From Escherichia coli (lineage in GTDB: Bacteria; Pseudomonadota; Gammaproteobacteria; Enterobacterales; Enterobacteriaceae), in NCBI RefSeq assembly GCF_045037415.1, contig NZ_CP173438.1: 64,000 nucleotides of DNA. The stretch is one strand, 5' to 3'. Position 1 is the stretch's first letter; each line of letters begins with the position of its first letter. The notes under the pieces were generated by a model. That model was not told the origin of the DNA, did not search any database, and saw only the letters and a list, made by a program, of their open reading frames with translations. Shown one piece after another: positions 1-64,000 of the stretch. The position numbers were made by a program, and so were the translations under genes.

Positions 1-17
1 ACCAATGGCTGCGTCAT
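1..17 (-). CDS. rssB: RssB response regulator/RpoS adaptor, 5' end only (gene runs off the window)
   Basis: Reverse strand from 17 reads ATG ACG CAG CCA TTG GT = MTQPLV, the RssB N-terminus as I recall it. It lies directly downstream of rssA as in K-12. Confidence 0.6.
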
Positions 18-108
18 GTTCTCTCCCCTGACTGGCTTTACTCAATAGTGGCATGCTATTGCCACCTACGCCTGTCAGAATTAACTTAAGTGTAGATAAA
101 AATTCTGG

Positions 109-1014
109 TCAAATGTTGGTGCGTACCAACGGCAAAAGTTCGTCCATTTTCTTTTCCACTGCCAGCTGTCCGGCCGCAATGGCAGCGTGCGCGCGATGGA
201 AATCAAGCGTAGATATTTGCGGGCAAACAGGTTGAATCAGAATATCGGGCGGATCACCTGCCATGCGGTTCCTTTTAAGGCGGTTCTCCAGCACCTGGAT
301 AGAAGTGGTCATAATCTCTGTTGCCGTTGGCGCTGTCACCGCCCGACGTGTCGTTATGCTGCCTAACCTTTCTTTCAGACGCGCATGCCACGGCAGAGAA
401 TCACCATTCTCGCTATTTTCTTCACTGACATTAAAGGAGAGCAAATCTTGTTGCATCAAATGAGCATCGTGCTGCAGGTCGACCGCTATCACAATATCAG
501 CCCCCAATGCACGCGTGAGGGAAATAGGAATTGGGTTAACTACAGCGCCATCAACCAGCCAGTAGCCGTTATGCGCAACGGGTGCCATTAGTCCTGGAAT
601 ACTGCATGATGCACGAATAGCAAGATGGAGATCGCCTTCAGTAAACCATAATTCACGCCCAGTACTTAAATTGGTGGCAACAGCCGCGAAGCGACGGGAA
701 CAATTTTCGATCTCTGTTTCCGGCATTATTTCGCGATATTGATTGAAGACACGCTCGCCGCGCAGTAACCCACCGCGCTGCCAGGAGAGATCCATCAGGC
801 GTAAAACATCCCAATAACTGAAAGAGGTCACCCAATCTTCCAGCGCAGATAATCGATCGCATGCATAGGCAGCGCCCACCAGCGAACCAATTGAACATCC
901 TGCAACGATATCAATTTCAATACCCACTTTTTTTAGCGCATTAATTACGCCAATATGCGACCAACCTCTTGCCGCGCCAGATCCCAGCGCCAGCCCTATT
1001 TTTATCTTTCTCAT
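109..1014 (-). CDS. rssA: Patatin-like phospholipase RssA
   Basis: ORF 109..1053. The internal start MRKIKIGLALGSGAARGW gives 301 aa. GSGAARG and GCSIGS patatin motifs are present. Recognised as E. coli RssA. Confidence 0.93.
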   Translation of the reverse strand: MRKIKIGLALGSGAARGWSHIGVINALKKVGIEIDIVAGCSIGSLVGAAYACDRLSALEDWVTSFSYWDVLRLMDLSWQRGGLLRGERVFNQYREIMPETEIENCSRRFAAVATNLSTGRELWFTEGDLHLAIRASCSIPGLMAPVAHNGYWLVDGAVVNPIPISLTRALGADIVIAVDLQHDAHLMQQDLLSFNVSEENSENGDSLPWHARLKERLGSITTRRAVTAPTATEIMTTSIQVLENRLKRNRMAGDPPDILIQPVCPQISTLDFHRAHAAIAAGQLAVEKKMDELLPLVRTNI

Positions 1015-1126
1015 TATTCCCGCAAGATTCCCCTGGAATGCAATCGTAGCCACATCGCTACTGCTCGGTTAACATAGTGCTACTCAGGCGGTTAATACGC
1101 CGTTATTGTTTCCAGGGAGATTATTT

Positions 1127-1585
1127 GTGTCTCAGCTTTGTCCCTGTGGTAGTGCTGTCGAGTATAGCCTATGTTGCCACCCTTATGTGTCTGGTGAAAA
1201 GGTTGCACCTGATCCAGAACATCTCATGCGTTCGCGTTACTGCGCTTTTGTGATGCAAGACGCAGATTATTTAATAAAGACCTGGCATCCATCTTGTGGA
1301 GCAGCGGCGTTACGTGCCGAATTGATTGCCGGATTTGCGCATACTGAATGGTTGGGATTGACCGTATTTGAACATTGCTGGCAGGACGGCGGCGATATCG
1401 GATTTGTCAGTTTTGTTGCTCGATTTACCGAGGGTGGCAAAACAGGTGCAATAATTGAACGTTCGCGATTTTTGAAAGAAAACGGTCAATGGTACTATAT
1501 TGACGGTACACGTCCGCAGTTTGGCCGCAACGATCCCTGCCCTTGTGGTTCAGGTAAAAAATTTAAAAAGTGCTGCGGCCAATAA
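1127..1585 (+). CDS. ychJ: SEC-C motif protein YchJ
   Basis: ORF 1106..1585. In-frame GTG at 1127 gives (M)SQLCPCGS...; the C-terminal [18 protein letters not shown] motif is present. Matches K-12 YchJ from memory. Confidence 0.9.
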
Positions 1586-1634
1586 TGGTTGACGGTACGG
1601 TTTAGCAAACACTCTCAACAAGGTTTTTCCAGCA

Positions 1635-2477
1635 ATGCATTCACTCCAACGTAAAGTTCTGCGTACTATTTGTCCGGACCAAAAAGGTCTGATCGCACGT
1701 ATTACCAATATTTGCTACAAGCACGAGTTAAATATCGTGCAGAACAATGAATTTGTAGATCATCGTACCGGGCGCTTTTTTATGCGCACGGAACTGGAAG
1801 GGATTTTTAATGATTCCACCCTGCTGGCAGATCTCGATAGCGCATTGCCAGAAGGCTCCGTGCGTGAGCTGAATCCTGCCGGTCGTCGCCGGATAGTGAT
1901 TCTGGTCACTAAAGAAGCACATTGCCTTGGCGATTTGCTGATGAAAGCCAATTACGGCGGCCTGGATGTCGAAATCGCGGCAGTTATTGGTAACCACGAT
2001 AATTTACGTTCTCTGGTTGAGCGTTTTGATATTCCGTTTGAGCTGGTAAGCCATGAAGGGTTAAGCCGCAACGAGCACGATCAAAAGATGGCGGATGCCA
2101 TTGATGCTTATCAACCTGACTATGTGGTGCTGGCGAAGTATATGCGGGTATTAACGCCGGAATTTGTGGCTCGCTTCCCGAATAAGATCATCAATATTCA
2201 CCATTCCTTCCTGCCAGCGTTTATCGGCGCACGTCCTTATCACCAGGCCTATGAGCGTGGCGTGAAGATTATTGGCGCAACCGCTCACTATGTGAATGAC
2301 AATCTGGACGAAGGTCCAATCATCATGCAGGACGTTATTCATGTCGATCATACCTACACAGCTGAAGATATGATGCGCGCAGGTCGTGACGTCGAGAAAA
2401 ACGTCTTAAGTCGTGCGCTATACAAAGTACTGGCGCAGCGCGTCTTTGTTTACGGTAATCGGACGATTATTCTTTAA
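1635..2477 (+). CDS. purU: Formyltetrahydrofolate deformylase
   Basis: 280-aa ORF MHSLQRKVLRTICPDQKGLIARITNICY..., an ACT domain followed by a formyltransferase domain. Synteny with tyrT. Confidence 0.96.
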   Translation: MHSLQRKVLRTICPDQKGLIARITNICYKHELNIVQNNEFVDHRTGRFFMRTELEGIFNDSTLLADLDSALPEGSVRELNPAGRRRIVILVTKEAHCLGDLLMKANYGGLDVEIAAVIGNHDNLRSLVERFDIPFELVSHEGLSRNEHDQKMADAIDAYQPDYVVLAKYMRVLTPEFVARFPNKIINIHHSFLPAFIGARPYHQAYERGVKIIGATAHYVNDNLDEGPIIMQDVIHVDHTYTAEDMMRAGRDVEKNVLSRALYKVLAQRVFVYGNRTIIL

Positions 2478-2558
2478 TCGTCAGCCAAAATAACTGGTTA
2501 GCTTTAATCCGTTACGGATGAAAATCACGCAACCAGTTCATTTTTCTCAACGTAACAC

Positions 2559-2586
2559 TTTACAGCGGCGCGTCATTTGATATGAT
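2559..2586 (+). promoter_or_regulatory. tyrT-type sigma70 promoter (-35 TTTACA, -10 TATGAT, GC-rich discriminator)
   Basis: TTTACA at 2559-2564 and TATGAT at 2581-2586 with a 16-bp spacer, followed by GCGCCCCGC. Matches the classical stringently controlled tyrT promoter as I remember it. Confidence 0.8.
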
Positions 2587-2636
2587 GCGCCCCGCTTCCC
2601 GATAAGGGAGCAGGCCAGTAAAAAGCATTACCCCGT

Positions 2637-2721
<85 letters not shown>

Positions 2722-2737
2722 TCACTCGATTCCATTA

Positions 2738-3829
2738 TCAAACCTTCGGCTTCTCCCCCATTCGCCGTAAAAACTGCTGCTGTAGCCTCAACAAATCCGC
2801 TAACGTCAACAACTGATAATCCAGACCTTGCTGGCTGGCAATTTGCGCAATAATGCGGCTTAGCGCCGAATAATGGCGATGATGCCAGTGAGGAAACAGA
2901 TGATGGGTAAGGTGCAGATTAATCCCACCCAGCCAGTAGCCAAGCCATGCAGGTTGCGGCGTCCAATCAAAGGTGGTAGCAAAGGTATGCGCCAGTCTGC
3001 CCACGGGCATTTTGCCCTCTTCTGGTGGTAACTGCGTATGTCCCTTCGCCCAGTGCGTTCCAATAATCAACGTCACAAAAATCAATGACGCCAGCAGCTG
3101 GCTGAGCAGATAAGTCAGCAGGATGGTCATAAAACTAAAATCAGACAAAAGCCAGGGAATTATCAGACACAGCGCACAATGCGCCAGTTTCCCGGCTAAG
3201 AAATATCCCCAGCCAGCAAAGCCTCGCAGGGCCAGATGTCGCGTGACCGGCGTAAACCCTGCGCGATCGAGCCAGTCCACTACCCAGATATACCAGGGAA
3301 AGGTGAGCGCGGCGACCAGTGGCCAATAGCGATGTTGCTGGCGCATAAAAGGTCGCCACCGTTGCCACGGCGTCTGGCGAAGAATGCCATTTTCTGCTGT
3401 ATCTGGATCGTAAAATTCAATATTGGTAAAACCGTGATGAAAGCGAACGTGGCGCACCCGCCAGCAGTCCGGATCTAGCCCCATAGGAAAAGCAACCCAC
3501 CGGTTAAGCCGGGCATTGGTCTTTTTACCACGCAAAAACGCATCATGCGAAGCGTCATGCACCACATTGACCGCTAACAACATGGCGCAAAACATCATCG
3601 CGAGATACCACAACAGATACAGTCCCCATTGACGTTGAAATAACGCCAGTAAGTAACAGGAGAAACAAGCAATAATCAACACCGCCATTTTGACGAATGC
3701 CCATCCGTCGGCATACCGATGATCGCCTGATTTCGCCAGATAAACTTTCGTACCGCTTTGCAGTTGTTTCACCAGTTGTGGATCATCGGCAGGAAAAGTG
3801 ATTAACCTGTCGGGATTAAACAGGTTCAT
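2738..3829 (-). CDS. Membrane fatty-acid desaturase family protein
   Basis: 363 aa and polytopic. Three histidine boxes are visible: HDASHD, HVRFHH, HLTHHLFPHWHH. The ATG at 3829 overlaps the upstream gene by 14 nt. Confidence 0.8.
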   Translation of the reverse strand: MNLFNPDRLITFPADDPQLVKQLQSGTKVYLAKSGDHRYADGWAFVKMAVLIIACFSCYLLALFQRQWGLYLLWYLAMMFCAMLLAVNVVHDASHDAFLRGKKTNARLNRWVAFPMGLDPDCWRVRHVRFHHGFTNIEFYDPDTAENGILRQTPWQRWRPFMRQQHRYWPLVAALTFPWYIWVVDWLDRAGFTPVTRHLALRGFAGWGYFLAGKLAHCALCLIIPWLLSDFSFMTILLTYLLSQLLASLIFVTLIIGTHWAKGHTQLPPEEGKMPVGRLAHTFATTFDWTPQPAWLGYWLGGINLHLTHHLFPHWHHRHYSALSRIIAQIASQQGLDYQLLTLADLLRLQQQFLRRMGEKPKV

Positions 3830-4940
3830 ACTGTTTCCTTAGCGATTTACGTCCTACGCCGATTACAAATAACAGGCAATGGGCCAGCAGAATACCCACT
3901 AATCCCTTCCAGAGCAGAGTACTCCATGAACACATATAGACAATAAAATAGAGCAGTGACAACGTCACAGAGCACCACAAAATCATACCCCAATGCTGCC
4001 CGTCGCTCATGCCCCCCAGCGCAACGGAGCCTGCCGCCAGCAGAACAAATAATACGGCTTGCTCGCTGGTAATAAACTCAATGCCATAGCCATATTGTTG
4101 AATGTAGCCAAGCACCAGCATAAACAGCAGGATCACCCCTGCCCCTACCGCCCATGGAGAACTCTGGTAGCGACCTTCAATCGCTTTGCCAAATGAGCAA
4201 AAGCCCATTAAGCGTAAAAATGGCAGATTACTCTCGCGCATCGGGTTACAGGACAAGCGACTATTTTTTACGCCGTAGCCTACGTCGTATTCCGGCCCGG
4301 CACTATACGAACCGAAAAGTTTATCCCACAACAAAAAGGTGCCACCGTAATTGGTATCGGCATATTGCTTTTGATTCAGATGATGGACGCGATGATGCGA
4401 AGGCGTGATCAGCACTTTTTCCAGCCAGCCCAGTTTCGGCGTTAGTGCGTTATGGTTAAAAAATTGCCAACTATAGTGAATAATAGAAACCGCCAAAAAG
4501 ACCTGTAACGGCACACCAAGCATCGCCAGCAGCATAAAAAACGGGATTGAGGTTAACGAGGAGTACCACGAGTTCCGCACGCCTAATGACAGGTTGTAGT
4601 GTTCCCCCTGATGATGCACCACATGTACCGCCCACAGCGGGCGCATTTCGTGATGCCAGCGATGTAGCCAGTAAAAGCCGAAATCCCACGCCAGGATAGT
4701 AAACAACCACAGCAGGATCACCGGCACATTATCAAACAGTCCAAGGCTGAAGTGATTGACCACCAGGCCATAGCAGAGCACTTCCAGGCAGCGAAATAAC
4801 CACAGCATCATATGACCGGAGTTGATATTAAAAATAACGTCCAGCCAGTCCACTTTTTGCCGCCCGGTGAATTGCAACACGCCCGCTTCGGCTAACACCA
4901 ACAGCACCATCGATATGATGGGGAATAATAAATCACTCAT
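3816..4940 (-). CDS. Fatty-acid hydroxylase / sterol desaturase family protein with extra C-terminal TM region
   Basis: 374 aa. His boxes HRWHHE, HVVHHQGEH and HHRVHH are present. The start overlaps the upstream PAP2 gene by 8 nt. Confidence 0.8.
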   Translation of the reverse strand: MSDLLFPIISMVLLVLAEAGVLQFTGRQKVDWLDVIFNINSGHMMLWLFRCLEVLCYGLVVNHFSLGLFDNVPVILLWLFTILAWDFGFYWLHRWHHEMRPLWAVHVVHHQGEHYNLSLGVRNSWYSSLTSIPFFMLLAMLGVPLQVFLAVSIIHYSWQFFNHNALTPKLGWLEKVLITPSHHRVHHLNQKQYADTNYGGTFLLWDKLFGSYSAGPEYDVGYGVKNSRLSCNPMRESNLPFLRLMGFCSFGKAIEGRYQSSPWAVGAGVILLFMLVLGYIQQYGYGIEFITSEQAVLFVLLAAGSVALGGMSDGQHWGMILWCSVTLSLLYFIVYMCSWSTLLWKGLVGILLAHCLLFVIGVGRKSLRKQYEPV

Positions 4941-5535
4941 ATTGTGTCTTCCTTTTCTCGCATGTTGCGCATATCCAACCGCAAATCGACGCCAGCAACG
5001 CGCCGCCTACTAAATCGATAAATAAATGTCTGCGTAATTGCAGAATCGAAAAGGCGATTGCTATCGCCCAGACCACGCTCATTAGCGTCAGCCAACGGTT
5101 CCCCTTTTTAGCAATCGCCCATACCGCCAACAGCGTTAGCGCGGCGTGTAAGGAGGGAAAACAGTTCTGGCTTGAGTCAATGGCGATCAGCCTGTTGAGT
5201 GCGCCCGCGGATATCCCCATCTGATCAAACGAGGGATAATGCATGGTTGTGGGCCAGAGAAGATAAAATACGCCAGCCACCAGTGCGGAAATTTGCATTG
5301 AACGGGCCAGCCAGCGCAGGTGGCAAAGTGGCGTGGATAAATAACCTAACGGCACAATGAAAAAAAACGAGAGATACAGCCACACAGCGGAGGGGGAAAA
5401 CGCAATCAAATTATCAATTATTGACGGTGTTAATTGATATCCCTCACCTTGCAGGTAGTCGCTAAAGTTGTAGATAACCCCAACAGTTCCCCAGCCCAGC
5501 AGCATCTGTTTCAGGCGTAGCAGTGAATTGCTCAT
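4933..5535 (-). CDS. PAP2-superfamily membrane phosphotransferase/phosphatase (PAP2_C-like)
   Basis: The ORF track extends to 5697, but the ATG at 5535 forms an ATGA overlap with the upstream stop, giving 200 aa (MSNSLLRL...). Motifs FPSLHAA and RRHLFID resemble PAP2 C2/C3. Confidence 0.7.
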   Translation of the reverse strand: MSNSLLRLKQMLLGWGTVGVIYNFSDYLQGEGYQLTPSIIDNLIAFSPSAVWLYLSFFFIVPLGYLSTPLCHLRWLARSMQISALVAGVFYLLWPTTMHYPSFDQMGISAGALNRLIAIDSSQNCFPSLHAALTLLAVWAIAKKGNRWLTLMSVVWAIAIAFSILQLRRHLFIDLVGGALLASICGWICATCEKRKTQYE

Positions 5536-6818
5536 TCCCGCCCCCACTGACGCACAATGCGCCGCCGCTTGGCTGTAAAAGAGACTGGCACAGTTTGCAG
5601 TTCCAGCGACCAAATTAATTGCCCGACAGCGATATCCTGGCGTATAAACAAGGCATTCAACGCCTCCCGGCAATGCTCCAGCATCCACAGCTCGCAATCG
5701 GCGATTAACGTCAATTGTGCTGACCCGGTTTGTAGCAGGCGATAATCGACTGTTAGCGGCAGTGTCATTGCCAGCACACGACTACAGGCATCGGCAAAAA
5801 CGGTCTGAATATCGCCGGATCTTGTTGGTAGTTGCAGTTGGTCATCCTGCCGCCCTTCGATACGCGCAATCGCCATTGTTGCACTGCCACAGGGGCATGG
5901 CTGTTCGCTTGCCACCAGCACATCATCCAGTCGATAACGCACTATCGGCTGTGTGGTGCGGGTAAAGTCTGTGACGATCGGCACGAAACGGTGCTCATCC
6001 AGCCATTGCGGTTCAATGTGAACAAACTCTTCGTTGAGATGTAACGTTCCACACCGGCAGGTGGAAGCGAGAAAGCCTTCTGTCGCCTGATAAATTTCCC
6101 CCACATTGTGGAACACGTTGCGCAGTAATTCCCGATCCTGCGGCTCCAGAACTTCCGCCACCGAAATCACTTTTTTGACCTTTAGCGTCAATTCGCCGGC
6201 CATCACCTCCAGCGCCAGTGCGCGTAATACCTGAGCTGGCGCGACAATAATCGTGGGCGCTCGCTGTTGGAGAAGTTTGAGTTGCGCCTGAAATGGCGCT
6301 AGCAGATCGTAAAAATCGAGACTTAACCAGCGATTATTCACGCTTTGATACAGGTTGTTGTCCGCGCGCAGAAACAGCGCCACCCGCTCTTTGGCAAATA
6401 AATCATCGGGCAACACTTTTGCCAGCACACCGGCGGCCCACATCTGTTGCTCGTGCGGGCTAACAACAAAAAGTCCACGACGCCCGGATGTACCTGATGA
6501 AAGCCCAACGCTGAACTTACCAACGCAGGGTTTGAAATCACGACTCTGCTCACTGCGCATTGCACAATCGAGAAGTTCGTCGCGCTTTAAACCTGCGGTA
6601 TTCATCTCATCGAAGTGCGTCATCATTAACGCTTTATCCATCATTGGCCACTGATTAAAGGGCAACGTCAGATAACGCTGAAACCACGGGCTATGAGATA
6701 AGACATTTTGCCGGAACTGATGCAGCCTTTTTGCCTGCCAGTTTTCCAGTGCCTCGCGATCGGTGAAATGCAGCCTGCGGGTACGGAAGTAGCGCCAGAT
6801 CAACATCAACGGGATCAT
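5532..6818 (-). CDS. F390-synthetase-related / PaaK-like adenylate-forming enzyme
   Basis: 428 aa. Carries the SSGTSGRRG adenylation P-loop-like motif. The length and layout are typical of coenzyme F390 synthetase-related proteins. ATGA overlap with the MBL gene. Confidence 0.7.
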   Translation of the reverse strand: MIPLMLIWRYFRTRRLHFTDREALENWQAKRLHQFRQNVLSHSPWFQRYLTLPFNQWPMMDKALMMTHFDEMNTAGLKRDELLDCAMRSEQSRDFKPCVGKFSVGLSSGTSGRRGLFVVSPHEQQMWAAGVLAKVLPDDLFAKERVALFLRADNNLYQSVNNRWLSLDFYDLLAPFQAQLKLLQQRAPTIIVAPAQVLRALALEVMAGELTLKVKKVISVAEVLEPQDRELLRNVFHNVGEIYQATEGFLASTCRCGTLHLNEEFVHIEPQWLDEHRFVPIVTDFTRTTQPIVRYRLDDVLVASEQPCPCGSATMAIARIEGRQDDQLQLPTRSGDIQTVFADACSRVLAMTLPLTVDYRLLQTGSAQLTLIADCELWMLEHCREALNALFIRQDIAVGQLIWSLELQTVPVSFTAKRRRIVRQWGRE

Positions 6819-7621
6819 AAATCCCCCTCATGGCACAAACGAATCTCCACCACACCGTTTTGCCAAAGCTGATGGAGTTGCCCAAGCGTGTGGTAGTAGG
6901 CGTGGCTGTCGGACATAACCAGATGCGCCAGTGGTGAAGGCCCTCGCAGCTCCCGGTAGTTAGCTGGCGCCCATGCCGCATCGCCAGCCAGTAAAGTCCA
7001 GCCGTTGTCGGTTAACACAAACGCGCCAATATGTCCGGCAGCATGTCCTGGAAGCGGCACGAGAATAATTTCGCCATTGCTTTCTGGCAGCAAATAGCCG
7101 CACTCAAACGGTGCCAGTTGCGCGGGCAAATTCACCGATGCGAAACTTTCAATAAAGCGCAGTGAGGAGTCAAAATTCTCCGGGATTAGCCCTGGCACAA
7201 AGGCCTGGCGCAGCGCAGTGACACCACGCAGAGTTCTTACTTGCCGCCAGCCTTCACCAGAACAGATGCAGGAAACATCAGGGAAATCACGCAGGCCAGC
7301 AATATGATCAGCGTGAAAATGCGACAGAATAATCGCATCAACATCTTTCGCTGCGAGGCCGGTGGCAGAAAGTTGTCGCACCAGCGCCTGTTGCGGATCG
7401 AAATAAACCGGCGTGACCTGGCGATAAAGACGAAACACACCAGATTGCGTGTAGTGTTCGAACCACGATGAATAGCCTGTGTCCCACAGCCACCGTTTGT
7501 CGCCCACCTCCAGCAGCCAGGCGCGGGCGGGGAATTTGCACACTTTCAGCCCTGCCCCTTTCAGCGCAATACAGCTAATATGGGTACACCAGCCCGTTTC
7601 AAATGCGGTTATTTTTGCCAT
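6815..7621 (-). CDS. MBL-fold metallo-hydrolase
   Basis: 268 aa with the HFHADHIAG (HxHxDH) zinc motif and a later PGHAAGH. Confidence 0.8.
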   Translation of the reverse strand: MAKITAFETGWCTHISCIALKGAGLKVCKFPARAWLLEVGDKRWLWDTGYSSWFEHYTQSGVFRLYRQVTPVYFDPQQALVRQLSATGLAAKDVDAIILSHFHADHIAGLRDFPDVSCICSGEGWRQVRTLRGVTALRQAFVPGLIPENFDSSLRFIESFASVNLPAQLAPFECGYLLPESNGEIILVPLPGHAAGHIGAFVLTDNGWTLLAGDAAWAPANYRELRGPSPLAHLVMSDSHAYYHTLGQLHQLWQNGVVEIRLCHEGDL

Positions 7622-8615
7622 GTTCCCTCAGCCATTGTCCCGTGATTGCAATACCTTGTTCCATCGAAAAGCGTGGGCGATATCCCAGCTCTGTAATGGC
7701 CTTTTGCGCACTCAGCGTCATATCGAAACAGAGTGTTCCGGCGCTGTATCGTGTGATAACAGGTTCCTGATTAACGCACTTCCCATACAGTTCCAGGCCA
7801 CGCGCGATCAGAGAAAGCAGCGACCAGGGAACAGCAGCAATGCGGTAACTCAAGCCCAGTTGCTGGTGCAGCAAGGCGTCAAGCATCACCGATAGCTGCT
7901 GCGGCTGGTGATTGCTGATGTTGTAAATACTGCCCGAGCGTAAGCCTTCAACGTTCGTTGCCAGCCGCATGGCATACACCACGTTTTGCACGAACGTGAG
8001 ATCCAATAACGCGTCGCCCCCGCGCGGCAAACGTAAGCAACCGCCGCCCTGTTGCAATTGCTGCATCAGACGAGGAACAATTACCTGGTCATGGGGGCCA
8101 AACAAACCACGGGGACGCAAAAGAATAAATCTCGTGGCAGAATATCGAGAAACAGCGCCAGCAATAACCTGCTCAGCGGCATATTTACTGCTGGCATAAT
8201 GGCTGGAGAATGCTCGCGCAAGATAAGTTTCTGGCAGGTCATAGTGATGTTGAAAATCAAAGTAAACCGCAGGCGTGGAGATATGGATAAACCGGGGAAT
8301 ATTCAGCCTGCCTGCCGCCTGTGCCAGAGTGTGGGTCACTTTGACATTGGCAAGCCAGAACGCCGTTTTGTCGCCCCAGGGCGAGGACTTTGCCGCACAG
8401 TGCCAGACGGCATCGCAGCCGTCCATCAGGCGGGCGCAGTCATCCTCGGTTGCCTCGGTTAAATCGAGAGCCACAAACTGTGCGCCTGCGTTTGTCAGGC
8501 TTCTGCCAACCTCACAATTTCGCCCTGTTGCCACAACCGACTCACCCGATTGCAACAAATATTGCACGGCATTTCGCCCAAGGCCGCTGGTCGCCCCTGT
8601 TACGAGGATCTTCAC
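7599..8615 (-). CDS. NAD(P)-dependent epimerase/dehydratase (extended SDR) family protein
   Basis: 338 aa. Has the N-terminal Rossmann motif VTGATSGLG and the catalytic motif YASSKYAAE (YxxxK). The GTG start forms a GTGA overlap with the KAS III stop. Confidence 0.8.
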   Translation of the reverse strand: MKILVTGATSGLGRNAVQYLLQSGESVVATGRNCEVGRSLTNAGAQFVALDLTEATEDDCARLMDGCDAVWHCAAKSSPWGDKTAFWLANVKVTHTLAQAAGRLNIPRFIHISTPAVYFDFQHHYDLPETYLARAFSSHYASSKYAAEQVIAGAVSRYSATRFILLRPRGLFGPHDQVIVPRLMQQLQQGGGCLRLPRGGDALLDLTFVQNVVYAMRLATNVEGLRSGSIYNISNHQPQQLSVMLDALLHQQLGLSYRIAAVPWSLLSLIARGLELYGKCVNQEPVITRYSAGTLCFDMTLSAQKAITELGYRPRFSMEQGIAITGQWLREHGKNNRI

Positions 8616-9619
8616 GGTAAAAGCACCATGCCAGCCAGCGTTAGTCCCGCTGCCGTGCCAATCAACATTACAGGTTTATCCGCTGTGAAACGACCGCTAA
8701 TCACTGCTTCATGCAGCGCCGTGGGGATAGAGGCCGCGACCTGATTGCCGTAAAAACGATACACATCGATGAGCGCAGATTCCGGCACTCGCAGCCGTTT
8801 ACGCATATGTTCAAGGGAAAGATGACTGGCCTGATGCGGAACGACCGTGCCGATATCAGACAGTTGCAGGCTGCTTTTTTGCAGCAACCGAGAAAAATAA
8901 TCTTCAATAAGCGAAGAAGCAAAACGAAACAGCGGTTTCCCCTGCATATGAAAAAGAAAGTCGCTATCACTCACACCAGAGCGAGGATTACGCCGCGTAC
9001 CGCCAGCACGAATTTCACACAGTTCGCTGCCTTCGGGATACATTTCGATCAGGCTAGCGATAATCCCGCTGCGCCCATCGCCCCGCTCAACAATCGCGCA
9101 CGCCGCGCCATCACCAAAAATTAATGAAGACTCTTCATGATCCCAGTCGATACCGCGTGAAGCAATATCTGCCGAAACGATGGCAATGCGTCGATATGCT
9201 CCACAGTTTAATAATCCGGCAGCGACTTCAAGAGCGGAAATAAAGCTCACACAGCTACTGTTGATATCAAACCCGGCAACGCCTACGGGCATGGCTGCGG
9301 CTTTAAGAATATGAATTGCGCTACAGGGTAATGCCTGTACGGCAATGGCCGATGCACAAATTAGCAGATCAATATCAGAAGGATTTAAGGCTGCCGCTAC
9401 TAACGCATTATGTAAAGCCTCTGCCGCCAGTTCGGCCTGGCTGGCGTCGTTGCGGGCAAAATAGCGCCAGCAAATACCGGAACGTCGCTCAACATAGCCA
9501 ACTGGCTTATTTAACTGAACATCCAGTTGTTTAGAAGTGATTTGATCAGGGGGTAAGGCGATCCCCGTGGCGATTATTTTTAACGCCGCGGAGATCGTCG
9601 GTTGATTAGGTCGAGCCAC
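8612..9619 (-). CDS. FabH-like 3-oxoacyl-ACP synthase III (KAS III) family protein
   Basis: Cys-His-Asn triad contexts are DINSSCVSF, VPHQASH and YGNQVAASIP. The ORF track starts at TTG 9655. I prefer GTG 9619, which is preceded by AAGGAG. Confidence 0.75.
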   Translation of the reverse strand: MARPNQPTISAALKIIATGIALPPDQITSKQLDVQLNKPVGYVERRSGICWRYFARNDASQAELAAEALHNALVAAALNPSDIDLLICASAIAVQALPCSAIHILKAAAMPVGVAGFDINSSCVSFISALEVAAGLLNCGAYRRIAIVSADIASRGIDWDHEESSLIFGDGAACAIVERGDGRSGIIASLIEMYPEGSELCEIRAGGTRRNPRSGVSDSDFLFHMQGKPLFRFASSLIEDYFSRLLQKSSLQLSDIGTVVPHQASHLSLEHMRKRLRVPESALIDVYRFYGNQVAASIPTALHEAVISGRFTADKPVMLIGTAAGLTLAGMVLLP

Positions 9620-9714
9620 GGTCAGTGCTCCTTCACTGCTCCATAGGTGGACCAATCATATAGATGAAGTACGTTTCCCTACAATCCGAAAAATCGGCAG
9701 TGTGTAACCGCCGA

Positions 9715-9746
9715 TGTTTGGTTTAGATAATGTTTGGTTTAGATAA
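9715..9746. repeat. Perfect 16-bp tandem duplication TGTTTGGTTTAGATAA x2 abutting the narI stop codon
   Basis: 9715-9730 and 9731-9746 are identical when read directly. It lies in the short spacer between narI and the KAS III gene. Confidence 0.95.
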
Positions 9747-10424
9747 TTAGTGACGAGCGCGCACCAGCTGATACTTACGCGTCAGATACTCCACCGGGAC
9801 ACTCCAGATGTGTACCAGACGCGAGAACGGGAACAGCAGGAATAACGTCATCCCCAACACCAGGTGCAGACGGAAGATAAACGCCACGCCATCAAGATGT
9901 TGAGAAGCGCCACCGTGGAAGGTCACTACCGACTGCGCCCAGCCAACCAGTTTCATCATCTCGCTACCGTCCATATGCTGAGCAGAGAACGGAATGGTCA
10001 GCAGGCCCAGCGCGCACTGGATAACGAGCAGCGACAGGATCAGGATATCCGCTCCGGTAGTCGTTGCACGCACGCGTGGGCTGAACAGACGGCGTTTCAA
10101 CAACAGCACGCCGCCAATCAGACACAGTACGCCGCTGGCACCACCAGCAAACATCGCCATTTTCTGCTTCACTTCAATCGGCAGCCAGGCTTCATACATC
10201 CAGTGCGGCGTCAGCATACCGAAGAAGTGACCGACAAAAATCCCCAGAATACCGATATGGAACAGGTTCGACGCCAGATTCATCCCTTTGCGATCCAGCA
10301 TCTGGCTGGACGCCGCGCGCCAGGTATACTGCCCGTAGTCATAACGCAGCCAGCTACCAATCAGGAAGACCGCCCCGGCTATGTACGGGTAGATATCAAA
10401 GAAGAACATATTCAGGAATTGCAT
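9747..10424 (-). CDS. narI: Respiratory nitrate reductase 1 gamma subunit
   Basis: 225-aa polytopic [23 protein letters not shown]... at the end of the narGHJI operon. Confidence 0.97.
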
Positions 10425-11134
10425 TAGTGCTGTCCTCCGGTGGTGATATTCAGATATTGCGGCGCGACGGCACCGGCAAAGCGACGCTGATGAGCAGTGA
10501 TTGCTGAATCACCGCAGCCTTTGTCAGCAAAGAATTTAACCTGCTCTTCTTCCCAGACTGCATCCAGCGCCTGCGGCGTATCGTCGCGCGCTTCGTCGGC
10601 AATTTTTTCCGCCACTTTGTCGCTGTCGATTGCGGTATTCGCCAGTTTCAGCAGCAGATCAAACAGCACGGCATAACGGCTTTCACGCTGTTGCAGACGC
10701 GCACTCAGCAATGCCAGAATCGGCGCAATATCTTTCAAACCCTCCACGGCTTCGCTTTGCGGCAGCTGCGCCAGGTACTCCAGATACAGCGGCAGATGGT
10801 CGGGCAATTCGCGGCTGTTTAACTGCAAGCCGTGCTGCTCGTACTGCGCCAGCAGATCCACCATCGCCTGGCCGCGGTCACGGGATTCACCGTGAACATG
10901 TTCAAATAGCAACAGTGACGTGGCGCGGCCACGGTCGAACAGTTCGCTGTACTGCGCCTGGGCATCGAGCGGATCCATCGTCGTTAAATCGCGCAGGAAA
11001 ATGCCCAGCGCATGGGCATCCTCTTTTGGCAGATTTTTCGACGCGGCAATCGCCTCAAACATCTCTTGTTGATGCTGCCATAAGGCAGCATCCGGATATT
11101 CAAGGAGACGCGATACAATCACGAGTTCGATCAT
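10424..11134 (-). CDS. narJ: Nitrate reductase 1 assembly chaperone
   Basis: 236-aa [22 protein letters not shown]... with start/stop overlaps to narH and narI. Confidence 0.97.
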
Positions 11135-12669
11135 GGGTGCGGCTCCGTTTTGCTGGTTACGTCGATGGCATCGATACGGCGGCTGTTGAACAGATTGAAT
11201 TTGGTATCTGAACCGTGGCAGCCATCACCAAAGGTAAAGCCGCAGCCATTTTTCTCCGGGAAGGCTTCCCGCGCCAGTTCACGATGACTGCTCGGCACCA
11301 CAAAGCGATCTTCGTAGTTGGCAATAGCCAGATAACGATACATCTCCTGTGCCTGGGCTTCGGTCAGACCGACCTCTTCCAGCGCACGGGTATCGACTTT
11401 ACCGTCAACGGTTTCAGCACGTTTGTAATGACGCATCGCCAGCATACGTTTCAGCGCGCGCAGTACCGGTTTGGTATCACCGGCGGTCAGCAGATTCGCC
11501 AGATACTGTACCGGAATACGCAGGCTTTCGACGTCTGGCAGAATGCCGTTGCTGCCCAGTTCACCCGCGTCTGCCGCAGACTGAATCGGCGACAGAGGCG
11601 GCACGTACCAGACCATCGGCAATGTGCGATATTCCGGATGCAGCGGCAGCGCCAGTTTCCATTCCATCGCCATTTTATAAACTGGCGACTGCTGCGCAGC
11701 CTCAATAACGCTCAGCGGAATACCGTCTTTAATCGCCTGCTCGATGACTTTCGGATCGTTCGGATCGAGGAACACATCCAGCTGACGCTGGTAGAGATCT
11801 TTCTCGTTCTCGGTACTTGCCGCACGTTCAATCGCGTCGGCATCGTACAGCAGCACGCCAAGATAACGGATACGACCGACACAGGTTTCTGAACATATTG
11901 TCGGCTGGCCGGCTTCAATACGCGGATAGCAGAAGATGCACTTCTCAGACTTACCGCTCTTCCAGTTGAAGTAGATTTTTTTGTACGGGCATCCGGTGAT
12001 GCACATACGCCAGCCACGGCATTTATCCTGGTCGATCAGGACGATGCCGTCTTCTTCACGCTTGTAAATCGCACCGCTCGGGCAGGTCGCCACACATGCC
12101 GGGTTCAGACAGTGTTCGCACAGGCGCGGCAAATACATCATGAAGGTGTTTTCGAACTGGCTATACATCGCCTTCTGGATGTTGTCGAAGTTCTTGTCTT
12201 TCGCCAGCTTGTCAAACTCACCGCCCAGGTCATCTTCCCAGTTCGGCCCTTTTTCGATTTTCGCCATCCGTTCGCCGGTAATCAGCGAACGCGGACGGGC
12301 AATCGGCTGTGATTTGCTGCCTTCCGGCGCGGTATGCAGGTTCTGATAATCAAAATCAAACGGCTCGTAATAATCGTCGATCCCCGGCAGATGCGGGTTA
12401 GCGAAGATTTTACCCAGCAGCATGGCACGGTTACCCATGCGCGGCTGCAGTTTGCCGTTGATTTTACGGATCCAGCCGCCTTTGTATTTTTCCTGGTTTT
12501 CCCAGTCAGTCGGGAAGCCCTGGCCCGGCTTGGTTTCCACGTTGTTGAACCACGCGTATTCCACGCCTTCACGGCTGGTCCAGACGTTTTTACAGGTCAC
12601 TGAACAGGTGTGGCAGCCGATGCACTTATCGAGATTCAGCACCATGCCGACTTGTGAACGAATTTTCAT
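11131..12669 (-). CDS. narH: Respiratory nitrate reductase 1 beta (Fe-S) subunit
   Basis: 512 aa with multiple CxxCxxCxxxC ferredoxin clusters (CIGCHTCSVTC, CEHCLNPACVATC). Confidence 0.97.
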   Translation of the reverse strand: MKIRSQVGMVLNLDKCIGCHTCSVTCKNVWTSREGVEYAWFNNVETKPGQGFPTDWENQEKYKGGWIRKINGKLQPRMGNRAMLLGKIFANPHLPGIDDYYEPFDFDYQNLHTAPEGSKSQPIARPRSLITGERMAKIEKGPNWEDDLGGEFDKLAKDKNFDNIQKAMYSQFENTFMMYLPRLCEHCLNPACVATCPSGAIYKREEDGIVLIDQDKCRGWRMCITGCPYKKIYFNWKSGKSEKCIFCYPRIEAGQPTICSETCVGRIRYLGVLLYDADAIERAASTENEKDLYQRQLDVFLDPNDPKVIEQAIKDGIPLSVIEAAQQSPVYKMAMEWKLALPLHPEYRTLPMVWYVPPLSPIQSAADAGELGSNGILPDVESLRIPVQYLANLLTAGDTKPVLRALKRMLAMRHYKRAETVDGKVDTRALEEVGLTEAQAQEMYRYLAIANYEDRFVVPSSHRELAREAFPEKNGCGFTFGDGCHGSDTKFNLFNSRRIDAIDVTSKTEPHP

Positions 12670-15600
12670 TTTACGCTCTCCTGTACCTGGTCATTGCCTT
12701 CGCCATCTAACCAGTCAATGTTCTTCATCTTACGCACTACAACAAACTCATCGCGGTTAGAACCTACGGTGCCGTAGTAGTTAAAGCCATATGCCAGATG
12801 GGCATAGCCGCCGATCATATGCGTCGGTTTCGGCGTGATACGGGTGACCGAGTTATGGATACCACCACGCTGTTGGGTAATTTCCGAACCAGGCAGGTTA
12901 ACGATACGTTCCTGCGCGTGGTACATCATGGTCATCCCTGCCGGAACACGCTGGCTGACAACCGCACGGGCAGTCAGTGCACCGTTGCTGTTGAAGACTT
13001 CAATCCAGTCGTTATCGGCGATACCCAGCTCTTTGGCATCGGCTTCACTCAGCCAGACCACCGGACCACCGCGACCTAAAGTCAGCATCAACAGGTTGTC
13101 GCTGTAGGTGGAGTGGATACCCCACTTCTGGTGTGGCGTCAGGAAGTTGAGCGCTTTTTCCGGGTTGCCATTGGATTTCTGGCCCATCACTTCTTTCACC
13201 GAACGGGTGTCGATCGGCGGACGATAAACCAGCAGGCTTTCACCGAAATCACGCATCCATTGGTGATCCTGATACAGCTGCTGACGGCCAGAGAGCGTAC
13301 GCCACGGGATCAGCTCGTGAACGTTGGTGTAACCGGCGTTGTAAGAAACGTGTTCATCTTCAAGGCCAGACCATGTCGGGCTGGAGATGATTTTGCGCGG
13401 CTGTGCCTGAATATCGCGGAAGCGAATCTTCTCGTCTTCTTTATTCAGCGCCAGATGCGTATGGTCACGGCCGGTAAACTCGCTCAGGGCAGCCCAGGCT
13501 TTTACAGCTACCTGACCGTTGGTTTCCGGTGCCAGCGTCAGGATCATCTCTGCCGCATCAATTGCGGTATTGAGCATCGGCTGACCTTTTGCCGGACCTT
13601 CCGCTTTTGTGTAGTTGAGCTTACGCAGCAGATCCATCTCGCTCTGGGTGTTCCAGGCAATCCCTTTACCGCCGTTACCGATTTTCTCCATCAGCGGGCC
13701 GATAGAGGTAAAGCGTTCGTAAGTTGCCGGATAATCGCGCTCTACGACCATAATGTGCGGTGCGGTTTTACCTGGGATCAGGTCGCATTCGCCTTTTTTC
13801 CAGTCTTTCACATCCAGCGGTTGCGCCAGTTCAGCGGCAGAGTCGTGCTGGATAGGCAGCGTGACGATGTCAGTTTCTTTACCCAGATGACCAACGCACA
13901 CTTCGGAGAATTTCTTCGCGATGGCTTTGTAGATTTCCCAGTCGCTTTTCGCTTCCCAGGCCGGATCGACCGCCGCAGACAGCGGGTGAATAAACGGATG
14001 CATATCCGAAGTATTCATGTCGTCTTTTTCGTACCAGGTCGCCGTCGGCAAAATGATGTCGGAATAGAGACAGGTGCTCGACAGACGGAAGTCCAGCGTC
14101 ACCACCAGATCCAGCTTGCCTTCCAGACCGTTGTCCTGCCAGTCCACTTCTTCCGGCTTCACGCCGCCCTGCTGCCCCAGGTCTTTGCCCTGGATACCGT
14201 GCTCCGTCCCCAGCAGGTACTTGAGCATAAACTCATGACCTTTACCGGAAGAACCGAGCAGGTTAGAACGCCAGATGAACAGGTTACGCGGGTGGTTTTT
14301 ACCGTTTTCCGGCTGTTCCGCAGCGAAACGGATAGAACCCTCTTTCAGGGATTTCACCGTATAGTCCACCGGATTCATCCCGGCTTTTTCTGCTTCGCGA
14401 GCGATAGTCAGCGGGTTAGTGCCTAACTGCGGCGCAGACGGCAGCCAGCCCATGCGTTCTGCACGGACGTTAAAGTCGATCAAGTGTCCGGTATAGCGAG
14501 ATTTATCCGCCATCGGCGACAGCAGTTCTTCCGCAGTCACGGTTTCATAACGCCACTGGCTGGAGTGGTTATAGAAATAAGAGGTACTGTTCATGTGACG
14601 CGCCGGACGCTGCCAGTCGAGGGCAAACGCCAGCGGCTGCCAGCCGGTTTGCGGACGCAGTTTTTCCTGACCTACATAGTGCGCCCAGCCGCCCCCGCTC
14701 TGACCGACACAACCGCAGAAAATCAGCATGTTGATCAGACCACGATAGTTCATGTCCAGGTGATACCAGTGGTTCAGCCCTGCGCCGACGATAATCATCG
14801 AACGACCGTGCGTTTTATCAGCGTTATCGGCAAATTCACGGGCGATGCGAATAATCTGGCTGCGAGAAACGCCGGTAATCTGCTCTGCCCAGGCAGGGGT
14901 GTAAGCTTTCACATCGTCATAGCTGGTTGCACAGTTAACGTCGTTCAGGCCACGTTCCAGACCGTAGTTTGCCAGCGTCAGATCATAAACGGTGGTCACC
15001 AGGGCGGTGCTGCCATCAGCCAGTTGCAGGCGTTTCACCGGCAGCTTATGCAGCAGCACGTTTTCCAGTTCCACTTTGTTGAAGTGTTCCGTGCCATCGC
15101 CACCAAAGTACGGGAAGCCCACCTCAGCGATCTCATCCTGGCTACCCAGCAGGCTCAGTTGCAGCTCGGTTTCTTCGCCAGTTTTGCCGTCGCGCTGCTC
15201 AAGATTCCATTTGCCCTTCTCGCCCCAGCGGAAGCCAATAGAACCGTTCGGCGCAACCATTTCACCATTGGTATTAAAGGCGACAGTTTTCCATTCCGGA
15301 TTGTTTTCCTGGCCCAGTGCATCCACCAGATCAGCAGCGCGCAGCATACGACCCGCAGCGTAGTAACCGTCGCGCTCTTCCAGCATCACCAGCATCGGCA
15401 TGTCGGTGTAGCGGCGCACATAGTCGGTGAAATACTGGCTTGGGTTGTCGAGGTGGAATTCACGCAGCATTACGTGACCCATTGCCAGCGCCATTGCCGC
15501 ATCGGTGCCCTGTTTCGGTGCCAGCCACAGATCGCACAGTTTGGCGATTTCAGCGTAGTCTGGTGTGACGGCAACAGTTTTGGTCCCTTTGTAACGCACT

Positions 15601-16409
15601 TCAGTAAAGAAGTGAGCATCCGGGGTACGCGTCTGCGGCACGTTTGAACCCCAGGCGATGATGTAGCTGGAGTTGTACCAGTCAGCAGATTCCGGTACGT
15701 CAGTTTGCTCACCCCAGGTTTGCGGAGACGCAGGAGGCAGGTCGCAGTACCAGTCGTAGAAGCTTAAGCAAGTACCGCCAATCAGCGAGAGATAGCGCGC
15801 ACCCGATGCGTAAGAAACCATCGACATTGCCGGAATTGGCGAGAAGCCAGCGACACGGTCCGGGCCGTAATTTTTGATGGTGTAAACGTTAGATGCGGCG
15901 ATCAGTTCGTTCACTTCCTGCCAGGAAGAACGAACAAAACCACCGCGTCCACGCGCCTGCTTAAAGCTTTTCGCTTTATCGGCGTCTTCAATGATAGAAG
16001 CCCATGCCTCAACCGGATCGCTATGCAGCGCCTTCGCTTCACGCCACATTTTCATCAGGCGTTTGCGCATCATCGGGTATTTCAGGCGGTTAGCGCTGTA
16101 AAGATACCAGGAGTAGCTGGCACCGCGCGGGCAGCCGCGAGGTTCATGGTTTGGCAGGTCCGGGCGAGTACGCGGATAGTCAGTCTGCTGGGTTTCCCAG
16201 GTGACCAGACCGTTTTTGACGTAGATTTTCCAGCTGCAGGAGCCGGTGCAGTTTACCCCGTGGGTAGAGCGGACGATTTTGTCATGCTGCCAACGCTGGC
16301 GATATCCATCCTCCCAGTCACGGTTGGTATTGAGAAGCTGGCCATGCCCATCGGCAAAGGTTTCACCCTTCTGTTTGAAGTAGCGAAACCGGTCCAGGAA
16401 TTTACTCAT
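12666..16409 (-). CDS. narG: Respiratory nitrate reductase 1 alpha (molybdopterin) subunit
   Basis: 1247-aa ORF MSKFLDRFRYFKQKGETFADGHGQ... recognised as NarG. Confidence 0.98.
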   Translation of the reverse strand: MSKFLDRFRYFKQKGETFADGHGQLLNTNRDWEDGYRQRWQHDKIVRSTHGVNCTGSCSWKIYVKNGLVTWETQQTDYPRTRPDLPNHEPRGCPRGASYSWYLYSANRLKYPMMRKRLMKMWREAKALHSDPVEAWASIIEDADKAKSFKQARGRGGFVRSSWQEVNELIAASNVYTIKNYGPDRVAGFSPIPAMSMVSYASGARYLSLIGGTCLSFYDWYCDLPPASPQTWGEQTDVPESADWYNSSYIIAWGSNVPQTRTPDAHFFTEVRYKGTKTVAVTPDYAEIAKLCDLWLAPKQGTDAAMALAMGHVMLREFHLDNPSQYFTDYVRRYTDMPMLVMLEERDGYYAAGRMLRAADLVDALGQENNPEWKTVAFNTNGEMVAPNGSIGFRWGEKGKWNLEQRDGKTGEETELQLSLLGSQDEIAEVGFPYFGGDGTEHFNKVELENVLLHKLPVKRLQLADGSTALVTTVYDLTLANYGLERGLNDVNCATSYDDVKAYTPAWAEQITGVSRSQIIRIAREFADNADKTHGRSMIIVGAGLNHWYHLDMNYRGLINMLIFCGCVGQSGGGWAHYVGQEKLRPQTGWQPLAFALDWQRPARHMNSTSYFYNHSSQWRYETVTAEELLSPMADKSRYTGHLIDFNVRAERMGWLPSAPQLGTNPLTIAREAEKAGMNPVDYTVKSLKEGSIRFAAEQPENGKNHPRNLFIWRSNLLGSSGKGHEFMLKYLLGTEHGIQGKDLGQQGGVKPEEVDWQDNGLEGKLDLVVTLDFRLSSTCLYSDIILPTATWYEKDDMNTSDMHPFIHPLSAAVDPAWEAKSDWEIYKAIAKKFSEVCVGHLGKETDIVTLPIQHDSAAELAQPLDVKDWKKGECDLIPGKTAPHIMVVERDYPATYERFTSIGPLMEKIGNGGKGIAWNTQSEMDLLRKLNYTKAEGPAKGQPMLNTAIDAAEMILTLAPETNGQVAVKAWAALSEFTGRDHTHLALNKEDEKIRFRDIQAQPRKIISSPTWSGLEDEHVSYNAGYTNVHELIPWRTLSGRQQLYQDHQWMRDFGESLLVYRPPIDTRSVKEVMGQKSNGNPEKALNFLTPHQKWGIHSTYSDNLLMLTLGRGGPVVWLSEADAKELGIADNDWIEVFNSNGALTARAVVSQRVPAGMTMMYHAQERIVNLPGSEITQQRGGIHNSVTRITPKPTHMIGGYAHLAYGFNYYGTVGSNRDEFVVVRKMKNIDWLDGEGNDQVQESVK

Positions 16410-16500
16410 CGGTTTTCTCCTGTGGGAGCCTGTCGGCCCTCTGATAAATCGACATTGCTAATGTTTAAGGGCAAGGTAACGCTCTGAAACAGCGTGGGAA

Positions 16501-16514
16501 TTGATAACGATCAA
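16501..16514 (-). promoter_or_regulatory. FNR box of the narG promoter
   Basis: TTGATAACGATCAA is a perfect TTGAT-N4-ATCAA palindrome about 90 bp upstream of the narG ATG. Confidence 0.8.
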
Positions 16515-16647
16515 GAGTGATGGGGATGAAAAATAAAGTAAATTCCTGGAATACCCCTTTAGGATAATTAACATTTATAGCATAACAGACTGTAAATTAA
16601 GACGTTTTACACCTGTGGTTATTTAAACCATTAAGATTTTTATGCAG

Positions 16648-16677
16648 ATGGGTATTAAGGAGTATTCCCCATGGGTA
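16648..16677 (-). promoter_or_regulatory. Cluster of NarL heptamers (TACYYMT) in the narG upstream region
   Basis: The reverse strand reads TACCCAT (16671-16677), TACTCCT (16658-16664) and TACCCAT (16648-16654). Their position fits the distal NarL site region of narG. Confidence 0.6.
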
Positions 16678-16801
16678 ACATATTAATGACTCTTAATGAA
16701 ATCCAGCGAAATAAGCCATACAACATTAGTATGTTGTAACTAAATGACGCATAAAAAAAGCGCGACATCATGCCGCGCAAAGGATAATCAAATATTACGA
16801 T

Positions 16802-18193
16802 TTATTTTTTAGAATGCCGACCATATACCGCCCAGGTAATCACCACGCAGGCGATATAGAAAATCAAAAATACTTTCATTGCGCCGACTGGCGAACCCGT
16901 TAATGCCAGCGAGCTACCAAACGCTTTCGGGATAAAGAAGCCACCAATCGCGCCAATCGCAGAGATGAAACCCAGCGCCGCCGCCGTGTCGGTTGCCGCT
17001 TCACGCATCGCACGTTCGTCAGAACCCCCTTCTGCTTTCACGCGATCCATTGTCAGTTTACGGAAGATCACGGAAATCATCTGGAAAGTGGAACCACTAC
17101 CCAGCCCAGCGGTCAGGAACAGCGCAAGGAAGACTGCGAAGAACGCCATGAAGCTTCCGCCCTGTCCGTCAGTCGGTAAGGTCAGGAACAGCAGGCCGCT
17201 GAAAATCGCCATCAGGATAAAGTTCACCAGCGTGACACGAGTTCCGCCCAGACGGTCAGATAATGCACCACCTGCAGAACGCGCCAGCGCACCAATAAAC
17301 GGCCCGAAGAAAGCGTATTGCAGAATCTGAACATCCGGGAACTGCGTTTTTGACAGCATCGCAAAGCCCGCGGAGAAGCCGATGAAGGAGCCGAAGGTTG
17401 CCAGATACAGAAGGCTCATAATCCACAGATGACCCCGTTTGAGTACCGGCAACTGCTCCTTGATGGAGGCTTTCGAGGTAGCAAGATCGTTCATGCCAAA
17501 CCACGCCGCAATGGTGAAGATGGCAAGGAACGGCACCCATATCCAGGACGCATTCGCCAGATACAGCTCAGTCCCATCCGGCTGTTTGACGCCCTGGCTA
17601 CCAAATACTGCGAAAATCGACAGTGATACCACCAGCGGAGCAACCAACTGCATGACGCTGACGCCCATGTTGCCCAGACCACCATTCAGACCCAGCGCGC
17701 CACCCTGCTTCTGTTTCGGAAAGAAGAAGCTGATGTTTGCCATACTGGATGCGAAGTTCGCGCCAGCAAAGCCGCACAGCAGAGAAATGATGATGAAGAC
17801 GCTATAAGGCGTGGAGGTATCCTGCACGGCAAAACCCAGCCAGACGCAAGGAATAATCAGAATACCGGTGCTGAACGCCGTCCAGCGACGACCACCAAAG
17901 ATAGGAACCATAAAGGAGTATGGAACACGTAATAACGCGCCAGAAACCGAAGGCAGCGCAGTCAACATAAATAGCTGATCGGTCGTAAAATTAAAACCGA
18001 CTTTCGGTAAGTTCACCGCAACAGCGCTGAACAACATCCATACGCAAAACGCCAGCAACAGACAGGGAACGGAAATCCACAGGTTGCGGCTGGCAATACG
18101 TTGACCGCGTTGTTGCCAGAACGCAGGATCTTCCGGTCGCCAATCTGTAATGACAGCTCCAGTAGCCCTTTCGGGGGCGGATGAGTGACTCAT
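16802..18193 (-). CDS. narK: Nitrate/nitrite antiporter (MFS)
   Basis: The ORF track gives 465 aa. The second Met (MSHSSAPERATG...) gives the 463-aa K-12 form. Confidence 0.96.
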   Translation of the reverse strand: MSHSSAPERATGAVITDWRPEDPAFWQQRGQRIASRNLWISVPCLLLAFCVWMLFSAVAVNLPKVGFNFTTDQLFMLTALPSVSGALLRVPYSFMVPIFGGRRWTAFSTGILIIPCVWLGFAVQDTSTPYSVFIIISLLCGFAGANFASSMANISFFFPKQKQGGALGLNGGLGNMGVSVMQLVAPLVVSLSIFAVFGSQGVKQPDGTELYLANASWIWVPFLAIFTIAAWFGMNDLATSKASIKEQLPVLKRGHLWIMSLLYLATFGSFIGFSAGFAMLSKTQFPDVQILQYAFFGPFIGALARSAGGALSDRLGGTRVTLVNFILMAIFSGLLFLTLPTDGQGGSFMAFFAVFLALFLTAGLGSGSTFQMISVIFRKLTMDRVKAEGGSDERAMREAATDTAAALGFISAIGAIGGFFIPKAFGSSLALTGSPVGAMKVFLIFYIACVVITWAVYGRHSKK

Positions 18194-18252
18194 AGACACC
18201 TCTGATACTCGTTTCGATGTCTGCCACCTTAGTGTCTGTAGCTAAAGGCAAT

Positions 18253-18266
18253 TTGATGTAAATCAA
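18253..18266 (-). promoter_or_regulatory. FNR box 1 of the narK promoter
   Basis: TTGATGTAAATCAA is a perfect FNR consensus. Confidence 0.75.
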
Positions 18267-18290
18267 ACGATAAGATAACTTTATCTATCA

Positions 18291-18304
18291 TTGATATTTA
18301 TCAT
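18291..18304 (-). promoter_or_regulatory. FNR box 2 of the narK promoter
   Basis: TTGATATTTATCAT matches 9 of 10 consensus positions. Its centre is 38 bp from box 1, as expected for -41.5/-79.5 sites. Confidence 0.6.
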
Positions 18305-18531
18305 TATCCATAGTGAGTACAGTGATTTCATAAAAATTATGAGATTTTTCACGGTACTGTAAAATCCCTACCCTTACCGATGTAAAGCGACTAACCACAC
18401 GGCAAATAAGGAGTAACTCTTTCCGGGTATGGGTATACTTCAGCCAATAGCCGAGAATACTGCCATTCCAGAATGTATCGTCACATTCATTAAGGTTATT
18501 GCTCATTTAAAGCCTGAAGGAAGAGGTTTAC

Positions 18532-20328
18532 ATGCTTAAACGTTGTCTCTCTCCGCTCACCCTGGTTAATCAGGTTGCGCTTATTGTGTTGCTTTCTACT
18601 GCTATTGGACTGGCAGGGATGGCGGTTTCTGGCTGGCTGGTGCAAGGCGTTCAGGGCAGCGCCCATGCGATCAACAAAGCGGGATCGCTGCGCATGCAAA
18701 GTTACCGTCTGTTGGCAGCAGTGCCATTAAGCGAGAAAGACAAGCCCTTAATTAAAGAGATGGAACAAACAGCATTTAGCGCCGAGTTGACTCGAGCAGC
18801 AGAACGAGACGGGCAACTGGCGCAATTACAGGGTTTACAAGATTACTGGCGTAATGAACTGATCCCTGCACTGATACGTGCACAAAACCGCGAAACGGTG
18901 TCAGCGGATGTCAGCCAGTTTGTTGCCGGGCTTGATCAGCTGGTATCTGGTTTTGATCGCACCACGGAAATGCGCATTGAGACAGTGGTGCTGGTCCATC
19001 GGGTAATGGCGGTATTTATGGCACTTTTACTGGTATTCACTATTATCTGGTTGCGGGCGAGATTGCTACAACCGTGGCGGCAACTGCTGGCAATGGCGAG
19101 TGCCGTCAGCCATCGCGATTTTACCCAACGCGCAAACATCAGCGGGCGCAACGAAATGGCGATGCTTGGAACTGCGTTGAACAATATGTCTGCAGAACTG
19201 GCGGAAAGTTATGCCGTACTTGAGCAGCGGGTTCAGGAGAAAACCGCTGGGCTGGAGCATAAAAATCAGATCCTCTCTTTTTTATGGCAGGCTAACCGCC
19301 GTTTGCATTCCCGCGCCCCGCTGTGTGAACGCCTGTCACCTGTACTCAACGGCTTACAGAATTTAACCCTGCTACGTGATATCGAACTGCGGGTGTATGA
19401 CACTGATGATGAAGAGAATCATCAGGAGTTTACCTGCCAGTCAGATATGACTTGTGATGATAAAGGCTGCCAGCTCTGCCCGCGCGGCGTATTACCCGTT
19501 GGCGATCGCGGCACAACCCTGAAGTGGCGGCTGGCTGACACTCATACGCAGTACGGTATTTTGCTGGCGACCCTGCCGCAGGGGCGTCATCTTAGCCATG
19601 ATCAACAACAACTGGTGGATACCCTGGTTGAACAACTCACCGCCACGCTGGCGCTGGATCGCCATCAGGAACGTCAGCAACAGTTGATCGTGATGGAAGA
19701 GCGTGCCACCATTGCGCGCGAACTGCATGATTCTATTGCCCAATCTCTCTCTTGCATGAAGATGCAGGTGAGTTGCTTACAGATGCAGGGCGATGCGCTG
19801 CCAGAAAGCAGCCGCGAACTGTTAAGTCAGATCCGTAACGAACTGAATGCATCCTGGGTGCAGTTGCGTGAATTGCTCACCACATTCCGTTTGCAGCTCA
19901 CCGAGCCTGGATTACGTCCGGCGCTGGAGGCGAGTTGCGAAGAGTACAGCGCCAAATTTGGCTTCCCGGTGAAGCTGGATTATCAATTGCCGCCTCGTCT
20001 GGTGCCTTCGCATCAGGCAATCCACTTGTTGCAAATTGCCCGTGAGGCATTAAGTAACGCCCTCAAACATTCGCAAGCGAGTGAGGTCGTGGTGACGGTG
20101 GCGCAAAACGATAATCAGGTCAAACTGACCGTCCAGGATAACGGCTGCGGCGTGCCTGAAAATGCCATCCGCAGCAATCACTACGGCATGATAATAATGC
20201 GCGACCGTGCGCAAAGTTTACGAGGCGATTGCCGCGTCCGCCGTCGTGAATCAGGTGGCACCGAAGTGGTGGTCACCTTTATTCCCGAAAAAACTTTCAC
20301 AGACGTCCAAGGAGATACCCATGAGTAA
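18532..20328 (+). CDS. narX: Nitrate/nitrite sensor histidine kinase
   Basis: 598 aa. The H-box is [15 protein letters not shown]. Two N-terminal TM segments are present. The gene overlaps the narL start. Confidence 0.97.
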
Positions 20329-20970
20329 TCAGGAACCGGCTACTATCCTGCTGATCGACGATCACCCGATGTTGCGAACTGGCGTAAAACAGCTTATCAG
20401 TATGGCACCAGATATCACTGTGGTTGGCGAAGCGAGTAATGGCGAACAGGGTATTGAACTGGCGGAGTTCTTGATCCCGATCTGATCCTGTTAGATCTCA
20501 ATATGCCCGGCATGAACGGTCTGGAAACGCTGGATAAACTGCGCGAAAAGTCCCTCTCCGGGCGCATTGTGGTATTCAGCGTCTCTAACCATGAAGAAGA
20601 TGTGGTCACCGCACTGAAACGCGGCGCGGATGGCTATCTGTTAAAAGATATGGAACCGGAAGATCTGCTGAAAGCGTTACATCAGGCAGCTGCTGGCGAA
20701 ATGGTATTAAGCGAAGCATTAACGCCTGTTCTGGCCGCCAGCTTGCGCGCTAACCGTGCCACTACTGAGCGCGATGTTAACCAGTTAACCCCACGCGAGC
20801 GCGATATTCTCAAGCTGATTGCCCAGGGTTTGCCGAACAAGATGATTGCCCGCCGCCTGGACATCACCGAAAGCACAGTAAAAGTTCACGTCAAGCACAT
20901 GCTGAAGAAAATGAAGCTAAAGTCTCGCGTGGAAGCTGCGGTATGGGTGCATCAGGAGCGCATTTTCTGA
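20321..20970 (+). pseudogene. narL: Nitrate/nitrite response regulator NarL, disrupted by a 1-nt deletion (or a sequence error)
   Basis: From ATG 20321 the frame reads ...[11 protein letters not shown]. The next frame continues [21 protein letters not shown]... to the normal C-terminus. The Ser codon of ELAESLDPD is reduced to TT at 20468-20469, and a premature TGA falls at 20483-20485. Confidence 0.85.
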
Positions 20971-22365
20971 TTACGGTTCCCAGCGCAGTTCGTCGTTTGA
21001 CAATGCGTCGAACGGTTCGACAAGCGTTAGCGTGATCTCATTGGAGGAGACACGCTGCCCCTGGTTATCTTCCACCACTACAGACAATCGCCAGTGATTG
21101 CTCGCCCCTTCCCCGTTCTGCCAGTCAGGCATGATCAGCGTCCAGCCCTCCTCACTGTTGGCTTGTGCGCCCGGCGTCAAACTTAATATCTGCGTATCGC
21201 CCTGCCAAATCAGTTGCCGAATACCGTAACGACTGCGGATTTGTAATTTCAGCGGCACTGTTTCGCCAGGTTTTAGATCCCACGGCGGTGTCGCCAGAAA
21301 CACCGTTAACGTTTTTCGCTGTCGGTACTCAAGAGTCGGAAGATTATTTCGCTGCGGATTGTCATAGCGACTACCACGTAACGACTGACTTTCGACAACC
21401 TCGCCCGCAGAAAGTTGTTTTTTGAGCGGTACACCAAAGCGGTAGTTAAGATTCAGCCCGAGGTTATTTTGATTCTCGCCACTTTCACCCTGTTTATGCT
21501 GGGCCGTCACAGTGACTAAGGGCACAGGGGTGTAATTTAATCCCAGACTCAACGCGACGGGATTGTGATAACCCGTACCAGAGTTAAACAAATCGACACG
21601 ATCACCAAAATACTGTTCTACGCTGACACTGGTATTGAGGTGTTGATAGAACGGCATGCGCATCCGGGCTGTCAGGTCGTACCCGCGCGCCATCCGTTGT
21701 TCCTGCGTGGCAGTCTGTTCATGCCATGCAGCAAACGGCTGATAAAAGTTTGCCGATAGTCGCAAATATTCGCCCCACGCTTCAGCGCCAAAGCCCGCTC
21801 GCTGAAGATTTTCGTCCAGCAAGTTGTCATAAAAAGTGTTATAACCCACCAGCCAGCTGCCGCGCGCCCAGCGTTGCCCAACGCCCACATTGCTCACCAG
21901 CCCATCATCCTGCTGAGTAAGACCAAGCTGGCTCCAGGTGAGATAACGATCATTATCTTGTAACGGCACAAACCAGCTTCCACGACTGCCGGTGAAATGT
22001 CCTTCGTTATCCACTTTGACGTCAACACTGGCATTTCCCCACGGTGATAGCCAGGACTCTACGTGCTGATTAACCTGTTGACTAAGCGCATCGCGGACTT
22101 TTCCCAATGCGAAAGCTTTTGCCTGCTCGCCAGTATCCAGCCCGTTATCATTCATACTGGTTTCGCCGAAATCTTTCACAATTTCAGCAAAGTGTTTTTC
22201 CCCATCATGATGTTCAGGTGCCATGCCTAAATCCGGCAGACCATCATTGCTATTCTCAAAGTGATTTGCCGCTTTTTGCTCGAAGGTAGATTGTGCGTTA
22301 GCTGTACCGCCTGCCGCCAGCAAGAGTAAATAAAACGGAATAATGCGAGGAACGAAACGGCTCAA
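20971..22365 (-). CDS. ychO: Inverse-autotransporter (invasin/intimin-like) outer-membrane protein YchO
   Basis: 464 aa. Has a signal peptide with ...GGTANAQ and a beta-barrel-like alternating sequence. K-12 synteny between narL and ychN. Confidence 0.88.
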   Translation of the reverse strand: MSRFVPRIIPFYLLLLAAGGTANAQSTFEQKAANHFENSNDGLPDLGMAPEHHDGEKHFAEIVKDFGETSMNDNGLDTGEQAKAFALGKVRDALSQQVNQHVESWLSPWGNASVDVKVDNEGHFTGSRGSWFVPLQDNDRYLTWSQLGLTQQDDGLVSNVGVGQRWARGSWLVGYNTFYDNLLDENLQRAGFGAEAWGEYLRLSANFYQPFAAWHEQTATQEQRMARGYDLTARMRMPFYQHLNTSVSVEQYFGDRVDLFNSGTGYHNPVALSLGLNYTPVPLVTVTAQHKQGESGENQNNLGLNLNYRFGVPLKKQLSAGEVVESQSLRGSRYDNPQRNNLPTLEYRQRKTLTVFLATPPWDLKPGETVPLKLQIRSRYGIRQLIWQGDTQILSLTPGAQANSEEGWTLIMPDWQNGEGASNHWRLSVVVEDNQGQRVSSNEITLTLVEPFDALSNDELRWEP

Positions 22366-22374
22366 AACGTCGGT

Positions 22375-22532
<158 letters not shown>

Positions 22533-22549
22533 GAATACAGGAGTAAATA

Positions 22550-22903
22550 ATGCAAAAAATCGTGATCGTTGCCAATGGCGCACCTTACGGGAGCGAATCC
22601 TTGTTTAACAGCTTGCGGCTGGCCATTGCGTTACGAGAGCAGGAGAACAATCTGGATCTGCGTCTGTTCCTGATGTCTGATGCGGTCACAGCCGGGTTGC
22701 GCGGGCAAAAACCAGGGGAAGGCTACAACATTCAGCAAATGCTGGAGATCCTTACCGCTCAGAATGTACCGGTGAAATTGTGCAAAACCTGTACCGACGG
22801 GCGCGGGATTAGTACACTTCCTCTGATTGATGGGGTGGAAATCGGTACTCTTGTTGAACTGGCGCAATGGACGCTGTCAGCCGATAAAGTGCTCACATTT
22901 TAA
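22550..22903 (+). CDS. ychN: DsrE/YchN family protein
   Basis: 117-aa ORF MQKIVIVANGAPYGSESLFNSLRLAIAL... Confidence 0.93.
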   Translation: MQKIVIVANGAPYGSESLFNSLRLAIALREQENNLDLRLFLMSDAVTAGLRGQKPGEGYNIQQMLEILTAQNVPVKLCKTCTDGRGISTLPLIDGVEIGTLVELAQWTLSADKVLTF

Positions 22904-22946
22904 TGTTTGAGGGGGCGTCGGACGCCCCACTATGAGGGAAGTTTAC

Positions 22947-23642
22947 TCAGGCGAATCCCGGCCGTAACACACCATCCGGATAATTCTCCGCCAGCAGTTT
23001 TTTTACCGATACCAGCAAATCATTCAGCCCATCGTCCTGCATTCCCAGTTTGATAAGCTCCTGTTCCAGTGAAAACAGGTATTGTGCATTGGTTCCCAGC
23101 GGACCGCTCGCCGCGGCAATCAACGGCGCTATGACCTGAGCGCGAGTGTCAGATTCATATTCTGGATGTCGCGGGTCCATAATAAACACAATGGCGTTTA
23201 CTGTGCGTCCATCATCAAGATCAAGCTGACACCAGGTTGGCAGATAACAGCCGGTAATCATCTCACGCTTCCACAGCAGGGTTAGTTCCTGCTCCAGCGT
23301 CTCTTCTGGCAGTCGATAGGCGACGCCTGTGGTGCGTCCGCCCTCTTTCAGTGCAAGCATTCGTCCCGGCTGGTGCGCAGTCCCGCGCCCGGCGGTCAGA
23401 CGCAGGCAAAACGCGCGATGCCATCCAACCAGTGTACCGGTGCACGACTCGGTAAACTCCAGTGCCGGATTCCACATCAACGATCCATAACCGAAGATCC
23501 ACACCGGTCCCTCATCAGGTCGACAAGCCAGCGTCGCCGCCAGCGAAGCCGCCCGTTGTTCTGCTGACCATAAGAGTGATTCTTCAATGGCACCAAATGC
23601 CGTTTTACAATCGGCATTCATCAAGAAATCACGCGTTATCAC
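22947..23642 (-). CDS. chaC: Glutathione-specific gamma-glutamylcyclotransferase ChaC
   Basis: The in-frame GTG at 23642 gives the 231-aa (M)ITRDFLMNADCKTAFG... form. Contains the YGSLMWNP motif. Confidence 0.92.
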   Translation of the reverse strand: MITRDFLMNADCKTAFGAIEESLLWSAEQRAASLAATLACRPDEGPVWIFGYGSLMWNPALEFTESCTGTLVGWHRAFCLRLTAGRGTAHQPGRMLALKEGGRTTGVAYRLPEETLEQELTLLWKREMITGCYLPTWCQLDLDDGRTVNAIVFIMDPRHPEYESDTRAQVIAPLIAAASGPLGTNAQYLFSLEQELIKLGMQDDGLNDLLVSVKKLLAENYPDGVLRPGFA

Positions 23643-23790
23643 CTTACACCTCCGCCACTGCATACTTCCCTGCGACAACTTTTTGGTGTCTTCCGGACAT
23701 TTTTACTGCTCATTTTGAAACCACTAACGGGACAATATGCAATCCACGGACCACTTGCAAGGCAACACCGCACGAATAGCTTTAACTAAG

Positions 23791-24030
23791 CTACCGGTTT
23801 GACGATTTTTTATGCCATTTATCATCATCCCCTTTGGCATATTCATGCTTCACAGCAGCCCAGGCCACTTTATGCGCTGTTTCTTCGCGACTGGCGTCAT
23901 CACGCCGATCTTCTTTATCTTTATATTGATCCCATGCGCTGTTGAACGCTTCTTTATAGATATCCTGGGCATGAGACGGAAGCACGTGCTTTACGCTTTC
24001 CGGCAGATCGCTTTTCGTTTTATACGACAT
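23791..24030 (-). CDS. chaB: Cation transport regulator ChaB
   Basis: 79-aa ORF MSYKTKSDLPESVKHVLPSHAQDIYKEAFNSAW... Confidence 0.93.
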   Translation of the reverse strand: MSYKTKSDLPESVKHVLPSHAQDIYKEAFNSAWDQYKDKEDRRDDASREETAHKVAWAAVKHEYAKGDDDKWHKKSSNR

Positions 24031-24299
24031 CGTTGACTCCTTTTACAAAGTTGAACATTAAGTGTGGTCAACAATATCTACTCTTGCCAAAACATAAGAA
24101 TTTTCATGTCAGACTCTTCTTAAGAAGTGCTAAAACAAACATTGTCTAAACGTATTACTAATTTTTATGCCCAAATGAGTAAAAAACCGACAGCGGGGTA
24201 AAAATTCGTAAAATGTTACCGATATCCAGACAATTTCTGTTATTTTTCCTACCTATTTTTTACATTTTCGATAAATTCATCTGCAAAGGGATAACCATA

Positions 24300-25400
24300 A
24301 TGTCAAATGCTCAAGAGGCGGTAAAAACCCGCCACAAGGAGACTTCGCTTATTTTCCCGGTTCTGGCGCTGGTAGTGCTGTTCCTGTGGGGAAGCAGCCA
24401 GACACTACCAGTGGTCATTGCCATCAATCTTCTTGCGCTTATTGGTATTTTAAGTAGCGCCTTTAGTGTTGTCCGTCATGCGGACGTATTAGCCCATCGC
24501 CTGGGAGAACCTTACGGTTCGCTTATTCTTAGCCTTTCAGTGGTTATTCTTGAAGTCAGTTTGATTTCAGCTTTAATGGCAACCGGCGATGCCGCGCCAA
24601 CGCTAATGCGTGATACGCTCTATTCAATCATTATGATTGTTACAGGTGGGCTGGTTGGCTTTTCATTATTGTTGGGCGGACGTAAGTTTGCCACCCAATA
24701 TATGAATCTGTTTGGTATCAAGCAGTATTTAATTGCGCTGTTCCCCCTGGCGATAATCGTACTGGTATTTCCAATGGCTCTGCCTGCGGCGAATTTTTCA
24801 ACAGGTCAGGCGTTACTGGTAGCATTAATTTCTGCGGCAATGTATGGCGTATTTTTGCTGATCCAGACCAAAACGCATCAAAGTTTGTTTGTCTACGAGC
24901 ACGAAGATGACAGTGATGATGACGACCCGCACCACGGTAAACCGTCTGCCCATAGCAGCCTGTGGCATGCCATCTGGTTGATTGTCCATCTGATTGCCGT
25001 TATTGCAGTCACCAAAATGAACGCCAGCCCGCTGGAGACATTGCTCGACAGCATGAATGCGCCTGTCGCCTTTACTGGCTTCCTGGTGGCTCTGTTGATT
25101 CTGTCGCCGGAAGGTTTAGGTGCGTTAAAAGCAGTGTTGAATAACCAGGTCCAGCGCGCGATGAATCTGTTCTTTGGTTCAGTGTTGGCAACCATTTCGC
25201 TTACCGTACCTGTCGTCACGCTAATTGCCTTTATGACGGGTAACGAATTGCAGTTTGCACTTGGTGCGCCAGAAATGGTGGTGATGGTGGCCTCTTTAGT
25301 ACTGTGCCATATCTCCTTCTCCACCGGACGAACTAACGTGCTCAATGGCGCAGCGCATCTGGCACTGTTTGCCGCCTATTTGATGACGATATTTGCCTGA
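24300..25400 (+). CDS. chaA: Na+/K+(Ca2+):H+ antiporter ChaA
   Basis: The internal ATG at 24300 (MSNAQEAVKTRHKETS...) gives the 366-aa K-12 length. The upstream extension in the ORF track is AT-rich leader. Confidence 0.93.
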   Translation: MSNAQEAVKTRHKETSLIFPVLALVVLFLWGSSQTLPVVIAINLLALIGILSSAFSVVRHADVLAHRLGEPYGSLILSLSVVILEVSLISALMATGDAAPTLMRDTLYSIIMIVTGGLVGFSLLLGGRKFATQYMNLFGIKQYLIALFPLAIIVLVFPMALPAANFSTGQALLVALISAAMYGVFLLIQTKTHQSLFVYEHEDDSDDDDPHHGKPSAHSSLWHAIWLIVHLIAVIAVTKMNASPLETLLDSMNAPVAFTGFLVALLILSPEGLGALKAVLNNQVQRAMNLFFGSVLATISLTVPVVTLIAFMTGNELQFALGAPEMVVMVASLVLCHISFSTGRTNVLNGAAHLALFAAYLMTIFA

Positions 25401-25406
25401 CAGTTA

Positions 25407-25439
25407 TATCTCCTCCGATGACGGAAATCGGGGGAGATA
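25407..25439 (+). terminator. Hairpin immediately 3' of chaA
   Basis: TATCTCCTCCGAT-N7-ATCGGGGGAGATA forms a 13-bp stem with one G-U pair. There is no clear U-tract, so the assignment as a terminator is tentative. Confidence 0.4.
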
Positions 25440-25690
25440 ATATAAATTCCTGCTTATTATATTTCTTCATACTAGCTGGACAGGTTGTTAATCAGAATTG
25501 CAAGCCTGTACCACAACCTGCACGAAATGACTGCAACAGCTGTTGAAAAACCGGAATGTACTCTTTATTGCAAACATTTCAGGGATGAAGTGAAGATGAA
25601 TTGCGACGTAGTATCCACACCAAGCCGGCGTTATCCGGTGAGGCGCAATGTTGCGGGGGCTTTATCCCTGGTGGCATTGGTTGCTGGAAA

Positions 25691-25757
25691 GAGAAAACCC
25701 CCGCACGTTGAGAGGTACAACCTGACAACAGAACGGGGGCTAATCTTGAACCAGAAC
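25691..25757 (-). ncRNA. rdl: Rdl antisense RNA of the Ldr/Rdl type I toxin-antitoxin locus (ends approximate)
   Basis: The reverse strand reads ...GGTTCAAGATTAGCCCCCGTTCTGTTGTCAGGTTGTACCTCTCAACGTGCGGGGGTTTTCTC. This is a GCCCCCG/CGGGGGT stem plus a U-tract. It matches my recollection of K-12 rdl and lies in the ldr leader. Confidence 0.6.
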
Positions 25758-25804
25758 AATTCAAGAATAGCCGCAAAATGTTGTCATTACAACAAGGCGG
25801 CTAT

Positions 25805-25912
25805 ATGACGCTCGCGCAGTTTGCCATGATTTTCTGGCACAACCTGGCGGCACCGATCCTGGCGGGGATTATTACCGCAGTGATTGTCAGCTGGTGGCGT
25901 AACCGGAAGTAA
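25805..25912 (+). CDS. ldr: Ldr type I toxin peptide (35 aa)
   Basis: ATG at 25805 gives MTLAQFAMIFWHNLAAPILAGIITAVIVSWWRNRK*. It is below the ORF-track cut-off. Near-identical to K-12 LdrA-D from memory. Confidence 0.85.
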   Translation: MTLAQFAMIFWHNLAAPILAGIITAVIVSWWRNRK

Positions 25913-25961
25913 GGTGAAAACGGGCGTCAGGCTGCCGTGATGGCAATATGCGCCCGAAACC

Positions 25962-25993
25962 GGCCGCAGGGGTAACAGCCTGCGGCCTTTTTT
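25962..25993 (+). terminator. Rho-independent terminator after ldr
   Basis: GGCCGCAGG-N8-CCTGCGGCC followed by TTTTTT. Confidence 0.8.
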
Positions 25994-26060
25994 GTATCCG
26001 GCACCCATGAAAAAAGTCTTAACGCAGAACGCTAAGACTTTATTTTTCAGGCAAAAAAGA

Positions 26061-26924
<864 letters not shown>

Positions 26925-26950
26925 TTAATCTTGAGTAAAATGTCGATTAA

Positions 26951-27760
26951 TTAATGCAGCACAATATGTTTATGCGCGATGTTATTTATTTGCGCACGGA
27001 TCATTTCGCTGATCGGGTCTTCCGGACACTGTTCAACGAAATAACTTAAATCGTTCAACGCAACGTGTTCGCAATCCAGTTGCGCATAAATCAACCCGCG
27101 ATCGCGAATTTCATAGGGATCTTCCGGGTTGAATTGTAATAAAGCTTCGCTGGTGCGTAACGCCAGCTCCATCTGATTTTCTTCCATCAACGAAGCTTTG
27201 AGTGTATCCAGCAATTTGCGGATTACCTCAATGTTATCAGCTTCATCAAGGTCTTCATAAAACAGTTCCGCCGACGGGCTGATATTTCCCTTTAACCACA
27301 CATCCAGCATATGTTCGCTTAACGATTCACCGTTAAAAGGATTAATCAGCCAAATTTCGCCATCCGGACATTCAATGCGCAATATCAGCTGCGTAGGGAA
27401 AATCACCGGCAGCAGCGGCAAATCGAGACGATTCGCGACCCATAATAAAACCGCACCTAATGATACCGCACTGCCCTGTCGATTCTTTAACACCTGGTCC
27501 AGCCATAATGCATCGGAAAGACGATAAACGCCGCGTGAGGCTTTAAATCCCCAGTCGCCGTAAAACAGCGCGATCAGTTTTTCCAACTGCTCTTCTAAAG
27601 GCAGAAGCTGGCTAATTTCTTCCTTCGCCAGACTAACGAGACGCTCCAGTTCGTCGTAAACATCTTGCGAGGGAAAATCGCGGCGGATTGCTTCGCAAGC
27701 CAGGATCATGCCTTCGCACAATGGCGCTTTATTAAATTCGAAATCAGCTAACGATCTCAT
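26951..27760 (-). CDS. sirB1: SirB1 (YchA) transglutaminase-like/TPR protein
   Basis: 269 aa. K-12 synteny between kdsA and sirB2. Confidence 0.9.
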   Translation of the reverse strand: MRSLADFEFNKAPLCEGMILACEAIRRDFPSQDVYDELERLVSLAKEEISQLLPLEEQLEKLIALFYGDWGFKASRGVYRLSDALWLDQVLKNRQGSAVSLGAVLLWVANRLDLPLLPVIFPTQLILRIECPDGEIWLINPFNGESLSEHMLDVWLKGNISPSAELFYEDLDEADNIEVIRKLLDTLKASLMEENQMELALRTSEALLQFNPEDPYEIRDRGLIYAQLDCEHVALNDLSYFVEQCPEDPISEMIRAQINNIAHKHIVLH

Positions 27761-27763
27761 GAC

Positions 27764-28156
27764 TTACCCCAGTAACGGTACTTTTGTGGTGGCGAGTTTA
27801 ATGATGATGTACAGCACCACCAACGCCAGCGGGAAGGCAATAATGCGCGCCTGCTGACTGTGCATCCGACGATAATCGAGTGCAATAAAACCCAAAACGA
27901 TATAAATGATAACTCCAAACAGCTTTTCAGTCAGCCACTGTGCCTGCCCGGAAAATGGCTGGATGTGCGCTTTAGCCATCAACGCAATGCCGCTTAACAA
28001 TAACAGCGTATCGACAACCGGCGGCACAATGCGCGTCCAGCGAGCAAATGCCTGTGGATGCTTCTGATAACGTAGCCAGAAACGTAAGGTCAATAGCCCA
28101 ACAGAAAGCGCGATACTAATGAGATGAACGCTAAGCAACGTAGAAAAACTTGTCAT
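27764..28156 (-). CDS. sirB2: SirB2 (YchQ) inner-membrane protein
   Basis: 130-aa hydrophobic ORF with synteny. Confidence 0.9.
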   Translation of the reverse strand: MTSFSTLLSVHLISIALSVGLLTLRFWLRYQKHPQAFARWTRIVPPVVDTLLLLSGIALMAKAHIQPFSGQAQWLTEKLFGVIIYIVLGFIALDYRRMHSQQARIIAFPLALVVLYIIIKLATTKVPLLG

Positions 28157-28986
28157 TGATAATAGCGGCCGAGCGTTACGCGCTCGTTATCCCCATAGTC
28201 ACGGCAGGTTTCGACGTCATGATACCCCGCGAGGATAAATGCCTGTCGCACCGCTTCACCCTGCTGCCAGCCATGCTCCAGAAGCAGAAAGCCGCCGGAT
28301 ACCAGCGCGTTACGCGACTGTTCGATGATATGCACGATGTCTGCCATTCCACTGTCTGCCGCAACCAGCGCAGTGAGCGGCTCAAAGCGGACATCGCCTT
28401 GTTGAAGATGTGGGTCCTGCTCGTCAATATACGGCGGATTGCTGACAATCATCGCAAACTGCTGCCCGGCTAGCGCGCTAAACCAGTCGCTTTGCAGAAT
28501 GTGGATATTTTTGATAGCCAGATGCTGGGCATTACGTTGTGCCAGGGCGACAGCATCGGGCATACGATCTACAGCGATAATTTCGCAGTCCGGGCGCTCG
28601 CTGGCAAGCGCAAGCGCAATCGCCCCGGTACCCGTTCCGAGATCGAGAATACGGCAAGGTTGTTCAGGCAACCGCGCCAGTGCCTGCTCCACCAGACACT
28701 CCGTATCCGGGCGCGGAATTAAGGTCGCTGGCGAAACAAATAACGGCAACGACCAGAATTCTCGCACCCCGGTTAAATGAGCAATGGGTTCACCATCGCG
28801 ACGACGCGTCAGTAGCGCATCAAGTTGCTGACATTGTTCGTCAGTCAGCTGCGTTTCACCAAAGGCGAGAATAAAAGTACGCCCTTTGCCGGTAACATGC
28901 TCCAGCAGGATTTCAGCATCACGCCGCGGGCTTTCGCTCGCCTGAAGTTGGCTTATTGCTTCACGTAACCAGTGTTGATATTCCAT
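28153..28986 (-). CDS. prmC: Release-factor glutamine N5-methyltransferase
   Basis: 277 aa. Contains the NPPY motif (IVSNPPYI) and the SAM motif LDLGTGTG. Overlaps the prfA stop. Confidence 0.96.
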   Translation of the reverse strand: MEYQHWLREAISQLQASESPRRDAEILLEHVTGKGRTFILAFGETQLTDEQCQQLDALLTRRRDGEPIAHLTGVREFWSLPLFVSPATLIPRPDTECLVEQALARLPEQPCRILDLGTGTGAIALALASERPDCEIIAVDRMPDAVALAQRNAQHLAIKNIHILQSDWFSALAGQQFAMIVSNPPYIDEQDPHLQQGDVRFEPLTALVAADSGMADIVHIIEQSRNALVSGGFLLLEHGWQQGEAVRQAFILAGYHDVETCRDYGDNERVTLGRYYQ

Positions 28987-30068
28987 TATTCCTGCTCGGA
29001 CAACGCCGCCAGTTGGTCGGCCTGATGTTCCTGGATAATCGGTTCAATCAGCATATCCAGCTTACCTTCCATCACTTCATCCAGGCGGTAGAGCGTCAGG
29101 TTGATGCGGTGATCGGTAACGCGCCCCTGCGGGAAGTTGTAAGTACGGTTACGGTCGCTGCGATCGCCACTCCCCAGCAGGTTACGACGGGTAGACGCTT
29201 CGGCCTGTTGCCGTTTTGCCATTTCAGCAGCGTGGATGCGAGCACCGAGTACAGAAAGTGCTTTAGCTTTGTTTTTATGTTGTGAACGTTCGTCCTGACA
29301 TTCAACAACAATCCCGGTCGGCAAGTGAGTAATACGAATTGCCGAATCGGTGGTGTTAACGTGCTGACCACCCGCCCCTGACGAGCGGAAAGTATCTATG
29401 CGCAAATCTGCTGGGTTGATGTCCGGCAGTTCTGCATCAGGCAGTTCTGGCATTACCGCAACGGTACAAGCAGAAGTATGAATACGACCCTGCGATTCCG
29501 TAGCAGGAACACGCTGCACGCGATGACCGCCAGATTCGAATTTCAAACGACCATATACACCATCACCGCTAATTTTGGCGATGATCTCTTTATAACCACC
29601 ATGTTCACCCTCGCTGGCGCTCATGATTTCTACACGCCAGCGGCGGGCTTCGGCGTAACGGCTGTACATACGGAACAGATCGCCAGCGAACAGCGCCGCT
29701 TCGTCGCCGCCGGTTCCGGCACGGACTTCGAGGAAGGCGTTACGTTCGTCATCAGGATCTTTTGGTAGTAACAGAACCTGTAATTGCTGTTCCAGTTGCT
29801 CGCTTTTTTCTTTAGCTTCGCGCAGTTCATCCTGCGCCATCTCACGCATTTCAGGATCGTCAAGCATCATCTGTGCGGTTTCGATATCTTCCTGAACCTG
29901 TTGCCAGTCGGTAAAACAGCGCGAAACATCACTTAACTGCGCATATTCGCGTGATAATGCGCGAAAACGTTCCTGGTCGGCGATAGTTTGCGCGTCACCC
30001 AGCAACGCCTGAACTTCTTCATGGCGTTCATGCAGGGCTTCCAGTTTGGCAACGATAGAAGGCTTCAT
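28986..30068 (-). CDS. prfA: Peptide chain release factor 1
   Basis: 360 aa. Contains the GGQ motif (SGAGGQHVN) and the PAT-type tripeptide context (RVPATES). Confidence 0.97.
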
Positions 30069-30109
30069 AGGCGTAAATGCACCCTGTAAAAAAAGAAAAT
30101 GATGTACTG

Positions 30110-31366
30110 CTACTCCAGCCCGAGGCTGTCGCGCAGAATATTCAGGCGTTCGTTATCCCCGTCACGGGCGGCCTGTTGAAGTGATTTTGTTGGCGCATGG
30201 ATCAAGCGGTTAGTCAGTTTCCATGCCAGATCCTGCATAATGGCTTGTGCGTCGCCGCCCTGCTCAAGGGCCGCTAACGCTTTGGCGGTTAACTCATCGC
30301 GAACGTGCTCTGCCTGGCTGCGATACTCGCGAATAGTTTCGCTGGCGCTTTGTGCACGCAGCCACGCCATAAATTCGCTGGTTTCCTGAGCGACAATAGT
30401 TTCCGCCTCAACCGCTGCGGCTTTACGCTGCGCCAGGTTGTGCGAAATGATGCTTTGCAGATCGTCCACGCTATAAAGATAAGCATTCGCCAGTTTGCCA
30501 ACTTCCGGCTCAACATCGCGCGGAACAGCAATATCCACCAACAGCATTGGTTGGTTGCGACGGCTTTTTAATGCGCGCTCCACCATGCCTTTCCCGATAA
30601 TCGGTAACGGGCTGGCGGTGGAACTGATGATGATATCGGCTTCGCGCAGACGTTCGTCGATATCACTCAGGGCAATAATTTCCGCGCCGACTTCATCTGC
30701 CAGAATTTGGGCACGTTCGCGAGTGCGGTTGGCGATAATCATCTTCTGTACTTTGTGTTCGCGCAGATGACGCGCCACCAGCTCGATGGTTTCGCCCGCA
30801 CCCACCAGCAGTACTGTCACCGTAGAGAGCGATTCAAAGATCTGCCGCGCCAGCGTACAAGCCGCAAAAGCGACAGACACAGCACTGGCACCGATATCTG
30901 TTTCAGTGCGAACGCGTTTCGCCACAGAGAAAGATTTCTGAAACATGCGTTCTAGTTCGCTGGCCTTCATATGACCTTTTTGCGAATCGGCAAACGCTTT
31001 TTTAACCTGACCGAGGATCTGCGGCTCGCCAAGGACGAGAGAATCAAGCCCACTGGCAACGCGCATTAAATGACTGACCGCATCGTTATCCTGATGCCAG
31101 TAGAGGCTATTACGCAGATCGTCTTCGTTGAGATTATGGTAATCACACAACCAGCGAATGAGCGCCTCTTGCAGGTCATCCCGTTCTTCAACGCTGAGAT
31201 AAAGTTCTGTGCGGTTACACGTCGACAGCACCACGCCGCCCTGCACCATCGGCTGCGCGAGCAGACTGTCAAGCGCCTGATCGAGCTTATCCGGCGAAAA
31301 CGATACACGTTCTCGCAGCGATACAGGTGCCGTTTTATGGTTGATACCGAGTGCTAAAAGGGTCAT
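30110..31366 (-). CDS. hemA: Glutamyl-tRNA reductase
   Basis: The internal ATG at 31366 ([19 protein letters not shown]...) gives the 418-aa K-12 length. The longer track ORF is an upstream read-through. Confidence 0.95.
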
Positions 31367-31510
31367 GTCTGCGGGAAATAATACCAACGTTGATAGGGTT
31401 AGTCTGCTTGCATCATACAGGATGCGTAAGATCAATAAAAGAGAGCGCCCCCTTTTGGAGTAATTGCCGAAAGCCGTTAGATTCTGGCAATTAAGACAAC
31501 GTGAACATAG

Positions 31511-32202
<692 letters not shown>

Positions 32203-32203
<1 letters not shown>

Positions 32204-33054
32204 TGCGGACACAGTGGCCCTCTCCGGCAAAACTTAATCTGTTTTTATACATTACCGGTCAGCGTGCGGATGGTTACCACACGCTGCAAACGCTGTTTCA
32301 GTTTCTTGATTACGGCGACATCATCAGCATTGAGCTTCGTGACGATGGGGATATTCGTCTGTTAACGCCCGTTGAAGGCGTGGAACATGAAGATAACCTG
32401 ATCGTTCGCGCAGCGCGGTTGTTGATGAAAACTGCGGCAGACAGCGGGCGTCTTTCGACGGGAAGCGGTGCGAATATCAGCATTGACAAGCGTTTGCCGA
32501 TGGGCGGCGGTCTCGGCGGTGGTTCATCCAATGCCGCGACGGTTCTGGTGGCGTTAAATCATCTCTGGCAATGCGGACTAAGCATGGATGAGCTGGCGGA
32601 AATGGGGCTGACGCTGGGCGCAGATGTTCCTGTCTTTGTTCGTGGTCATGCCGCGTTTGCCGAAGGCGTTGGTGAAATACTAACGCCGGTGGATCCGCCA
32701 GAGAAGTGGTATCTGGTGGCGCACCCTGGTGTAAGTATTCCGACACCGGTGATTTTTAAAGATCCTGAACTCCCGCGCAATACGCCAAAAAGGTCAATAG
32801 AAACGTTGCTAAAATGTGAATTCAGCAATGATTGCGAGGTTATCGCAAGAAAACGTTTTCGCGAGGTTGATGCGGTGCTTTCCTGGCTGTTAGAATACGC
32901 CCCGTCGCGCCTGACTGGGACAGGGGCCTGTGTCTTTGCTGAATTTGATACAGAGTCTGAAGCCCGCCAGGTGCTAGAGCAAGCCCCGGAATGGCTCAAT
33001 GGCTTTGTGGCGAAAGGCGTTAATCTTTCCCCATTGCACAGAGCCATGCTTTAA
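32203..33054 (+). CDS. ispE: 4-diphosphocytidyl-2-C-methyl-D-erythritol kinase
   Basis: 283 aa with the GHMP kinase motif [14 protein letters not shown]. Confidence 0.97.
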
Positions 33055-33078
33055 GCCGGGCAAGCTGAGTTTCGGTGA

Positions 33079-34152
<1,074 letters not shown>

Positions 34153-34169
34153 TCGAACCCGGCTCAAAG

Positions 34170-34191
34170 ACCCGCTGCGGCGGGTTTTTTT
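34170..34191 (+). terminator. Rho-independent terminator after prs
   Basis: ACCCGC-TGCG-GCGGGT followed by TTTTTTT. Confidence 0.85.
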
Positions 34192-34276
34192 GTCTGTAAT
34201 ATCCATTTGTATGACCTATGCCTCCTTCACCTGCCATTTAGTTGACAGATGATGCGCTCACGGATGAAACATTATT

Positions 34277-35956
34277 GTGAACAAAATATTTTCCTCACAT
34301 GTGATGCCTTTCCGCGCTCTGATCGACGCTTGCTGGAAAGAAAAATATACTGCCGCACGGTTTACCCGTGACCTGATTGCCGGGATAACCGTCGGGATTA
34401 TTGCTATCCCGCTGGCGATGGCGTTGGCTATTGGTAGTGGTGTGGCACCCCAGTACGGTTTATATACCGCAGCTGTTGCGGGGATTGTCATTGCTCTGAC
34501 GGGAGGGTCACGCTTTAGCGTTTCCGGTCCGACTGCGGCATTTGTGGTAATTCTCTATCCCGTTTCGCAACAGTTTGGACTGGCAGGACTGCTGGTTGCG
34601 ACCTTGCTGTCGGGGATCTTTTTGATTCTGATGGGGCTGGCACGCTTTGGTCGCCTGATTGAGTATATTCCGGTTTCCGTCACCTTAGGTTTCACCTCGG
34701 GTATCGGGATCACCATCGGTACCATGCAGATTAAAGATTTTCTCGGTCTGCAAATGGCCCATGTCCCGGAACATTATCTACAAAAAGTCGGCGCATTATT
34801 TATGGCGCTGCCGACCATTAATGTGGGTGATGCAGCCATTGGCATTGTGACGCTTGGCATTCTGGTTTTCTGGCCGCGTCTGGGCATACGTTTACCCGGC
34901 CACCTTCCGGCCTTGCTGGCTGGTTGCGCGGTGATGGGGATTGTTAACCTGCTCGGCGGACATGTTGCTACCATCGGTTCGCAATTCCACTACGTCCTGG
35001 CCGATGGTTCTCAGGGTAACGGTATTCCGCAACTGCTGCCGCAACTGGTGCTGCCGTGGGATCTGCCTAATTCAGAATTCACGCTAACCTGGGATTCTAT
35101 TCGCACACTGCTGCCTGCGGCATTCTCAATGGCAATGCTCGGCGCAATCGAATCTCTGCTCTGCGCCGTGGTGCTGGATGGTATGACCGGGACGAAACAC
35201 AAGGCGAACAGCGAACTGGTTGGACAGGGACTGGGGAATATTATCGCTCCGTTCTTTGGTGGCATTACCGCTACAGCTGCCATCGCGCGTTCTGCCGCTA
35301 ACGTCCGTGCCGGGGCAACTTCCCCTATCTCGGCGGTGATCCACTCTATTCTGGTTATTCTTGCCCTGCTGGTACTGGCACCGCTGCTCTCCTGGCTGCC
35401 ACTTTCCGCCATGGCAGCCCTGCTGTTGATGGTGGCGTGGAACATGAGTGAAGCGCACAAAGTGGTCGACTTGCTGCGTCATGCACCGAAAGATGACATC
35501 ATCGTCATGCTGCTGTGCATGTCGCTGACCGTGCTGTTCGATATGGTTATTGCCATCAGCGTGGGGATCGTGCTGGCATCGCTGCTGTTTATGCGTCGTA
35601 TCGCACGTATGACTCGCCTGGCACCGGTAGTCGTAGACGTTCCAGACGATGTCCTGGTTCTGCGCGTTATTGGCCCGCTGTTTTTTGCTGCCGCTGAAGG
35701 CTTATTCACGGACCTGGAGTCACGTCTTGAAGGCAAACGGATTGTGATTCTGAAGTGGGATGCCGTTCCGGTACTTGATGCTGGTGGTCTTGATGCGTTC
35801 CAGCGTTTTGTGAAGCGTCTGCCCGAAGGATGTGAACTGCGCGTGTGCAACCTGGAATTCCAGCCACTGCGCACTATGGCTCGCGCAGGCATTCAACCGA
35901 TCCCGGGACGCCTCGCATTCTTCCCGAATCGTCGCGCGGCGATGGCGGATTTATAA
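34277..35956 (+). CDS. dauA: C4-dicarboxylic acid transporter DauA (SulP family, STAS domain)
   Basis: 559-aa [32 protein letters not shown]... Confidence 0.96.
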
Positions 35957-35966
35957 GTACGAGATT

Positions 35967-35992
35967 GACCAGTCAGCGCAAACTGACTGGTC
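35967..35992. terminator. Hairpin between convergent dauA and ychH
   Basis: GACCAGTCAG-CGCAAA-CTGACTGGTC forms a 10-bp perfect stem with weak U-tracts. Confidence 0.5.
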
Positions 35993-36010
35993 AGCAAACT
36001 GCATTATTTG

Positions 36011-36289
36011 TTAGCTATGACGGCGATTATCGCTACGGCGGCAACGTTTGTCATAGTGGCGAACCCACCAGTAACGGTCGCACACCTGTTCATGCCCGCC
36101 AACACGGGCACCCGCCAGCCAGAGAATCGCACCGACGAAAATACTTAGCACAGCACCATGTGCGAAATACTGGGGCATATTAAACTGTGGTAACTGGTTG
36201 AGGATTGAATACCCCACGCCGACCACCATTACCACCAGACCCAACCCCATGAGCACGTTACCGAGTAACGAAGCGTTTTTGCGTTTCAT
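36011..36289 (-). CDS. ychH: Stress-induced small membrane protein YchH
   Basis: 92-aa ORF MKRKNASLLGNVLMGLGLVVMVVGVGYS... Confidence 0.92.
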   Translation of the reverse strand: MKRKNASLLGNVLMGLGLVVMVVGVGYSILNQLPQFNMPQYFAHGAVLSIFVGAILWLAGARVGGHEQVCDRYWWVRHYDKRCRRSDNRRHS

Positions 36290-36566
36290 ATGTCACCTCC
36301 GGAACTTTCTGGGTTGTAACAGGGAATACCCCTCTTCCTTATGTGTAAAGTATAGACAACACCCTGTGGGTTATGTGCGGGTGTGATCACAATTACAACC
36401 CTTATTTCAACAAAACTTTACAAATAAACGCCTGAACACCTTGACTTTCTAATAGTCCACTTAGGCAATAATTGCATTATCTGCATTTGATACGCAGTTT
36501 TTTGTCAAGCGGGGCCGCAACCAGTAAACTACGCGCCAGTTATGTACACACTCAGGACAAAAAAAC

Positions 36567-37151
36567 GTGACGATTAAATTGATTGTCGGCCTGGCGAACC
36601 CCGGTGCTGAATACGCCGCAACGCGACATAATGCTGGTGCCTGGTTCGTTGACTTACTGGCAGAGCGATTGCGCGCTCCGCTGCGCGAAGAGGCTAAATT
36701 CTTTGGTTATACTTCGCGAGTCACCCTTGGAGGCGAAGATGTCCGCCTGTTAGTCCCGACTACATTTATGAATCTCAGCGGCAAAGCCGTTGCGGCGATG
36801 GCCAGTTTTTTCCGCATTAATCCGGACGAAATTCTGGTGGCCCACGACGAACTGGATCTGCCTCCTGGCGTCGCCAAATTTAAGTTGGGTAGCGGTCATG
36901 GTGGTCACAATGGACTGAAAGACATCATCAGTAAATTGGGTAATAACCCTAACTTTCACCGTTTACGCATCGGAATCGGTCATCCGGGCGATAAAAATAA
37001 AGTTGTCGGTTTTGTGTTAGGCAAACCGCCTGTTAGTGAACAGAAGTTAATTGATGAAGCCATCGACGAAGCGGCGCGTTGTACTGAAATGTGGTTTACA
37101 GATGGCTTGACCAAAGCAACGAACCGATTGCACGCCTTTAAAGCGCAATAA
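36567..37151 (+). CDS. pth: Peptidyl-tRNA hydrolase
   Basis: 194 aa with a GTG start, (M)[25 protein letters not shown]... Confidence 0.96.
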
Positions 37152-37267
37152 GTCGTTGTCTGCGGCATTTTTGCCGAGTGCCGTGTATAATAGGCAAAGT
37201 TATTTCCATTTCTGCAATCTGTTAGCAATAACAGGTTGATTATTAAGATATTAAGGTGATTTAAATC

Positions 37268-38359
37268 ATGGGATTCAAATGCGGTATCGTCGGTTTGCCC
37301 AACGTCGGGAAATCTACCCTGTTCAACGCGCTGACCAAAGCCGGTATTGAAGCGGCCAACTTTCCATTCTGCACCATTGAGCCGAACACTGGCGTCGTAC
37401 CAATGCCTGACCCTCGCCTGGATCAACTGGCTGAAATCGTAAAACCGCAGCGTACACTTCCCACGACCATGGAATTTGTCGATATCGCCGGTCTGGTAAA
37501 AGGCGCATCGAAAGGCGAAGGTCTGGGTAACCAGTTCCTGACCAACATCCGTGAAACCGAAGCGATCGGTCACGTTGTTCGCTGCTTTGAAAATGACAAC
37601 ATCATTCACGTTTCCGGCAAAGTTAACCCGGCGGATGATATTGAAGTTATCAACACCGAACTGGCGCTGGCGGATCTCGACACCTGTGAACGTGCGATTC
37701 ATCGCGTACAGAAGAAAGCCAAAGGTGGCGATAAAGACGCGAAAGCCGAGCTGGCGGTACTGGAAAAATGCCTGCCCCAGCTGGAAAACGCAGGTATGCT
37801 GCGCGCGCTGGATTTAAGCGCTGAAGAGAAAGCGGCTGTTCGTTACCTGAGCTTCCTGACGCTAAAACCAACAATGTACATCGCCAACGTCAACGAAGAC
37901 GGTTTTGAAAACAACCCGTATCTTGACCAGGTGCGTGAAATCGCAGCGAAAGAAGGTTCTGTTGTAGTTCCGGTTTGTGCTGCTGTTGAAGCAGACATTG
38001 CCGAACTGGACGACGAAGAGCGTGACGAGTTTATGCAGGAGCTTGGGCTGGAAGAGCCGGGCCTGAACCGTGTGATCCGTGCCGGTTATAAGCTGCTGAA
38101 CCTGCAAACTTACTTCACCGCTGGGGTGAAAGAAGTGCGTGCATGGACCATTCCGGTTGGTGCAACCGCGCCGCAGGCAGCGGGCAAAATCCATACTGAT
38201 TTTGAAAAAGGCTTTATCCGTGCACAAACCATCTCGTTTGAAGATTTCATCACTTACAAAGGTGAACAAGGCGCGAAAGAAGCAGGCAAAATGCGTGCAG
38301 AAGGCAAAGATTACATCGTTAAAGATGGCGATGTGATGAACTTCCTGTTCAACGTCTAA
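37268..38359 (+). CDS. ychF: Ribosome-binding ATPase YchF (Obg family)
   Basis: 363 aa with the P-loop GLPNVGKST. Confidence 0.97.
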
Positions 38360-38417
38360 ATTAAATCTGCTGTCTCATGAGGTTTCACTGAATCTCATAA
38401 GAACCGTAAAACTCTAT

Positions 38418-38445
38418 AAAATCCACGCAATTGCGTGGATTTTTC
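38418..38445 (+). terminator. Rho-independent terminator after ychF
   Basis: ATCCACGCAA/TTGCGTGGAT is a perfect 10-bp palindrome followed by TTTT. Confidence 0.85.
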
Positions 38446-38488
38446 ATTTCGCAATGTCTCAATTCATCTCATAACAACGCTGTCAAAA

Positions 38489-38541
38489 ATGAGTACATGG
38501 ATGAGTACAACATTCTTCCATCTTCATTTTAAGTGAGTACA
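38489..38541 (+). repeat. Three direct copies of TGAGTACA upstream of the island integrase (candidate arm-type/att sites)
   Basis: ATGAGTACA at 38489-38497 and at 38501-38509, and GTGAGTACA at 38533-38541, all between the ychF terminator and the integrase ATG. Confidence 0.7.
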
Positions 38542-38573
38542 ATAACGGTATAATAAATAAACAAGGCCCCGTT

Positions 38574-39749
38574 ATGCTCACTGATACGCAATGCCGCACT
38601 GCTAAGCCGAAAGAAAAACTCTATCGACTTAATGATTTCAATGGTCTCTACCTCGAAGTGAAACCCAATGGTAAAAAGGCATGGCGCTATCGGTTTAAAC
38701 TCAACGGTAAATCCAGCATGTTTGCGCTGGGTGAGTACCCGACGGTAAAACTTGCCGAAGCTCGCGAGAAATGCGAGCAAGCGCGTAAGCAAGTCGCAGA
38801 TGGAGTTAGCCCAACACAGGCTCGTCAGTTAGATAAGATCCGCAAGGTCAACGACGCATCCAACACCTTTGAGCTAATCGCTAAAGAATGGTTGCAGATG
38901 AAAGACTGGGCCGGAATTACCAAAACGCGGCGACTGGATATGCTTGAACGTGTGGTTTTTCCCGCCATCGGTAAGCTCCCTGTCAGAGAGATCACTCCAC
39001 ACCATATACTTAAAATTCTTCAGGAAACCGCTAAACGAGGAGCACCAACAGTTGCCGCTGAAGCCCGTCGCACCATTTCATCAGTTTTTGAGTTGGCAGT
39101 CGCGACGCTTAGAGCTGATAGCGATCCCGTATGGCCTGTGCGCAAGGCCCTTCCGGCTAATAAGACACAGCACAAACAGGCACTAAATCCCCAACAAATC
39201 GGAAAGTTACTAAGCTGTTTTGACAATAGTCGTGGCTCGTATCAGGTTAACTATTGCATGTGGCTTATGTGGTGGACATTGGCGCGTCCTGCAGAAGCCA
39301 CCGAAGCAGAATGGACAGAATTCAATCTTGATAACGCCCTATGGACTATTCCGGCAGCGCGAATGAAAGCCCGCAGAGAACACGTTATTCCCCTACCCTT
39401 CCAAGCTGTCAAAATGCTCAGAACACTACAGGGATTAACCGGGCATCGGCAGCACCTTTTCCCGGGCAGAGACAATCCGCTAGGTCCAATGACATCGCAC
39501 TCACTGCGCCAGCTACTTAAAAGCCTCGGCTGGAGTGGTACATATAGCCCACATGCAACCCGGACCACAGGAAGTACCCGTTTAAACGAGTTGGGCTATC
39601 GACCTGATGCTATTGAGGCCCAACTTGCGCACGCTGATACCAACAATGTTCGTCGCACATACAACCATGCAACTTATCTTGATGAGCGTAAAGTGATGAT
39701 GCAGGAATGGGCTGATATGTTGGACAAATGGGTAGCAGGATTCAAGTAG
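38574..39749 (+). CDS. int: P4/CP4-57-type tyrosine integrase
   Basis: 391 aa. The N-terminus MLTDTQCRTAKPKEKLYRLNDFNGLYLEVKPNGKKAWRYRF is a DUF4102-type arm-binding domain. C-terminal catalytic contexts are ARPAE, HSLRQ, HATRTTGST, LAHAD and RTYNH. Confidence 0.9.
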   Translation: MLTDTQCRTAKPKEKLYRLNDFNGLYLEVKPNGKKAWRYRFKLNGKSSMFALGEYPTVKLAEAREKCEQARKQVADGVSPTQARQLDKIRKVNDASNTFELIAKEWLQMKDWAGITKTRRLDMLERVVFPAIGKLPVREITPHHILKILQETAKRGAPTVAAEARRTISSVFELAVATLRADSDPVWPVRKALPANKTQHKQALNPQQIGKLLSCFDNSRGSYQVNYCMWLMWWTLARPAEATEAEWTEFNLDNALWTIPAARMKARREHVIPLPFQAVKMLRTLQGLTGHRQHLFPGRDNPLGPMTSHSLRQLLKSLGWSGTYSPHATRTTGSTRLNELGYRPDAIEAQLAHADTNNVRRTYNHATYLDERKVMMQEWADMLDKWVAGFK

Positions 39750-39859
39750 AACTTGCTGCACAAAGTGAACCACGAGGATAGAACTTATTCCTCAAGGTTC
39801 TGGAGTGCCCCCAAGCCCGTAGACAAATCTGCCCTATAGTTTGAGCATAGGAGGAGTCT

Positions 39860-40144
39860 ATGGGCACACCACGATTTACCCCAGAGTTTAAGGAAGAAGC
39901 TGTCCGTCAGGTCACTGAACGGGGCTATTCCGTTGCCGATGTTTCTGAACGCCTCGGCGTATCGGCTCACAGCCTTTATAAGTGGGTCCGGTCAGTCAGA
40001 CCGGATAACAGCGGGCATCAGGCGCAGGATTTACTGGATGCGCGGACGGAGATTCTCAGGCTTAAAGCGCAGCTTAAACGTACTGAGGAAGAACGGGATA
40101 TTCTGAAAAAGGCAGCGCGGTACTTTGCAAGGGAGCCCGACTGA
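39860..40144 (+). CDS. IS3-family transposase OrfA (HTH)
   Basis: 94-aa ORF MGTPRFTPEFKEEAVRQVTERGYSVADVSERLGVSAHSLYKWV... followed by a leucine-zipper-like tail. Confidence 0.85.
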   Translation: MGTPRFTPEFKEEAVRQVTERGYSVADVSERLGVSAHSLYKWVRSVRPDNSGHQAQDLLDARTEILRLKAQLKRTEEERDILKKAARYFAREPD

Positions 40145-40546
40145 AGTACCGCTTCATCAACGATCACCGTGAAATCTGGTCGATCGTAACAATGTGTCGG
40201 GTTCTGAAGGTCGCCCGTGCGGGATTTTACGTCTGGCTTCATCGCCCTGTTTCTGCCGGAGAAAAGGATAATCAGCGGTTGCTGGAGCTCATCCGCGATG
40301 CTTATGCACTGAGCGGCGGAGTCTACGGTTATCGCAGGGTTCACGGCGATCTTCGTGAAATCGGTGAAGTATGCAGCAGAAACCGTGTTGCCAGAATCAT
40401 GAAGCGGAACAGGATACAGGCCGTACATGGCTATAAGGTCCCGCGTGGCGTCAGGGGAAGGCCGTCACTGATAGCTCCTAATCGCGTACAGAGGGAATTT
40501 ACGATGGTAAAACCCAACCAGGTGTGGGTGACTGATATTACCTACA
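40105..40546 (+). CDS. IS3-family transposase OrfB, 5' exon (entered by -1 frameshift near CTGAAAAAGG)
   Basis: The -1 frame is open from 40087 and reads ...LKYRFINDHREIWSIVTMCRVLKVARAGFY...QVWVTDITY. It is then cut by the intron after 40546. Confidence 0.75.
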
Positions 40547-42815
40547 GTGTGCCCGGAGTTCAGGGCGGGCATGGATGCTTAAATGAACCGCGAGTCTGTC
40601 TGGAATATTGAGCCGGTAACTCACGATGAGAAACCCAACAATCCCACCGGGTGTGACGGTGGAGAACCTGAGCGGCAGTGACCTGCGGCATGCCCGCAGG
40701 GTGATGTAACCCGCTGACAACGGGGATTGAGGCGAGATCACTAAGCCGAGATGATCCTCAAGGTTAAGTACTGAAAGGCTGAAGAACATGAACCCGTTAA
40801 TCCGCCTCTGTGGGTTGAAAACGTCACCACGGCCTACGTGATCTGACAGGCCGTGCAGGAGGAACTGGCAGTGATACGTAAGCACTGCCGGTCGAAGGTG
40901 TTTTGACATGTATGCGAAACACCGGGGCAGCAGCGTCTATCACGCTTGCGTTGCTGACTTCTGCCAACTTGCGGCAAGCAAGGATAAAGAGTGCGACGGG
41001 CAGCCTCCTCAGTATGCCTGAGTCCAGGCAGGTAAACCGGGGAAGGTCAGCGACGGATGTTAAGGGGGCATGGCTCCGATGACGCGCTGGCTGGCGGAGC
41101 TTCCGTAGTAGTCCGCGATGGGGAAAGCCCATTACATGGCGAAGGGAAGCAGTTTGAATGTGTTTGCGACGTGAATTAACTGACCTAACGAGGTGAAGAC
41201 CTTTGATAATCAGCGAAATGCAACGCAAGCTTGCCACATGGGCAGTCACCGATCCGTCCCTACGGATTCAACGGCTGCTGCGTCTGATAACACAACCAGA
41301 ATGGCTGGCTGAAGCGGCGCGGATCACGCTTTCATCAAAGGGGGCCCATACCCCCGGCGTTGATGGCGTGAACAAAACAATGCTACAGGCCAGACTGGCT
41401 GTTGAGCTGCAAATCCTCAGGGATGAATTACTCTCAGGCCACTACCAGCCCTTGCCCGCCAGACGGGTTTACATCCCTAAAAGCAACGGCAAACTGCGAC
41501 CACTGGGTATCCCCGCGTTGCGGGATCGTATTGTTCAGCGGGCCATGCTGATGGCGATGGAGCCGATATGGGAGAGTGATTTTCATACGCTCTCATATGG
41601 CTTCCGGCCTGAGCGCAGTGTCCACCACGCGATCCGCACGGTGAAATTACAGCTCACAGACTGTGGTGAAACCCGGGGACGCTGGGTGATTGAAGGCGAC
41701 CTGTCCAGTTACTTCGACACCGTACATCATCGACTGCTGATGAAGGCTGTACGCCGCAGGATCAGTGACGCACGTTTCATGACTCTGCTGTGGAAAACCA
41801 TCAAGGCGGGACATATCGATGTCGGTCTCTTTCGGGCGGCCAGTGAAGGTGTGCCACAGGGCGGTGTTATATCGCCGCTATTATCGAACATCATGCTGAA
41901 TGAGTTCGATCAATACCTGCATGAGCGCTACCTGAGCGGGAAAGCCAGAAAAGATCGGTGGTACTGGAATAACAGTATCCAACGGGGCCGAAGTACGGCG
42001 GTCAGAGAAAACTGGCAGTGGAAACCCGCGGTGGCGTACTGCCGCTATGCCGATGATTTTGTCCTCATCGTCAAAGGCACCAAAGCACAGGCGGAAGCCA
42101 TCAGGGAGGAGTGTCGGGGTGTGCTCGAAGGCAGTCTGAAACTCAGGCTGAACATGGATAAGACTAAAATCACCCATGTTAATGACGGCTTTATCTTTCT
42201 GGGGCACAGGATCATTCGCAAACGCAGTCGTTATGGCGAGATGCGAGTGGTTCAACGATCCCGCAGGAGAAAGCCAGAAACTTCGCCGCATCGCTGACAG
42301 CACTGTTATCAGGCAACTACAGTGAAAGCAAAGTCGATATGGCTGAACAACTCAACCGAAAACTGAAAGGCTGGGCCATGTTCTATCAGTTCGTTGATTT
42401 TAAGGCCAAAGTCTTCAGTTATATCGACCGTGTCGTGTTCTGGAAGCTGGCTCACTGGCTGGCCCGCAAATACCGTACAGGTATCGCTTCCCTGATGAGG
42501 TGGTGGTGTAAATCACCGAAACCGGGTCAGAGCAAAACGTGGGTTTTATTTGGTAAAACCAATCACGGCAAGCTCAGCGGCGAAATACTGTACCGGTTGG
42601 TGGGGCAAGGCAAGAAGCTGTTCCGCTGGCGGCTACCCGAAGGTAATCCCTATCTGAGGACGGAGACCAGAAACACGTATACATCGCGCTTTACAGAAGT
42701 GGCAATGGCGTTCGCCAGCATTTAAATGGAGAGCCGGATGCGCTGAAAGGTGCACGTCCGGTTCGGGGAGGAGAGGCAGGGAAATAGTCCGACTACGCCC
42801 TGCCTCTTACTCTAC
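40547..42815 (+). mobile_element. Bacterial group II intron (ribozyme plus RT/maturase ORF)
   Basis: The 5' end is GTGTG (GUGYG) and the 3' end is ...CTAC (AY). Joining 40546 to 42816 restores DITY|IRTWQGWLYLAVVIDLF of orfB. Domain V is GAGCCGGATGCGCTGAAAGGTGCACGTCCGGTTC at 42731-42764, followed by a domain VI hairpin. Confidence 0.9.
41203..42725 (+). pseudogene. Group II intron-encoded reverse transcriptase/maturase, frameshifted
   Basis: ORF 41203..42297 carries the RT motifs (LGIPALRDRIVQ, YADDFVLIV). ORF 42339..42725 carries the maturase X domain (KLKGWAMFYQF...). The shifted frame TIPQEKARNFAASLTALLSG bridges the two ORFs. A T appears to be missing at GGTT|CAACG, about 42249-42253. Confidence 0.8.
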
Positions 42816-43264
42816 TCCGCACCTGGCAGGGTTGGCTGTATCTGGCGGTGGTTATCGATCTTTTTGCCCGTAATGTGGTGGGCTGGTCGATGAAACCAAC
42901 GCTGTCGCGCGAGCTGGCACTGGATGCGCTGCTGATGGCAGTCTGGCGGCGTAAGCCTGCAGAAAACGTCATAGTGCACAGCGATCAGGGCAGTCAGTAT
43001 GGCAGTGATGACTGGCAGCGGTTCTGCAGGGCCAACAATCTGGCGCCGAGTATGAGCCGTCGTGGCAACTGCTGGGATAATGCGGTGGCAGAATCGTTCT
43101 TCAGTTCACTGAAAAAAGAGCGCATCAGAAAGCGGATATATAAAACCCGGGACATGGCCCGGGCGGATATCTTCGATTACATTGAAGTGTTCTACAACCG
43201 GACCCGGCGCCACAGTCATCTGGGTGGCGTCAGCCCGGAGGCCTTCGAAAAGGCCTCACCGTGA
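42816..43264 (+). CDS. IS3-family transposase OrfB, 3' exon (DDE/rve domain)
   Basis: Reads IRTWQGWLYLAVVIDLFARNVVGWSM...HSDQGSQY...CWDNAVAESFF...YNRTRRHSHLGG, a typical rve integrase core. Confidence 0.85.
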
Positions 43265-43581
43265 GGACAGAAACTGTCTACCGGAATGTGGTCACTCCAC
43301 TTGAGTCGTCTTGCTGTACTCCTTTGGCCAATCCATTTAGCTCTCCAACGTGATGTTTTCAACGGTAACAAAAGTAACAATATAACATGCAGTCATTTCA
43401 ACGATCTCAGTGTTACCACCCATTTTGAGCAATCATATCAAAGTAACAAAAGGGGAATATTGTGTGGTTCATCGCTGAAAGCAGGCTAAGATCACCTGCC
43501 GGCTATGCATATCATGAAAGTGCTAAATGTCCCGTCTTGTTTATCAACCGAGATAAGCTGTAATTGACTGAGTGGCTCCCC

Positions 43582-43752
43582 TTAATGCTTTTTCTCAATC
43601 AACAGATATGGATGGGACCAGTCAGTGACCTCTTTATATGAAAAAAACCCATCGTGCTCCAGTGCGCAAACGCCCTTATGACTGGCAACGTAATCGTAAA
43701 CAGCCCGGCTTTCCAGTCCCTGTAACATGTGCGAAAGCAGCTTTCGGCGCAT
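43582..43752 (-). CDS. Hypothetical 56-aa protein (below ORF-track cut-off)
   Basis: ATG at 43752 gives MRRKLLSHMLQGLESRAVYDYVASHKGVCALEHDGFFSYKEVTDWSHPYLLIEKKH*. I found no recognisable motif, and coding status is uncertain. Confidence 0.25.
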   Translation of the reverse strand: MRRKLLSHMLQGLESRAVYDYVASHKGVCALEHDGFFSYKEVTDWSHPYLLIEKKH

Positions 43753-43870
43753 CACATCTGACTTCCTGCGTTTACTGTCAACAACGGGTAATAAAGTGAT
43801 CCACTAACCGTCACCACCAACGGTTTAATATTGATCCACCTTGTTTACTCAGGATTAGCTTCAGGTATAA

Positions 43871-44177
<307 letters not shown>

Positions 44178-44339
44178 CTATGAAGTGGATAGCTGTAGCA
44201 GCAGGTCCGCTGTTGTGAAGCGAACCTTGATGCCTGCCCGTAGCGGCGGACGCCCATGGCACAGGTGCCGCAGGCGAGCATGCGTTCAACGGAGAGTCGG
44301 GTCCATTAGCTGATGCTGTCAGCGTATTTTTCGAGGAAT

Positions 44340-44543
44340 TTATGTAAGAAGCGTCAAAATGAAAGCGCCAACTAATAATGACAGAATTAATAAAATACCA
44401 GTAAGCGCGTATGCTATACCTTTTCCAATCTCGTTTTTTATGGTACGTCCAATTGAATAAAGGATTAAAGATACCGATAGCAAAACTATCAAAATAAAAC
44501 CATACACTAACGCTGCAAGTGGGCCTGGGTTACTCATAATCAT
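44340..44543 (-). CDS. Hypothetical small membrane protein (two TM helices)
   Basis: 67 aa, with an AAAGG Shine-Dalgarno before the ATG. It has two long hydrophobic segments and lies in an AT-rich context. Confidence 0.45.
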   Translation of the reverse strand: MIMSNPGPLAALVYGFILIVLLSVSLILYSIGRTIKNEIGKGIAYALTGILLILSLLVGAFILTLLT

Positions 44544-45019
44544 CCTTTATGTTTGAAAATATTCTTATTAATACTATGCTGCTTCCTGTCTGATTCTTTT
44601 GGTAGTAATGCTGATGGGAATTTGCAATCACATCTCTCCATGTGTACATATCAGTAGAGAAAATACCTGAAAGTGGTCTCCAGAGGGGCCGCATAATGGG
44701 TCAACATGGTAAATCTTTACCAAGTTTTGATGCTCCGGAAACGCTTAAGGGCCGTAAAATAGAATGGGAATACGAAAATCTCACCCACGGCAACAAGGCA
44801 TACAACGGATACGTGACGGCCATTCTTAACTGAAATGAAGATAGCGATAATCAGGATGGCTAAAATAAAAAACGCAGGTATCAAAATCATTCCCATGACT
44901 CACGCCCCAGTGAAGTAACATATTATTCACAAATAGATTATTTCCCCGCCTCAGCTTAAACGCCTCTGTTGTAACAGTTTATCAACACCGTGAACTATGC
45001 AACTGTGCTTTTTTATGGC

Positions 45020-46415
45020 TTACGCCGCACCGTCCTTTTTAACTTCTCGCCAGATTCGCCATGCCATAAACGCCAGAACGGCAACGCCAAGTATTAACGC
45101 CCCCCACACCAGCAGCGTTTTCCACTGACTTTGTTGTTCGGCTGCCGACGTCGCCGTTAGTCGCAATTCACCGCCGAGAGTTACGCTCTCCTGCGGTATA
45201 GCCCACGGCAGATTATCTATCTCCTGCGTTTTACGCAGCGACGCAGGGATCAACATATCGAGTCCAACATCGGCCTTTTTCGCCGCCCGGTTTCCCCACG
45301 CCAGCATGTAAGGACCTTTGCCTTGCGTGTTAAAAACCAGTTGATAACTGTCGCGCGCACCGCTCAATGCTGGCAATGCCTCCGGCAATCGCGCATTAAT
45401 TGTACGTATTCGAACAGCCTCAACTAACTGGCCAGGAAGACGAATATCTTCTGAACGCTTCCCGTCCAGGCGATACAACACCGTTTTTGTCAGTGACTGC
45501 CAGGGTTCTTTTTCGCCGCTGCGCCAGACCAGTTCCACCGGTAAAACGCCTTCATTTTCCAGATCGATCCGCAACGATGTCAGGGGCTGCGGCTGTGTCC
45601 ATCGCCAGACGGCTTCATCATCCGACACCTTATCCGCCCGAGCGCCAATCACAATACGTTCGGACTCCGGCTCATTACTGTCAGCAATAGCGCTCACGCT
45701 GTTTAACGTCAGTGCCGGGCTTTGCGAGTTGAGGATCACCAGCAGGTAGCGATTTCCTTCAAGTGACAATGTCAGGTTGGTGCTGATGGCGTCCATTTTC
45801 AGACGATCGCTATCCCGCGTCAGATCCATTAACGGCGCATCTTCCTGCACGGGTCGCCAGTAGCGTAAATCACGGCTGACATAAACCGAGGCTTTCCCCT
45901 GCCAGTTGCCCGTCGGCGTCCCCCAGTTCAGACGCAATTGCGTCAGTGAAAGAGAGTCTTTCCTCTCTTCCGGCAACGTCAGTAAATAGCTCTGCCCGAG
46001 CGCAGTGACATCATCGCTTTGCAAATGAATTTCAATACCGTTTTTTGAACGTAAAACAACAGCATCCCCACTACGTTGACCCTCATCACGCGGCGGAACC
46101 GGCGACATATCAAGCGGGAAAAGACGCAGAGCCACTGTCTCTGGCGTAACGGTCTGGGTTTTCTGCGCCACCAGCGCAAACGGCACCATATCCCCCAGAT
46201 GGTTAAAAACCCGCACATCGCGCAAATCCGGCCATGCAGTGCTCTGATACACCACCTGCGGCAGCGAAATGCGATACCAGGGCGAATGCCCCCGTGGTTT
46301 CCAGCGCGACGCCTGTTGCGTAGTCCGTTGGCGCTTCCTTCACTTCATCGCTGCTGACCGCCGCGCCCGCAGTACTCAGTAGCACGCTGCATAACACCGC
46401 TTTCATCCATTTCAT
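45020..46415 (-). pseudogene. Exported protein with C-terminal TM anchor (DUF3999-like from memory), frameshifted in a G5/C5 run
   Basis: ATG at 46415 gives the signal peptide MKWMKAVLCSVLLSTAGAAVSS...VALETTG. The frame then changes at CCCCC 46289-46293 to HSPWYRISLPQVVYQSTAWPD... (ORF 45020..46255). Removing one base restores a single ORF of about 464 aa. Confidence 0.7.
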
Positions 46416-49069
46416 TTTTCTTCTCCCGCTTTGGGCGGTAACGGTGAAAAATACCCGACGATTAGCACCAGAATTGCCACGCCGATAAACGTGACCGCGC
46501 GTGCCAGGCCGCCGCCACGCGCACTGTCTACCAACATCAGTTTCACAATAACAATCCCTAACAATACGGATCCACAAAGCCATTCGCGACGTGAGCAACG
46601 CCGGGTCGCACGTAGCATCACCACTAATGCCGCCAGCATCCAGAACAGGGCAAAACAGGTCTGAATCAGCCGCGAATGCCACAGTGTTTCCGCGCTCCAG
46701 GGCACTTCGCCGTACCAGGCCAATGCGCGCAGCAGGATGCCATTCAGCCACCAGAAGCTAAGCGCCAGCAGTGCAATGAGCGGCCAGGGACGGCATACCG
46801 AAATCTGCACCGGGAAAAAGCGCTGCGAAACGCGATAAAATACAATGAGTCCCAGTAGCGCAAAAGCGGCCCCCTCCTCCAGTGGATTCACCAGCGGCAG
46901 CCAGGTCTGGCGATAAACTACGCCATCCTGCAAATTCGTCAGTACTAGCAGAACAACCAATACCGCAGCTACCGGTATCATCGCCTGAGAAGCGTAGAGT
47001 GCGGGCCAGCTTCGGAATGGCCATAGCTGACGATGAACCGCCTCATGAACGAGAAAGATGAGCAGGCCCCCCGCGGCCATCATCAGGCCGGAGCCCCACG
47101 CCGCCATGCCCCATGGCAGATCTTGCGCAAACCAGAATAGCTCCGCCGCCAGCGCGAGCAGAATCATCCAGAAGAGTGAAAGGTGCGCCAGTCTGGAGAG
47201 GCGCGGCGGCAACGTCTCAGCATCACGCCAGAGCAATGCCCCCGCAGCGGGTAACGCCAGACACCAGGCCAGATTCTGCCAGCCCGCAGCAAAAATCTCA
47301 TGTTGTGAAATTTGAGACAGCAGCATCACCAGCATCGTCGGCCACAGCAACCATTTGCTGACATCCAGCTCCCACCAGGCCAGACGACCAGAGACAATCC
47401 GCCAGCCCCAGACCGATATCGCCATTAACGCCAGCACGCCAGACAGCACCAGCGAGTCCTTTTTCAGCACCAGTTGCGATGCCCCAATGAGCGCGATTAT
47501 CCAGAAGATCAAACCGCCAGCCAACAGAACCCAACTACCCTGCAACTGAATATTGCGCCACAGCCAGGCGGCAGCCAGCCAGCTGAGGCTGAGTACGGCA
47601 AAGATTAGCACCAGAGAAAGCGCGCTCATCCCGTTCATCTGCGCCCACAGCGCGCTGCACACTGCCAGCACCAGCAGCGCAGTGCCGCTATAGCTCATAC
47701 GCCGCTGCTGCTGTTGCACGCCCAGCCAGAGGATGCCGAGACCTTCCAGCGCCCAGGCCATCGCCGTCCAGCGGGCCGAAAGCGCCAGTGGGATAGCGAG
47801 CGTGGTAAATGCCCCACCCAGCGCCAGCGCCGCCAGCACCAGCGGCCTCCCCAAAGAGGGATAGCGACGCAATGCAAGCCATGCTAACGCCAGATAGAAA
47901 CCGCCGTAACCCAGCGCGCTAAGCGCCGGACCATATTCCATATGCCGGGTTATGGCGTACTGCATGCCAAAACCGACCAGCGGCGATGCAAACAACAGCA
48001 CGCCATCAATAATCTGCTTACCTTTCTCCTGTGCTCGTAGCGATAGCGCCACGCTCAGCACACCAAAAATGATCGTATTGGCTATCAGGAAAAGCTGACT
48101 GCTCAGGTAATACTCTGATCGATAGCCGTCGAGTCCCCAAAGACCGCCGATACCAAAGGTAAATAACAGGCCAAGCAGATTAAGCTCGCGCCAGTGTTGC
48201 CAGATGCTGATGGCGAGAATACCGACGGAAAGCAGAAGGTAGAAAGAGAAGAGCGCCACATGACTACCGCCGCCGGTGGAAAGCAACAGCGGTGCCAGAT
48301 AGCCACCGATACTTGCCAGCATCGCGAGGCTGAGCGCTTTTTGCATAATCGCCAGTCCCACGCTCGCCGCGCAAATCGCCACCAGTAATGCAAACGCCAG
48401 CGTCATCGGCAGCATCTGCCAGAGCCAGAATGCGCCAAAAACGGTGAGATAGAGCGTCCCCGTAGCTCCACCCTGTATGATCAGCGCATAAACCAGCTGT
48501 TTATGCCGCAATCGCCAGCCCACTACCAGCAGGGCAATCGCAAACAGCGAAGTCGCCACCAGACGTAGCTCAAGCGGGAACAGGGAGTGTTCAACCGTAT
48601 AACGCAGCAGGAAGGAGAAGCCAAGGAAGAGAAGCAGAATACCCAGCTTTGCCAGCGGGTTGCCCTGCATAAACCAGCGCACCAGGGACGACATCACCCC
48701 ACCAAAAGCGGAAGATTGTTCGACCGCTGGTGTGGGTAGCGCCTCGTTTTGCGGCTTCGGTTGTGGACGCCAGGGGTCAACGGACTCAGGCGTGACATCA
48801 GCCACAGGCTCCGACAGCACGATGTTAACCGCAGGCGAAGACGTTTCAACAGGCACAACCATCTGCGAAACACTCTGCGGCACAGTTGTTACCACTGTGG
48901 CGGGTGCTTCAGTCACACCGCGCTGCTCAAGCACCTCCACCCGGCGACGCAGGGTCGCCAGCTCAGAACGAACAGCCGTGCTGCGGCTGAGCGCGATAAT
49001 CGCGAGGATGGGAACCACCACCAGTGCGAAGAATAAAGCAATGCAGCCAAGGGTTAGCAGCTCATCCAT
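46412..49069 (-). CDS. Large polytopic membrane protein (DUF2339-like from memory)
   Basis: I prefer ATG 49069 (MDELLTLGCIALFF...) over the TTG at 49111. The protein has an N-terminal TM, the coiled segment LATLRRRVEVLEQR and a Pro/Val-rich linker. More than 20 hydrophobic helices follow. The stop abuts the downstream start. Confidence 0.7.
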   Translation of the reverse strand: MDELLTLGCIALFFALVVVPILAIIALSRSTAVRSELATLRRRVEVLEQRGVTEAPATVVTTVPQSVSQMVVPVETSSPAVNIVLSEPVADVTPESVDPWRPQPKPQNEALPTPAVEQSSAFGGVMSSLVRWFMQGNPLAKLGILLLFLGFSFLLRYTVEHSLFPLELRLVATSLFAIALLVVGWRLRHKQLVYALIIQGGATGTLYLTVFGAFWLWQMLPMTLAFALLVAICAASVGLAIMQKALSLAMLASIGGYLAPLLLSTGGGSHVALFSFYLLLSVGILAISIWQHWRELNLLGLLFTFGIGGLWGLDGYRSEYYLSSQLFLIANTIIFGVLSVALSLRAQEKGKQIIDGVLLFASPLVGFGMQYAITRHMEYGPALSALGYGGFYLALAWLALRRYPSLGRPLVLAALALGGAFTTLAIPLALSARWTAMAWALEGLGILWLGVQQQQRRMSYSGTALLVLAVCSALWAQMNGMSALSLVLIFAVLSLSWLAAAWLWRNIQLQGSWVLLAGGLIFWIIALIGASQLVLKKDSLVLSGVLALMAISVWGWRIVSGRLAWWELDVSKWLLWPTMLVMLLSQISQHEIFAAGWQNLAWCLALPAAGALLWRDAETLPPRLSRLAHLSLFWMILLALAAELFWFAQDLPWGMAAWGSGLMMAAGGLLIFLVHEAVHRQLWPFRSWPALYASQAMIPVAAVLVVLLVLTNLQDGVVYRQTWLPLVNPLEEGAAFALLGLIVFYRVSQRFFPVQISVCRPWPLIALLALSFWWLNGILLRALAWYGEVPWSAETLWHSRLIQTCFALFWMLAALVVMLRATRRCSRREWLCGSVLLGIVIVKLMLVDSARGGGLARAVTFIGVAILVLIVGYFSPLPPKAGEEK

Positions 49070-49206
49070 GTTTCCACCGTCGCGGTATAAAGATGGGTCA
49101 GAATGACACAAACTGTTGTATTTGTGCCATATGCATTAGCAAAGCGAGCCGCTTTTTCAGAAAATACCATCAACCTCTGCACGCAGGCAGAAACTGTAAA
49201 ATGCGA

Positions 49207-49888
49207 TTAAAACGCAAAGCACGAACAACCGGGCATTCGTGACCAGAATGTATCTCTGTTTACTTTAAGTGATGAGGTTTTGGATCTACGCACTACTCTT
49301 CCGCTTCTGAGGCATTGCTGCAGCTCTTTTTTTAAAGCTCCCCGGGTTGGTATAAAAAGCGTTTTATAAATCATTTCATGTGACACATGCATTTCCTGAT
49401 TATCGGGATAACAGCGTTTTAGCCAACCGCCAATTTGTTCCGGCGACCAGTCCTGATGCATCTTCTCTGCAATGATTTTACACAATGTGGGGCTTTCAAT
49501 TAGCTTGCAAGGTTTTGGTCTCAGAGCATTTTCCCACGCAGCAGGATCGGCTTTTGCTGCACGGTATTGTTTTGCACCGCCGTGCCTCCTGATCTCGCGG
49601 CTAATCGTTGAGGGAGCTATTGATAATTTAGCAGCGATGTCCCTGATGATGCGTTTTGCTACCAGTCCTCTGGATATCTCCTCTTTTTCATCAAGCGAAA
49701 ACGCTAACCGGTGCCGCTTTCGCACGGGAGGACGGTAGCCACCGGCCTGGTGGATTGTAGGCATGATAGTAGAGTGAAATCTGTCGAACATTCTGGGGGA
49801 TATCATGCAGGGAATCACCTTGCTTATATCTGTCCCAAATAATCACCTTTTGCTCTGGCGTGTAGTTAATACGAGTTCTTCGTTTCAT
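49207..49888 (-). pseudogene. IS30-family transposase, N-terminal HTH portion only, frameshifted and truncated
   Basis: Two overlapping frames. MKRRTRINYTPEQKVIIWDRYKQGDSLHDI is in one frame. ...LSIAPSTISREIRRHGG...WSPEQIGGWLKR...VSHEMIYKTLF is in the other. These resemble the IS30 Tnp N-terminal half, and no DDE domain follows. Confidence 0.75.
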
Positions 49889-50065
49889 GGCAACGTCCCC
49901 CTTGATTAGGGACAGCGTTGCATCGACCCGTTGAACTCACAGCTCAAAGCGGACATGGATCACTTACTGGATATGCACATCGTTCCAATGCGCATATCCC
50001 ATTATGATTGACAACGTAATACGCCCTTATCAGAGATCGCAGATAGTTAAATTCAAGAAAGTAAG

Positions 50066-51463
50066 CTAGTCCTTCACTTTCATCGTGAAACCACGCCAGT
50101 CCGGTAGTGAAAGCGCGCCCGTTGCCACTACCCCATCATGATCCAGCATGCAGACACGACCAGGGTTCATACTGACAACCTCACGGATATACGCCTGCTC
50201 CACACCACAGATCATAAACGCCAACAGTGCCTTATTCCGCGCATATTGATGATGGTGAGTCTTTTCACGCTGATACACCTCACTATTAAGATCCAGTATT
50301 AATCCGACTTCATTAGCGTACCTGTGATAGTTACGCGGTGATGAACAACTCTTGCGGTGTGCGCCATGCACACGTTCCAGCAATGACTCAAGCGCAGATT
50401 TCAATGGACTGATATAACGGTTCCACCAACGCAAAATCTTTAGCGCCTTTTTTTTGCTGTTACCGCACCATCCATACACTTTTGCCCCAAGGCCATCATT
50501 AACACCAATAGTCACACGCCCAATTCTGTAGGTGGTGGTATGGACCATCTGTTTGCACTGTTTACGGGTCAGCCCGGTATGTTCCATCATGGTTTTATAT
50601 ATCGATGACTTCACACGATAATCGACGTCATACTGTCTGAACAGATGGTTCAGACAGGCCAGATTGCACGCTTCGATGTCATAGTTGAGTAACCCGGTCC
50701 GAAATTTAGCTTTGAACTCATTGGGCAGATTCTGGAAAGCTTGATCATAATACCGCCCTCCAAACGTCAGACGATAATGATGGTCGTAAGTGACATATTG
50801 TCCCTCAATCCTGCCATTGTAGAGATGGTTAAGGCTGCGTATTCCTGCGCGGTAATAGTGATCCGGCTCACGGCTACGCAATTCCTTCACAAACTGTATA
50901 CTCATGCGCCCCCGCCCAACTTTGGCCAAGAAGTCCTTTTCCGTTTGTTTTAGGGCCGTCTGGCGTTTCTCTACATCTATCGCATGCCCAGGAGCTTTCC
51001 CGTTCCCCTGAAGCAGAGCTCTAAAACTAACAGACTCACCAGTATCCAAGTCAACCAGATTTAACTTACCCCTGGCAGACTCATCACACACAGGCAGCAG
51101 GGGGTTGAACCGCCATGCACTGGCTCTACGCTTTTCCGGGTCTTTGCTCGCTTTTCCTGCACGAAATTCAATATCCGAAAGTGTCGGCAGGAAATCAGTT
51201 AGCGTGGACATAAAGCACTCCCCCTGGTAACTAATTTCACACTGTCCCAGGAGACTGGCATAGCTGCTACGGATATCCCGGACAGTGCATATAGTCCAGC
51301 CATCATCGTCTGTTTCCAGCCATATGTGAGCCAGGAACCACCGTACTGTCTGCCGCCGGGTAACAGCCCATTGCGTATCCCCCACGACATAATCCGTTAT
51401 TTCAGTAATACGGTCATAAACCCACTTAGGGATCTTCACTGGATAATCCTTTTCAGTACTCAC
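50066..51463 (-). CDS. Stand-alone family-A (Pol I-like) polymerase-domain protein with a novel N-terminal region
   Basis: 465 aa with a GTG start after GAGGGGA. Motifs read directly are NGRIEGQY...FGGRYYDQAFQNLP (cf. TGRxHTSY...TGRLSSxxPNLQNIP) and NYDIEACNL (motif A, DYSQIELR). Also present are RKQCKQMVHTTTYRIG (motif B, R-x3-K-x7-Y-x2-G) and MLDHDGVV (motif C, HDE). Confidence 0.65.
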   Translation of the reverse strand: MSTEKDYPVKIPKWVYDRITEITDYVVGDTQWAVTRRQTVRWFLAHIWLETDDDGWTICTVRDIRSSYASLLGQCEISYQGECFMSTLTDFLPTLSDIEFRAGKASKDPEKRRASAWRFNPLLPVCDESARGKLNLVDLDTGESVSFRALLQGNGKAPGHAIDVEKRQTALKQTEKDFLAKVGRGRMSIQFVKELRSREPDHYYRAGIRSLNHLYNGRIEGQYVTYDHHYRLTFGGRYYDQAFQNLPNEFKAKFRTGLLNYDIEACNLACLNHLFRQYDVDYRVKSSIYKTMMEHTGLTRKQCKQMVHTTTYRIGRVTIGVNDGLGAKVYGWCGNSKKKALKILRWWNRYISPLKSALESLLERVHGAHRKSCSSPRNYHRYANEVGLILDLNSEVYQREKTHHHQYARNKALLAFMICGVEQAYIREVVSMNPGRVCMLDHDGVVATGALSLPDWRGFTMKVKD

Positions 51464-51950
51464 GGTCCCCTCTCAGCATCCTCGTCTCACTACATTAACC
51501 AAACTCAACGCTGGGCAATTCGAAAGTCAAAACCCCAGTCGCGAGGATGGGCTCCGCCCATGATTTGCTCCACTCCGGTCGCAAATCTTTCCCCCTGTTC
51601 AGGCTGACGCCTTCCCTCACTCGCTGCGCTCGTTCGCCGTATCGTTTAATGACATGAGAAGGAGATGAAGCCTCCGTAGTGCTGCATGTCCCCAAGCTCT
51701 CCGTTGCGCTCAATGGCAATGGTGCTCGCTGACCGCTCCCCCCATTGTGTGTAGAATATTCACTGACAGAAACACAGAAAGCCCTCACAGATGCGCTAAC
51801 TCGTCAGTTGATGGTAAGGATCGGGTGTGCAGAGGCATCCGTGAGCCCCTGCAGAAAACAGACGGTTGCGTTAAAATCGAGACAGTTGGAATGTTAAAGT
51901 GCATCAGCGCCATCAAAATCACTGGCAAGCTTTGCAGTTTTACAACAACG

Positions 51951-51995
51951 AAAATGCAGTGGTTGCCGCTGTTATTCGTCGTTCCACTGCAATTT
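51951..51995. repeat. Inverted repeat AAAATGCAGTGG-N21-CCACTGCAATTT in the gap upstream of the polymerase gene
   Basis: 12-bp arms with one mismatch. The same 12-mer AAAATGCAGTGG recurs at 52930-52941. Confidence 0.8.
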
Positions 51996-52039
51996 AATCA
52001 ACAGCAAAAGTGCATTGCAGTTGCTGCATTACCGGTAAA

Positions 52040-52894
52040 TCAGTGCACTTTCCCTGGGGGTTGCCCAAACGAAAAAGAAACGACACCTGTTCCGAGTGAG
52101 TCCAGGGTAAGCAGACTTTTTAACAGTGTCCGGCCTTTCAGTAGCTCCATTCTTGACTTAACAAGAGCGTCTTTATCAGTCAGTGTGTAATCTGCTGTGT
52201 GCCAGACTGGATTCAGGGCGCATGAAATCAGTCTCGCGGGATCTTTATACCTGAGCACGATCACTGGTGTGTTAAGCGTCGATGCATCAATGAATGCCCC
52301 ACCACTTCGCGACATATGCGCTTTTAGCCCCTTAATCAACGTACTGTCATTGGGCAGGAACAAACACAACTGTGGAACCCAGAAAATACGCTCTTCTGGG
52401 CCATCAGGCATATGTCGCATCATACTGAAGGTGCCTGTGGCCGGACCGGCGTACCCCAGGCGGTTAAGTACCCGGCTTATCCTCTGCTTATAACGACCGA
52501 TTTGCGCCCTGAGCGCCCCAATGTTCTTCCATGGCGGCGGAGTTTGCGTATCCTTGTTGAAAAACAGGACCACTCCCACGTATTCTGCTGAATTCCCCGG
52601 CAAGACATGCAACATAGCCAGTTGCGCCAGAATGCGTTCCCGCTGGCAATGCGGGCATATAAGACTGTTGCATGGAGATCCGTTTCTGCACTGCCTTAGT
52701 TTTTGAGCAATGATGTTGTAGCAGCGATTGCTGCCTTTCAGTTTATTTAGTAAATGGTTAAGACGCTGCAGTTCATACTCACTTTCCTGCTGGGTAATAA
52801 TAGTGGGGAATGCTTTACTTAAAATCTCAAGCATTGACGGTGCGTGACGAATGTAATCCGGGTCAGATGTTCTGAAGTAATAAGAATCGTTCAT
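52040..52894 (-). CDS. Hypothetical protein with a CxxxxCPxC zinc-ribbon-like motif (possible replication initiator)
   Basis: 284 aa with AGGAA before the ATG. CNSLICPHCQRERILAQL resembles the Cys motif of some plasmid/phage Rep proteins, but I see no HUH motif. Confidence 0.55.
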   Translation of the reverse strand: MNDSYYFRTSDPDYIRHAPSMLEILSKAFPTIITQQESEYELQRLNHLLNKLKGSNRCYNIIAQKLRQCRNGSPCNSLICPHCQRERILAQLAMLHVLPGNSAEYVGVVLFFNKDTQTPPPWKNIGALRAQIGRYKQRISRVLNRLGYAGPATGTFSMMRHMPDGPEERIFWVPQLCLFLPNDSTLIKGLKAHMSRSGGAFIDASTLNTPVIVLRYKDPARLISCALNPVWHTADYTLTDKDALVKSRMELLKGRTLLKSLLTLDSLGTGVVSFSFGQPPGKVH

Positions 52895-52915
52895 TTAATA
52901 TTCCTAGCTGTATTG

Positions 52916-52950
52916 ATTACCCTGCCACCAAAATGCAGTGGCAGGGTAAT
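52916..52950. repeat. Perfect 13-bp stem hairpin ATTACCCTGCCAC-CAAAATGCA-GTGGCAGGGTAAT
   Basis: Read directly. It lies in the 87-bp spacer between the 155-aa and 284-aa genes, and its loop and right arm contain AAAATGCAGTGG. Confidence 0.9.
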
Positions 52951-52981
52951 ATGTCAGTTTTTCACCATACAGAAATGGCTA

Positions 52982-53449
52982 TTACCCGAATGACCTCGCC
53001 TGAGCATCTTCATGCCGCTCAACTAACTTATTGTAATCCCAATGATAAGAGGAATTTTTGTCGTTTGTTTCTAAAAAATCTAAAAATAACTCAGGCAACT
53101 GATATAAAGCGTATTCCCCGGTTACATCCACCCCCTGATAATGTAATTGCTGAGCGGTAGAACAATATGCACAGGCCCTGCTCCCGCAGGGAATGTATTT
53201 ACAACGCTCAAGGATAAGCGCCAGTTTAGCGTAGTTGCTCCACATGTCATCGGCCCCGCCGCAATCCTGTATGAGAATATTGGACACTGTATATGCAGAT
53301 GCGTAGTTAAGCTTACGTATCCGTAAACGCTGCTCCTTTAACACTGCTGATATCGTTTCTTGTGATAAACCAACCTGTTTCCCCATAGTTTCGAACCAAG
53401 GAACCAGCGTTTTTTTCGCAGAACTGGTTTTCGATTTTATCTCTTTCAT
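52982..53449 (-). CDS. Hypothetical Cys-rich protein
   Basis: ATG at 53449 (MKEIKSKTSSAKK...) lies 1 nt after the alpA stop and is preceded by GGAGA, giving 155 aa. Contains CKYIPCGSRACAYC. Confidence 0.55.
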   Translation of the reverse strand: MKEIKSKTSSAKKTLVPWFETMGKQVGLSQETISAVLKEQRLRIRKLNYASAYTVSNILIQDCGGADDMWSNYAKLALILERCKYIPCGSRACAYCSTAQQLHYQGVDVTGEYALYQLPELFLDFLETNDKNSSYHWDYNKLVERHEDAQARSFG

Positions 53450-53450
53450 T

Positions 53451-53648
53451 TCATTCTCCCGCCTGCATACGGCTGTTAACCCAGTTATTGATATCACTCT
53501 CCAGCCAGCCTACCGCCCGGCCATTGTCGCCCGTTAGCCTCTTTGACAAAGGAAAGAATCCTTTCGAGATGAGTCGGTACAACGTCGCTGACGAGTTCCC
53601 CGTCAGATGAAGTACCTCTTTTTTACGCAAAATACGGTTGGTGTTCAT
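53451..53648 (-). CDS. alpA: AlpA-family phage/island transcriptional regulator (excisionase-like HTH)
   Basis: 65-aa ORF MNTNRILRKKEVLHLTGNSSATLYRLISKGFFPLSKRLTGDNGRAVGWLESDINNWV, a typical AlpA signature. Confidence 0.85.
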   Translation of the reverse strand: MNTNRILRKKEVLHLTGNSSATLYRLISKGFFPLSKRLTGDNGRAVGWLESDINNWVNSRMQAGE

Positions 53649-53714
53649 GCTTGTGCTCCTTTGAGCTGTTTCAGGAGCGGGTTATTTACAACCACCAAAA
53701 AACGCAAGGATTCA

Positions 53715-53735
53715 CTCAACGATGCCTTCGTTGAG
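53715..53735. promoter_or_regulatory. Palindrome CTCAACGA-TGCC-(T)TCGTTGAG in the divergent promoter region
   Basis: An 8-bp inverted repeat between alpA (-) and the 204-aa gene (+). It is a candidate operator. Confidence 0.4.
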
Positions 53736-53870
53736 CACGTTAAGGGCATCTTTAATGTGGATGTCATTCGAGATCATCTATTTCTGTCTCCAGAACGGTC
53801 ATATAAAGAAGCAATTTTCACTGAGGCTCAATGGTGATATTTTGTACAAAACACTGTCATGGAGGTGACT

Positions 53871-54485
53871 ATGATTGGTAACCAAAGCAACAAGGCTGAC
53901 GCCAGATGCCACCGGGAACGGAAAAGCAGTAACGAGGTCTTTGAATTTCTGGAGAAGAAGCTTTATCTGGGACGGGATACCCGGCAAAAACTGGCACTGA
54001 TTGCCCGGAAACTGACGGGAGCGGGTTTTAGCCCGGATAAATTCGCTGCGGAGAAAGCGGCAGATGTGCTGAGTGCCTGCGTGAACCACATGTTTAATGA
54101 CCTGCTCAATGAGGGAGAGCCAAACGGGATTTATAGGCCGGAGGAACACCCCATGATAGTCCCGGCCAGGTCCCCTAAGGCACTGGAAATCTATACTGTT
54201 TACCAGCTTGTAAAAGGTCGTTTTGACAAGCTTCATACGGGGGAGTCAGATCGTGAGAAATATGCTTCGGTAGCAGAAAAACTTAATGAGTATGGAATAT
54301 GGAAACCCCGGTTAAAACGACTCTCTGACGGTAAAGAATGGGCGCGTGAGGATGTTGCGTGGATGCTTCAGCCTGAAAATATCAATGCACAAATTAACAT
54401 CCAGAATCAAAAGTACGCGCGGTTGAGTGCTGAAGATGAAACTGAAACCGAGTCTGGCAACGCCTCAACTGCTAAAAACATCTGA
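53871..54485 (+). CDS. Hypothetical protein
   Basis: The ORF track starts at 53859. ATG 53871 is preceded by GGAGG, giving 204 aa. I recognise no motif. The 3' end overlaps the convergent recombinase gene by 14 nt. Confidence 0.55.
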   Translation: MIGNQSNKADARCHRERKSSNEVFEFLEKKLYLGRDTRQKLALIARKLTGAGFSPDKFAAEKAADVLSACVNHMFNDLLNEGEPNGIYRPEEHPMIVPARSPKALEIYTVYQLVKGRFDKLHTGESDREKYASVAEKLNEYGIWKPRLKRLSDGKEWAREDVAWMLQPENINAQINIQNQKYARLSAEDETETESGNASTAKNI

Positions 54486-55401
54486 TGCGCTTGCTGGCAC
54501 TGATCTTCATAGTATCACCACGACAGTCATAGCGCGTCGTCGTGGATATGTCGCTGTGGCCTGCCAACTGGCGGACGGTATTGATATCCACGCCCTGCTC
54601 CAGCAAACGGGTGATGAAGGTGCGCCGCATATCATGCGGGGTAAAACGTGCTATACCTGCCGTTTGCTGTAACTCAGCCAGGATACCCGTTAACCCGGTC
54701 GTAGTCAGCGGTTGGCTTGCGACCTTACCACTGCGCTGAATTCGCCTAAACAACGCACTGTCAGCCTCGTCTGCGCCAACTTTCAGCCACGCACGAATAG
54801 CCTTGTCCACCGCATCCGCCACGTGAATTTCACGGTATTTACGCCCCTTCCCTTGCCTCACCGTCAGGATGCCGTTGTCATAGTCCCGGCGCTCAAGTTT
54901 AACCAGTTCCCCGGCCCGCAGGCCCGTTCCGCAAAGCATCAGCACAATGGCGACATCGCGACAGCGCCGTACAGATTGCGGATGCTGTTTTGCAGCCTGA
55001 ATCAGTACCCGGATTTCCTGCCTGCCCAGCGCCCTTCCCTTGCGCTGGACATCGCCGCTCACGCGCTTAACTGACCGGATACGTGCCAGCGTTTCGGCAT
55101 CCATGTAATTGAGGTTAAAGGCCGTCTGCGCTACGCCCCGGAGTGCTGACAGCGCCATGTTGACCGATGACACGGCGTAACCGTCATCCAGCAGTGCCGC
55201 GCGCACTTTGGCAACGGCGGCGTAGTTAAGTTGTTCCCACGGATAGTCTGCTGCATCCGCACCGTGTTTAAGTATGCTGGCGCTGCGGTTTAACAGGCTG
55301 GTGATACCTCGCCGTCCCGAGGGGGCCAGACCGACAATATACGCATCGAACACGGTGGTTTGCACCACCGGCACGACCTGACGCAACGCTGTCCTGCTCA
55401 T
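54472..55401 (-). CDS. Tyrosine recombinase (XerC/D-like phage integrase family)
   Basis: Catalytic contexts are TGLRAGE (R), GKGRKYR (K), HDMRRTF (HxxR), GHSDISTT (H) and TRYD (Y). I prefer ATG 55401 to the TTG at 55416. Confidence 0.85.
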   Translation of the reverse strand: MSRTALRQVVPVVQTTVFDAYIVGLAPSGRRGITSLLNRSASILKHGADAADYPWEQLNYAAVAKVRAALLDDGYAVSSVNMALSALRGVAQTAFNLNYMDAETLARIRSVKRVSGDVQRKGRALGRQEIRVLIQAAKQHPQSVRRCRDVAIVLMLCGTGLRAGELVKLERRDYDNGILTVRQGKGRKYREIHVADAVDKAIRAWLKVGADEADSALFRRIQRSGKVASQPLTTTGLTGILAELQQTAGIARFTPHDMRRTFITRLLEQGVDINTVRQLAGHSDISTTTRYDCRGDTMKISASKRIRCF

Positions 55402-55447
55402 GCGCGTAACCCGCAATAACGTACATTAAACCAAGTAACTTTCAGCA

Positions 55448-55900
55448 TCACACCAGTCCTCGCTCAGCCATCGACACCGTTTCAGTTCCTGCCACGATAA
55501 AGTGATCAAGTAACCGCACATCCAGTATTTCCAGCAGCTCCTGAAGCTTTTTGGTCAACTGGATGTCACACCGGCTGGGTTCAGGCTCGCCGCTGGGGTG
55601 ATTATGGACAAGGATGACGGCGGCGGCGTTATGTTTCAGCACACGCTTAATAACTTCACGGGGGTGAACGCTGACCGAGTTTAGCGTACCCCTGAACAGG
55701 ATTTCGCGGTGCAGCAGCTGATTATGATTATCGAGTAGGATGATGCCAAACTCTTCATGTTCAAGCGGTGCCAGCTCAACCATCACGCACCGTCGAACAT
55801 CATCAGGGGAACAGAGTTGAACCCCACGCTGGTAGTACCGGCTAATAATGTCACGCGCCTGGTCAAGGATACGGGTTTCACGCTGGGTAAACATGGTCAT
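55448..55900 (-). CDS. RadC-like JAB/JAMM domain protein (YeeS/YfjY/YkfG family)
   Basis: ATG 55900 lies 1 nt after the upstream stop. The JAMM motif is LVHNHPSGEPEPSRCD. Confidence 0.85.
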   Translation of the reverse strand: MTMFTQRETRILDQARDIISRYYQRGVQLCSPDDVRRCVMVELAPLEHEEFGIILLDNHNQLLHREILFRGTLNSVSVHPREVIKRVLKHNAAAVILVHNHPSGEPEPSRCDIQLTKKLQELLEILDVRLLDHFIVAGTETVSMAERGLV

Positions 55901-55901
55901 G

Positions 55902-56441
55902 TCAGAACTCCCGTTCAATGAAGTAAATGGCGTCTGGAAACAGCTGGCGGCGGGTTACGCCAGTACGCAGGGAGAAAGCTTTACGGGGCATGGTGGTTCG
56001 CCCGTTGCTGTCGAAGAAGCAGAGCATTTCTTCGTCCATTTTGACCAGAAGGGACCAGTGAAACTGGTCGCTGAGCATAATCAGGCGAGAGTGGTCAGTG
56101 ACGTCAAGAAACCGCTGCATTTCCCTGAACAGCCGCCCGTCTGTTAACCCCCGCTTCCCTGCAAAGGGTCTGGTGATTTCAACCGGGAACTGGCGGCGGT
56201 AATGCCCTTTCTGCAACACCTGAGCTATTAACCAGTCTAAGCGGTCTTCTTCAATTCCTTCAGTCAGCCATTCATGCAAAGGCCAGCGCTGCTGATAAGT
56301 CTGAATAAGCCAGTTCATTAACGGGCGTCGTTTCACCCTGCCGTCATACAGCCAGCTCAGCATGTTAACCACGCAATAAGCACCGCAAAGACAGTCCAGT
56401 TCGCCCTGTTGAGACGCACGTATCCCTCTGTCAGTCGTCAC
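55902..56441 (-). CDS. Predicted papain-fold cysteine peptidase-like protein
   Basis: 179 aa with a GTG start after GGGGA. QQGELDCLCGAYC has the Gln-x5-Cys spacing typical of papain-like oxyanion/nucleophile pairs. DQFHWSLLV...FFDSNG supplies candidate His and Asp/Asn residues. Confidence 0.5.
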   Translation of the reverse strand: MTTDRGIRASQQGELDCLCGAYCVVNMLSWLYDGRVKRRPLMNWLIQTYQQRWPLHEWLTEGIEEDRLDWLIAQVLQKGHYRRQFPVEITRPFAGKRGLTDGRLFREMQRFLDVTDHSRLIMLSDQFHWSLLVKMDEEMLCFFDSNGRTTMPRKAFSLRTGVTRRQLFPDAIYFIEREF

Positions 56442-56482
56442 AGATAATTCCCCATAAATTAGTGATGGTTAGTACAGGGGGA

Positions 56483-56905
56483 TTAGCTTTCCCAGAGAAC
56501 GGTAATGGTGTAGATGTTCATGCCGTGATACTGAATAAAGTTGGATTGCCAGAGTTCAAACAGCTCCCTTCCGGCGTTAACAGGCAGGTCACCAACATAA
56601 GCAAGAAAGACATATTGCTGACTCCAGCTGATATCAATTTCCTTTTCAAGTTCGGGGTATACCGTCCCCATATAACTGAAGTCGGTAATGTAATCAAAAT
56701 ACCATTCATCATTGCGTGAAATAATCCGTATTTCGACAGGATGGTAACCACCCTTTTCAGCGCTGTAACTCAGGTCTTTAAATAACAGACTGACGGCTGT
56801 AATTTTGGCTTTATGCGGCGGTGGATTTCCCGCTTCATTTAATATGATATTTATTAATTCCTGATCGACGGGCATAGCTAGCCCTTCCTGATGGACAATA
56901 TTCAT
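56483..56905 (-). CDS. Hypothetical 140-aa protein (possibly DUF2787-like; family recalled with low certainty)
   Basis: AGGAAA precedes the ATG. It is the first gene of the minus-strand operon 56905->54472. Confidence 0.5.
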   Translation of the reverse strand: MNIVHQEGLAMPVDQELINIILNEAGNPPPHKAKITAVSLLFKDLSYSAEKGGYHPVEIRIISRNDEWYFDYITDFSYMGTVYPELEKEIDISWSQQYVFLAYVGDLPVNAGRELFELWQSNFIQYHGMNIYTITVLWES

Positions 56906-57162
56906 CAGTGATTTTCCTGTTCAATATATTCTGATAAGACGTTATGTCTGCACCAGCACAGGTGGGGTTTAATCACCTAATAAATGGTAAGTGCATGACA
57001 ACGTACTGACTGGGTAAAATATAGTTCACCAGCAATATTATTATATCAAAAATATACTTTTTATGCAAATAGTAACAAAGAGAAACTAATATGTGGTTCA
57101 GCAATGAAATAACTGGCAATAGGTTTTTATTCATTATTAAGTGATGGCATACTTTCCATTCT

Positions 57163-57214
57163 GCCATGTCAGACAGGTCAGGATTCCGGGGTGGTTCCTT
57201 CTGTCTGGCATGGC
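57163..57214. repeat. 14-bp-stem inverted repeat just 3' of the c-like repressor gene
   Basis: GCCATGTCAGACAG-N24-CTGTCTGGCATGGC pairs with one G-U. No U-tract occurs on either strand. Confidence 0.7.
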
Positions 57215-57229
57215 GGAAAACTGACGCTA

Positions 57230-57718
57230 TCACACCTTCCCGTTCAGCTTTTCAAAGAGGCGCTTACGCTCATCTTCGGGCAGCTTCATGATTTGTACCG
57301 CCAGTTCAGAAACATTGGGCACCTGAGACATCAGATCGTCCTTTACCAGCCTGAGGGCCTGCTCCATCAGTTGCGCCCGCGAAGCTGGCGACATATTGCG
57401 ATACAGCTGCACCCAGAGGCTTAGCTGGCGATCACTGTCGTTGAGAGTAAACGCTTCGCCCTTAGCCCTGTTTCTCTCATCATCAAGCGACATTGTGGCT
57501 GCGCTAATATGGTAAACCACACCTTTCCCGGCAGTCCTTTTACGACGTATTTCCGGGTGCAGGGATGCCAGCTTTTCCAAGCGCATCCTGGCGCCACGCG
57601 CAGTGCCCGGCATCCCCTCAATATGAGTGAATTCCTCTGCTGTCAGCCAGTCTTTAGCCTCTTCAACAGAAGCTTCAGGATGAGTAGGTATAGCCGAAAC
57701 TGTTCTCTTACTGCTCAT
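57230..57718 (-). CDS. Mu Repc(c)-like DNA-binding repressor
   Basis: ATG 57718 gives 162 aa. EEFTHIEGMPGTARGARMRLEKL...RKRTAGKGVVYH parallels the Mu c repressor N-terminal winged-helix region (...MPGSVAGVHYRA...RKKEGVKGGKAVEY) as I recall it. Confidence 0.6.
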   Translation of the reverse strand: MSSKRTVSAIPTHPEASVEEAKDWLTAEEFTHIEGMPGTARGARMRLEKLASLHPEIRRKRTAGKGVVYHISAATMSLDDERNRAKGEAFTLNDSDRQLSLWVQLYRNMSPASRAQLMEQALRLVKDDLMSQVPNVSELAVQIMKLPEDERKRLFEKLNGKV

Positions 57719-57764
57719 ATAAATTTCACCAGATATCAATGCGTTAATATGAAAACCAATAAAT

Positions 57765-57792
57765 AGATACCAAAAGAACTTGAAAGGTATCT
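57765..57792. promoter_or_regulatory. Inverted repeat AGATACC-N14-GGTATCT in the c/ner divergent intergenic region
   Basis: Read directly. The region also contains three TTAATA(T/C) copies. It is a candidate operator. Confidence 0.4.
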
Positions 57793-57839
57793 TTTATTCG
57801 CATTTAATATCCATGTACTGATTCCATGGAGTTAATACT

Positions 57840-58109
57840 GTGCGTAACTCAACAGCATCGCAGAAAAAGCAAATCAAAGGAAGTTCAGGGAACTGGCATC
57901 GTGCCGATATTGTGGCAGCACTTCACAAGCGAGGGTTAACGCTGGCGTTACTGTCACGCAGTCACGGCCTTGCGCCACGGACATTAAATAACGCCTTAGA
58001 GCGTCATTATCCCAGAGCTGAGCGCATTATTGCCGGGGCTCTGGATACGACACCGGAAACATTATGGCCGGAAAGGTATGCCCTTAAAAATGGACCTAAT
58101 AGCAGGTAA
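57840..58109 (+). CDS. Ner/Nlp(SfsB)-family DNA-binding protein
   Basis: 89 aa. WHRADIVAALHKRGLTLALLSRSHGLAPRTLNNALERHYPRAERIIAGALDTTPETLWPERY is the Ner-like HTH signature. Confidence 0.85.
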   Translation: MRNSTASQKKQIKGSSGNWHRADIVAALHKRGLTLALLSRSHGLAPRTLNNALERHYPRAERIIAGALDTTPETLWPERYALKNGPNSR

Positions 58110-58120
58110 AGGATGCAACC

Positions 58121-58648
58121 ATGGCAACCACCATCACTGAAATAACGGAATGCTTTGAGTATTTTTTCAGTTCTCTTTATCGCAGGGAGTTCGTCAAAAC
58201 CCTGCGTCTGAACGAATGTAGCGAGCGGGAATTACTGCCTCTGGTACGTTGCTATTTGCTGGGTTGGTTTGCAGATAACGTCTCACCGGAAGTAAAAAGC
58301 AAACTGCCAGGAACTGTATCCGGGCACGGTTACATTGATTTTGTCATTGACGATGTGGCCGTTGAGTTTGCAGTACGTAAACCAACTGCGGCACGTTCCA
58401 ATGTCTCTGCGACCGTCAACAGTACAGAAGTAAAGAAATTGATGAAACATGACGGCAAAGCCTTGCTTGTGCTGTTTGATTTCTCTGACACACCCTATTC
58501 AGAAGAACAGATTGAATCCTTCCGCAACTGGCCCTCTCTTGGTCGAGGGAATCATCGCAAGTCTGCATTCAACGTCGTTTATTTCTTTGTGGAAAAACGC
58601 AGACCGCTGGCACTGGGGAAAATCACCAAAAACATCCGTATCACTTAA
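58121..58648 (+). CDS. Hypothetical cytoplasmic protein, possible PD-(D/E)xK-like fold
   Basis: 175 aa with AAGGA before the ATG. GYIDFVIDDVAVEFAVRK...STEVKK could supply D...E.K, but the spacing is atypical. Confidence 0.5.
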   Translation: MATTITEITECFEYFFSSLYRREFVKTLRLNECSERELLPLVRCYLLGWFADNVSPEVKSKLPGTVSGHGYIDFVIDDVAVEFAVRKPTAARSNVSATVNSTEVKKLMKHDGKALLVLFDFSDTPYSEEQIESFRNWPSLGRGNHRKSAFNVVYFFVEKRRPLALGKITKNIRIT

Positions 58649-58662
58649 CAGGGAATTAATTA

Positions 58663-59022
58663 ATGAACAGAAAACTGTTGGCCTTATTCATGGCAGCCAT
58701 AACGCTACCAGTCGCAGCAGCGCAGTACGTAAAACCCGGAGCGGTTCTAACCCTGCATCCGGGACAGAATAACGCTGAATTCAACATTAATGCCTCAACG
58801 GGGGATGGTTCGGGCGTATGCAATATGGAGGGGACAGCACAGCAAATAGCTGCCGGAGAAAGTCAGAAGCGTCGCTGGGTCTGGAATGACAATGCCAGCG
58901 AGTGTGTTGCAGTAATTAGTGAACTGACAAACGGTAAGGCCAGCATTATGACACGTGGTTGCGAGGGATACTGCGGGGCTTCTGCGGCAGGCGCAATGGA
59001 TGGTCTATTTAATAAGAAATAA
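58663..59022 (+). CDS. Hypothetical secreted protein (signal peptide, four Cys)
   Basis: 119 aa. MNRKLLALFMAAITLPVAAAQ is a signal peptide ending in an AxA-like cleavage site. Confidence 0.55.
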   Translation: MNRKLLALFMAAITLPVAAAQYVKPGAVLTLHPGQNNAEFNINASTGDGSGVCNMEGTAQQIAAGESQKRRWVWNDNASECVAVISELTNGKASIMTRGCEGYCGASAAGAMDGLFNKK

Positions 59023-59052
59023 AAGTATCATTAATTTACGAAGGAACTACAG

Positions 59053-59388
59053 ATGAAAAGAGCAATACTTCTGGTATTAATTGCTGCTGGTTTGCTGGCT
59101 GGCTGCGGCGAGAAAACGCCAAAATGTAGTAGTGATGATGCAAAAAATCTGGTCGGGGATATTGCAAGAAAGACAATCGAGAAAGGGATGAAACTGGATA
59201 AGGATGTGCGTATTTCTGTAGAAAATGTCAGAACAATTAGCCATGAATCAGATCTGGATGTTTATCAGTGCGCTGCTGATTTAACGTTTACAAAACCAGA
59301 TTTGCAAAATTCTCTACCAATCACCTACCGGATTCAGAAAACTGATGAGGGTAAAGGTCCGTTTTATATAAACGTAACAGGTTTATAA
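59053..59388 (+). CDS. Hypothetical lipoprotein
   Basis: 111 aa with the lipobox LLAGC after a hydrophobic leader, and AAGGA before the ATG. Confidence 0.6.
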   Translation: MKRAILLVLIAAGLLAGCGEKTPKCSSDDAKNLVGDIARKTIEKGMKLDKDVRISVENVRTISHESDLDVYQCAADLTFTKPDLQNSLPITYRIQKTDEGKGPFYINVTGL

Positions 59389-59454
59389 TCACTGAATAAC
59401 ATCCGGGTTCCTTTTGGGTGAAATAATTCATGTTTTATTCCAAAAGGAAACCCT

Positions 59455-59700
59455 ATGAAAAAGATCATCATATTTACCATTATAGCTATTATCACATTTA
59501 GTTGGCTCGTTACACACAATACAACTGAGTCCGAAAAAATCCCTCCTGCTAATACTCCCTTTATTATTAAGTCTAACGTACCTGGCATGTGCAAGGTCAG
59601 CGCCATCACAACCTCTACAGATACCAAACAGAATATACCTGTCGTAGCGTGCAAAATCAGCATTACGACCGCAATCACTTCCAGTACTACCAGTTACTGA
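59455..59700 (+). CDS. Hypothetical small signal-anchored protein (Thr/Ser-rich)
   Basis: 81 aa. MKKIIIFTIIAIITFSWLV is an N-terminal TM segment. AAAGGAAA precedes the ATG. Confidence 0.5.
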   Translation: MKKIIIFTIIAIITFSWLVTHNTTESEKIPPANTPFIIKSNVPGMCKVSAITTSTDTKQNIPVVACKISITTAITSSTTSY

Positions 59701-60267
59701 TCACTGTGTTTACTTTACCGACAGACTGGGATACAAAAACGTCAAACACCTTCTCAATCAGTCTTATACCGTAAGCAATGCCGGGTGTGTCGGGCTCTGA
59801 GGGTTGATTAATTCCACAGGCATATGAAGACTAAATCCTACCATCCCCATACCTGCTGAGCCGCTCCGTTGAACATCTTTATCGCCTTGCTGTGGGTGCC
59901 AATCACGGCTATCCCCGCCCGTCTTGTAGGTTGGGGCTCACCAAATACGATGCCACTGGGAAGCTCTTTCAGTGTCACGTAATGCCATTTATAGCCCAGA
60001 TATGACCTGCTACTGAGCTAACTACATTGATTTGCCTAAATCCTGGGGCCTCTAAAGCGTCAGCGCCGCGCAGCAGTATAGGCAAGCCACTTTTAACGGG
60101 TTTTATCCGGCTCCCTGAGGCTGCTTTCAGAAAAGGCGTGTAATCGGATAACTACAGCAACCTAGGGAAGTATGTGCTTGTAGAATGAATGCAGTGGTAA
60201 TCAAGACTACCGCTTTTACAAACCCCACCAATCGTATAACTGCGATTTGATGGCTACCCATCCTAAG

Positions 60268-62154
60268 TTACTTCATTAAAATAGCACTATTTTTTGAGGG
60301 CAGCGGGATAAGGGCTCTGCGCTCTCCATCCATTGCATGTTCACCCGCAAACCATTCGTAATGAACTTTATTCATGATTGATACCGGCGGTTCTTTATTC
60401 TCTATAACTATGATTTGTAAGGTATCAGGCAATTGGGTCAGTGAATGCCAGAAGCCTTCCTCAATACCAGCCGATATGGGTTCATCGAAGCCCGATACCG
60501 TAGCAGCGGCTTTCTTCTTATAACTTGTCAGCGGTGAATCAATCACGACTAGCCCAGGATGCGGGTATCCTTTTTTAATACAATATTTTAGTAATCCAAT
60601 GATGAAAGCTGAATAAAGAATGGCACGAACACCTTTACCGTGAGACTGCCGAGGTTGTCCATCAACAATGATGTCATACTCTTTTTCATTAAATGAAACG
60701 TCAGGCTCGGCACCCCATTTCCAGTCTTTTAAAACAGTTTCAATTTCTCTACAAAGTTCGGCCAGCGTACGGGTAGATAATCCCTCCCATTCGAGCCGTG
60801 GTTGACTGCTCTTTTCCAGCAGTATTTCTATATCCTTTTGATGTTTTAGTAACTCAAACCATCTCTGTCGATCATTCAACTCAGAGTCTCTTTCAGCTCG
60901 CTGCTCAATAGCTAAATCTAGGCTTTCTTTGGAAAGTGTAAGAAGAGGCTCAAAAGTATATTTGATCTGGTTCTTCATTCCATCCAAGCTTTCTTTTGAC
61001 TTATATCTGTCTATATTCAGAGCTTCTTTTCTTCGGTCAAGATCACTCATCGCTTTTTGCAGGCCTGCAAGGTATCCATGAATTTTTGCAGCTTCAGCTA
61101 AAGAAGAACGTCGGACTTCATTACTGTTCATTAATTTTTTAGCGTTCTCACTGTGTGGATGTAGTAAATTTTGTCCACAAAGGGAACAAGGAACTTCCTG
61201 AAGTGAAGTGAAATAGTGAGAACCTTCGGAAATAAAATCCAACCGCTTCAGGTCGGAATGGTAACGTTCTTCTAATAGGCTATATCTCGATTGAATTTCA
61301 GATACTCCCATTAACTGAGATTCTATTTTTAACGTTAACGCTGTCTCCATTTTTATTCCCTCGAGCAAGTCAGAAATAGCGGCTGCAGCCCTCTCAACTT
61401 CATCAATTGCTTGTGCAATCAATTGATCTGATAAATCATCTGCTGAGCTCGTTAATGGAAACTTGGGCGAACAAATTGAGAAACGTTCATCAAGTGGTCG
61501 AATCAAATCCTGGATGAATTCAAGCTTCGCCATCAACCTCGCTTTTACAATTTCAGGCTTTTCCTCTACGGTAACACCACCATCATCGTGCCCGGTAAGG
61601 ATGTATGAAAACATGCGTTTTCGAGCAGTGTCGTCATAACCGGAACGTCCCGTTACTGGCGAGTATTCGTCGATAATGGATACTTCATCTACCAAAAATA
61701 TAGGAGCGAGCGTTCGAATCGAGAAACGTTGCGTTTCGCCACGAGCATTCTTGCGAAGCTTCGCCTCTTTGATCCCCGCAAAAGGGAAAAGTATGGACGT
61801 CACATCTGGCCCCTTACTCGTTCCTTTACGCACAGGAGCAATTATTTTACCTTCTCCATGGATGTCTTGAATAGCGACATCATGTGCCTCTAATTTCCCC
61901 CCCTCAAGACCGCGCTTGAGCGTTAACACCCCCCCTTCATCATTTTCGAATTCAACATAAAGATGGGTGTAATCGGTGGCCTCTTTAAGCTTTTTTTTGA
62001 GTTTTTCGGCACCAAGAATGTAGTCAAGACAACTCACAAGGTAACTTTTCCCAGTATCAGATTCCCCTGCTAGAATATTCGCACCCTTATAGAAATCAAC
62101 ATAAGCGTCTTGAACGCTGTTTCCGCGCAATAGTATTTTTCTTATACGAAGCAT
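60268..62154 (-). CDS. Rad50/SMC-like ABC ATPase (LmuB / ABC-3C ATPase, DUF3732-like)
   Basis: ATG 62154 lies 1 nt after the upstream stop (MLRIRKILLRGN...). It has Walker A GESDTGKSY and a long central helical region with CSLCGQ (CxxC, zinc-hook-like). The C-terminal motif is GLVVIDSPLTSY (Walker B/D-loop). Confidence 0.75.
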   Translation of the reverse strand: MLRIRKILLRGNSVQDAYVDFYKGANILAGESDTGKSYLVSCLDYILGAEKLKKKLKEATDYTHLYVEFENDEGGVLTLKRGLEGGKLEAHDVAIQDIHGEGKIIAPVRKGTSKGPDVTSILFPFAGIKEAKLRKNARGETQRFSIRTLAPIFLVDEVSIIDEYSPVTGRSGYDDTARKRMFSYILTGHDDGGVTVEEKPEIVKARLMAKLEFIQDLIRPLDERFSICSPKFPLTSSADDLSDQLIAQAIDEVERAAAAISDLLEGIKMETALTLKIESQLMGVSEIQSRYSLLEERYHSDLKRLDFISEGSHYFTSLQEVPCSLCGQNLLHPHSENAKKLMNSNEVRRSSLAEAAKIHGYLAGLQKAMSDLDRRKEALNIDRYKSKESLDGMKNQIKYTFEPLLTLSKESLDLAIEQRAERDSELNDRQRWFELLKHQKDIEILLEKSSQPRLEWEGLSTRTLAELCREIETVLKDWKWGAEPDVSFNEKEYDIIVDGQPRQSHGKGVRAILYSAFIIGLLKYCIKKGYPHPGLVVIDSPLTSYKKKAAATVSGFDEPISAGIEEGFWHSLTQLPDTLQIIVIENKEPPVSIMNKVHYEWFAGEHAMDGERRALIPLPSKNSAILMK

Positions 62155-62155
62155 G

Positions 62156-62671
62156 TTATAAATCCAGTAGATCAATTGCGGTCAATCGGTCGAATTCAGA
62201 ACCCCATTGCCCCACATTCTGAGATATATATGAAGCAAGTTCTTCATCCGTATATTCATAGAATTGCTTTGTGACCCAAGAGGCACGTTCTGCGAGCTCT
62301 TTTGAATACTGTGACATCAAAAGCCGCACAAACCTTCCTGTTAAATTGGTAGCCTGATACAAAATACCTTCGGCAGCAAAGACAACCTTAATCAATTCTC
62401 TTGATAGCATTAAATGCAGCCCTGCCTGAATTGCGCTTCGCTTAACAAGAAGCTCTGCTCCCCGGTGAGGAACTGCTGGATGAAGGCTTTTAGGCCCCCT
62501 AGGTACGTCACTGGTATGCACAAGAAGATAGTCATACGAAACTATCCTTTGTAGGTCCATTGCTACATTGTCCGCTGCATCCAATATGAACAGAGCACGA
62601 AATCCATACTCCAGCGGAGTGTTAAAAGGTCTCTGCTCAAAGTTTCCTTCAAATACTTGCATTTCGCTCAT
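62156..62671 (-). CDS. Small helical middle component (LmuC / ABC-3C middle-component-like)
   Basis: ATG 62671 forms an ATGA overlap with the upstream stop, giving 171 aa with no enzymatic motif. Its position between effector and ATPase matches three-gene Lamassu. Confidence 0.6.
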   Translation of the reverse strand: MSEMQVFEGNFEQRPFNTPLEYGFRALFILDAADNVAMDLQRIVSYDYLLVHTSDVPRGPKSLHPAVPHRGAELLVKRSAIQAGLHLMLSRELIKVVFAAEGILYQATNLTGRFVRLLMSQYSKELAERASWVTKQFYEYTDEELASYISQNVGQWGSEFDRLTAIDLLDL

Positions 62672-63807
62672 GGATTGCACCAATTAATCAAGTTTGTATT
62701 GGCTAGTTGGTGGCATATACCTTCACGATCCTTATTCGTTACGTGAATGGCAAGTGGGTGCGCACCAAGTTGCAGGGTCTGAGCGGCCTTGACGGTATTT
62801 TTTAACCGAAGGAGTGGAGTCCCTGTCAGGTCAGAGGTGTAGTGATACAGACCATCATCAAACTCTACAAGTAAAGAATTAAAGAATTCTTGATTCGCCA
62901 TTTGGTCCCTAGCGAGTTCCTTTAGCCCTTCCGAGCAATAAAAAGTTATTCGGGACCGTTCAAAGAGTTTTACATGGCTGATACTTGATTGAAAATCAAC
63001 TAAATCTCGCACGTTGGTTTTGATATCAGCGCTGATAACTGAAAAGAGTTGTTCAATATATACAGTTTCAATGGGAGCCACAGATGATGGGGGCCTAGTT
63101 GGTGGATCCCGCTCAATTAATGGTGCGCCAAAGACCATAAGATGAAAAGAGGTTTTACTGTGTTCGGCAAGTATCTCAATAGGCTGTTTTGCATGAAAAA
63201 TACTAAAATCAAACTCTTTAATATATTTTTCAAGTTCAGGCGTCAGGTCAACACTATGTTTCGATGTAATTTGCTTTGAAAAAGTTGCCCACTCGGATAG
63301 CATTTTCTCTTTGAGTTTAGTTGGATCATCTAGGAGGTCTTGGAATGGCGATGTTACCCCTTTATGTGTAACAAAATGGTATTGTGTAGGTACTGTGTAG
63401 TCCTTGATGAAAGTATAATAGATAACTTTTGCAACTTCGATGCCTGCCTTAGGAAGGCCTAAATTCGCATCATAATGTTTGCATTGATATAAGTGCCATC
63501 TTCGAGGAACAGCATCAGATGGATCAAGCCATACAACAATATCTCTGCCTTTATCTCCTGCCCCGCCACGTTGTTGTACTTCGTTGACATATTGCTGACC
63601 AGCTAAGTATTCAGAGGCCCATTCGAGTGTAAACCTTTCAAATTCGGCGGCGCTAAACTGTGCCAGACGATCCAAGGGGGCTATTGGAAGCCCTACACCT
63701 AACCCAAGCAGCCGAGCGTTCGCACCCGGCCACGTTGTAGGAGCAGAAAGCGCGCCAAGCGTCGAACTTGAATTTTGTTTCATCTTCTCTACCACCACAA
63801 CCTCCAT
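62668..63807 (-). CDS. Mrr-type PD-(D/E)xK nuclease fused to a long C-terminal domain (LmuA-like effector)
   Basis: 379 aa, with an alternative ATG at 63783. FERFTLEWASEYL...GGAGDKGRDIVVW...WHLYQCKHY matches the Mrr_cat pattern (D-G-x-D ... Q-x-K). Confidence 0.7.
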   Translation of the reverse strand: MEVVVVEKMKQNSSSTLGALSAPTTWPGANARLLGLGVGLPIAPLDRLAQFSAAEFERFTLEWASEYLAGQQYVNEVQQRGGAGDKGRDIVVWLDPSDAVPRRWHLYQCKHYDANLGLPKAGIEVAKVIYYTFIKDYTVPTQYHFVTHKGVTSPFQDLLDDPTKLKEKMLSEWATFSKQITSKHSVDLTPELEKYIKEFDFSIFHAKQPIEILAEHSKTSFHLMVFGAPLIERDPPTRPPSSVAPIETVYIEQLFSVISADIKTNVRDLVDFQSSISHVKLFERSRITFYCSEGLKELARDQMANQEFFNSLLVEFDDGLYHYTSDLTGTPLLRLKNTVKAAQTLQLGAHPLAIHVTNKDREGICHQLANTNLINWCNP

Positions 63808-64000
63808 GGAGAAGTGATATTAAATCTTTAGTCTTTTAAAATTTTACAAAATCTAACACAGTGCGCCAGGAAAGTAATTGACTAAGGTTCCCCACACACA
63901 AGAGCAAATCTTAACCTTGCTACGGGACATAACTACTTCCGCCCCACCGGCTACCCAGTCATCGACAGTTTGGCAGCTCACTCCACTGTGCCGAGCATAA

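Follow-up and report, generated by a model that had tools for sequence, protein, structure and literature searches.

A probable Mu-type c/ner switch in the regulatory core of an integrase-borne defence island family of Enterobacterales

The locus described here lies in a 64,000 nt stretch of Escherichia coli DNA (GCF_045037415.1, contig NZ_CP173438.1; the 64-kb window below) and is probably the regulatory core of a conserved, non-transposing family of integrative genomic islands in Enterobacterales, which has a P4-type integrase at its border, carries anti-phage defence cargo and has a Mu-derived two-repressor switch as its core. In place of transposition genes, the switch appears to drive a ner-side operon that encodes one extremely conserved unannotated protein together with envelope proteins. 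The observed part of this explanation comprises the homology of c and ner to the Mu pair, the lack of transposition genes and Mu ends, the synteny and control-region build that are kept across the family, the IHF consensus, the packing of the operon, the island borders and the defence neighbours. Feature coordinates are collected in Table 1.

Table 1. Positions of the switch, the ner operon and the surrounding island features in the 64-kb window
Feature	Position	Strand	Basis or remark
att core TTCAACGTCTAA, equal to the last 12 nt of ychF (3' end)	38348-38359	+	island left end
Three TGAGTACA arm-like repeats	38490-38541	+	island left end
P4-type integrase	38574-39749	+	Arm-DNA-bind_3, Phage_int_M, Phage_integrase (Pfam); directly after ychF
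o465	50066-51463	-	further backbone; synteny
o171, o284	within 50066-54485		further backbone; synteny
AlpA-like HTH	53451-53648	-	synteny; AlpA Pfam domain in Salmonella and Cronobacter counterparts
o208	53859-54485	+	further backbone; synteny
Int314, XerC-like tyrosine recombinase	54472-55416	-	Pfam; NCBIfam XerC-like match below cut-off
RadC	55448-55918	-	c-side backbone; Pfam; synteny, about 30 loci
o179	55902-56441	-	c-side backbone; synteny, about 30 loci
DUF2787	56483-56905	-	c-side backbone; Pfam; synteny, about 30 loci
c-like repressor candidate, 162 aa	57230-57718	-	ORF; same CDS in RefSeq; ATG start, GGTGA upstream
Divergent control region c/ner	57719-57839		121 bp, 28% GC
IHF consensus TATCAATGCGTTA (WATCAANNNNTTR)	57734-57746	+	16 nt from c start codon; predicted site
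AGATACC-N14-GGTATCT inverted repeat	57765-57792		AGATACC at 57765, GGTATCT at 57786; 7-bp arms, 14-nt spacer
Family-wide imperfect palindrome AAAAG-NN-AC-N7-GT-NN-CTTTT, local copy	57772-57795		centred on -35-like TTGAAA (57780-57785)
ner orthologue, 89 aa	57840-58109	+	GTG start, GGAG upstream
o175, 175-aa cytoplasmic protein, uncharacterised family	58121-58648	+	ORF
o119, exported 119-aa protein (predicted)	58663-59022	+	signal peptide ending VAAA/Q; Cys 53, 81, 100, 104
lip111, 111-aa lipoprotein (predicted)	59053-59388	+	lipobox LLAG/C18
Intercistronic RNA hairpin (predicted)	59405-59453	+	3' arm covers o81 SD
o81, small Thr/Ser-rich protein, hydrophobic N-terminal anchor	59455-59700	+	ORF
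Lamassu (LmuB, LmuC, LmuA-like)	60268-63807	-	adjoins ner operon; variable cargo

The switch proteins

By sequence comparison, both genes have homology to the c/ner pair of Mu, and the c protein has at its N-terminus the Mu-type DNA-binding domain common to Mu repressors and transposases. The initial annotation had read the pair as a Repc-like gene on the minus strand diverging from a Ner-family gene on the plus strand; both lie where it placed them, and the homology to Mu is upheld. The two genes are 121 bp apart, a layout that about 30 related loci share. Identity between Ner and its Mu counterpart is 62% (E 1e-30), and the protein matches both PF13693 HTH_35 (E 1.5e-26, above the gathering score) and phrog_769 (E 1.2e-29).

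The architecture of c consists of an N-terminal Mu-type winged HTH (approximately residues 20-75) followed by a helical C-terminal part. BLASTP aligns it with Mu Repc at 27% identity over 51 aa (E 9e-5) with a common W-x-[ST]-x-x-E...GMPG motif, while identity to annotated Mu-type transposase N-termini reaches 42-44%. Among PHROG families, c matches phrog_310 (Mu-type transposase N-terminus, E 8.9e-8) and phrog_7148 (a repressor family, E 9.4e-6). An hhalign comparison with a Mu-like transposase N-terminus returned 97.5% probability (E 7.4e-12); the transposase in question combines HTH_Tnp_Mu_1, rve and Mu-transpos_C domains and is encoded next to ner and a MuB-like ATPase. Direct profile comparison with Mu Repc is weak (42% probability), a sequence search of the PDB ranks the Mu c DNA-binding domain first with a weak match, and a Pfam scan gave no match for the 162-aa protein. 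The AF2 model of c is mediocre (pLDDT 66) and has a beta-alpha-alpha-beta-beta order followed by helices; fold searches with this model returned generic winged-helix regulators only, with Mu Repc outside the top matches.

A Ner-family HTH_35 protein outside a transposable phage is also represented by SfsB/Nlp, a domesticated or borrowed Ner homologue of E. coli, and recruitment of Ner has been discussed (PMC8987985). Ner of the island matches NCBIfam SfsB at E 1.5e-19, below the family cut-off. Unlike SfsB/Nlp, it retains both a Mu-type repressor as partner and a Mu-like control region, which suggests that the whole switch has moved rather than one regulator.

The divergent control region

The length of the control region is 120-122 bp in 30 of 32 family sequences, though c diverges to 46% identity, and conserved blocks are visible in the family alignment. 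A predicted IHF site occupies the Mu-equivalent position in this operator region. Its consensus is present in 21 of the 23 distinct family sequences, with position and orientation constant and the N positions varying, and its Mu counterpart, TATCAACGCGTTA, lies 18 nt from the Mu c start; blastn finds a match of 14/15 nt to Mu at the same place. The chance of the consensus is 2.3% per sequence, and the 64-kb window has only two matches, the control-region one included. In Mu, the IHF site belongs to the operator/enhancer and has a positive effect on Pe (PMC3820752).

The likeness to the Mu immunity and early-control region (c, Ner, Pc/Pe and operators O1-O3 with an IHF site) encompasses the divergent c/ner arrangement, the 62% identity of Ner, the Mu-type N-terminus of c and the position and orientation of the IHF consensus. 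Unlike Mu, the control region spans 121 bp instead of 169 bp, c has 162 or 126 aa against the 196 aa of the Mu protein, with an identity of only about 27% over the DNA-binding domain, o175 and envelope genes stand behind ner in place of A/B/kil, and there are no Mu ends, so that mobility, if any, would be by tyrosine recombinases.

The AT-rich 121 bp had been noted in the initial annotation for the AGATACC inverted repeat and for three TTAATA copies (57744, 57804 and 57832), which were taken as the layout of the Mu lysis/lysogeny switch. All of these elements are present, but the repeats alone are at chance level: when the 121 bp are shuffled, a perfect inverted repeat of 7 bp or more turns up in 29% of the shuffled sequences, and a hexamer with at least three copies in 16%. 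Support for a true control region comes from cross-species conservation instead of these motifs. The AGATACC repeat occurs once in the 64-kb window and is a feature of the E. coli-type subfamily only, not kept in divergent family members. The TTAATA copies lie in conserved blocks and look like -10-type or SD-spacer sequence, not an operator repeat set. The family-wide elements are instead the IHF consensus and an overlapping imperfect palindrome.

This palindrome is positioned family-wide over a -35-like TTGAWA, and locally a -10-like TTTAAT (57803-57808) follows 17 bp downstream of the -35-like TTGAAA. Complementarity of the palindrome across 23 sequences amounts to 77.5% of cells, versus 45-62% after sliding by 1-3 columns; covariation was not significant in these 23 sequences. 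The palindrome is a candidate c operator over the ner promoter, which we infer from hexamers that are non-canonical (the -10-like TTTAAT is without A at position 2) and are not called by a consensus scan. The AAAAG/CTTTT-type dyad presumably resembles the Mu repressor site consensus.

The ner operon

Behind ner follow the four genes with Shine-Dalgarno sequences that were described at the outset, encoding a cytoplasmic 175-aa protein, a Cys-containing secreted protein, a lipoprotein and a Thr/Ser-rich anchored protein. From ner through o175, o119, lip111 and o81 the gaps measure 11, 14, 30 and 66 nt with an SD-like purine run at each, and a consensus scan found no promoter-like or terminator-like sites inside the operon. 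Across the family, ner is followed in the same order by o175, a signal-peptide protein and a lipoprotein, which supports the earlier view of an envelope-protein operon behind ner. The same genes had been regarded as cargo, and this does not hold: ner-o175-(o119)-lip111 belongs to the conserved backbone, and the variable defence cargo starts just beyond.

The most constrained gene of the module is o175, with identities of 64-99% from E. coli to Geobacter and Nitrosomonas and a dN/dS of 0.008-0.009 at a dS of 0.8-1.0. Residues E35, D73, E82 (in VAVEFAVRK), K106 and D120 are near-invariant. The protein has no match in Pfam, NCBIfam, PHROG or PADLOC and no PDB sequence match, and its AF2 model is unusable (pLDDT 42.6). 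Comparison with the PD-(D/E)xK families of Pfam gave weak, single-member matches (PDDEXK_9, E 0.02; DUF4420, E 0.22), and a PD-(D/E)xK-like fold is possible. In Geobacter and Nitrosomonas o175 is found without ner or c, amid toxin-antitoxin genes, and it is missing in the Salmonella variant; it is therefore not strictly tied to the switch. No o175 was found in phages. A 175-aa unannotated protein whose sequence has hardly changed between E. coli and Geobacter deserves to be singled out, as such conservation usually signals a very conserved interaction partner.

The remaining genes are retained to differing extents. A subset of family loci keeps o119, and most loci have some signal-peptide protein at its position. 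Homologues of lip111 are present in most family loci, come from Enterobacterales only and include none that is characterised. The Thr/Ser-rich o81 is outside the family-wide core and was detected in few loci only; the hairpin upstream of it (-23.4 kcal/mol, z = -3.7, 0/200 shuffles equally stable, inverted repeat detected) is restricted to loci carrying o81, and Cronobacter DNA homology stops at 59389. Searches of Pfam, NCBIfam, PHROG and PADLOC and for homologues assigned no function to o119, lip111 or o81, where the initial annotation had supposed surface or exclusion functions. The pairing of a short lipoprotein with a short exported protein, both encoded behind an immunity-type regulator in a mobile element, recalls exclusion lipoproteins of the Cor, Llp and TraT/Eex types; the matches to such proteins are marginal, involve the signal peptide only and provide no evidence of homology or function (PHROG Cor, E 0.1; NCBIfam EexN, E 0.066).

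Island borders and relation to Mu

The initial annotation had proposed a search for the c/ner arrangement in other genomes, and this yields a syntenic family of about 30 Enterobacterales loci in about 20 genera, all transposase-free in arrangement. ST131-type E. coli carries the island at the 3' end of ychF; elsewhere the insertion site is mutS. The element is a tyrosine-integrase genomic island as judged from its DNA, with an integrase beside the insertion site and flanking repeats of the target end. The 12-bp TTCAACGTCTAA direct repeat recurs 27.3 kb away in strain H105, beyond a retron and before dhaR; the right end of the island lies outside the 64-kb window and was judged from this strain. 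The TGAGTACA repeat is enriched (5 found versus 1.4 expected), with copies at both island ends. The further backbone genes of the 50066-54485 interval gave no family matches.

The homology of the pair to Mu c/ner and the 14/15-nt stretch at the IHF consensus, shared with the Mu operator region at equal distance from the c start, would also be expected of a decayed Mu-like prophage, in which the pair would remain from the left end of a transposable phage after loss of A/B and of the phage ends. This origin is very improbable and is already largely refuted. Within the 64-kb window, tblastn detects no similarity to MuA or MuB (best E 0.7-1.3), and blastn-short with Mu's own ends as the only probes (left 340 bp and right 200 bp) detects no Mu ends (matches of 10-15 nt, E at least 0.15). 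The borders of the element are integrase-type att repeats, and about 30 loci in about 20 genera keep an identical transposase-free order under purifying selection, a pattern that random decay would not leave. Both the lack of transposition genes after ner and of Mu ends, and the view that the locus is not a decayed Mu prophage, had been put forward from the initial reading of the sequence and are borne out.

A model for the switch and its operon

If the Mu scheme applies, binding of c to the dyad would keep the ner promoter silent, bending of the control region by IHF would set the balance of the two promoters, and Ner, once produced, would shut c down and regulate its own expression. When 'on', the promoter would drive ner-o175-o119-lip111(-o81) rather than ner-A-B. 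The operon products might then confer induced envelope and DNA-level protection or exclusion on behalf of the island, a guess that forms the weakest step of the model. We infer the binding partner of each site, the bistability, the inducing signal and the roles of the operon products.

The c side of the locus prompts a different emphasis. Here c heads a same-strand series, c-DUF2787-o179-RadC-Int314, that is followed by the AlpA-like excisionase-type gene and uncharacterised backbone genes; no terminator-like site was found after c, and the mobility of elements is normally governed by Mu-type and lambda-type switches. The pair might then mainly run the island life cycle, that is excision, transfer or replication via Int314, AlpA, the P4-type integrase and o171/o284/o465, with the ner-operon genes as accessories. 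We consider this doubtful, since the 325-bp gap between c and DUF2787 contains a strong promoter-like site of its own (TTTGCA-18-TATAAT with TG, 57069-57040) and holds a CbtA fragment in Salmonella, which argues against a tight operon. In addition, the Pe-equivalent side, which in Mu has the mobility genes, has only o175 and envelope genes here, and the AGATACC operator-like repeat is nowhere else in the window.

The location of the module in a defence island, directly beside the defence hotspot, raises the question as to whether ner-o175-(o119)-lip111 might form a regulated system of its own for anti-phage defence or exclusion, with o175 as a nuclease-type effector, the envelope proteins as sensors or blockers and c as a safety catch, possibly also a sensor of infecting Mu-like phages. 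The D...E...K pattern of o175 with its faint PD-(D/E)xK Pfam hints and the toxin-antitoxin surroundings of o175 elsewhere are consistent with such a role, and small prophage lipoproteins are classic exclusion factors. However, none of the four proteins matches PADLOC; at E <= 0.1 against the 2023 library this extends to c, ner, o175, o119, lip111 and o81, whereas the neighbouring LmuB and LmuC match strongly. A dN/dS of 0.008 is unusual for a defence effector, as these usually evolve fast, o175 has no phage occurrence, and its AF2 model (pLDDT 42.6) gives no structural support. We regard such a system as unlikely.

A more specific proposal, which we judge quite unlikely, is that the full Mu immunity switch (c, Ner and the IHF-bent operator) was captured as a sensor of infection or stress. 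Loss of c, or competition at a shared-type operator by the transposase or Ner of an incoming Mu-like phage, would fire the operon. Its product o175, as a new, near-invariant effector with a nuclease fold, would act on a highly conserved target in the cell or the phage, and the exported protein and lipoprotein would block entry. If true, this would represent a defence or exclusion module gated by a regulator, of a type not described before, or else a satellite-like parasitism on transposable phages.

If the favoured reading of a Mu-derived core switch holds, an entire phage decision circuit, with its two repressors, control-region spacing and IHF site, has left a transposable phage and been taken up by integrase-borne defence islands. 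Such islands are common among Enterobacterales and occur in about 10% of the complete genomes of E. coli, mostly of the pandemic ST131 type; the switch would provide a simple handle on the regulation of their core genes.

Defence cargo and related islands

Pipolins and 'piPolB-less pipolin-like islands' of Gammaproteobacteria are bimodular, with a conserved core and an exchangeable defence module (PMC11551731). By description only, the present family is similar to them in having an IntSXT/P4-type integrase, a second tyrosine recombinase then an excisionase, DUF2787 and orphan proteins in the core (PMC11551731). The pipolin hallmark piPolB is absent from the RefSeq annotation of the whole island and from Pfam scans of large ORFs, no WYL gene was seen in the island, and the c/ner module is not mentioned in the pipolin paper (PMC11551731).

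The island context, with its two tyrosine recombinases, AlpA-like gene, RadC, DUF2787, Lamassu and retron, did not feature in the initial annotation. Lamassu was identified by PADLOC through LmuB (E 2.8e-176) and LmuC (E 4.3e-57), and its region also contains ABC-3C CTD6 and a weak Mrr_cat match. Past Lamassu and beyond the window, the RefSeq annotation of H105 places an Ec67-type retron RT. In other species the site neighbouring the ner operon holds Avs, Gabija or PDC-S06, and many members have defence genes there, which marks a precise exchange hotspot for diverse defence systems just downstream of the operon.

We regard the c/ner locus, in which the repressor candidate c and the Ner orthologue are divergently encoded, as an already known switch whose host element is of a new type and whose output is also new. 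In the model we propose, a Mu-derived switch of c, Ner and IHF would have moved into the backbone of an integrase-borne defence island, where it would drive ner-o175-(o119)-lip111 in the place that ner-A-B holds in Mu. The classification follows from comparison with two known systems and from literature searches. Recruitment of Ner homologues outside Mu is already known from SfsB (PMC8987985), which the island Ner resembles in this respect. Pipolins are defence islands of two modules that encode a pair of tyrosine recombinases together with an excisionase and DUF2787, and their piPolB-less relatives are rare (PMC11551731); unlike pipolins the island has no piPolB, and the c/ner module is not mentioned in that paper. 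Full-text literature searches turned up no mention of the module or of its RefSeq accessions. The frozen sequence of o175 and a conserved Mu-type IHF consensus site add to the interest of the locus.

The two regulators and their relationship to Mu

Every open reading frame named in the initial annotation is present in the sequence at the position listed in the table, and successive genes in the series ner, o175, o119, lip111 and o81 are separated by 11, 14, 30 and 66 nt.

Features of the c/ner locus and the surrounding island
Feature	Position	Strand	Description
att core	38348-38359		TTCAACGTCTAA, last 12 nt of ychF
TGAGTACA repeats	within 38348-38541 and within L001 29600-29690		at both island ends
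P4-type integrase	38574-39749		first gene in island order
Insertion relative to H105	40546-42807		about 2.26 kb, IS3-family genes
DUF3999/DUF2339 pair	45020-49111	minus	large predicted membrane protein, between IS remnants
Sigma-70-like site	57040-57078	minus	TTTGCA-18-TATAAT with upstream TG, in 325-bp c/DUF2787 gap
c	57230-57718	minus	c-like protein, 162 aa
Control region	57719-57839		121 bp, 28% GC
TATCAATGCGTTA	within 57719-57839		motif
TTAATA copies	57744, 57804, 57832
Inverted repeat	57765-57792		AGATACC-N14-GGTATCT
ner	57840-58109	plus	Ner, 89 aa
o175	58121-58648		without signal peptide
o119	58663-59022		signal peptide ending VAAA/Q, four Cys
lip111	59053-59388		lipobox LLAG/C
Hairpin	59405-59453		between lip111 and o81
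o81	59455-59700		N-terminal anchor, Thr/Ser-rich
Lamassu	60268-63807	minus	convergent to ner operon

The 89-aa protein is by sequence clearly a Mu-like Ner, matching Pfam HTH_35 (E 1.5e-26) and sharing 62% identity with Mu Ner over 63 residues. The 162-aa c-like protein has no match in Pfam or NCBIfam. Several independent sequence comparisons indicate that c residues 20-90 form a Mu-type DNA-binding domain, the one common to the Mu repressor and Mu transposase. The protein matches two PHROG families, one for the N-terminus of Mu-type transposases (E 8.9e-8) and one for a repressor (E 9.4e-6). It aligns with Mu Repc by BLASTP at E 9e-5 across a W-x-[ST]-x-x-E...GMPG motif, and is 42-44% identical to the N-terminal parts of plasmid-encoded proteins that carry a Mu transposase annotation. 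The best PDB match of the c-family profile is the Mu c DNA-binding domain (1g4d/1qpm), although weakly (E 0.31). By hhalign the same profile matches the transposase N-terminus of a Neptunomonas Mu-like prophage (L044 8236-12833) with a probability of 97.5% (E 7.4e-12). This transposase carries HTH_Tnp_Mu_1, rve and Mu-transpos_C domains and is encoded between ner and a MuB-like ATPase gene; its N-terminus is 44% identical to the N-terminal domain of island c, compared with 27% for Mu Repc. The divergent repressor of the Neptunomonas prophage is a LexA/CI-type S24 peptidase. Profile homology was relied upon because the structural model of c is of moderate quality only and three fold searches with it returned generic winged-helix matches.

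Members of the c family (alignment A1) are either about 126 aa long or, with an additional helical tail of some 35 residues at the C-terminus, about 160-166 aa. The C-terminal part of the phage Mu repressor influences both its DNA binding and its sensitivity to ClpXP, and by analogy the tail of c may set inducibility.

With regulators of this type the locus might be taken for a Mu relic, a reading that is essentially excluded. Queries with MuA, MuB and the Mu ends are blank across the 64 kb, bearing out the initial annotation, and 50,697 phage records contain no close relative of either the c-like protein or o175.

Conserved architecture of the control region

The inverted repeat and three TTAATA copies originally highlighted between c and ner are present, but neither exceeds chance. 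Among shuffles of the 121-bp sequence, 29% contain an inverted repeat of 7 bp or longer and 16% contain some hexamer at least three times, so these motifs prove nothing alone and were replaced by phylogenetic footprinting. In 30 of 32 sequences the length of the region stays within 120-122 bp, despite identities as low as 46% for c and 65% for Ner, and alignment of the 23 distinct sequences reveals four conserved features.

Beside c lies an IHF consensus, TATCAA-NNNN-TTA, which matches WATCAANNNNTTR perfectly in 21 of the 23 sequences. In all 21 it sits 15-17 nt from the c start in constant orientation while the four N positions vary; the phage Mu counterpart, TATCAACGCGTTA, is 18 nt from the Mu c start. 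A given sequence would show a match by chance in 2.3% of cases, and the whole window holds only two. IHF binds the Mu operator/enhancer region and favours the early promoter (PMC3820752 and references therein). The second feature, AAAAG-NN-AC-N7-GT-NN-CTTTT, is an imperfect palindrome in the middle of the region with TTGA(T/A)A at its centre; its complementarity is 77.5% versus 45-62% in slid controls, and its covariation does not exceed that of shuffles. The AGATACC/GGTATCT repeat overlaps this palindrome but is limited to the E. coli-type subfamily. A third block, TTCGC(A/T)TTTAAT, is conserved 17 bp downstream of TTGAWA, and the two together resemble -35 and -10 elements for ner; a consensus promoter scan did not call the pair, the -10 of which is non-canonical. 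GTACTGA and the ner Shine-Dalgarno sequence make up the fourth feature. Two of the TTAATA copies fall inside the IHF-consensus and TTCGC(A/T)TTTAAT blocks and the third between the ner Shine-Dalgarno and start codon, and they are more plausibly part of a promoter or leader than a triple operator. For the switch as a whole, homology, gene order, architecture, the lack of transposition functions, the island limits and the neighbouring cargo are demonstrated; which sites c or Ner would bind, repression, bistability, the signal that would induce the switch and what the operon does are what we infer.

A ner-proximal dyad, TCCATG-N9-CATGGA, was rejected as a general operator, being absent or reduced to 3-4 bp in about half of the family. 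Apparent co-variation of this dyad is seen in some family members.

o175, a near-frozen partner of ner

The most unusual component of the module is o175, the gene following ner. Its homologues, 64-99% identical, occur in Enterobacterales, Aeromonas, Pseudomonas, Salinisphaera, Nitrosomonas, Syntrophobacteraceae and Geobacter, with 66-69% identity between the E. coli protein and those of Geobacter or Nitrosomonas. In the latter two genera (loci L008-L013) o175 is solitary among HicAB, MazE and HigB toxin-antitoxin genes, and neither ner nor c was found nearby. Within the island family the protein is 99-100% identical at a synonymous divergence of 0.35-1.0, giving a dN/dS of 0.008-0.009 versus 0.04-0.15 for its neighbours. 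An exhaustive HMMER search of 1.8 billion representatives yielded only 121 clusters at 50% identity. The o175 family is small and unannotated, with a near-frozen sequence.

Residues E35, G48, E57, D73, E82, K106, D120 and Y154 are kept in a diverse alignment and would fit a PD-(D/E)xK-like site; single members give faint Pfam matches to PDDEXK_9 and DUF4420. PDB profile searches with o175 were empty, and an AF2 model from a 22-sequence alignment is unusable (pLDDT 42.6). As a Salmonella variant is without o175, the gene is a very common but non-obligatory partner of ner. A toxin-antitoxin pair or a C-protein/restriction arrangement was also considered for ner-o175 and rejected, since each gene occurs without the other and no methyltransferase is present.

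An integrase-borne island with variable defence cargo

Annotation of the E. coli comparison strain H105 in RefSeq and protein-family scans place the locus in an island of 27 kb that is flanked by ychF and dhaR. The P4-type integrase is followed by IS elements, the DUF3999/DUF2339 pair, the backbone genes o465, o284 and o171, an AlpA-like gene, o208, the XerC-like recombinase Int314, RadC, o179, DUF2787, the c/ner pair with the ner operon, Lamassu, and a retron Ec67-type reverse transcriptase. Lamassu is identified by LmuB (E 2.8e-176) and LmuC (E 4.3e-57), and its LmuA-like protein has ABC-3C CTD6 and weak Mrr_cat matches. The Ec67-type reverse transcriptase/endonuclease lies beyond position 64000; in H105 it comes after Lamassu, before the right end of the island. 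The att core recurs at the far end, 27.3 kb away; this duplication of the ychF end and the TGAGTACA repeats at both ends, likely integrase arm sites, mark the whole block as an integrase-type island. Exact att repeats of at least 14 nt were absent from seven other family loci, except for one 14-nt match in L018. The window lacks the ISEc52 copy of H105 at the equivalent of 51820, and the DUF3999 gene of H105 is annotated as frameshifted.

A c-family profile search of one genome per species, combined with exact-protein look-ups, recovered about 30 loci from Salmonella, Cronobacter, Citrobacter, Cedecea, Mangrovibacter, Erwinia, Pectobacterium, Klebsiella, Enterobacter, Yersinia, Serratia, Hafnia, Sodalis and Budvicia, among others. 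They share the order lip111 <- (o119) <- o175 <- ner <> c -> DUF2787 -> o179 -> RadC -> Int314, continuing past Int314 with (o208 <-) AlpA, o171, o284 and o465. A P4-type integrase flanks this block on one of its two sides, frequently beside mutS. Defence systems occupy the variable segment immediately past the ner operon. Mangrovibacter has Avs1b there, Erwinia has Lamassu, Cedecea has PDC-S06 and Cronobacter has OLD-TOPRIM/UvrD (Gabija-like) with SIR2; Ppl-like and mads-like proteins occur in other loci. At the opposite end, a second E. coli variant carries a type I restriction-modification system. Given this conserved order and variable segment, the genes initially taken for cargo are backbone of the family, and the actual cargo begins past lip111/o81.

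Family-wide, the genes past ner-o175 encode small signal-peptide proteins and lipoproteins, even when their sequences are unrelated. Against Pfam, PHROGs, NCBIfam and PADLOC, the proteins of the envelope and of the backbone have no matches beyond signal-peptide level. As less likely alternatives to the proposed model, the ner operon might itself be a gated defence or exclusion system, or the c/ner switch might control excision or transfer of the island. The sigma-70-like site in the c/DUF2787 gap is strong and suggests that DUF2787-o179-RadC-Int314 are transcribed from a promoter of their own. A CbtA toxin fragment occupies the same gap in Salmonella (L002 10819-11049).

An Rfam scan of 56800-60400 gave zero matches. 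The strong RNA hairpin between lip111 and o81 (-23.4 kcal/mol, z = -3.7) is confined to loci carrying o81, and its 3' arm extends over the Shine-Dalgarno sequence of that gene. Its arms, GTTCCTTTT and AAAAGGAAAC, look like half-sites of the family-wide control-region palindrome. In PLSDB, two E. coli 'plasmids' of 377 kb (CP088398.1) and 542 kb (CP054248.1), typed as non-mobilizable, carry the c/o175 region at 99-100% identity and appear to be parts of chromosomes deposited under the name of plasmids.

Follow-up and report, generated by a model that had tools for sequence, protein, structure and literature searches.

What does the three-gene operon near the end of this 64,000-nt stretch of Escherichia coli DNA (hereafter the window) encode, is it intact, and how might it act? 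A preliminary description, made from the sequence alone, had read the genes as an Mrr-type nuclease, a small helical protein and a Rad50-like ABC ATPase, and had placed them in a type II Lamassu (DdmABC-like), or ABC-3C, conflict system. We consider it highly probable that these genes make up an intact and complete Lamassu system of type II ("short") and Mrr subtype (Lamassu-Mrr, an ABC-3C system having CTD6 and MC2), that the operon is the same as the one validated from strain SE15, and that it acts by a mechanism predicted from homology to Cap4 systems.

Operon layout and family assignment

The ORF list and a direct reading of the sequence agree on an operon of three tightly coupled minus-strand genes, lmuA-lmuC-lmuB (60268-63807), joined by the overlap and the single-base gap originally described (Table 1). 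Three start codons are candidates for lmuA, namely ATG 63807, GTG 63795 and ATG 63783, the last being the RefSeq choice; GGAGG lies 5 nt upstream of the GTG, and most LmuA homologues are 375 aa long. A consensus scan of 63808-64000 for the operon promoter gave nothing convincing. The operon had also been called visibly more AT-rich than its flanks. Its GC content (0.428) is indeed lower than that of the window (0.506) and of the 5-kb left flank (0.468), but the operon is not AT-richer than the immediately adjoining DNA (GC 0.427 at 59000-60267 and 0.44 at 63808-64000).

Table 1. Positions of genes, motifs and neighbouring features in the window.
Feature	Coordinates	Strand	Remarks
lmuA	62668-63807	-	Effector, N-terminal Mrr-like PD-(D/E)xK nuclease and C-terminal ABC-3C CTD6, 379 aa
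Mrr-like nuclease core, LmuA residues ~44-150	63358-63678	-	Alpha-beta-beta-beta-alpha-beta topology predicted by the structural model
GDKGRD motif, LmuA residues 84-89	63541-63558	-	Candidate catalytic D85, D89
YQCKHY motif, LmuA residues 107-112	63472-63489	-	Q-x-K half of Mrr-type active site (Q108, K110)
CTD6 domain, LmuA residues 247-376	62680-63069	-	Presumed docking and oligomerisation domain
lmuC	62156-62671	-	Middle component MC2, winged-helix protein, 171 aa
lmuB	60268-62154	-	Short-type Rad50/SMC-like ABC ATPase, 628 aa
Walker A, GESDTGKS, LmuB residues 30-37	62044-62067	-	G30, S32, D33, T34, G35, K36 invariant in 34 homologues
CxxC zinc-hook motif, CSLC, LmuB residues 323-326	61177-61188	-	Coiled-coil apex; S. 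enterica LmuB has CPMC at the aligned position
Signature-like motif, SHGKG, LmuB residues 504-508	60631-60645	-	G506, G508 align with GSG of 9hqu_A
Deviant Walker B, GLVVIDSP, LmuB residues 534-541	60532-60555	-	D539 followed by S540 in place of E
ATGA overlap, lmuA stop / lmuC start	62668-62671	-	Read directly in the sequence
Single-base spacer, lmuC stop (TAA) / lmuB start (ATG)	62155	-	Read directly in the sequence
5' untranslated and promoter region	63808-64000, on to ~64042 beyond the window	-	Matches start of SG108 fragment
Tyrosine recombinases	~38573-39748 and 54472-55401		Island context

The genes encode LmuA, LmuC and LmuB. LmuA matches the PADLOC LmuA model PDLC03852 over nearly its full length (E = 1.4e-105) and the Pfam ABC-3C family CTD6 (E = 1.5e-34), LmuC matches the PADLOC LmuC profile, also over nearly its full length (E = 4.1e-57), and the Pfam ABC-3C family MC2 (E = 4.6e-54), and LmuB matches PADLOC LmuB PDLC03863 over its full length (E = 3.8e-176). 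The type II Lamassu / ABC-3C reading is upheld by these results, since the strength of the PADLOC matches and of the Pfam CTD6 and MC2 matches rules out a locus devoid of Lamassu/ABC-3C similarity. The architecture is that of Lamassu: LmuA fuses a variable N-terminal effector to an ABC-3C C-terminal domain, and the middle component LmuC is encoded between lmuA and lmuB. The three-gene module is itself conserved: Serratia and Sphingobium share its order and junctions, including the 4-nt lmuA/lmuC overlap, and Ralstonia has a compatible order and gap; the neighbouring genes around these modules differ or are unrelated.

The term "DdmABC-like" is apt at the family level but not in detail, DdmABC combining Cap4-CTD7 with MC3 and the present locus Mrr-CTD6 with MC2. 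A DdmABC-type assignment was rejected, as Pfam gives CTD6, MC2 and an Mrr-like effector and the best PADLOC models are not the weakly matching ones. Membership in the Gabija, PARIS or OLD groups was also rejected: the GajA and AriA matches reach only E = 3.5e-4 to 9e-3 and cover approximately the first 65 LmuB residues (the Walker A region), and Pfam reported no TOPRIM domain.

Domain architecture and conserved residues

The Mrr-like motifs first noticed in gene 1 prove to be conserved. All six residues of GDKGRD (G84, D85, K86, G87, R88, D89) and the first four of YQCKHY (Y107, Q108, C109, K110) are invariant in 25 homologues. YQCKHY sits on the third core strand of the LmuA model, and the modelled core, together with the invariance of D85, D89, Q108 and K110, agrees with the PD-(D/E)xK fold and its D...(Q/E)xK pattern. 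Against Pfam Mrr_cat (PF04471), LmuA scores 19.8 bits, just below the gathering cut-off of 21 (E = 9e-4, residues 49-119); one homologue (P0071) has a precomputed PF04471 match. Pfam reported neither an N-terminal modification-reading domain nor an Mrr_N domain in LmuA. In the model ~230 aa follow the nuclease core, so the earlier figure of about 250 aa for the helical C-terminal part was too high.

The nearest non-Lamassu structures to the LmuA model are the Mrr-family and type IV/ISP nucleases AF1548 (1y88), LlaBIII, MspJI and AspBHI. Compared with these enzymes, LmuA is without modification-reading or translocase domains. Its nuclease is joined to a Lamassu C-terminal domain, and its control is presumably through sequestration, not recognition of a target.

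The AF2 model of LmuC (pLDDT 83) finds its top TM-score (0.55) with V. cholerae LmuC 9uxh_D, MarR-type wHTH proteins scoring weaker. For the LmuA and LmuC models alike, the best structural matches are solved Lamassu subunits. With full-length LmuA, Foldseek gave low TM-scores (0.21-0.28) and borderline E-values (7e-4 to 1e-2). At the sequence level, the LmuA and LmuC profiles gave no match to solved Lamassu chains even at E = 1 to 10.

The LmuB homologue profile matches S. enterica LmuB 9hqu_A (E = 6.4e-16, profile positions 2-562), with Walker A, CxxC, the signature motif and Walker B in register, and the match to V. cholerae LmuB is confined to the N-terminal 80 residues (E = 5e-5). The ABC ATPase motifs ascribed to gene 3 are likewise conserved: besides the Walker A residues, all 34 homologues share C323, C326, H332, R502, S504, G506, G508, D539 and P541, and nearly all share S540. 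Walker A conforms to Gx4GK[S/T]. Short Lamassu is recognised in the literature by a Walker B of the form hhhhD[Q/S/T/E] and an LmuB of ~600 aa, and LmuB here has VVIDS (D539, S540) and 628 aa. A coiled-coil insert is predicted from the alignment to S. enterica LmuB and from invariant C323/C326. Weak matches to coiled-coil proteins occur at profile positions ~308-497, and others, to Rad50, SMC and RecN, at the Walker A region.

Rad50-Mre11/SbcCD, the proposed evolutionary origin of Lamassu, resembles LmuB in that a coiled coil, tipped by a CxxC zinc hook, divides the ABC ATPase heads. LmuB differs in its much shorter coiled coil, in having no Mre11/SbcD nuclease and in a Walker B without the catalytic glutamate. 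By analogy with solved Lamassu systems, the effector here would be released and would not act at the bound DNA end.

Identity to SG108 and distribution

Over 379/379 aa LmuA agrees exactly with its counterpart in SG108, the "Lamassu-Mrr" system of E. coli O150:H5 SE15. LmuC residues 4-171 are identical to SG108 LmuC (168/168 aa), the upstream DNA is identical over 357/357 nt, and LmuB is identical over the 399 residues compared, its last ~220 residues being judged by matching length alone (620 aa from the later start). No difference was detected in the regions compared, the C-terminal third of LmuB lying outside the comparison; the IMG annotation of SG108 places the LmuC start 3 codons and the LmuB start 8 codons further downstream. 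The SG108 cloned fragment (3876 bp) maps by length to window positions 60167-64042. A 628-aa E. coli cluster (P0121) is 100% identical to LmuB. Judged by sequence, the operon is the same locus as SG108.

SG108 is marked verified: it was cloned with its native promoter into K-12 MG1655, tested against a phage panel, and defence was reported (Millman et al. 2022, bioRxiv 10.1101/2022.05.11.491447). With SECphi27, "Lamassu-Mrr" cultures collapsed at high multiplicity of infection, an abortive-infection pattern, and across the validated Lamassu-family systems as a group, point mutations in the ATPase and the effector and deletion of lmuC are reported to abolish defence (Millman et al. 2022). The experiment that the preliminary description had proposed, cloning with the native promoter into K-12 followed by a phage panel, had therefore already been done on this operon. 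The identification made there was correct, yet not novel, because in 2022 this E. coli operon had already been cloned and found protective against phage; the Lamassu-Mrr operon was already known. The accompanying statement that the molecular mechanism of the Mrr-effector variant had not been studied appears still to be true, as the other papers naming "Lamassu-Mrr" in the literature searched only list the system. The same searches turned up no anti-plasmid test for the Mrr subtype.

A homologous Mrr-type system, SG107 of B. cereus 172560W (Millman et al. 2022), has the same architecture, with an Mrr-type LmuA, a wHTH LmuC and an SMC-like LmuB of 626 aa carrying CxxC. Its LmuA is 31% identical to the present one over 366 aa, including GAGDxGRD and YQCKHY. 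SG107, from a Firmicute host, showed no defence in the same 2022 screen (marked 'x'), an observation that we count against our preferred explanation.

Of 5426 complete E. coli genomes, 510 carry the operon at ≥99% identity, ST131 among them. Its setting is an integrase island flanked by ychF and dhaR, where it adjoins an Ec67-family retron; E. coli SA186, in which this island spans ychF to dhaR, is colinear with the window, and this colinearity, together with the tyrosine recombinases (Table 1), corroborates the island setting described earlier. A few genomes have lmuB interrupted by IS1A or ISEc52, the IS-target segment being intact in 498 of 506. Distant LmuB homologues are common on plasmids (147 records), and 78 of the matching plasmids are predicted to be conjugative.

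Proposed mechanism and competing explanations

The solved Lamassu structures all come from Cap4-effector systems, not from the Mrr/CTD6/MC2 branch: they comprise type II Cap4/CTD7/MC3 complexes and one type I LmuAB without LmuC. Cap4-type systems are characterised by LmuA1-LmuB2-LmuC1 stoichiometry, DNA-end binding and LmuA tetramerisation. S. enterica LmuACB (9hqu, 9hqx, 9hr5; Li et al. 2025) has a Cap4-type effector with CTD7 and an MC3 LmuC, in contrast to Mrr-CTD6 and MC2 here, and sequence comparison detected no similarity between its LmuA and LmuC and ours; the zinc hook of its LmuB is needed for defence (Li et al. 2025). V. cholerae DdmABC, which is Lamassu Vc-Cap4 (9ny5, 9nyg, 9nxx, 9uxh), has an LmuB without a zinc hook, whereas LmuB here has an invariant CxxC. 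The DdmABC effector is Cap4, not Mrr, and anti-plasmid activity and a palindrome trigger are DdmABC features.

We infer the molecular steps of the Mrr subtype by borrowing from the Cap4-CTD7/MC3 systems. By analogy with the V. cholerae and S. enterica complexes, two LmuB protomers, joined by a zinc hook at CxxC and folded back, would hold one LmuA and one LmuC. LmuB would grip LmuA through its C-terminal domain and so keep it an inactive monomer. The LmuB head and the LmuC winged helix may bind dsDNA ends or related structures of phage replication, and ATP binding or slow hydrolysis at the deviant Walker B (VVIDS) would then free LmuA. Freed LmuA could oligomerise via CTD6, bringing the Mrr-type PD-(D/E)xK domains (D85/D89, Q108, K110) together as an active nuclease. 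Such a nuclease would probably cut DNA without sequence specificity, killing or arresting the infected cell before the phage cycle ends.

The same Lamassu-Mrr could instead serve mainly, as DdmABC does, in eliminating or excluding plasmids and mobile elements, with phage defence secondary, which we regard as unlikely. DdmABC makes plasmids unstable and responds to palindromes that form hairpins, on phages as well as plasmids, related Cap4 Lamassu systems combine anti-phage activity with toxicity upon expression from a plasmid, and the distant LmuB homologues common on plasmids, many of them conjugative, would fit a plasmid role. The reports for this operon, however, cover phage defence only, and it was kept on the pSG1 plasmid in MG1655, with toxicity not reported. 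ST131 carriers of the operon commonly harbour plasmids too, which also speaks against such a role. Less likely still is a Mrr-CTD6/MC2 branch that works unlike Cap4-CTD7/MC3, through another trigger or oligomer or through selective cutting of phage (e.g., modified) DNA. CTD6 and MC2 have diverged so far from CTD7 and MC3 that profiles no longer detect the relationship, the Mrr family includes modification-dependent type IV enzymes, with MspJI and AspBHI among the structural neighbours of LmuA, and oligomers of other sizes are predicted for other CTD families (Li et al.). Against this, LmuA has only the catalytic core, Pfam assigning it no N-terminal modification-reading domain, the culture collapse at high multiplicity of infection is a hallmark of abortive infection (Millman et al.), and the LmuA and LmuC folds are still closest to solved Lamassu subunits.

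Two readings outside the Lamassu family have almost no probability. A classical type IV (Mrr-like) restriction enzyme with accessories, or an OLD/Gabija/PARIS-type system, is suggested by the weak Mrr_cat match and the weak LmuB matches to GajA and AriA, but is effectively refuted by the PADLOC and Pfam results: the Lamassu models outscore these matches by 100 to 170 orders of magnitude over the full length, CTD6 and MC2 are ABC-3C-specific, and Pfam reported no TOPRIM/OLD nuclease or Mrr_N domain. Equally negligible is a Rad50/SbcC-type module for housekeeping DNA repair, or a remnant no longer active, to which the Rad50-like character of LmuB with its weak Rad50/SMC/RecN matches, the proposed SbcCD ancestry of Lamassu and the IS-split lmuB copies might point. 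No Mre11/SbcD partner accompanies LmuB, however, and the operon has the limited occurrence and the integrase-island position beside a retron given above, with the IS-target segment nearly always intact; moreover, its three ORFs are intact, their motifs are conserved, and they match a functional clone.

Gene layout and protein family assignment

Profile searches assigned all three products of the minus-strand lmuA-lmuC-lmuB operon to the Lamassu family, with PADLOC matches covering nearly the full length of LmuA (PDLC03852, 1.4e-105), LmuC (PDLC03871, 4.1e-57) and LmuB (PDLC03863, 3.8e-176). Pfam further identified LmuA residues 247-376 as ABC-3C CTD6 (1.5e-34) and LmuC as ABC-3C middle component 2 (MC2; 4.6e-54), while the LmuA N-terminus scored 19.8 bits against Mrr_cat, just below the cut-off of 21. 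The NCBIfam models returned a sub-threshold RecN match for the operon proteins and nothing else. The only other PADLOC matches of LmuB were to the GajA and AriA models (E 3.5e-4 to 9e-3), covering no more than roughly the N-terminal 65 residues, where Walker A lies. On the PADLOC and Pfam profile evidence, readings of the operon as a Gabija or PARIS system, as a Rad50 repair locus or as a type IV restriction system were rejected.

ORF calling recovered the three successive minus-strand genes at 60268-63807 that the preliminary description had proposed, together with the ATGA overlap at 62668-62671 and the single base at 62155 separating the lmuC TAA from the lmuB ATG. The motifs GDKGRD and YQCKHY in LmuA, as well as GESDTGKS, CSLC and GLVVIDSP in LmuB, likewise lie where it had placed them. 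Its claim that the operon is more AT-rich than its flanks holds relative to the window (GC 0.428 versus 0.506) and fails relative to the adjacent DNA, which is as AT-rich as the operon (0.427 in the left 1.2 kb, 0.44 in the right 193 bp); low GC is thus a property of the distal island, not of the operon alone.

Features of the operon and surrounding island (window coordinates)
Feature	Position	Strand	Remarks
lmuA	62668-63807	minus	ORF, 379 aa
lmuC	62156-62671	minus	ORF, 171 aa counted from ATG 62671
lmuB	60268-62154	minus	ORF, 628 aa counted from ATG 62154
Ec67-family retron reverse transcriptase/endonuclease	~64042-65799, just past window end	same as lmuA	235 bp upstream of lmuA
First island integrase	38573-39748
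Group II intron reverse transcriptase/maturase ltrA, inside ISEc24 copy	39859-43264		adjoins first integrase; annotation from strain SA186
Second tyrosine recombinase	54472-55401		among island ORFs at 50066-59388

Three candidate lmuA starts fall within 63783-63807: ATG 63807, used by IMG and the preliminary description; GTG 63795, which has GGAGG 5 nt upstream, homologues being mostly 375 aa; and ATG 63783, the RefSeq start, giving 371 aa. The first ~20 LmuA residues lack conservation and are low-confidence in the predicted model. A promoter and terminator scan yielded matches at the number expected from shuffled sequence, with nothing convincing upstream of lmuA, and Rfam matched zero RNA families across 59300-64000 at E <= 0.1.

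Conservation was read from alignments of 25 LmuA, 40 LmuC and 34 LmuB homologues. In LmuA, E57, E62, G84-D89, Y107, Q108, C109 and K110 are invariant, giving what we take to be the D...QxK pattern of Mrr-type PD-(D/E)xK nucleases, in agreement with the fold comparison. In LmuB, invariance extends to the Walker A residues G30 and S32-K36, the CxxC pair C323/C326 with H332, the signature-like residues R502/S504/G506/G508, and D539/P541 of Walker B. The near-invariance of S540 indicates an hhhhDS Walker B, the form described for short Lamassu by Haudiquet et al.

Identity with the SG108 system

Millman et al. 2022 (bioRxiv 10.1101/2022.05.11.491447) list in Table S2 a verified "Lamassu-Fam" system, SG108, cloned from E. 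coli O150:H5 SE15, with components labeled Mrr nuclease LmuA, wHTH LmuC and SMC LmuB. Every comparison of the printed SG108 sequences with the window gave full identity: LmuA over 379 aa, LmuC over 168 aa (residues 4-171 of the window LmuC), LmuB over 399 compared residues (10-408 of the window LmuB) and the DNA over all 357 printed nucleotides that lie in the window (357/357). The stated insert length of 3876 bp places the clone at window 60167-64042. It appears to begin exactly at the end of the Ec67-family retron gene.

The same preprint describes expression of the systems from native promoters and, in validated Lamassu-family systems, loss of defense upon point mutation of the ATPase or effector or deletion of lmuC. 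It also reports that MG1655 carrying the SE15 "Lamassu-Mrr" withstood SECphi27 when the multiplicity of infection was low and collapsed when it was high, which indicates abortive infection. Given the match to SG108, exact wherever compared, the experiment that the preliminary description had proposed (cloning with the native promoter and challenge with phages) has already been done on this sequence, with defense reported.

The operon is a genuine member of an established family; wherever the two were compared, it is identical to a representative that has been validated by experiment. The profile matches and the SG108 identity together support the type II Lamassu/ABC-3C interpretation. The system is already known and catalogued as the subtype Lamassu-Mrr; its discovery value is accordingly small, phage defense by the operon in E. 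coli having been shown. Part of its practical worth lies in providing a ready, validated representative of the Lamassu branch that combines an Mrr effector, CTD6, MC2 and a zinc-hook LmuB.

Structural relationships and proposed mechanism

Searches of the PDB with the single sequences of LmuA, LmuC and LmuB retrieved zero relatives for all three. The LmuB profile reached LmuB of S. enterica (9hqu_A, a chain deposited under the name DUF3732 protein) with an E-value of 6.4e-16. The alignment spans profile positions 2-562 and includes Walker A, CxxC hook, signature motif and Walker B; V. cholerae LmuB was matched at the N-terminus only. The LmuB profile was the sole one of the three to reach solved Lamassu chains, those of LmuA and LmuC giving no meaningful PDB match even at E = 1 to 10, and fold comparison was therefore used for these two subunits.

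The AF2 model of LmuA (mean pLDDT 81.9) has an alpha-beta-beta-beta-alpha-beta nuclease core (approximately residues 53-147), and its C-terminal half is helical. Behind solved LmuA chains, the fold comparison ranked AF1548 (1y88, 7.3), LlaBIII (7.2), MspJI (7.0), AspBHI (6.8) and Cap4 (6.4). Foldseek likewise placed LmuA chains at the top, with low TM-scores, as expected for two domains joined by a flexible linker. In the AF2 model of LmuC (pLDDT 83.2), a winged helix precedes helices at the C-terminus; the model's highest TM-score, 0.55 over 162 columns, was to V. cholerae LmuC (9uxh_D), and matches to MarR-type proteins were weak. Taken together, the profile and predicted-fold results indicate that the closest PDB likeness of all three subunits is to solved Lamassu subunits, from which LmuA and LmuC have diverged greatly in sequence.

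In Cap4-type systems, the LmuA C-terminal domain is sequestered in LmuA1-LmuB2-LmuC1 complexes, and contacts with dsDNA ends are made by the LmuB head and LmuC; ATP lowers this end binding, and a deviant Walker B allows only slow hydrolysis. Once freed, LmuA assembles into a cyclic tetramer, with one active site built from two nuclease domains, and cuts DNA non-specifically. The triggers of V. cholerae DdmABC are hairpin-forming palindromes and DNA damage, and S. enterica Lamassu requires its zinc hook. Li et al. assign systems of the CTD6-12 and MC2-8 types with a small LmuB to the diverged sub-family that also holds their solved systems, a grouping from which we infer that the present operon would operate through the same sequestration, DNA-end sensing, LmuA release and oligomerization. 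The Mrr-CTD6/MC2 branch, which has no member among the solved structures, might instead differ substantively from the Cap4-CTD7/MC3 type, through zinc-hook-dependent higher-order assembly, another activating DNA structure, another effector oligomer or an Mrr preference for phage-type (modified) DNA; we regard such a departure as improbable. The present operon, widespread and found in ST131, would lend itself well to examining it. Our literature searches returned no mechanistic paper on Lamassu-Mrr, in line with the earlier claim that the Mrr-effector variant had not been studied mechanistically.

Distribution and island context

Of 5426 complete E. coli genomes, 510 (~9%) carry the 4-kb region at >=99% identity, always on the chromosome and nearly always in single copy (median one and at most two matching places per genome); O25b:H4-ST131 isolates are among the carriers. 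This carriage, extending to pandemic ST131, makes the operon relevant to the choice of phages for therapy of that lineage. Beyond E. coli, Serratia and Sphingobium have the CTD6-MC2-LmuB module with the same junctions and Ralstonia has it in a compatible form, its neighbors being unrelated in all three. Distant LmuB homologues are encoded by plasmids and by a few phages.

An impression from the first E. coli match list that lmuB is commonly IS-disrupted proved to be a ranking artefact: a targeted 501-bp query (60900-61400) showed this stretch to be intact in 498 of 506 genomes, and IS-split genomes topped the list because of scoring only. In some genomes, lmuB is split by IS1A (e.g., NZ_CP145628.1) or ISEc52 (e.g., NZ_CM132302.1), with insertion sites at window ~61011-61020 and ~61148-61155, the ISEc52 site being ~25 nt from the zinc-hook codons. 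A copy of lmuB with 99-100% identity is also present in two plasmid-filed E. coli records, CP088398.1 and CP054248.1 (377 kb and 542 kb), and in one of the two it comes with ISEc52; since the locus is chromosomal in all complete RefSeq genomes, these records may be chromosomal contigs assigned to plasmids in error.

The window is colinear with E. coli SA186, in which the operon lies within a ~28-kb island extending from ychF to dhaR and containing two tyrosine recombinases, IS fragments, a group II intron and a run of hypothetical genes. The retron directly upstream of lmuA makes the operon part of a small defense cluster at the dhaR end. Across the ten island ORFs from a transposase fragment to lmuB (50066-59388), PADLOC gave zero matches and Pfam one, DUF2787 at 56483-56875; RadC is also encoded there. 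RefSeq annotates zero genes in the ~880 bp downstream of lmuB (59389-60267), where an 81-aa plus-strand ORF (59455-59700) has an apparent signal peptide; GC falls to 0.36-0.39 at ~59000-59750. Elsewhere in the window, tRNA-Tyr (2637-2721) is a single gene versus a tandem pair in SA186, and the ~100-nt overlap of the two BLAST pieces at this site would fit a recombination event that removed one repeat unit.
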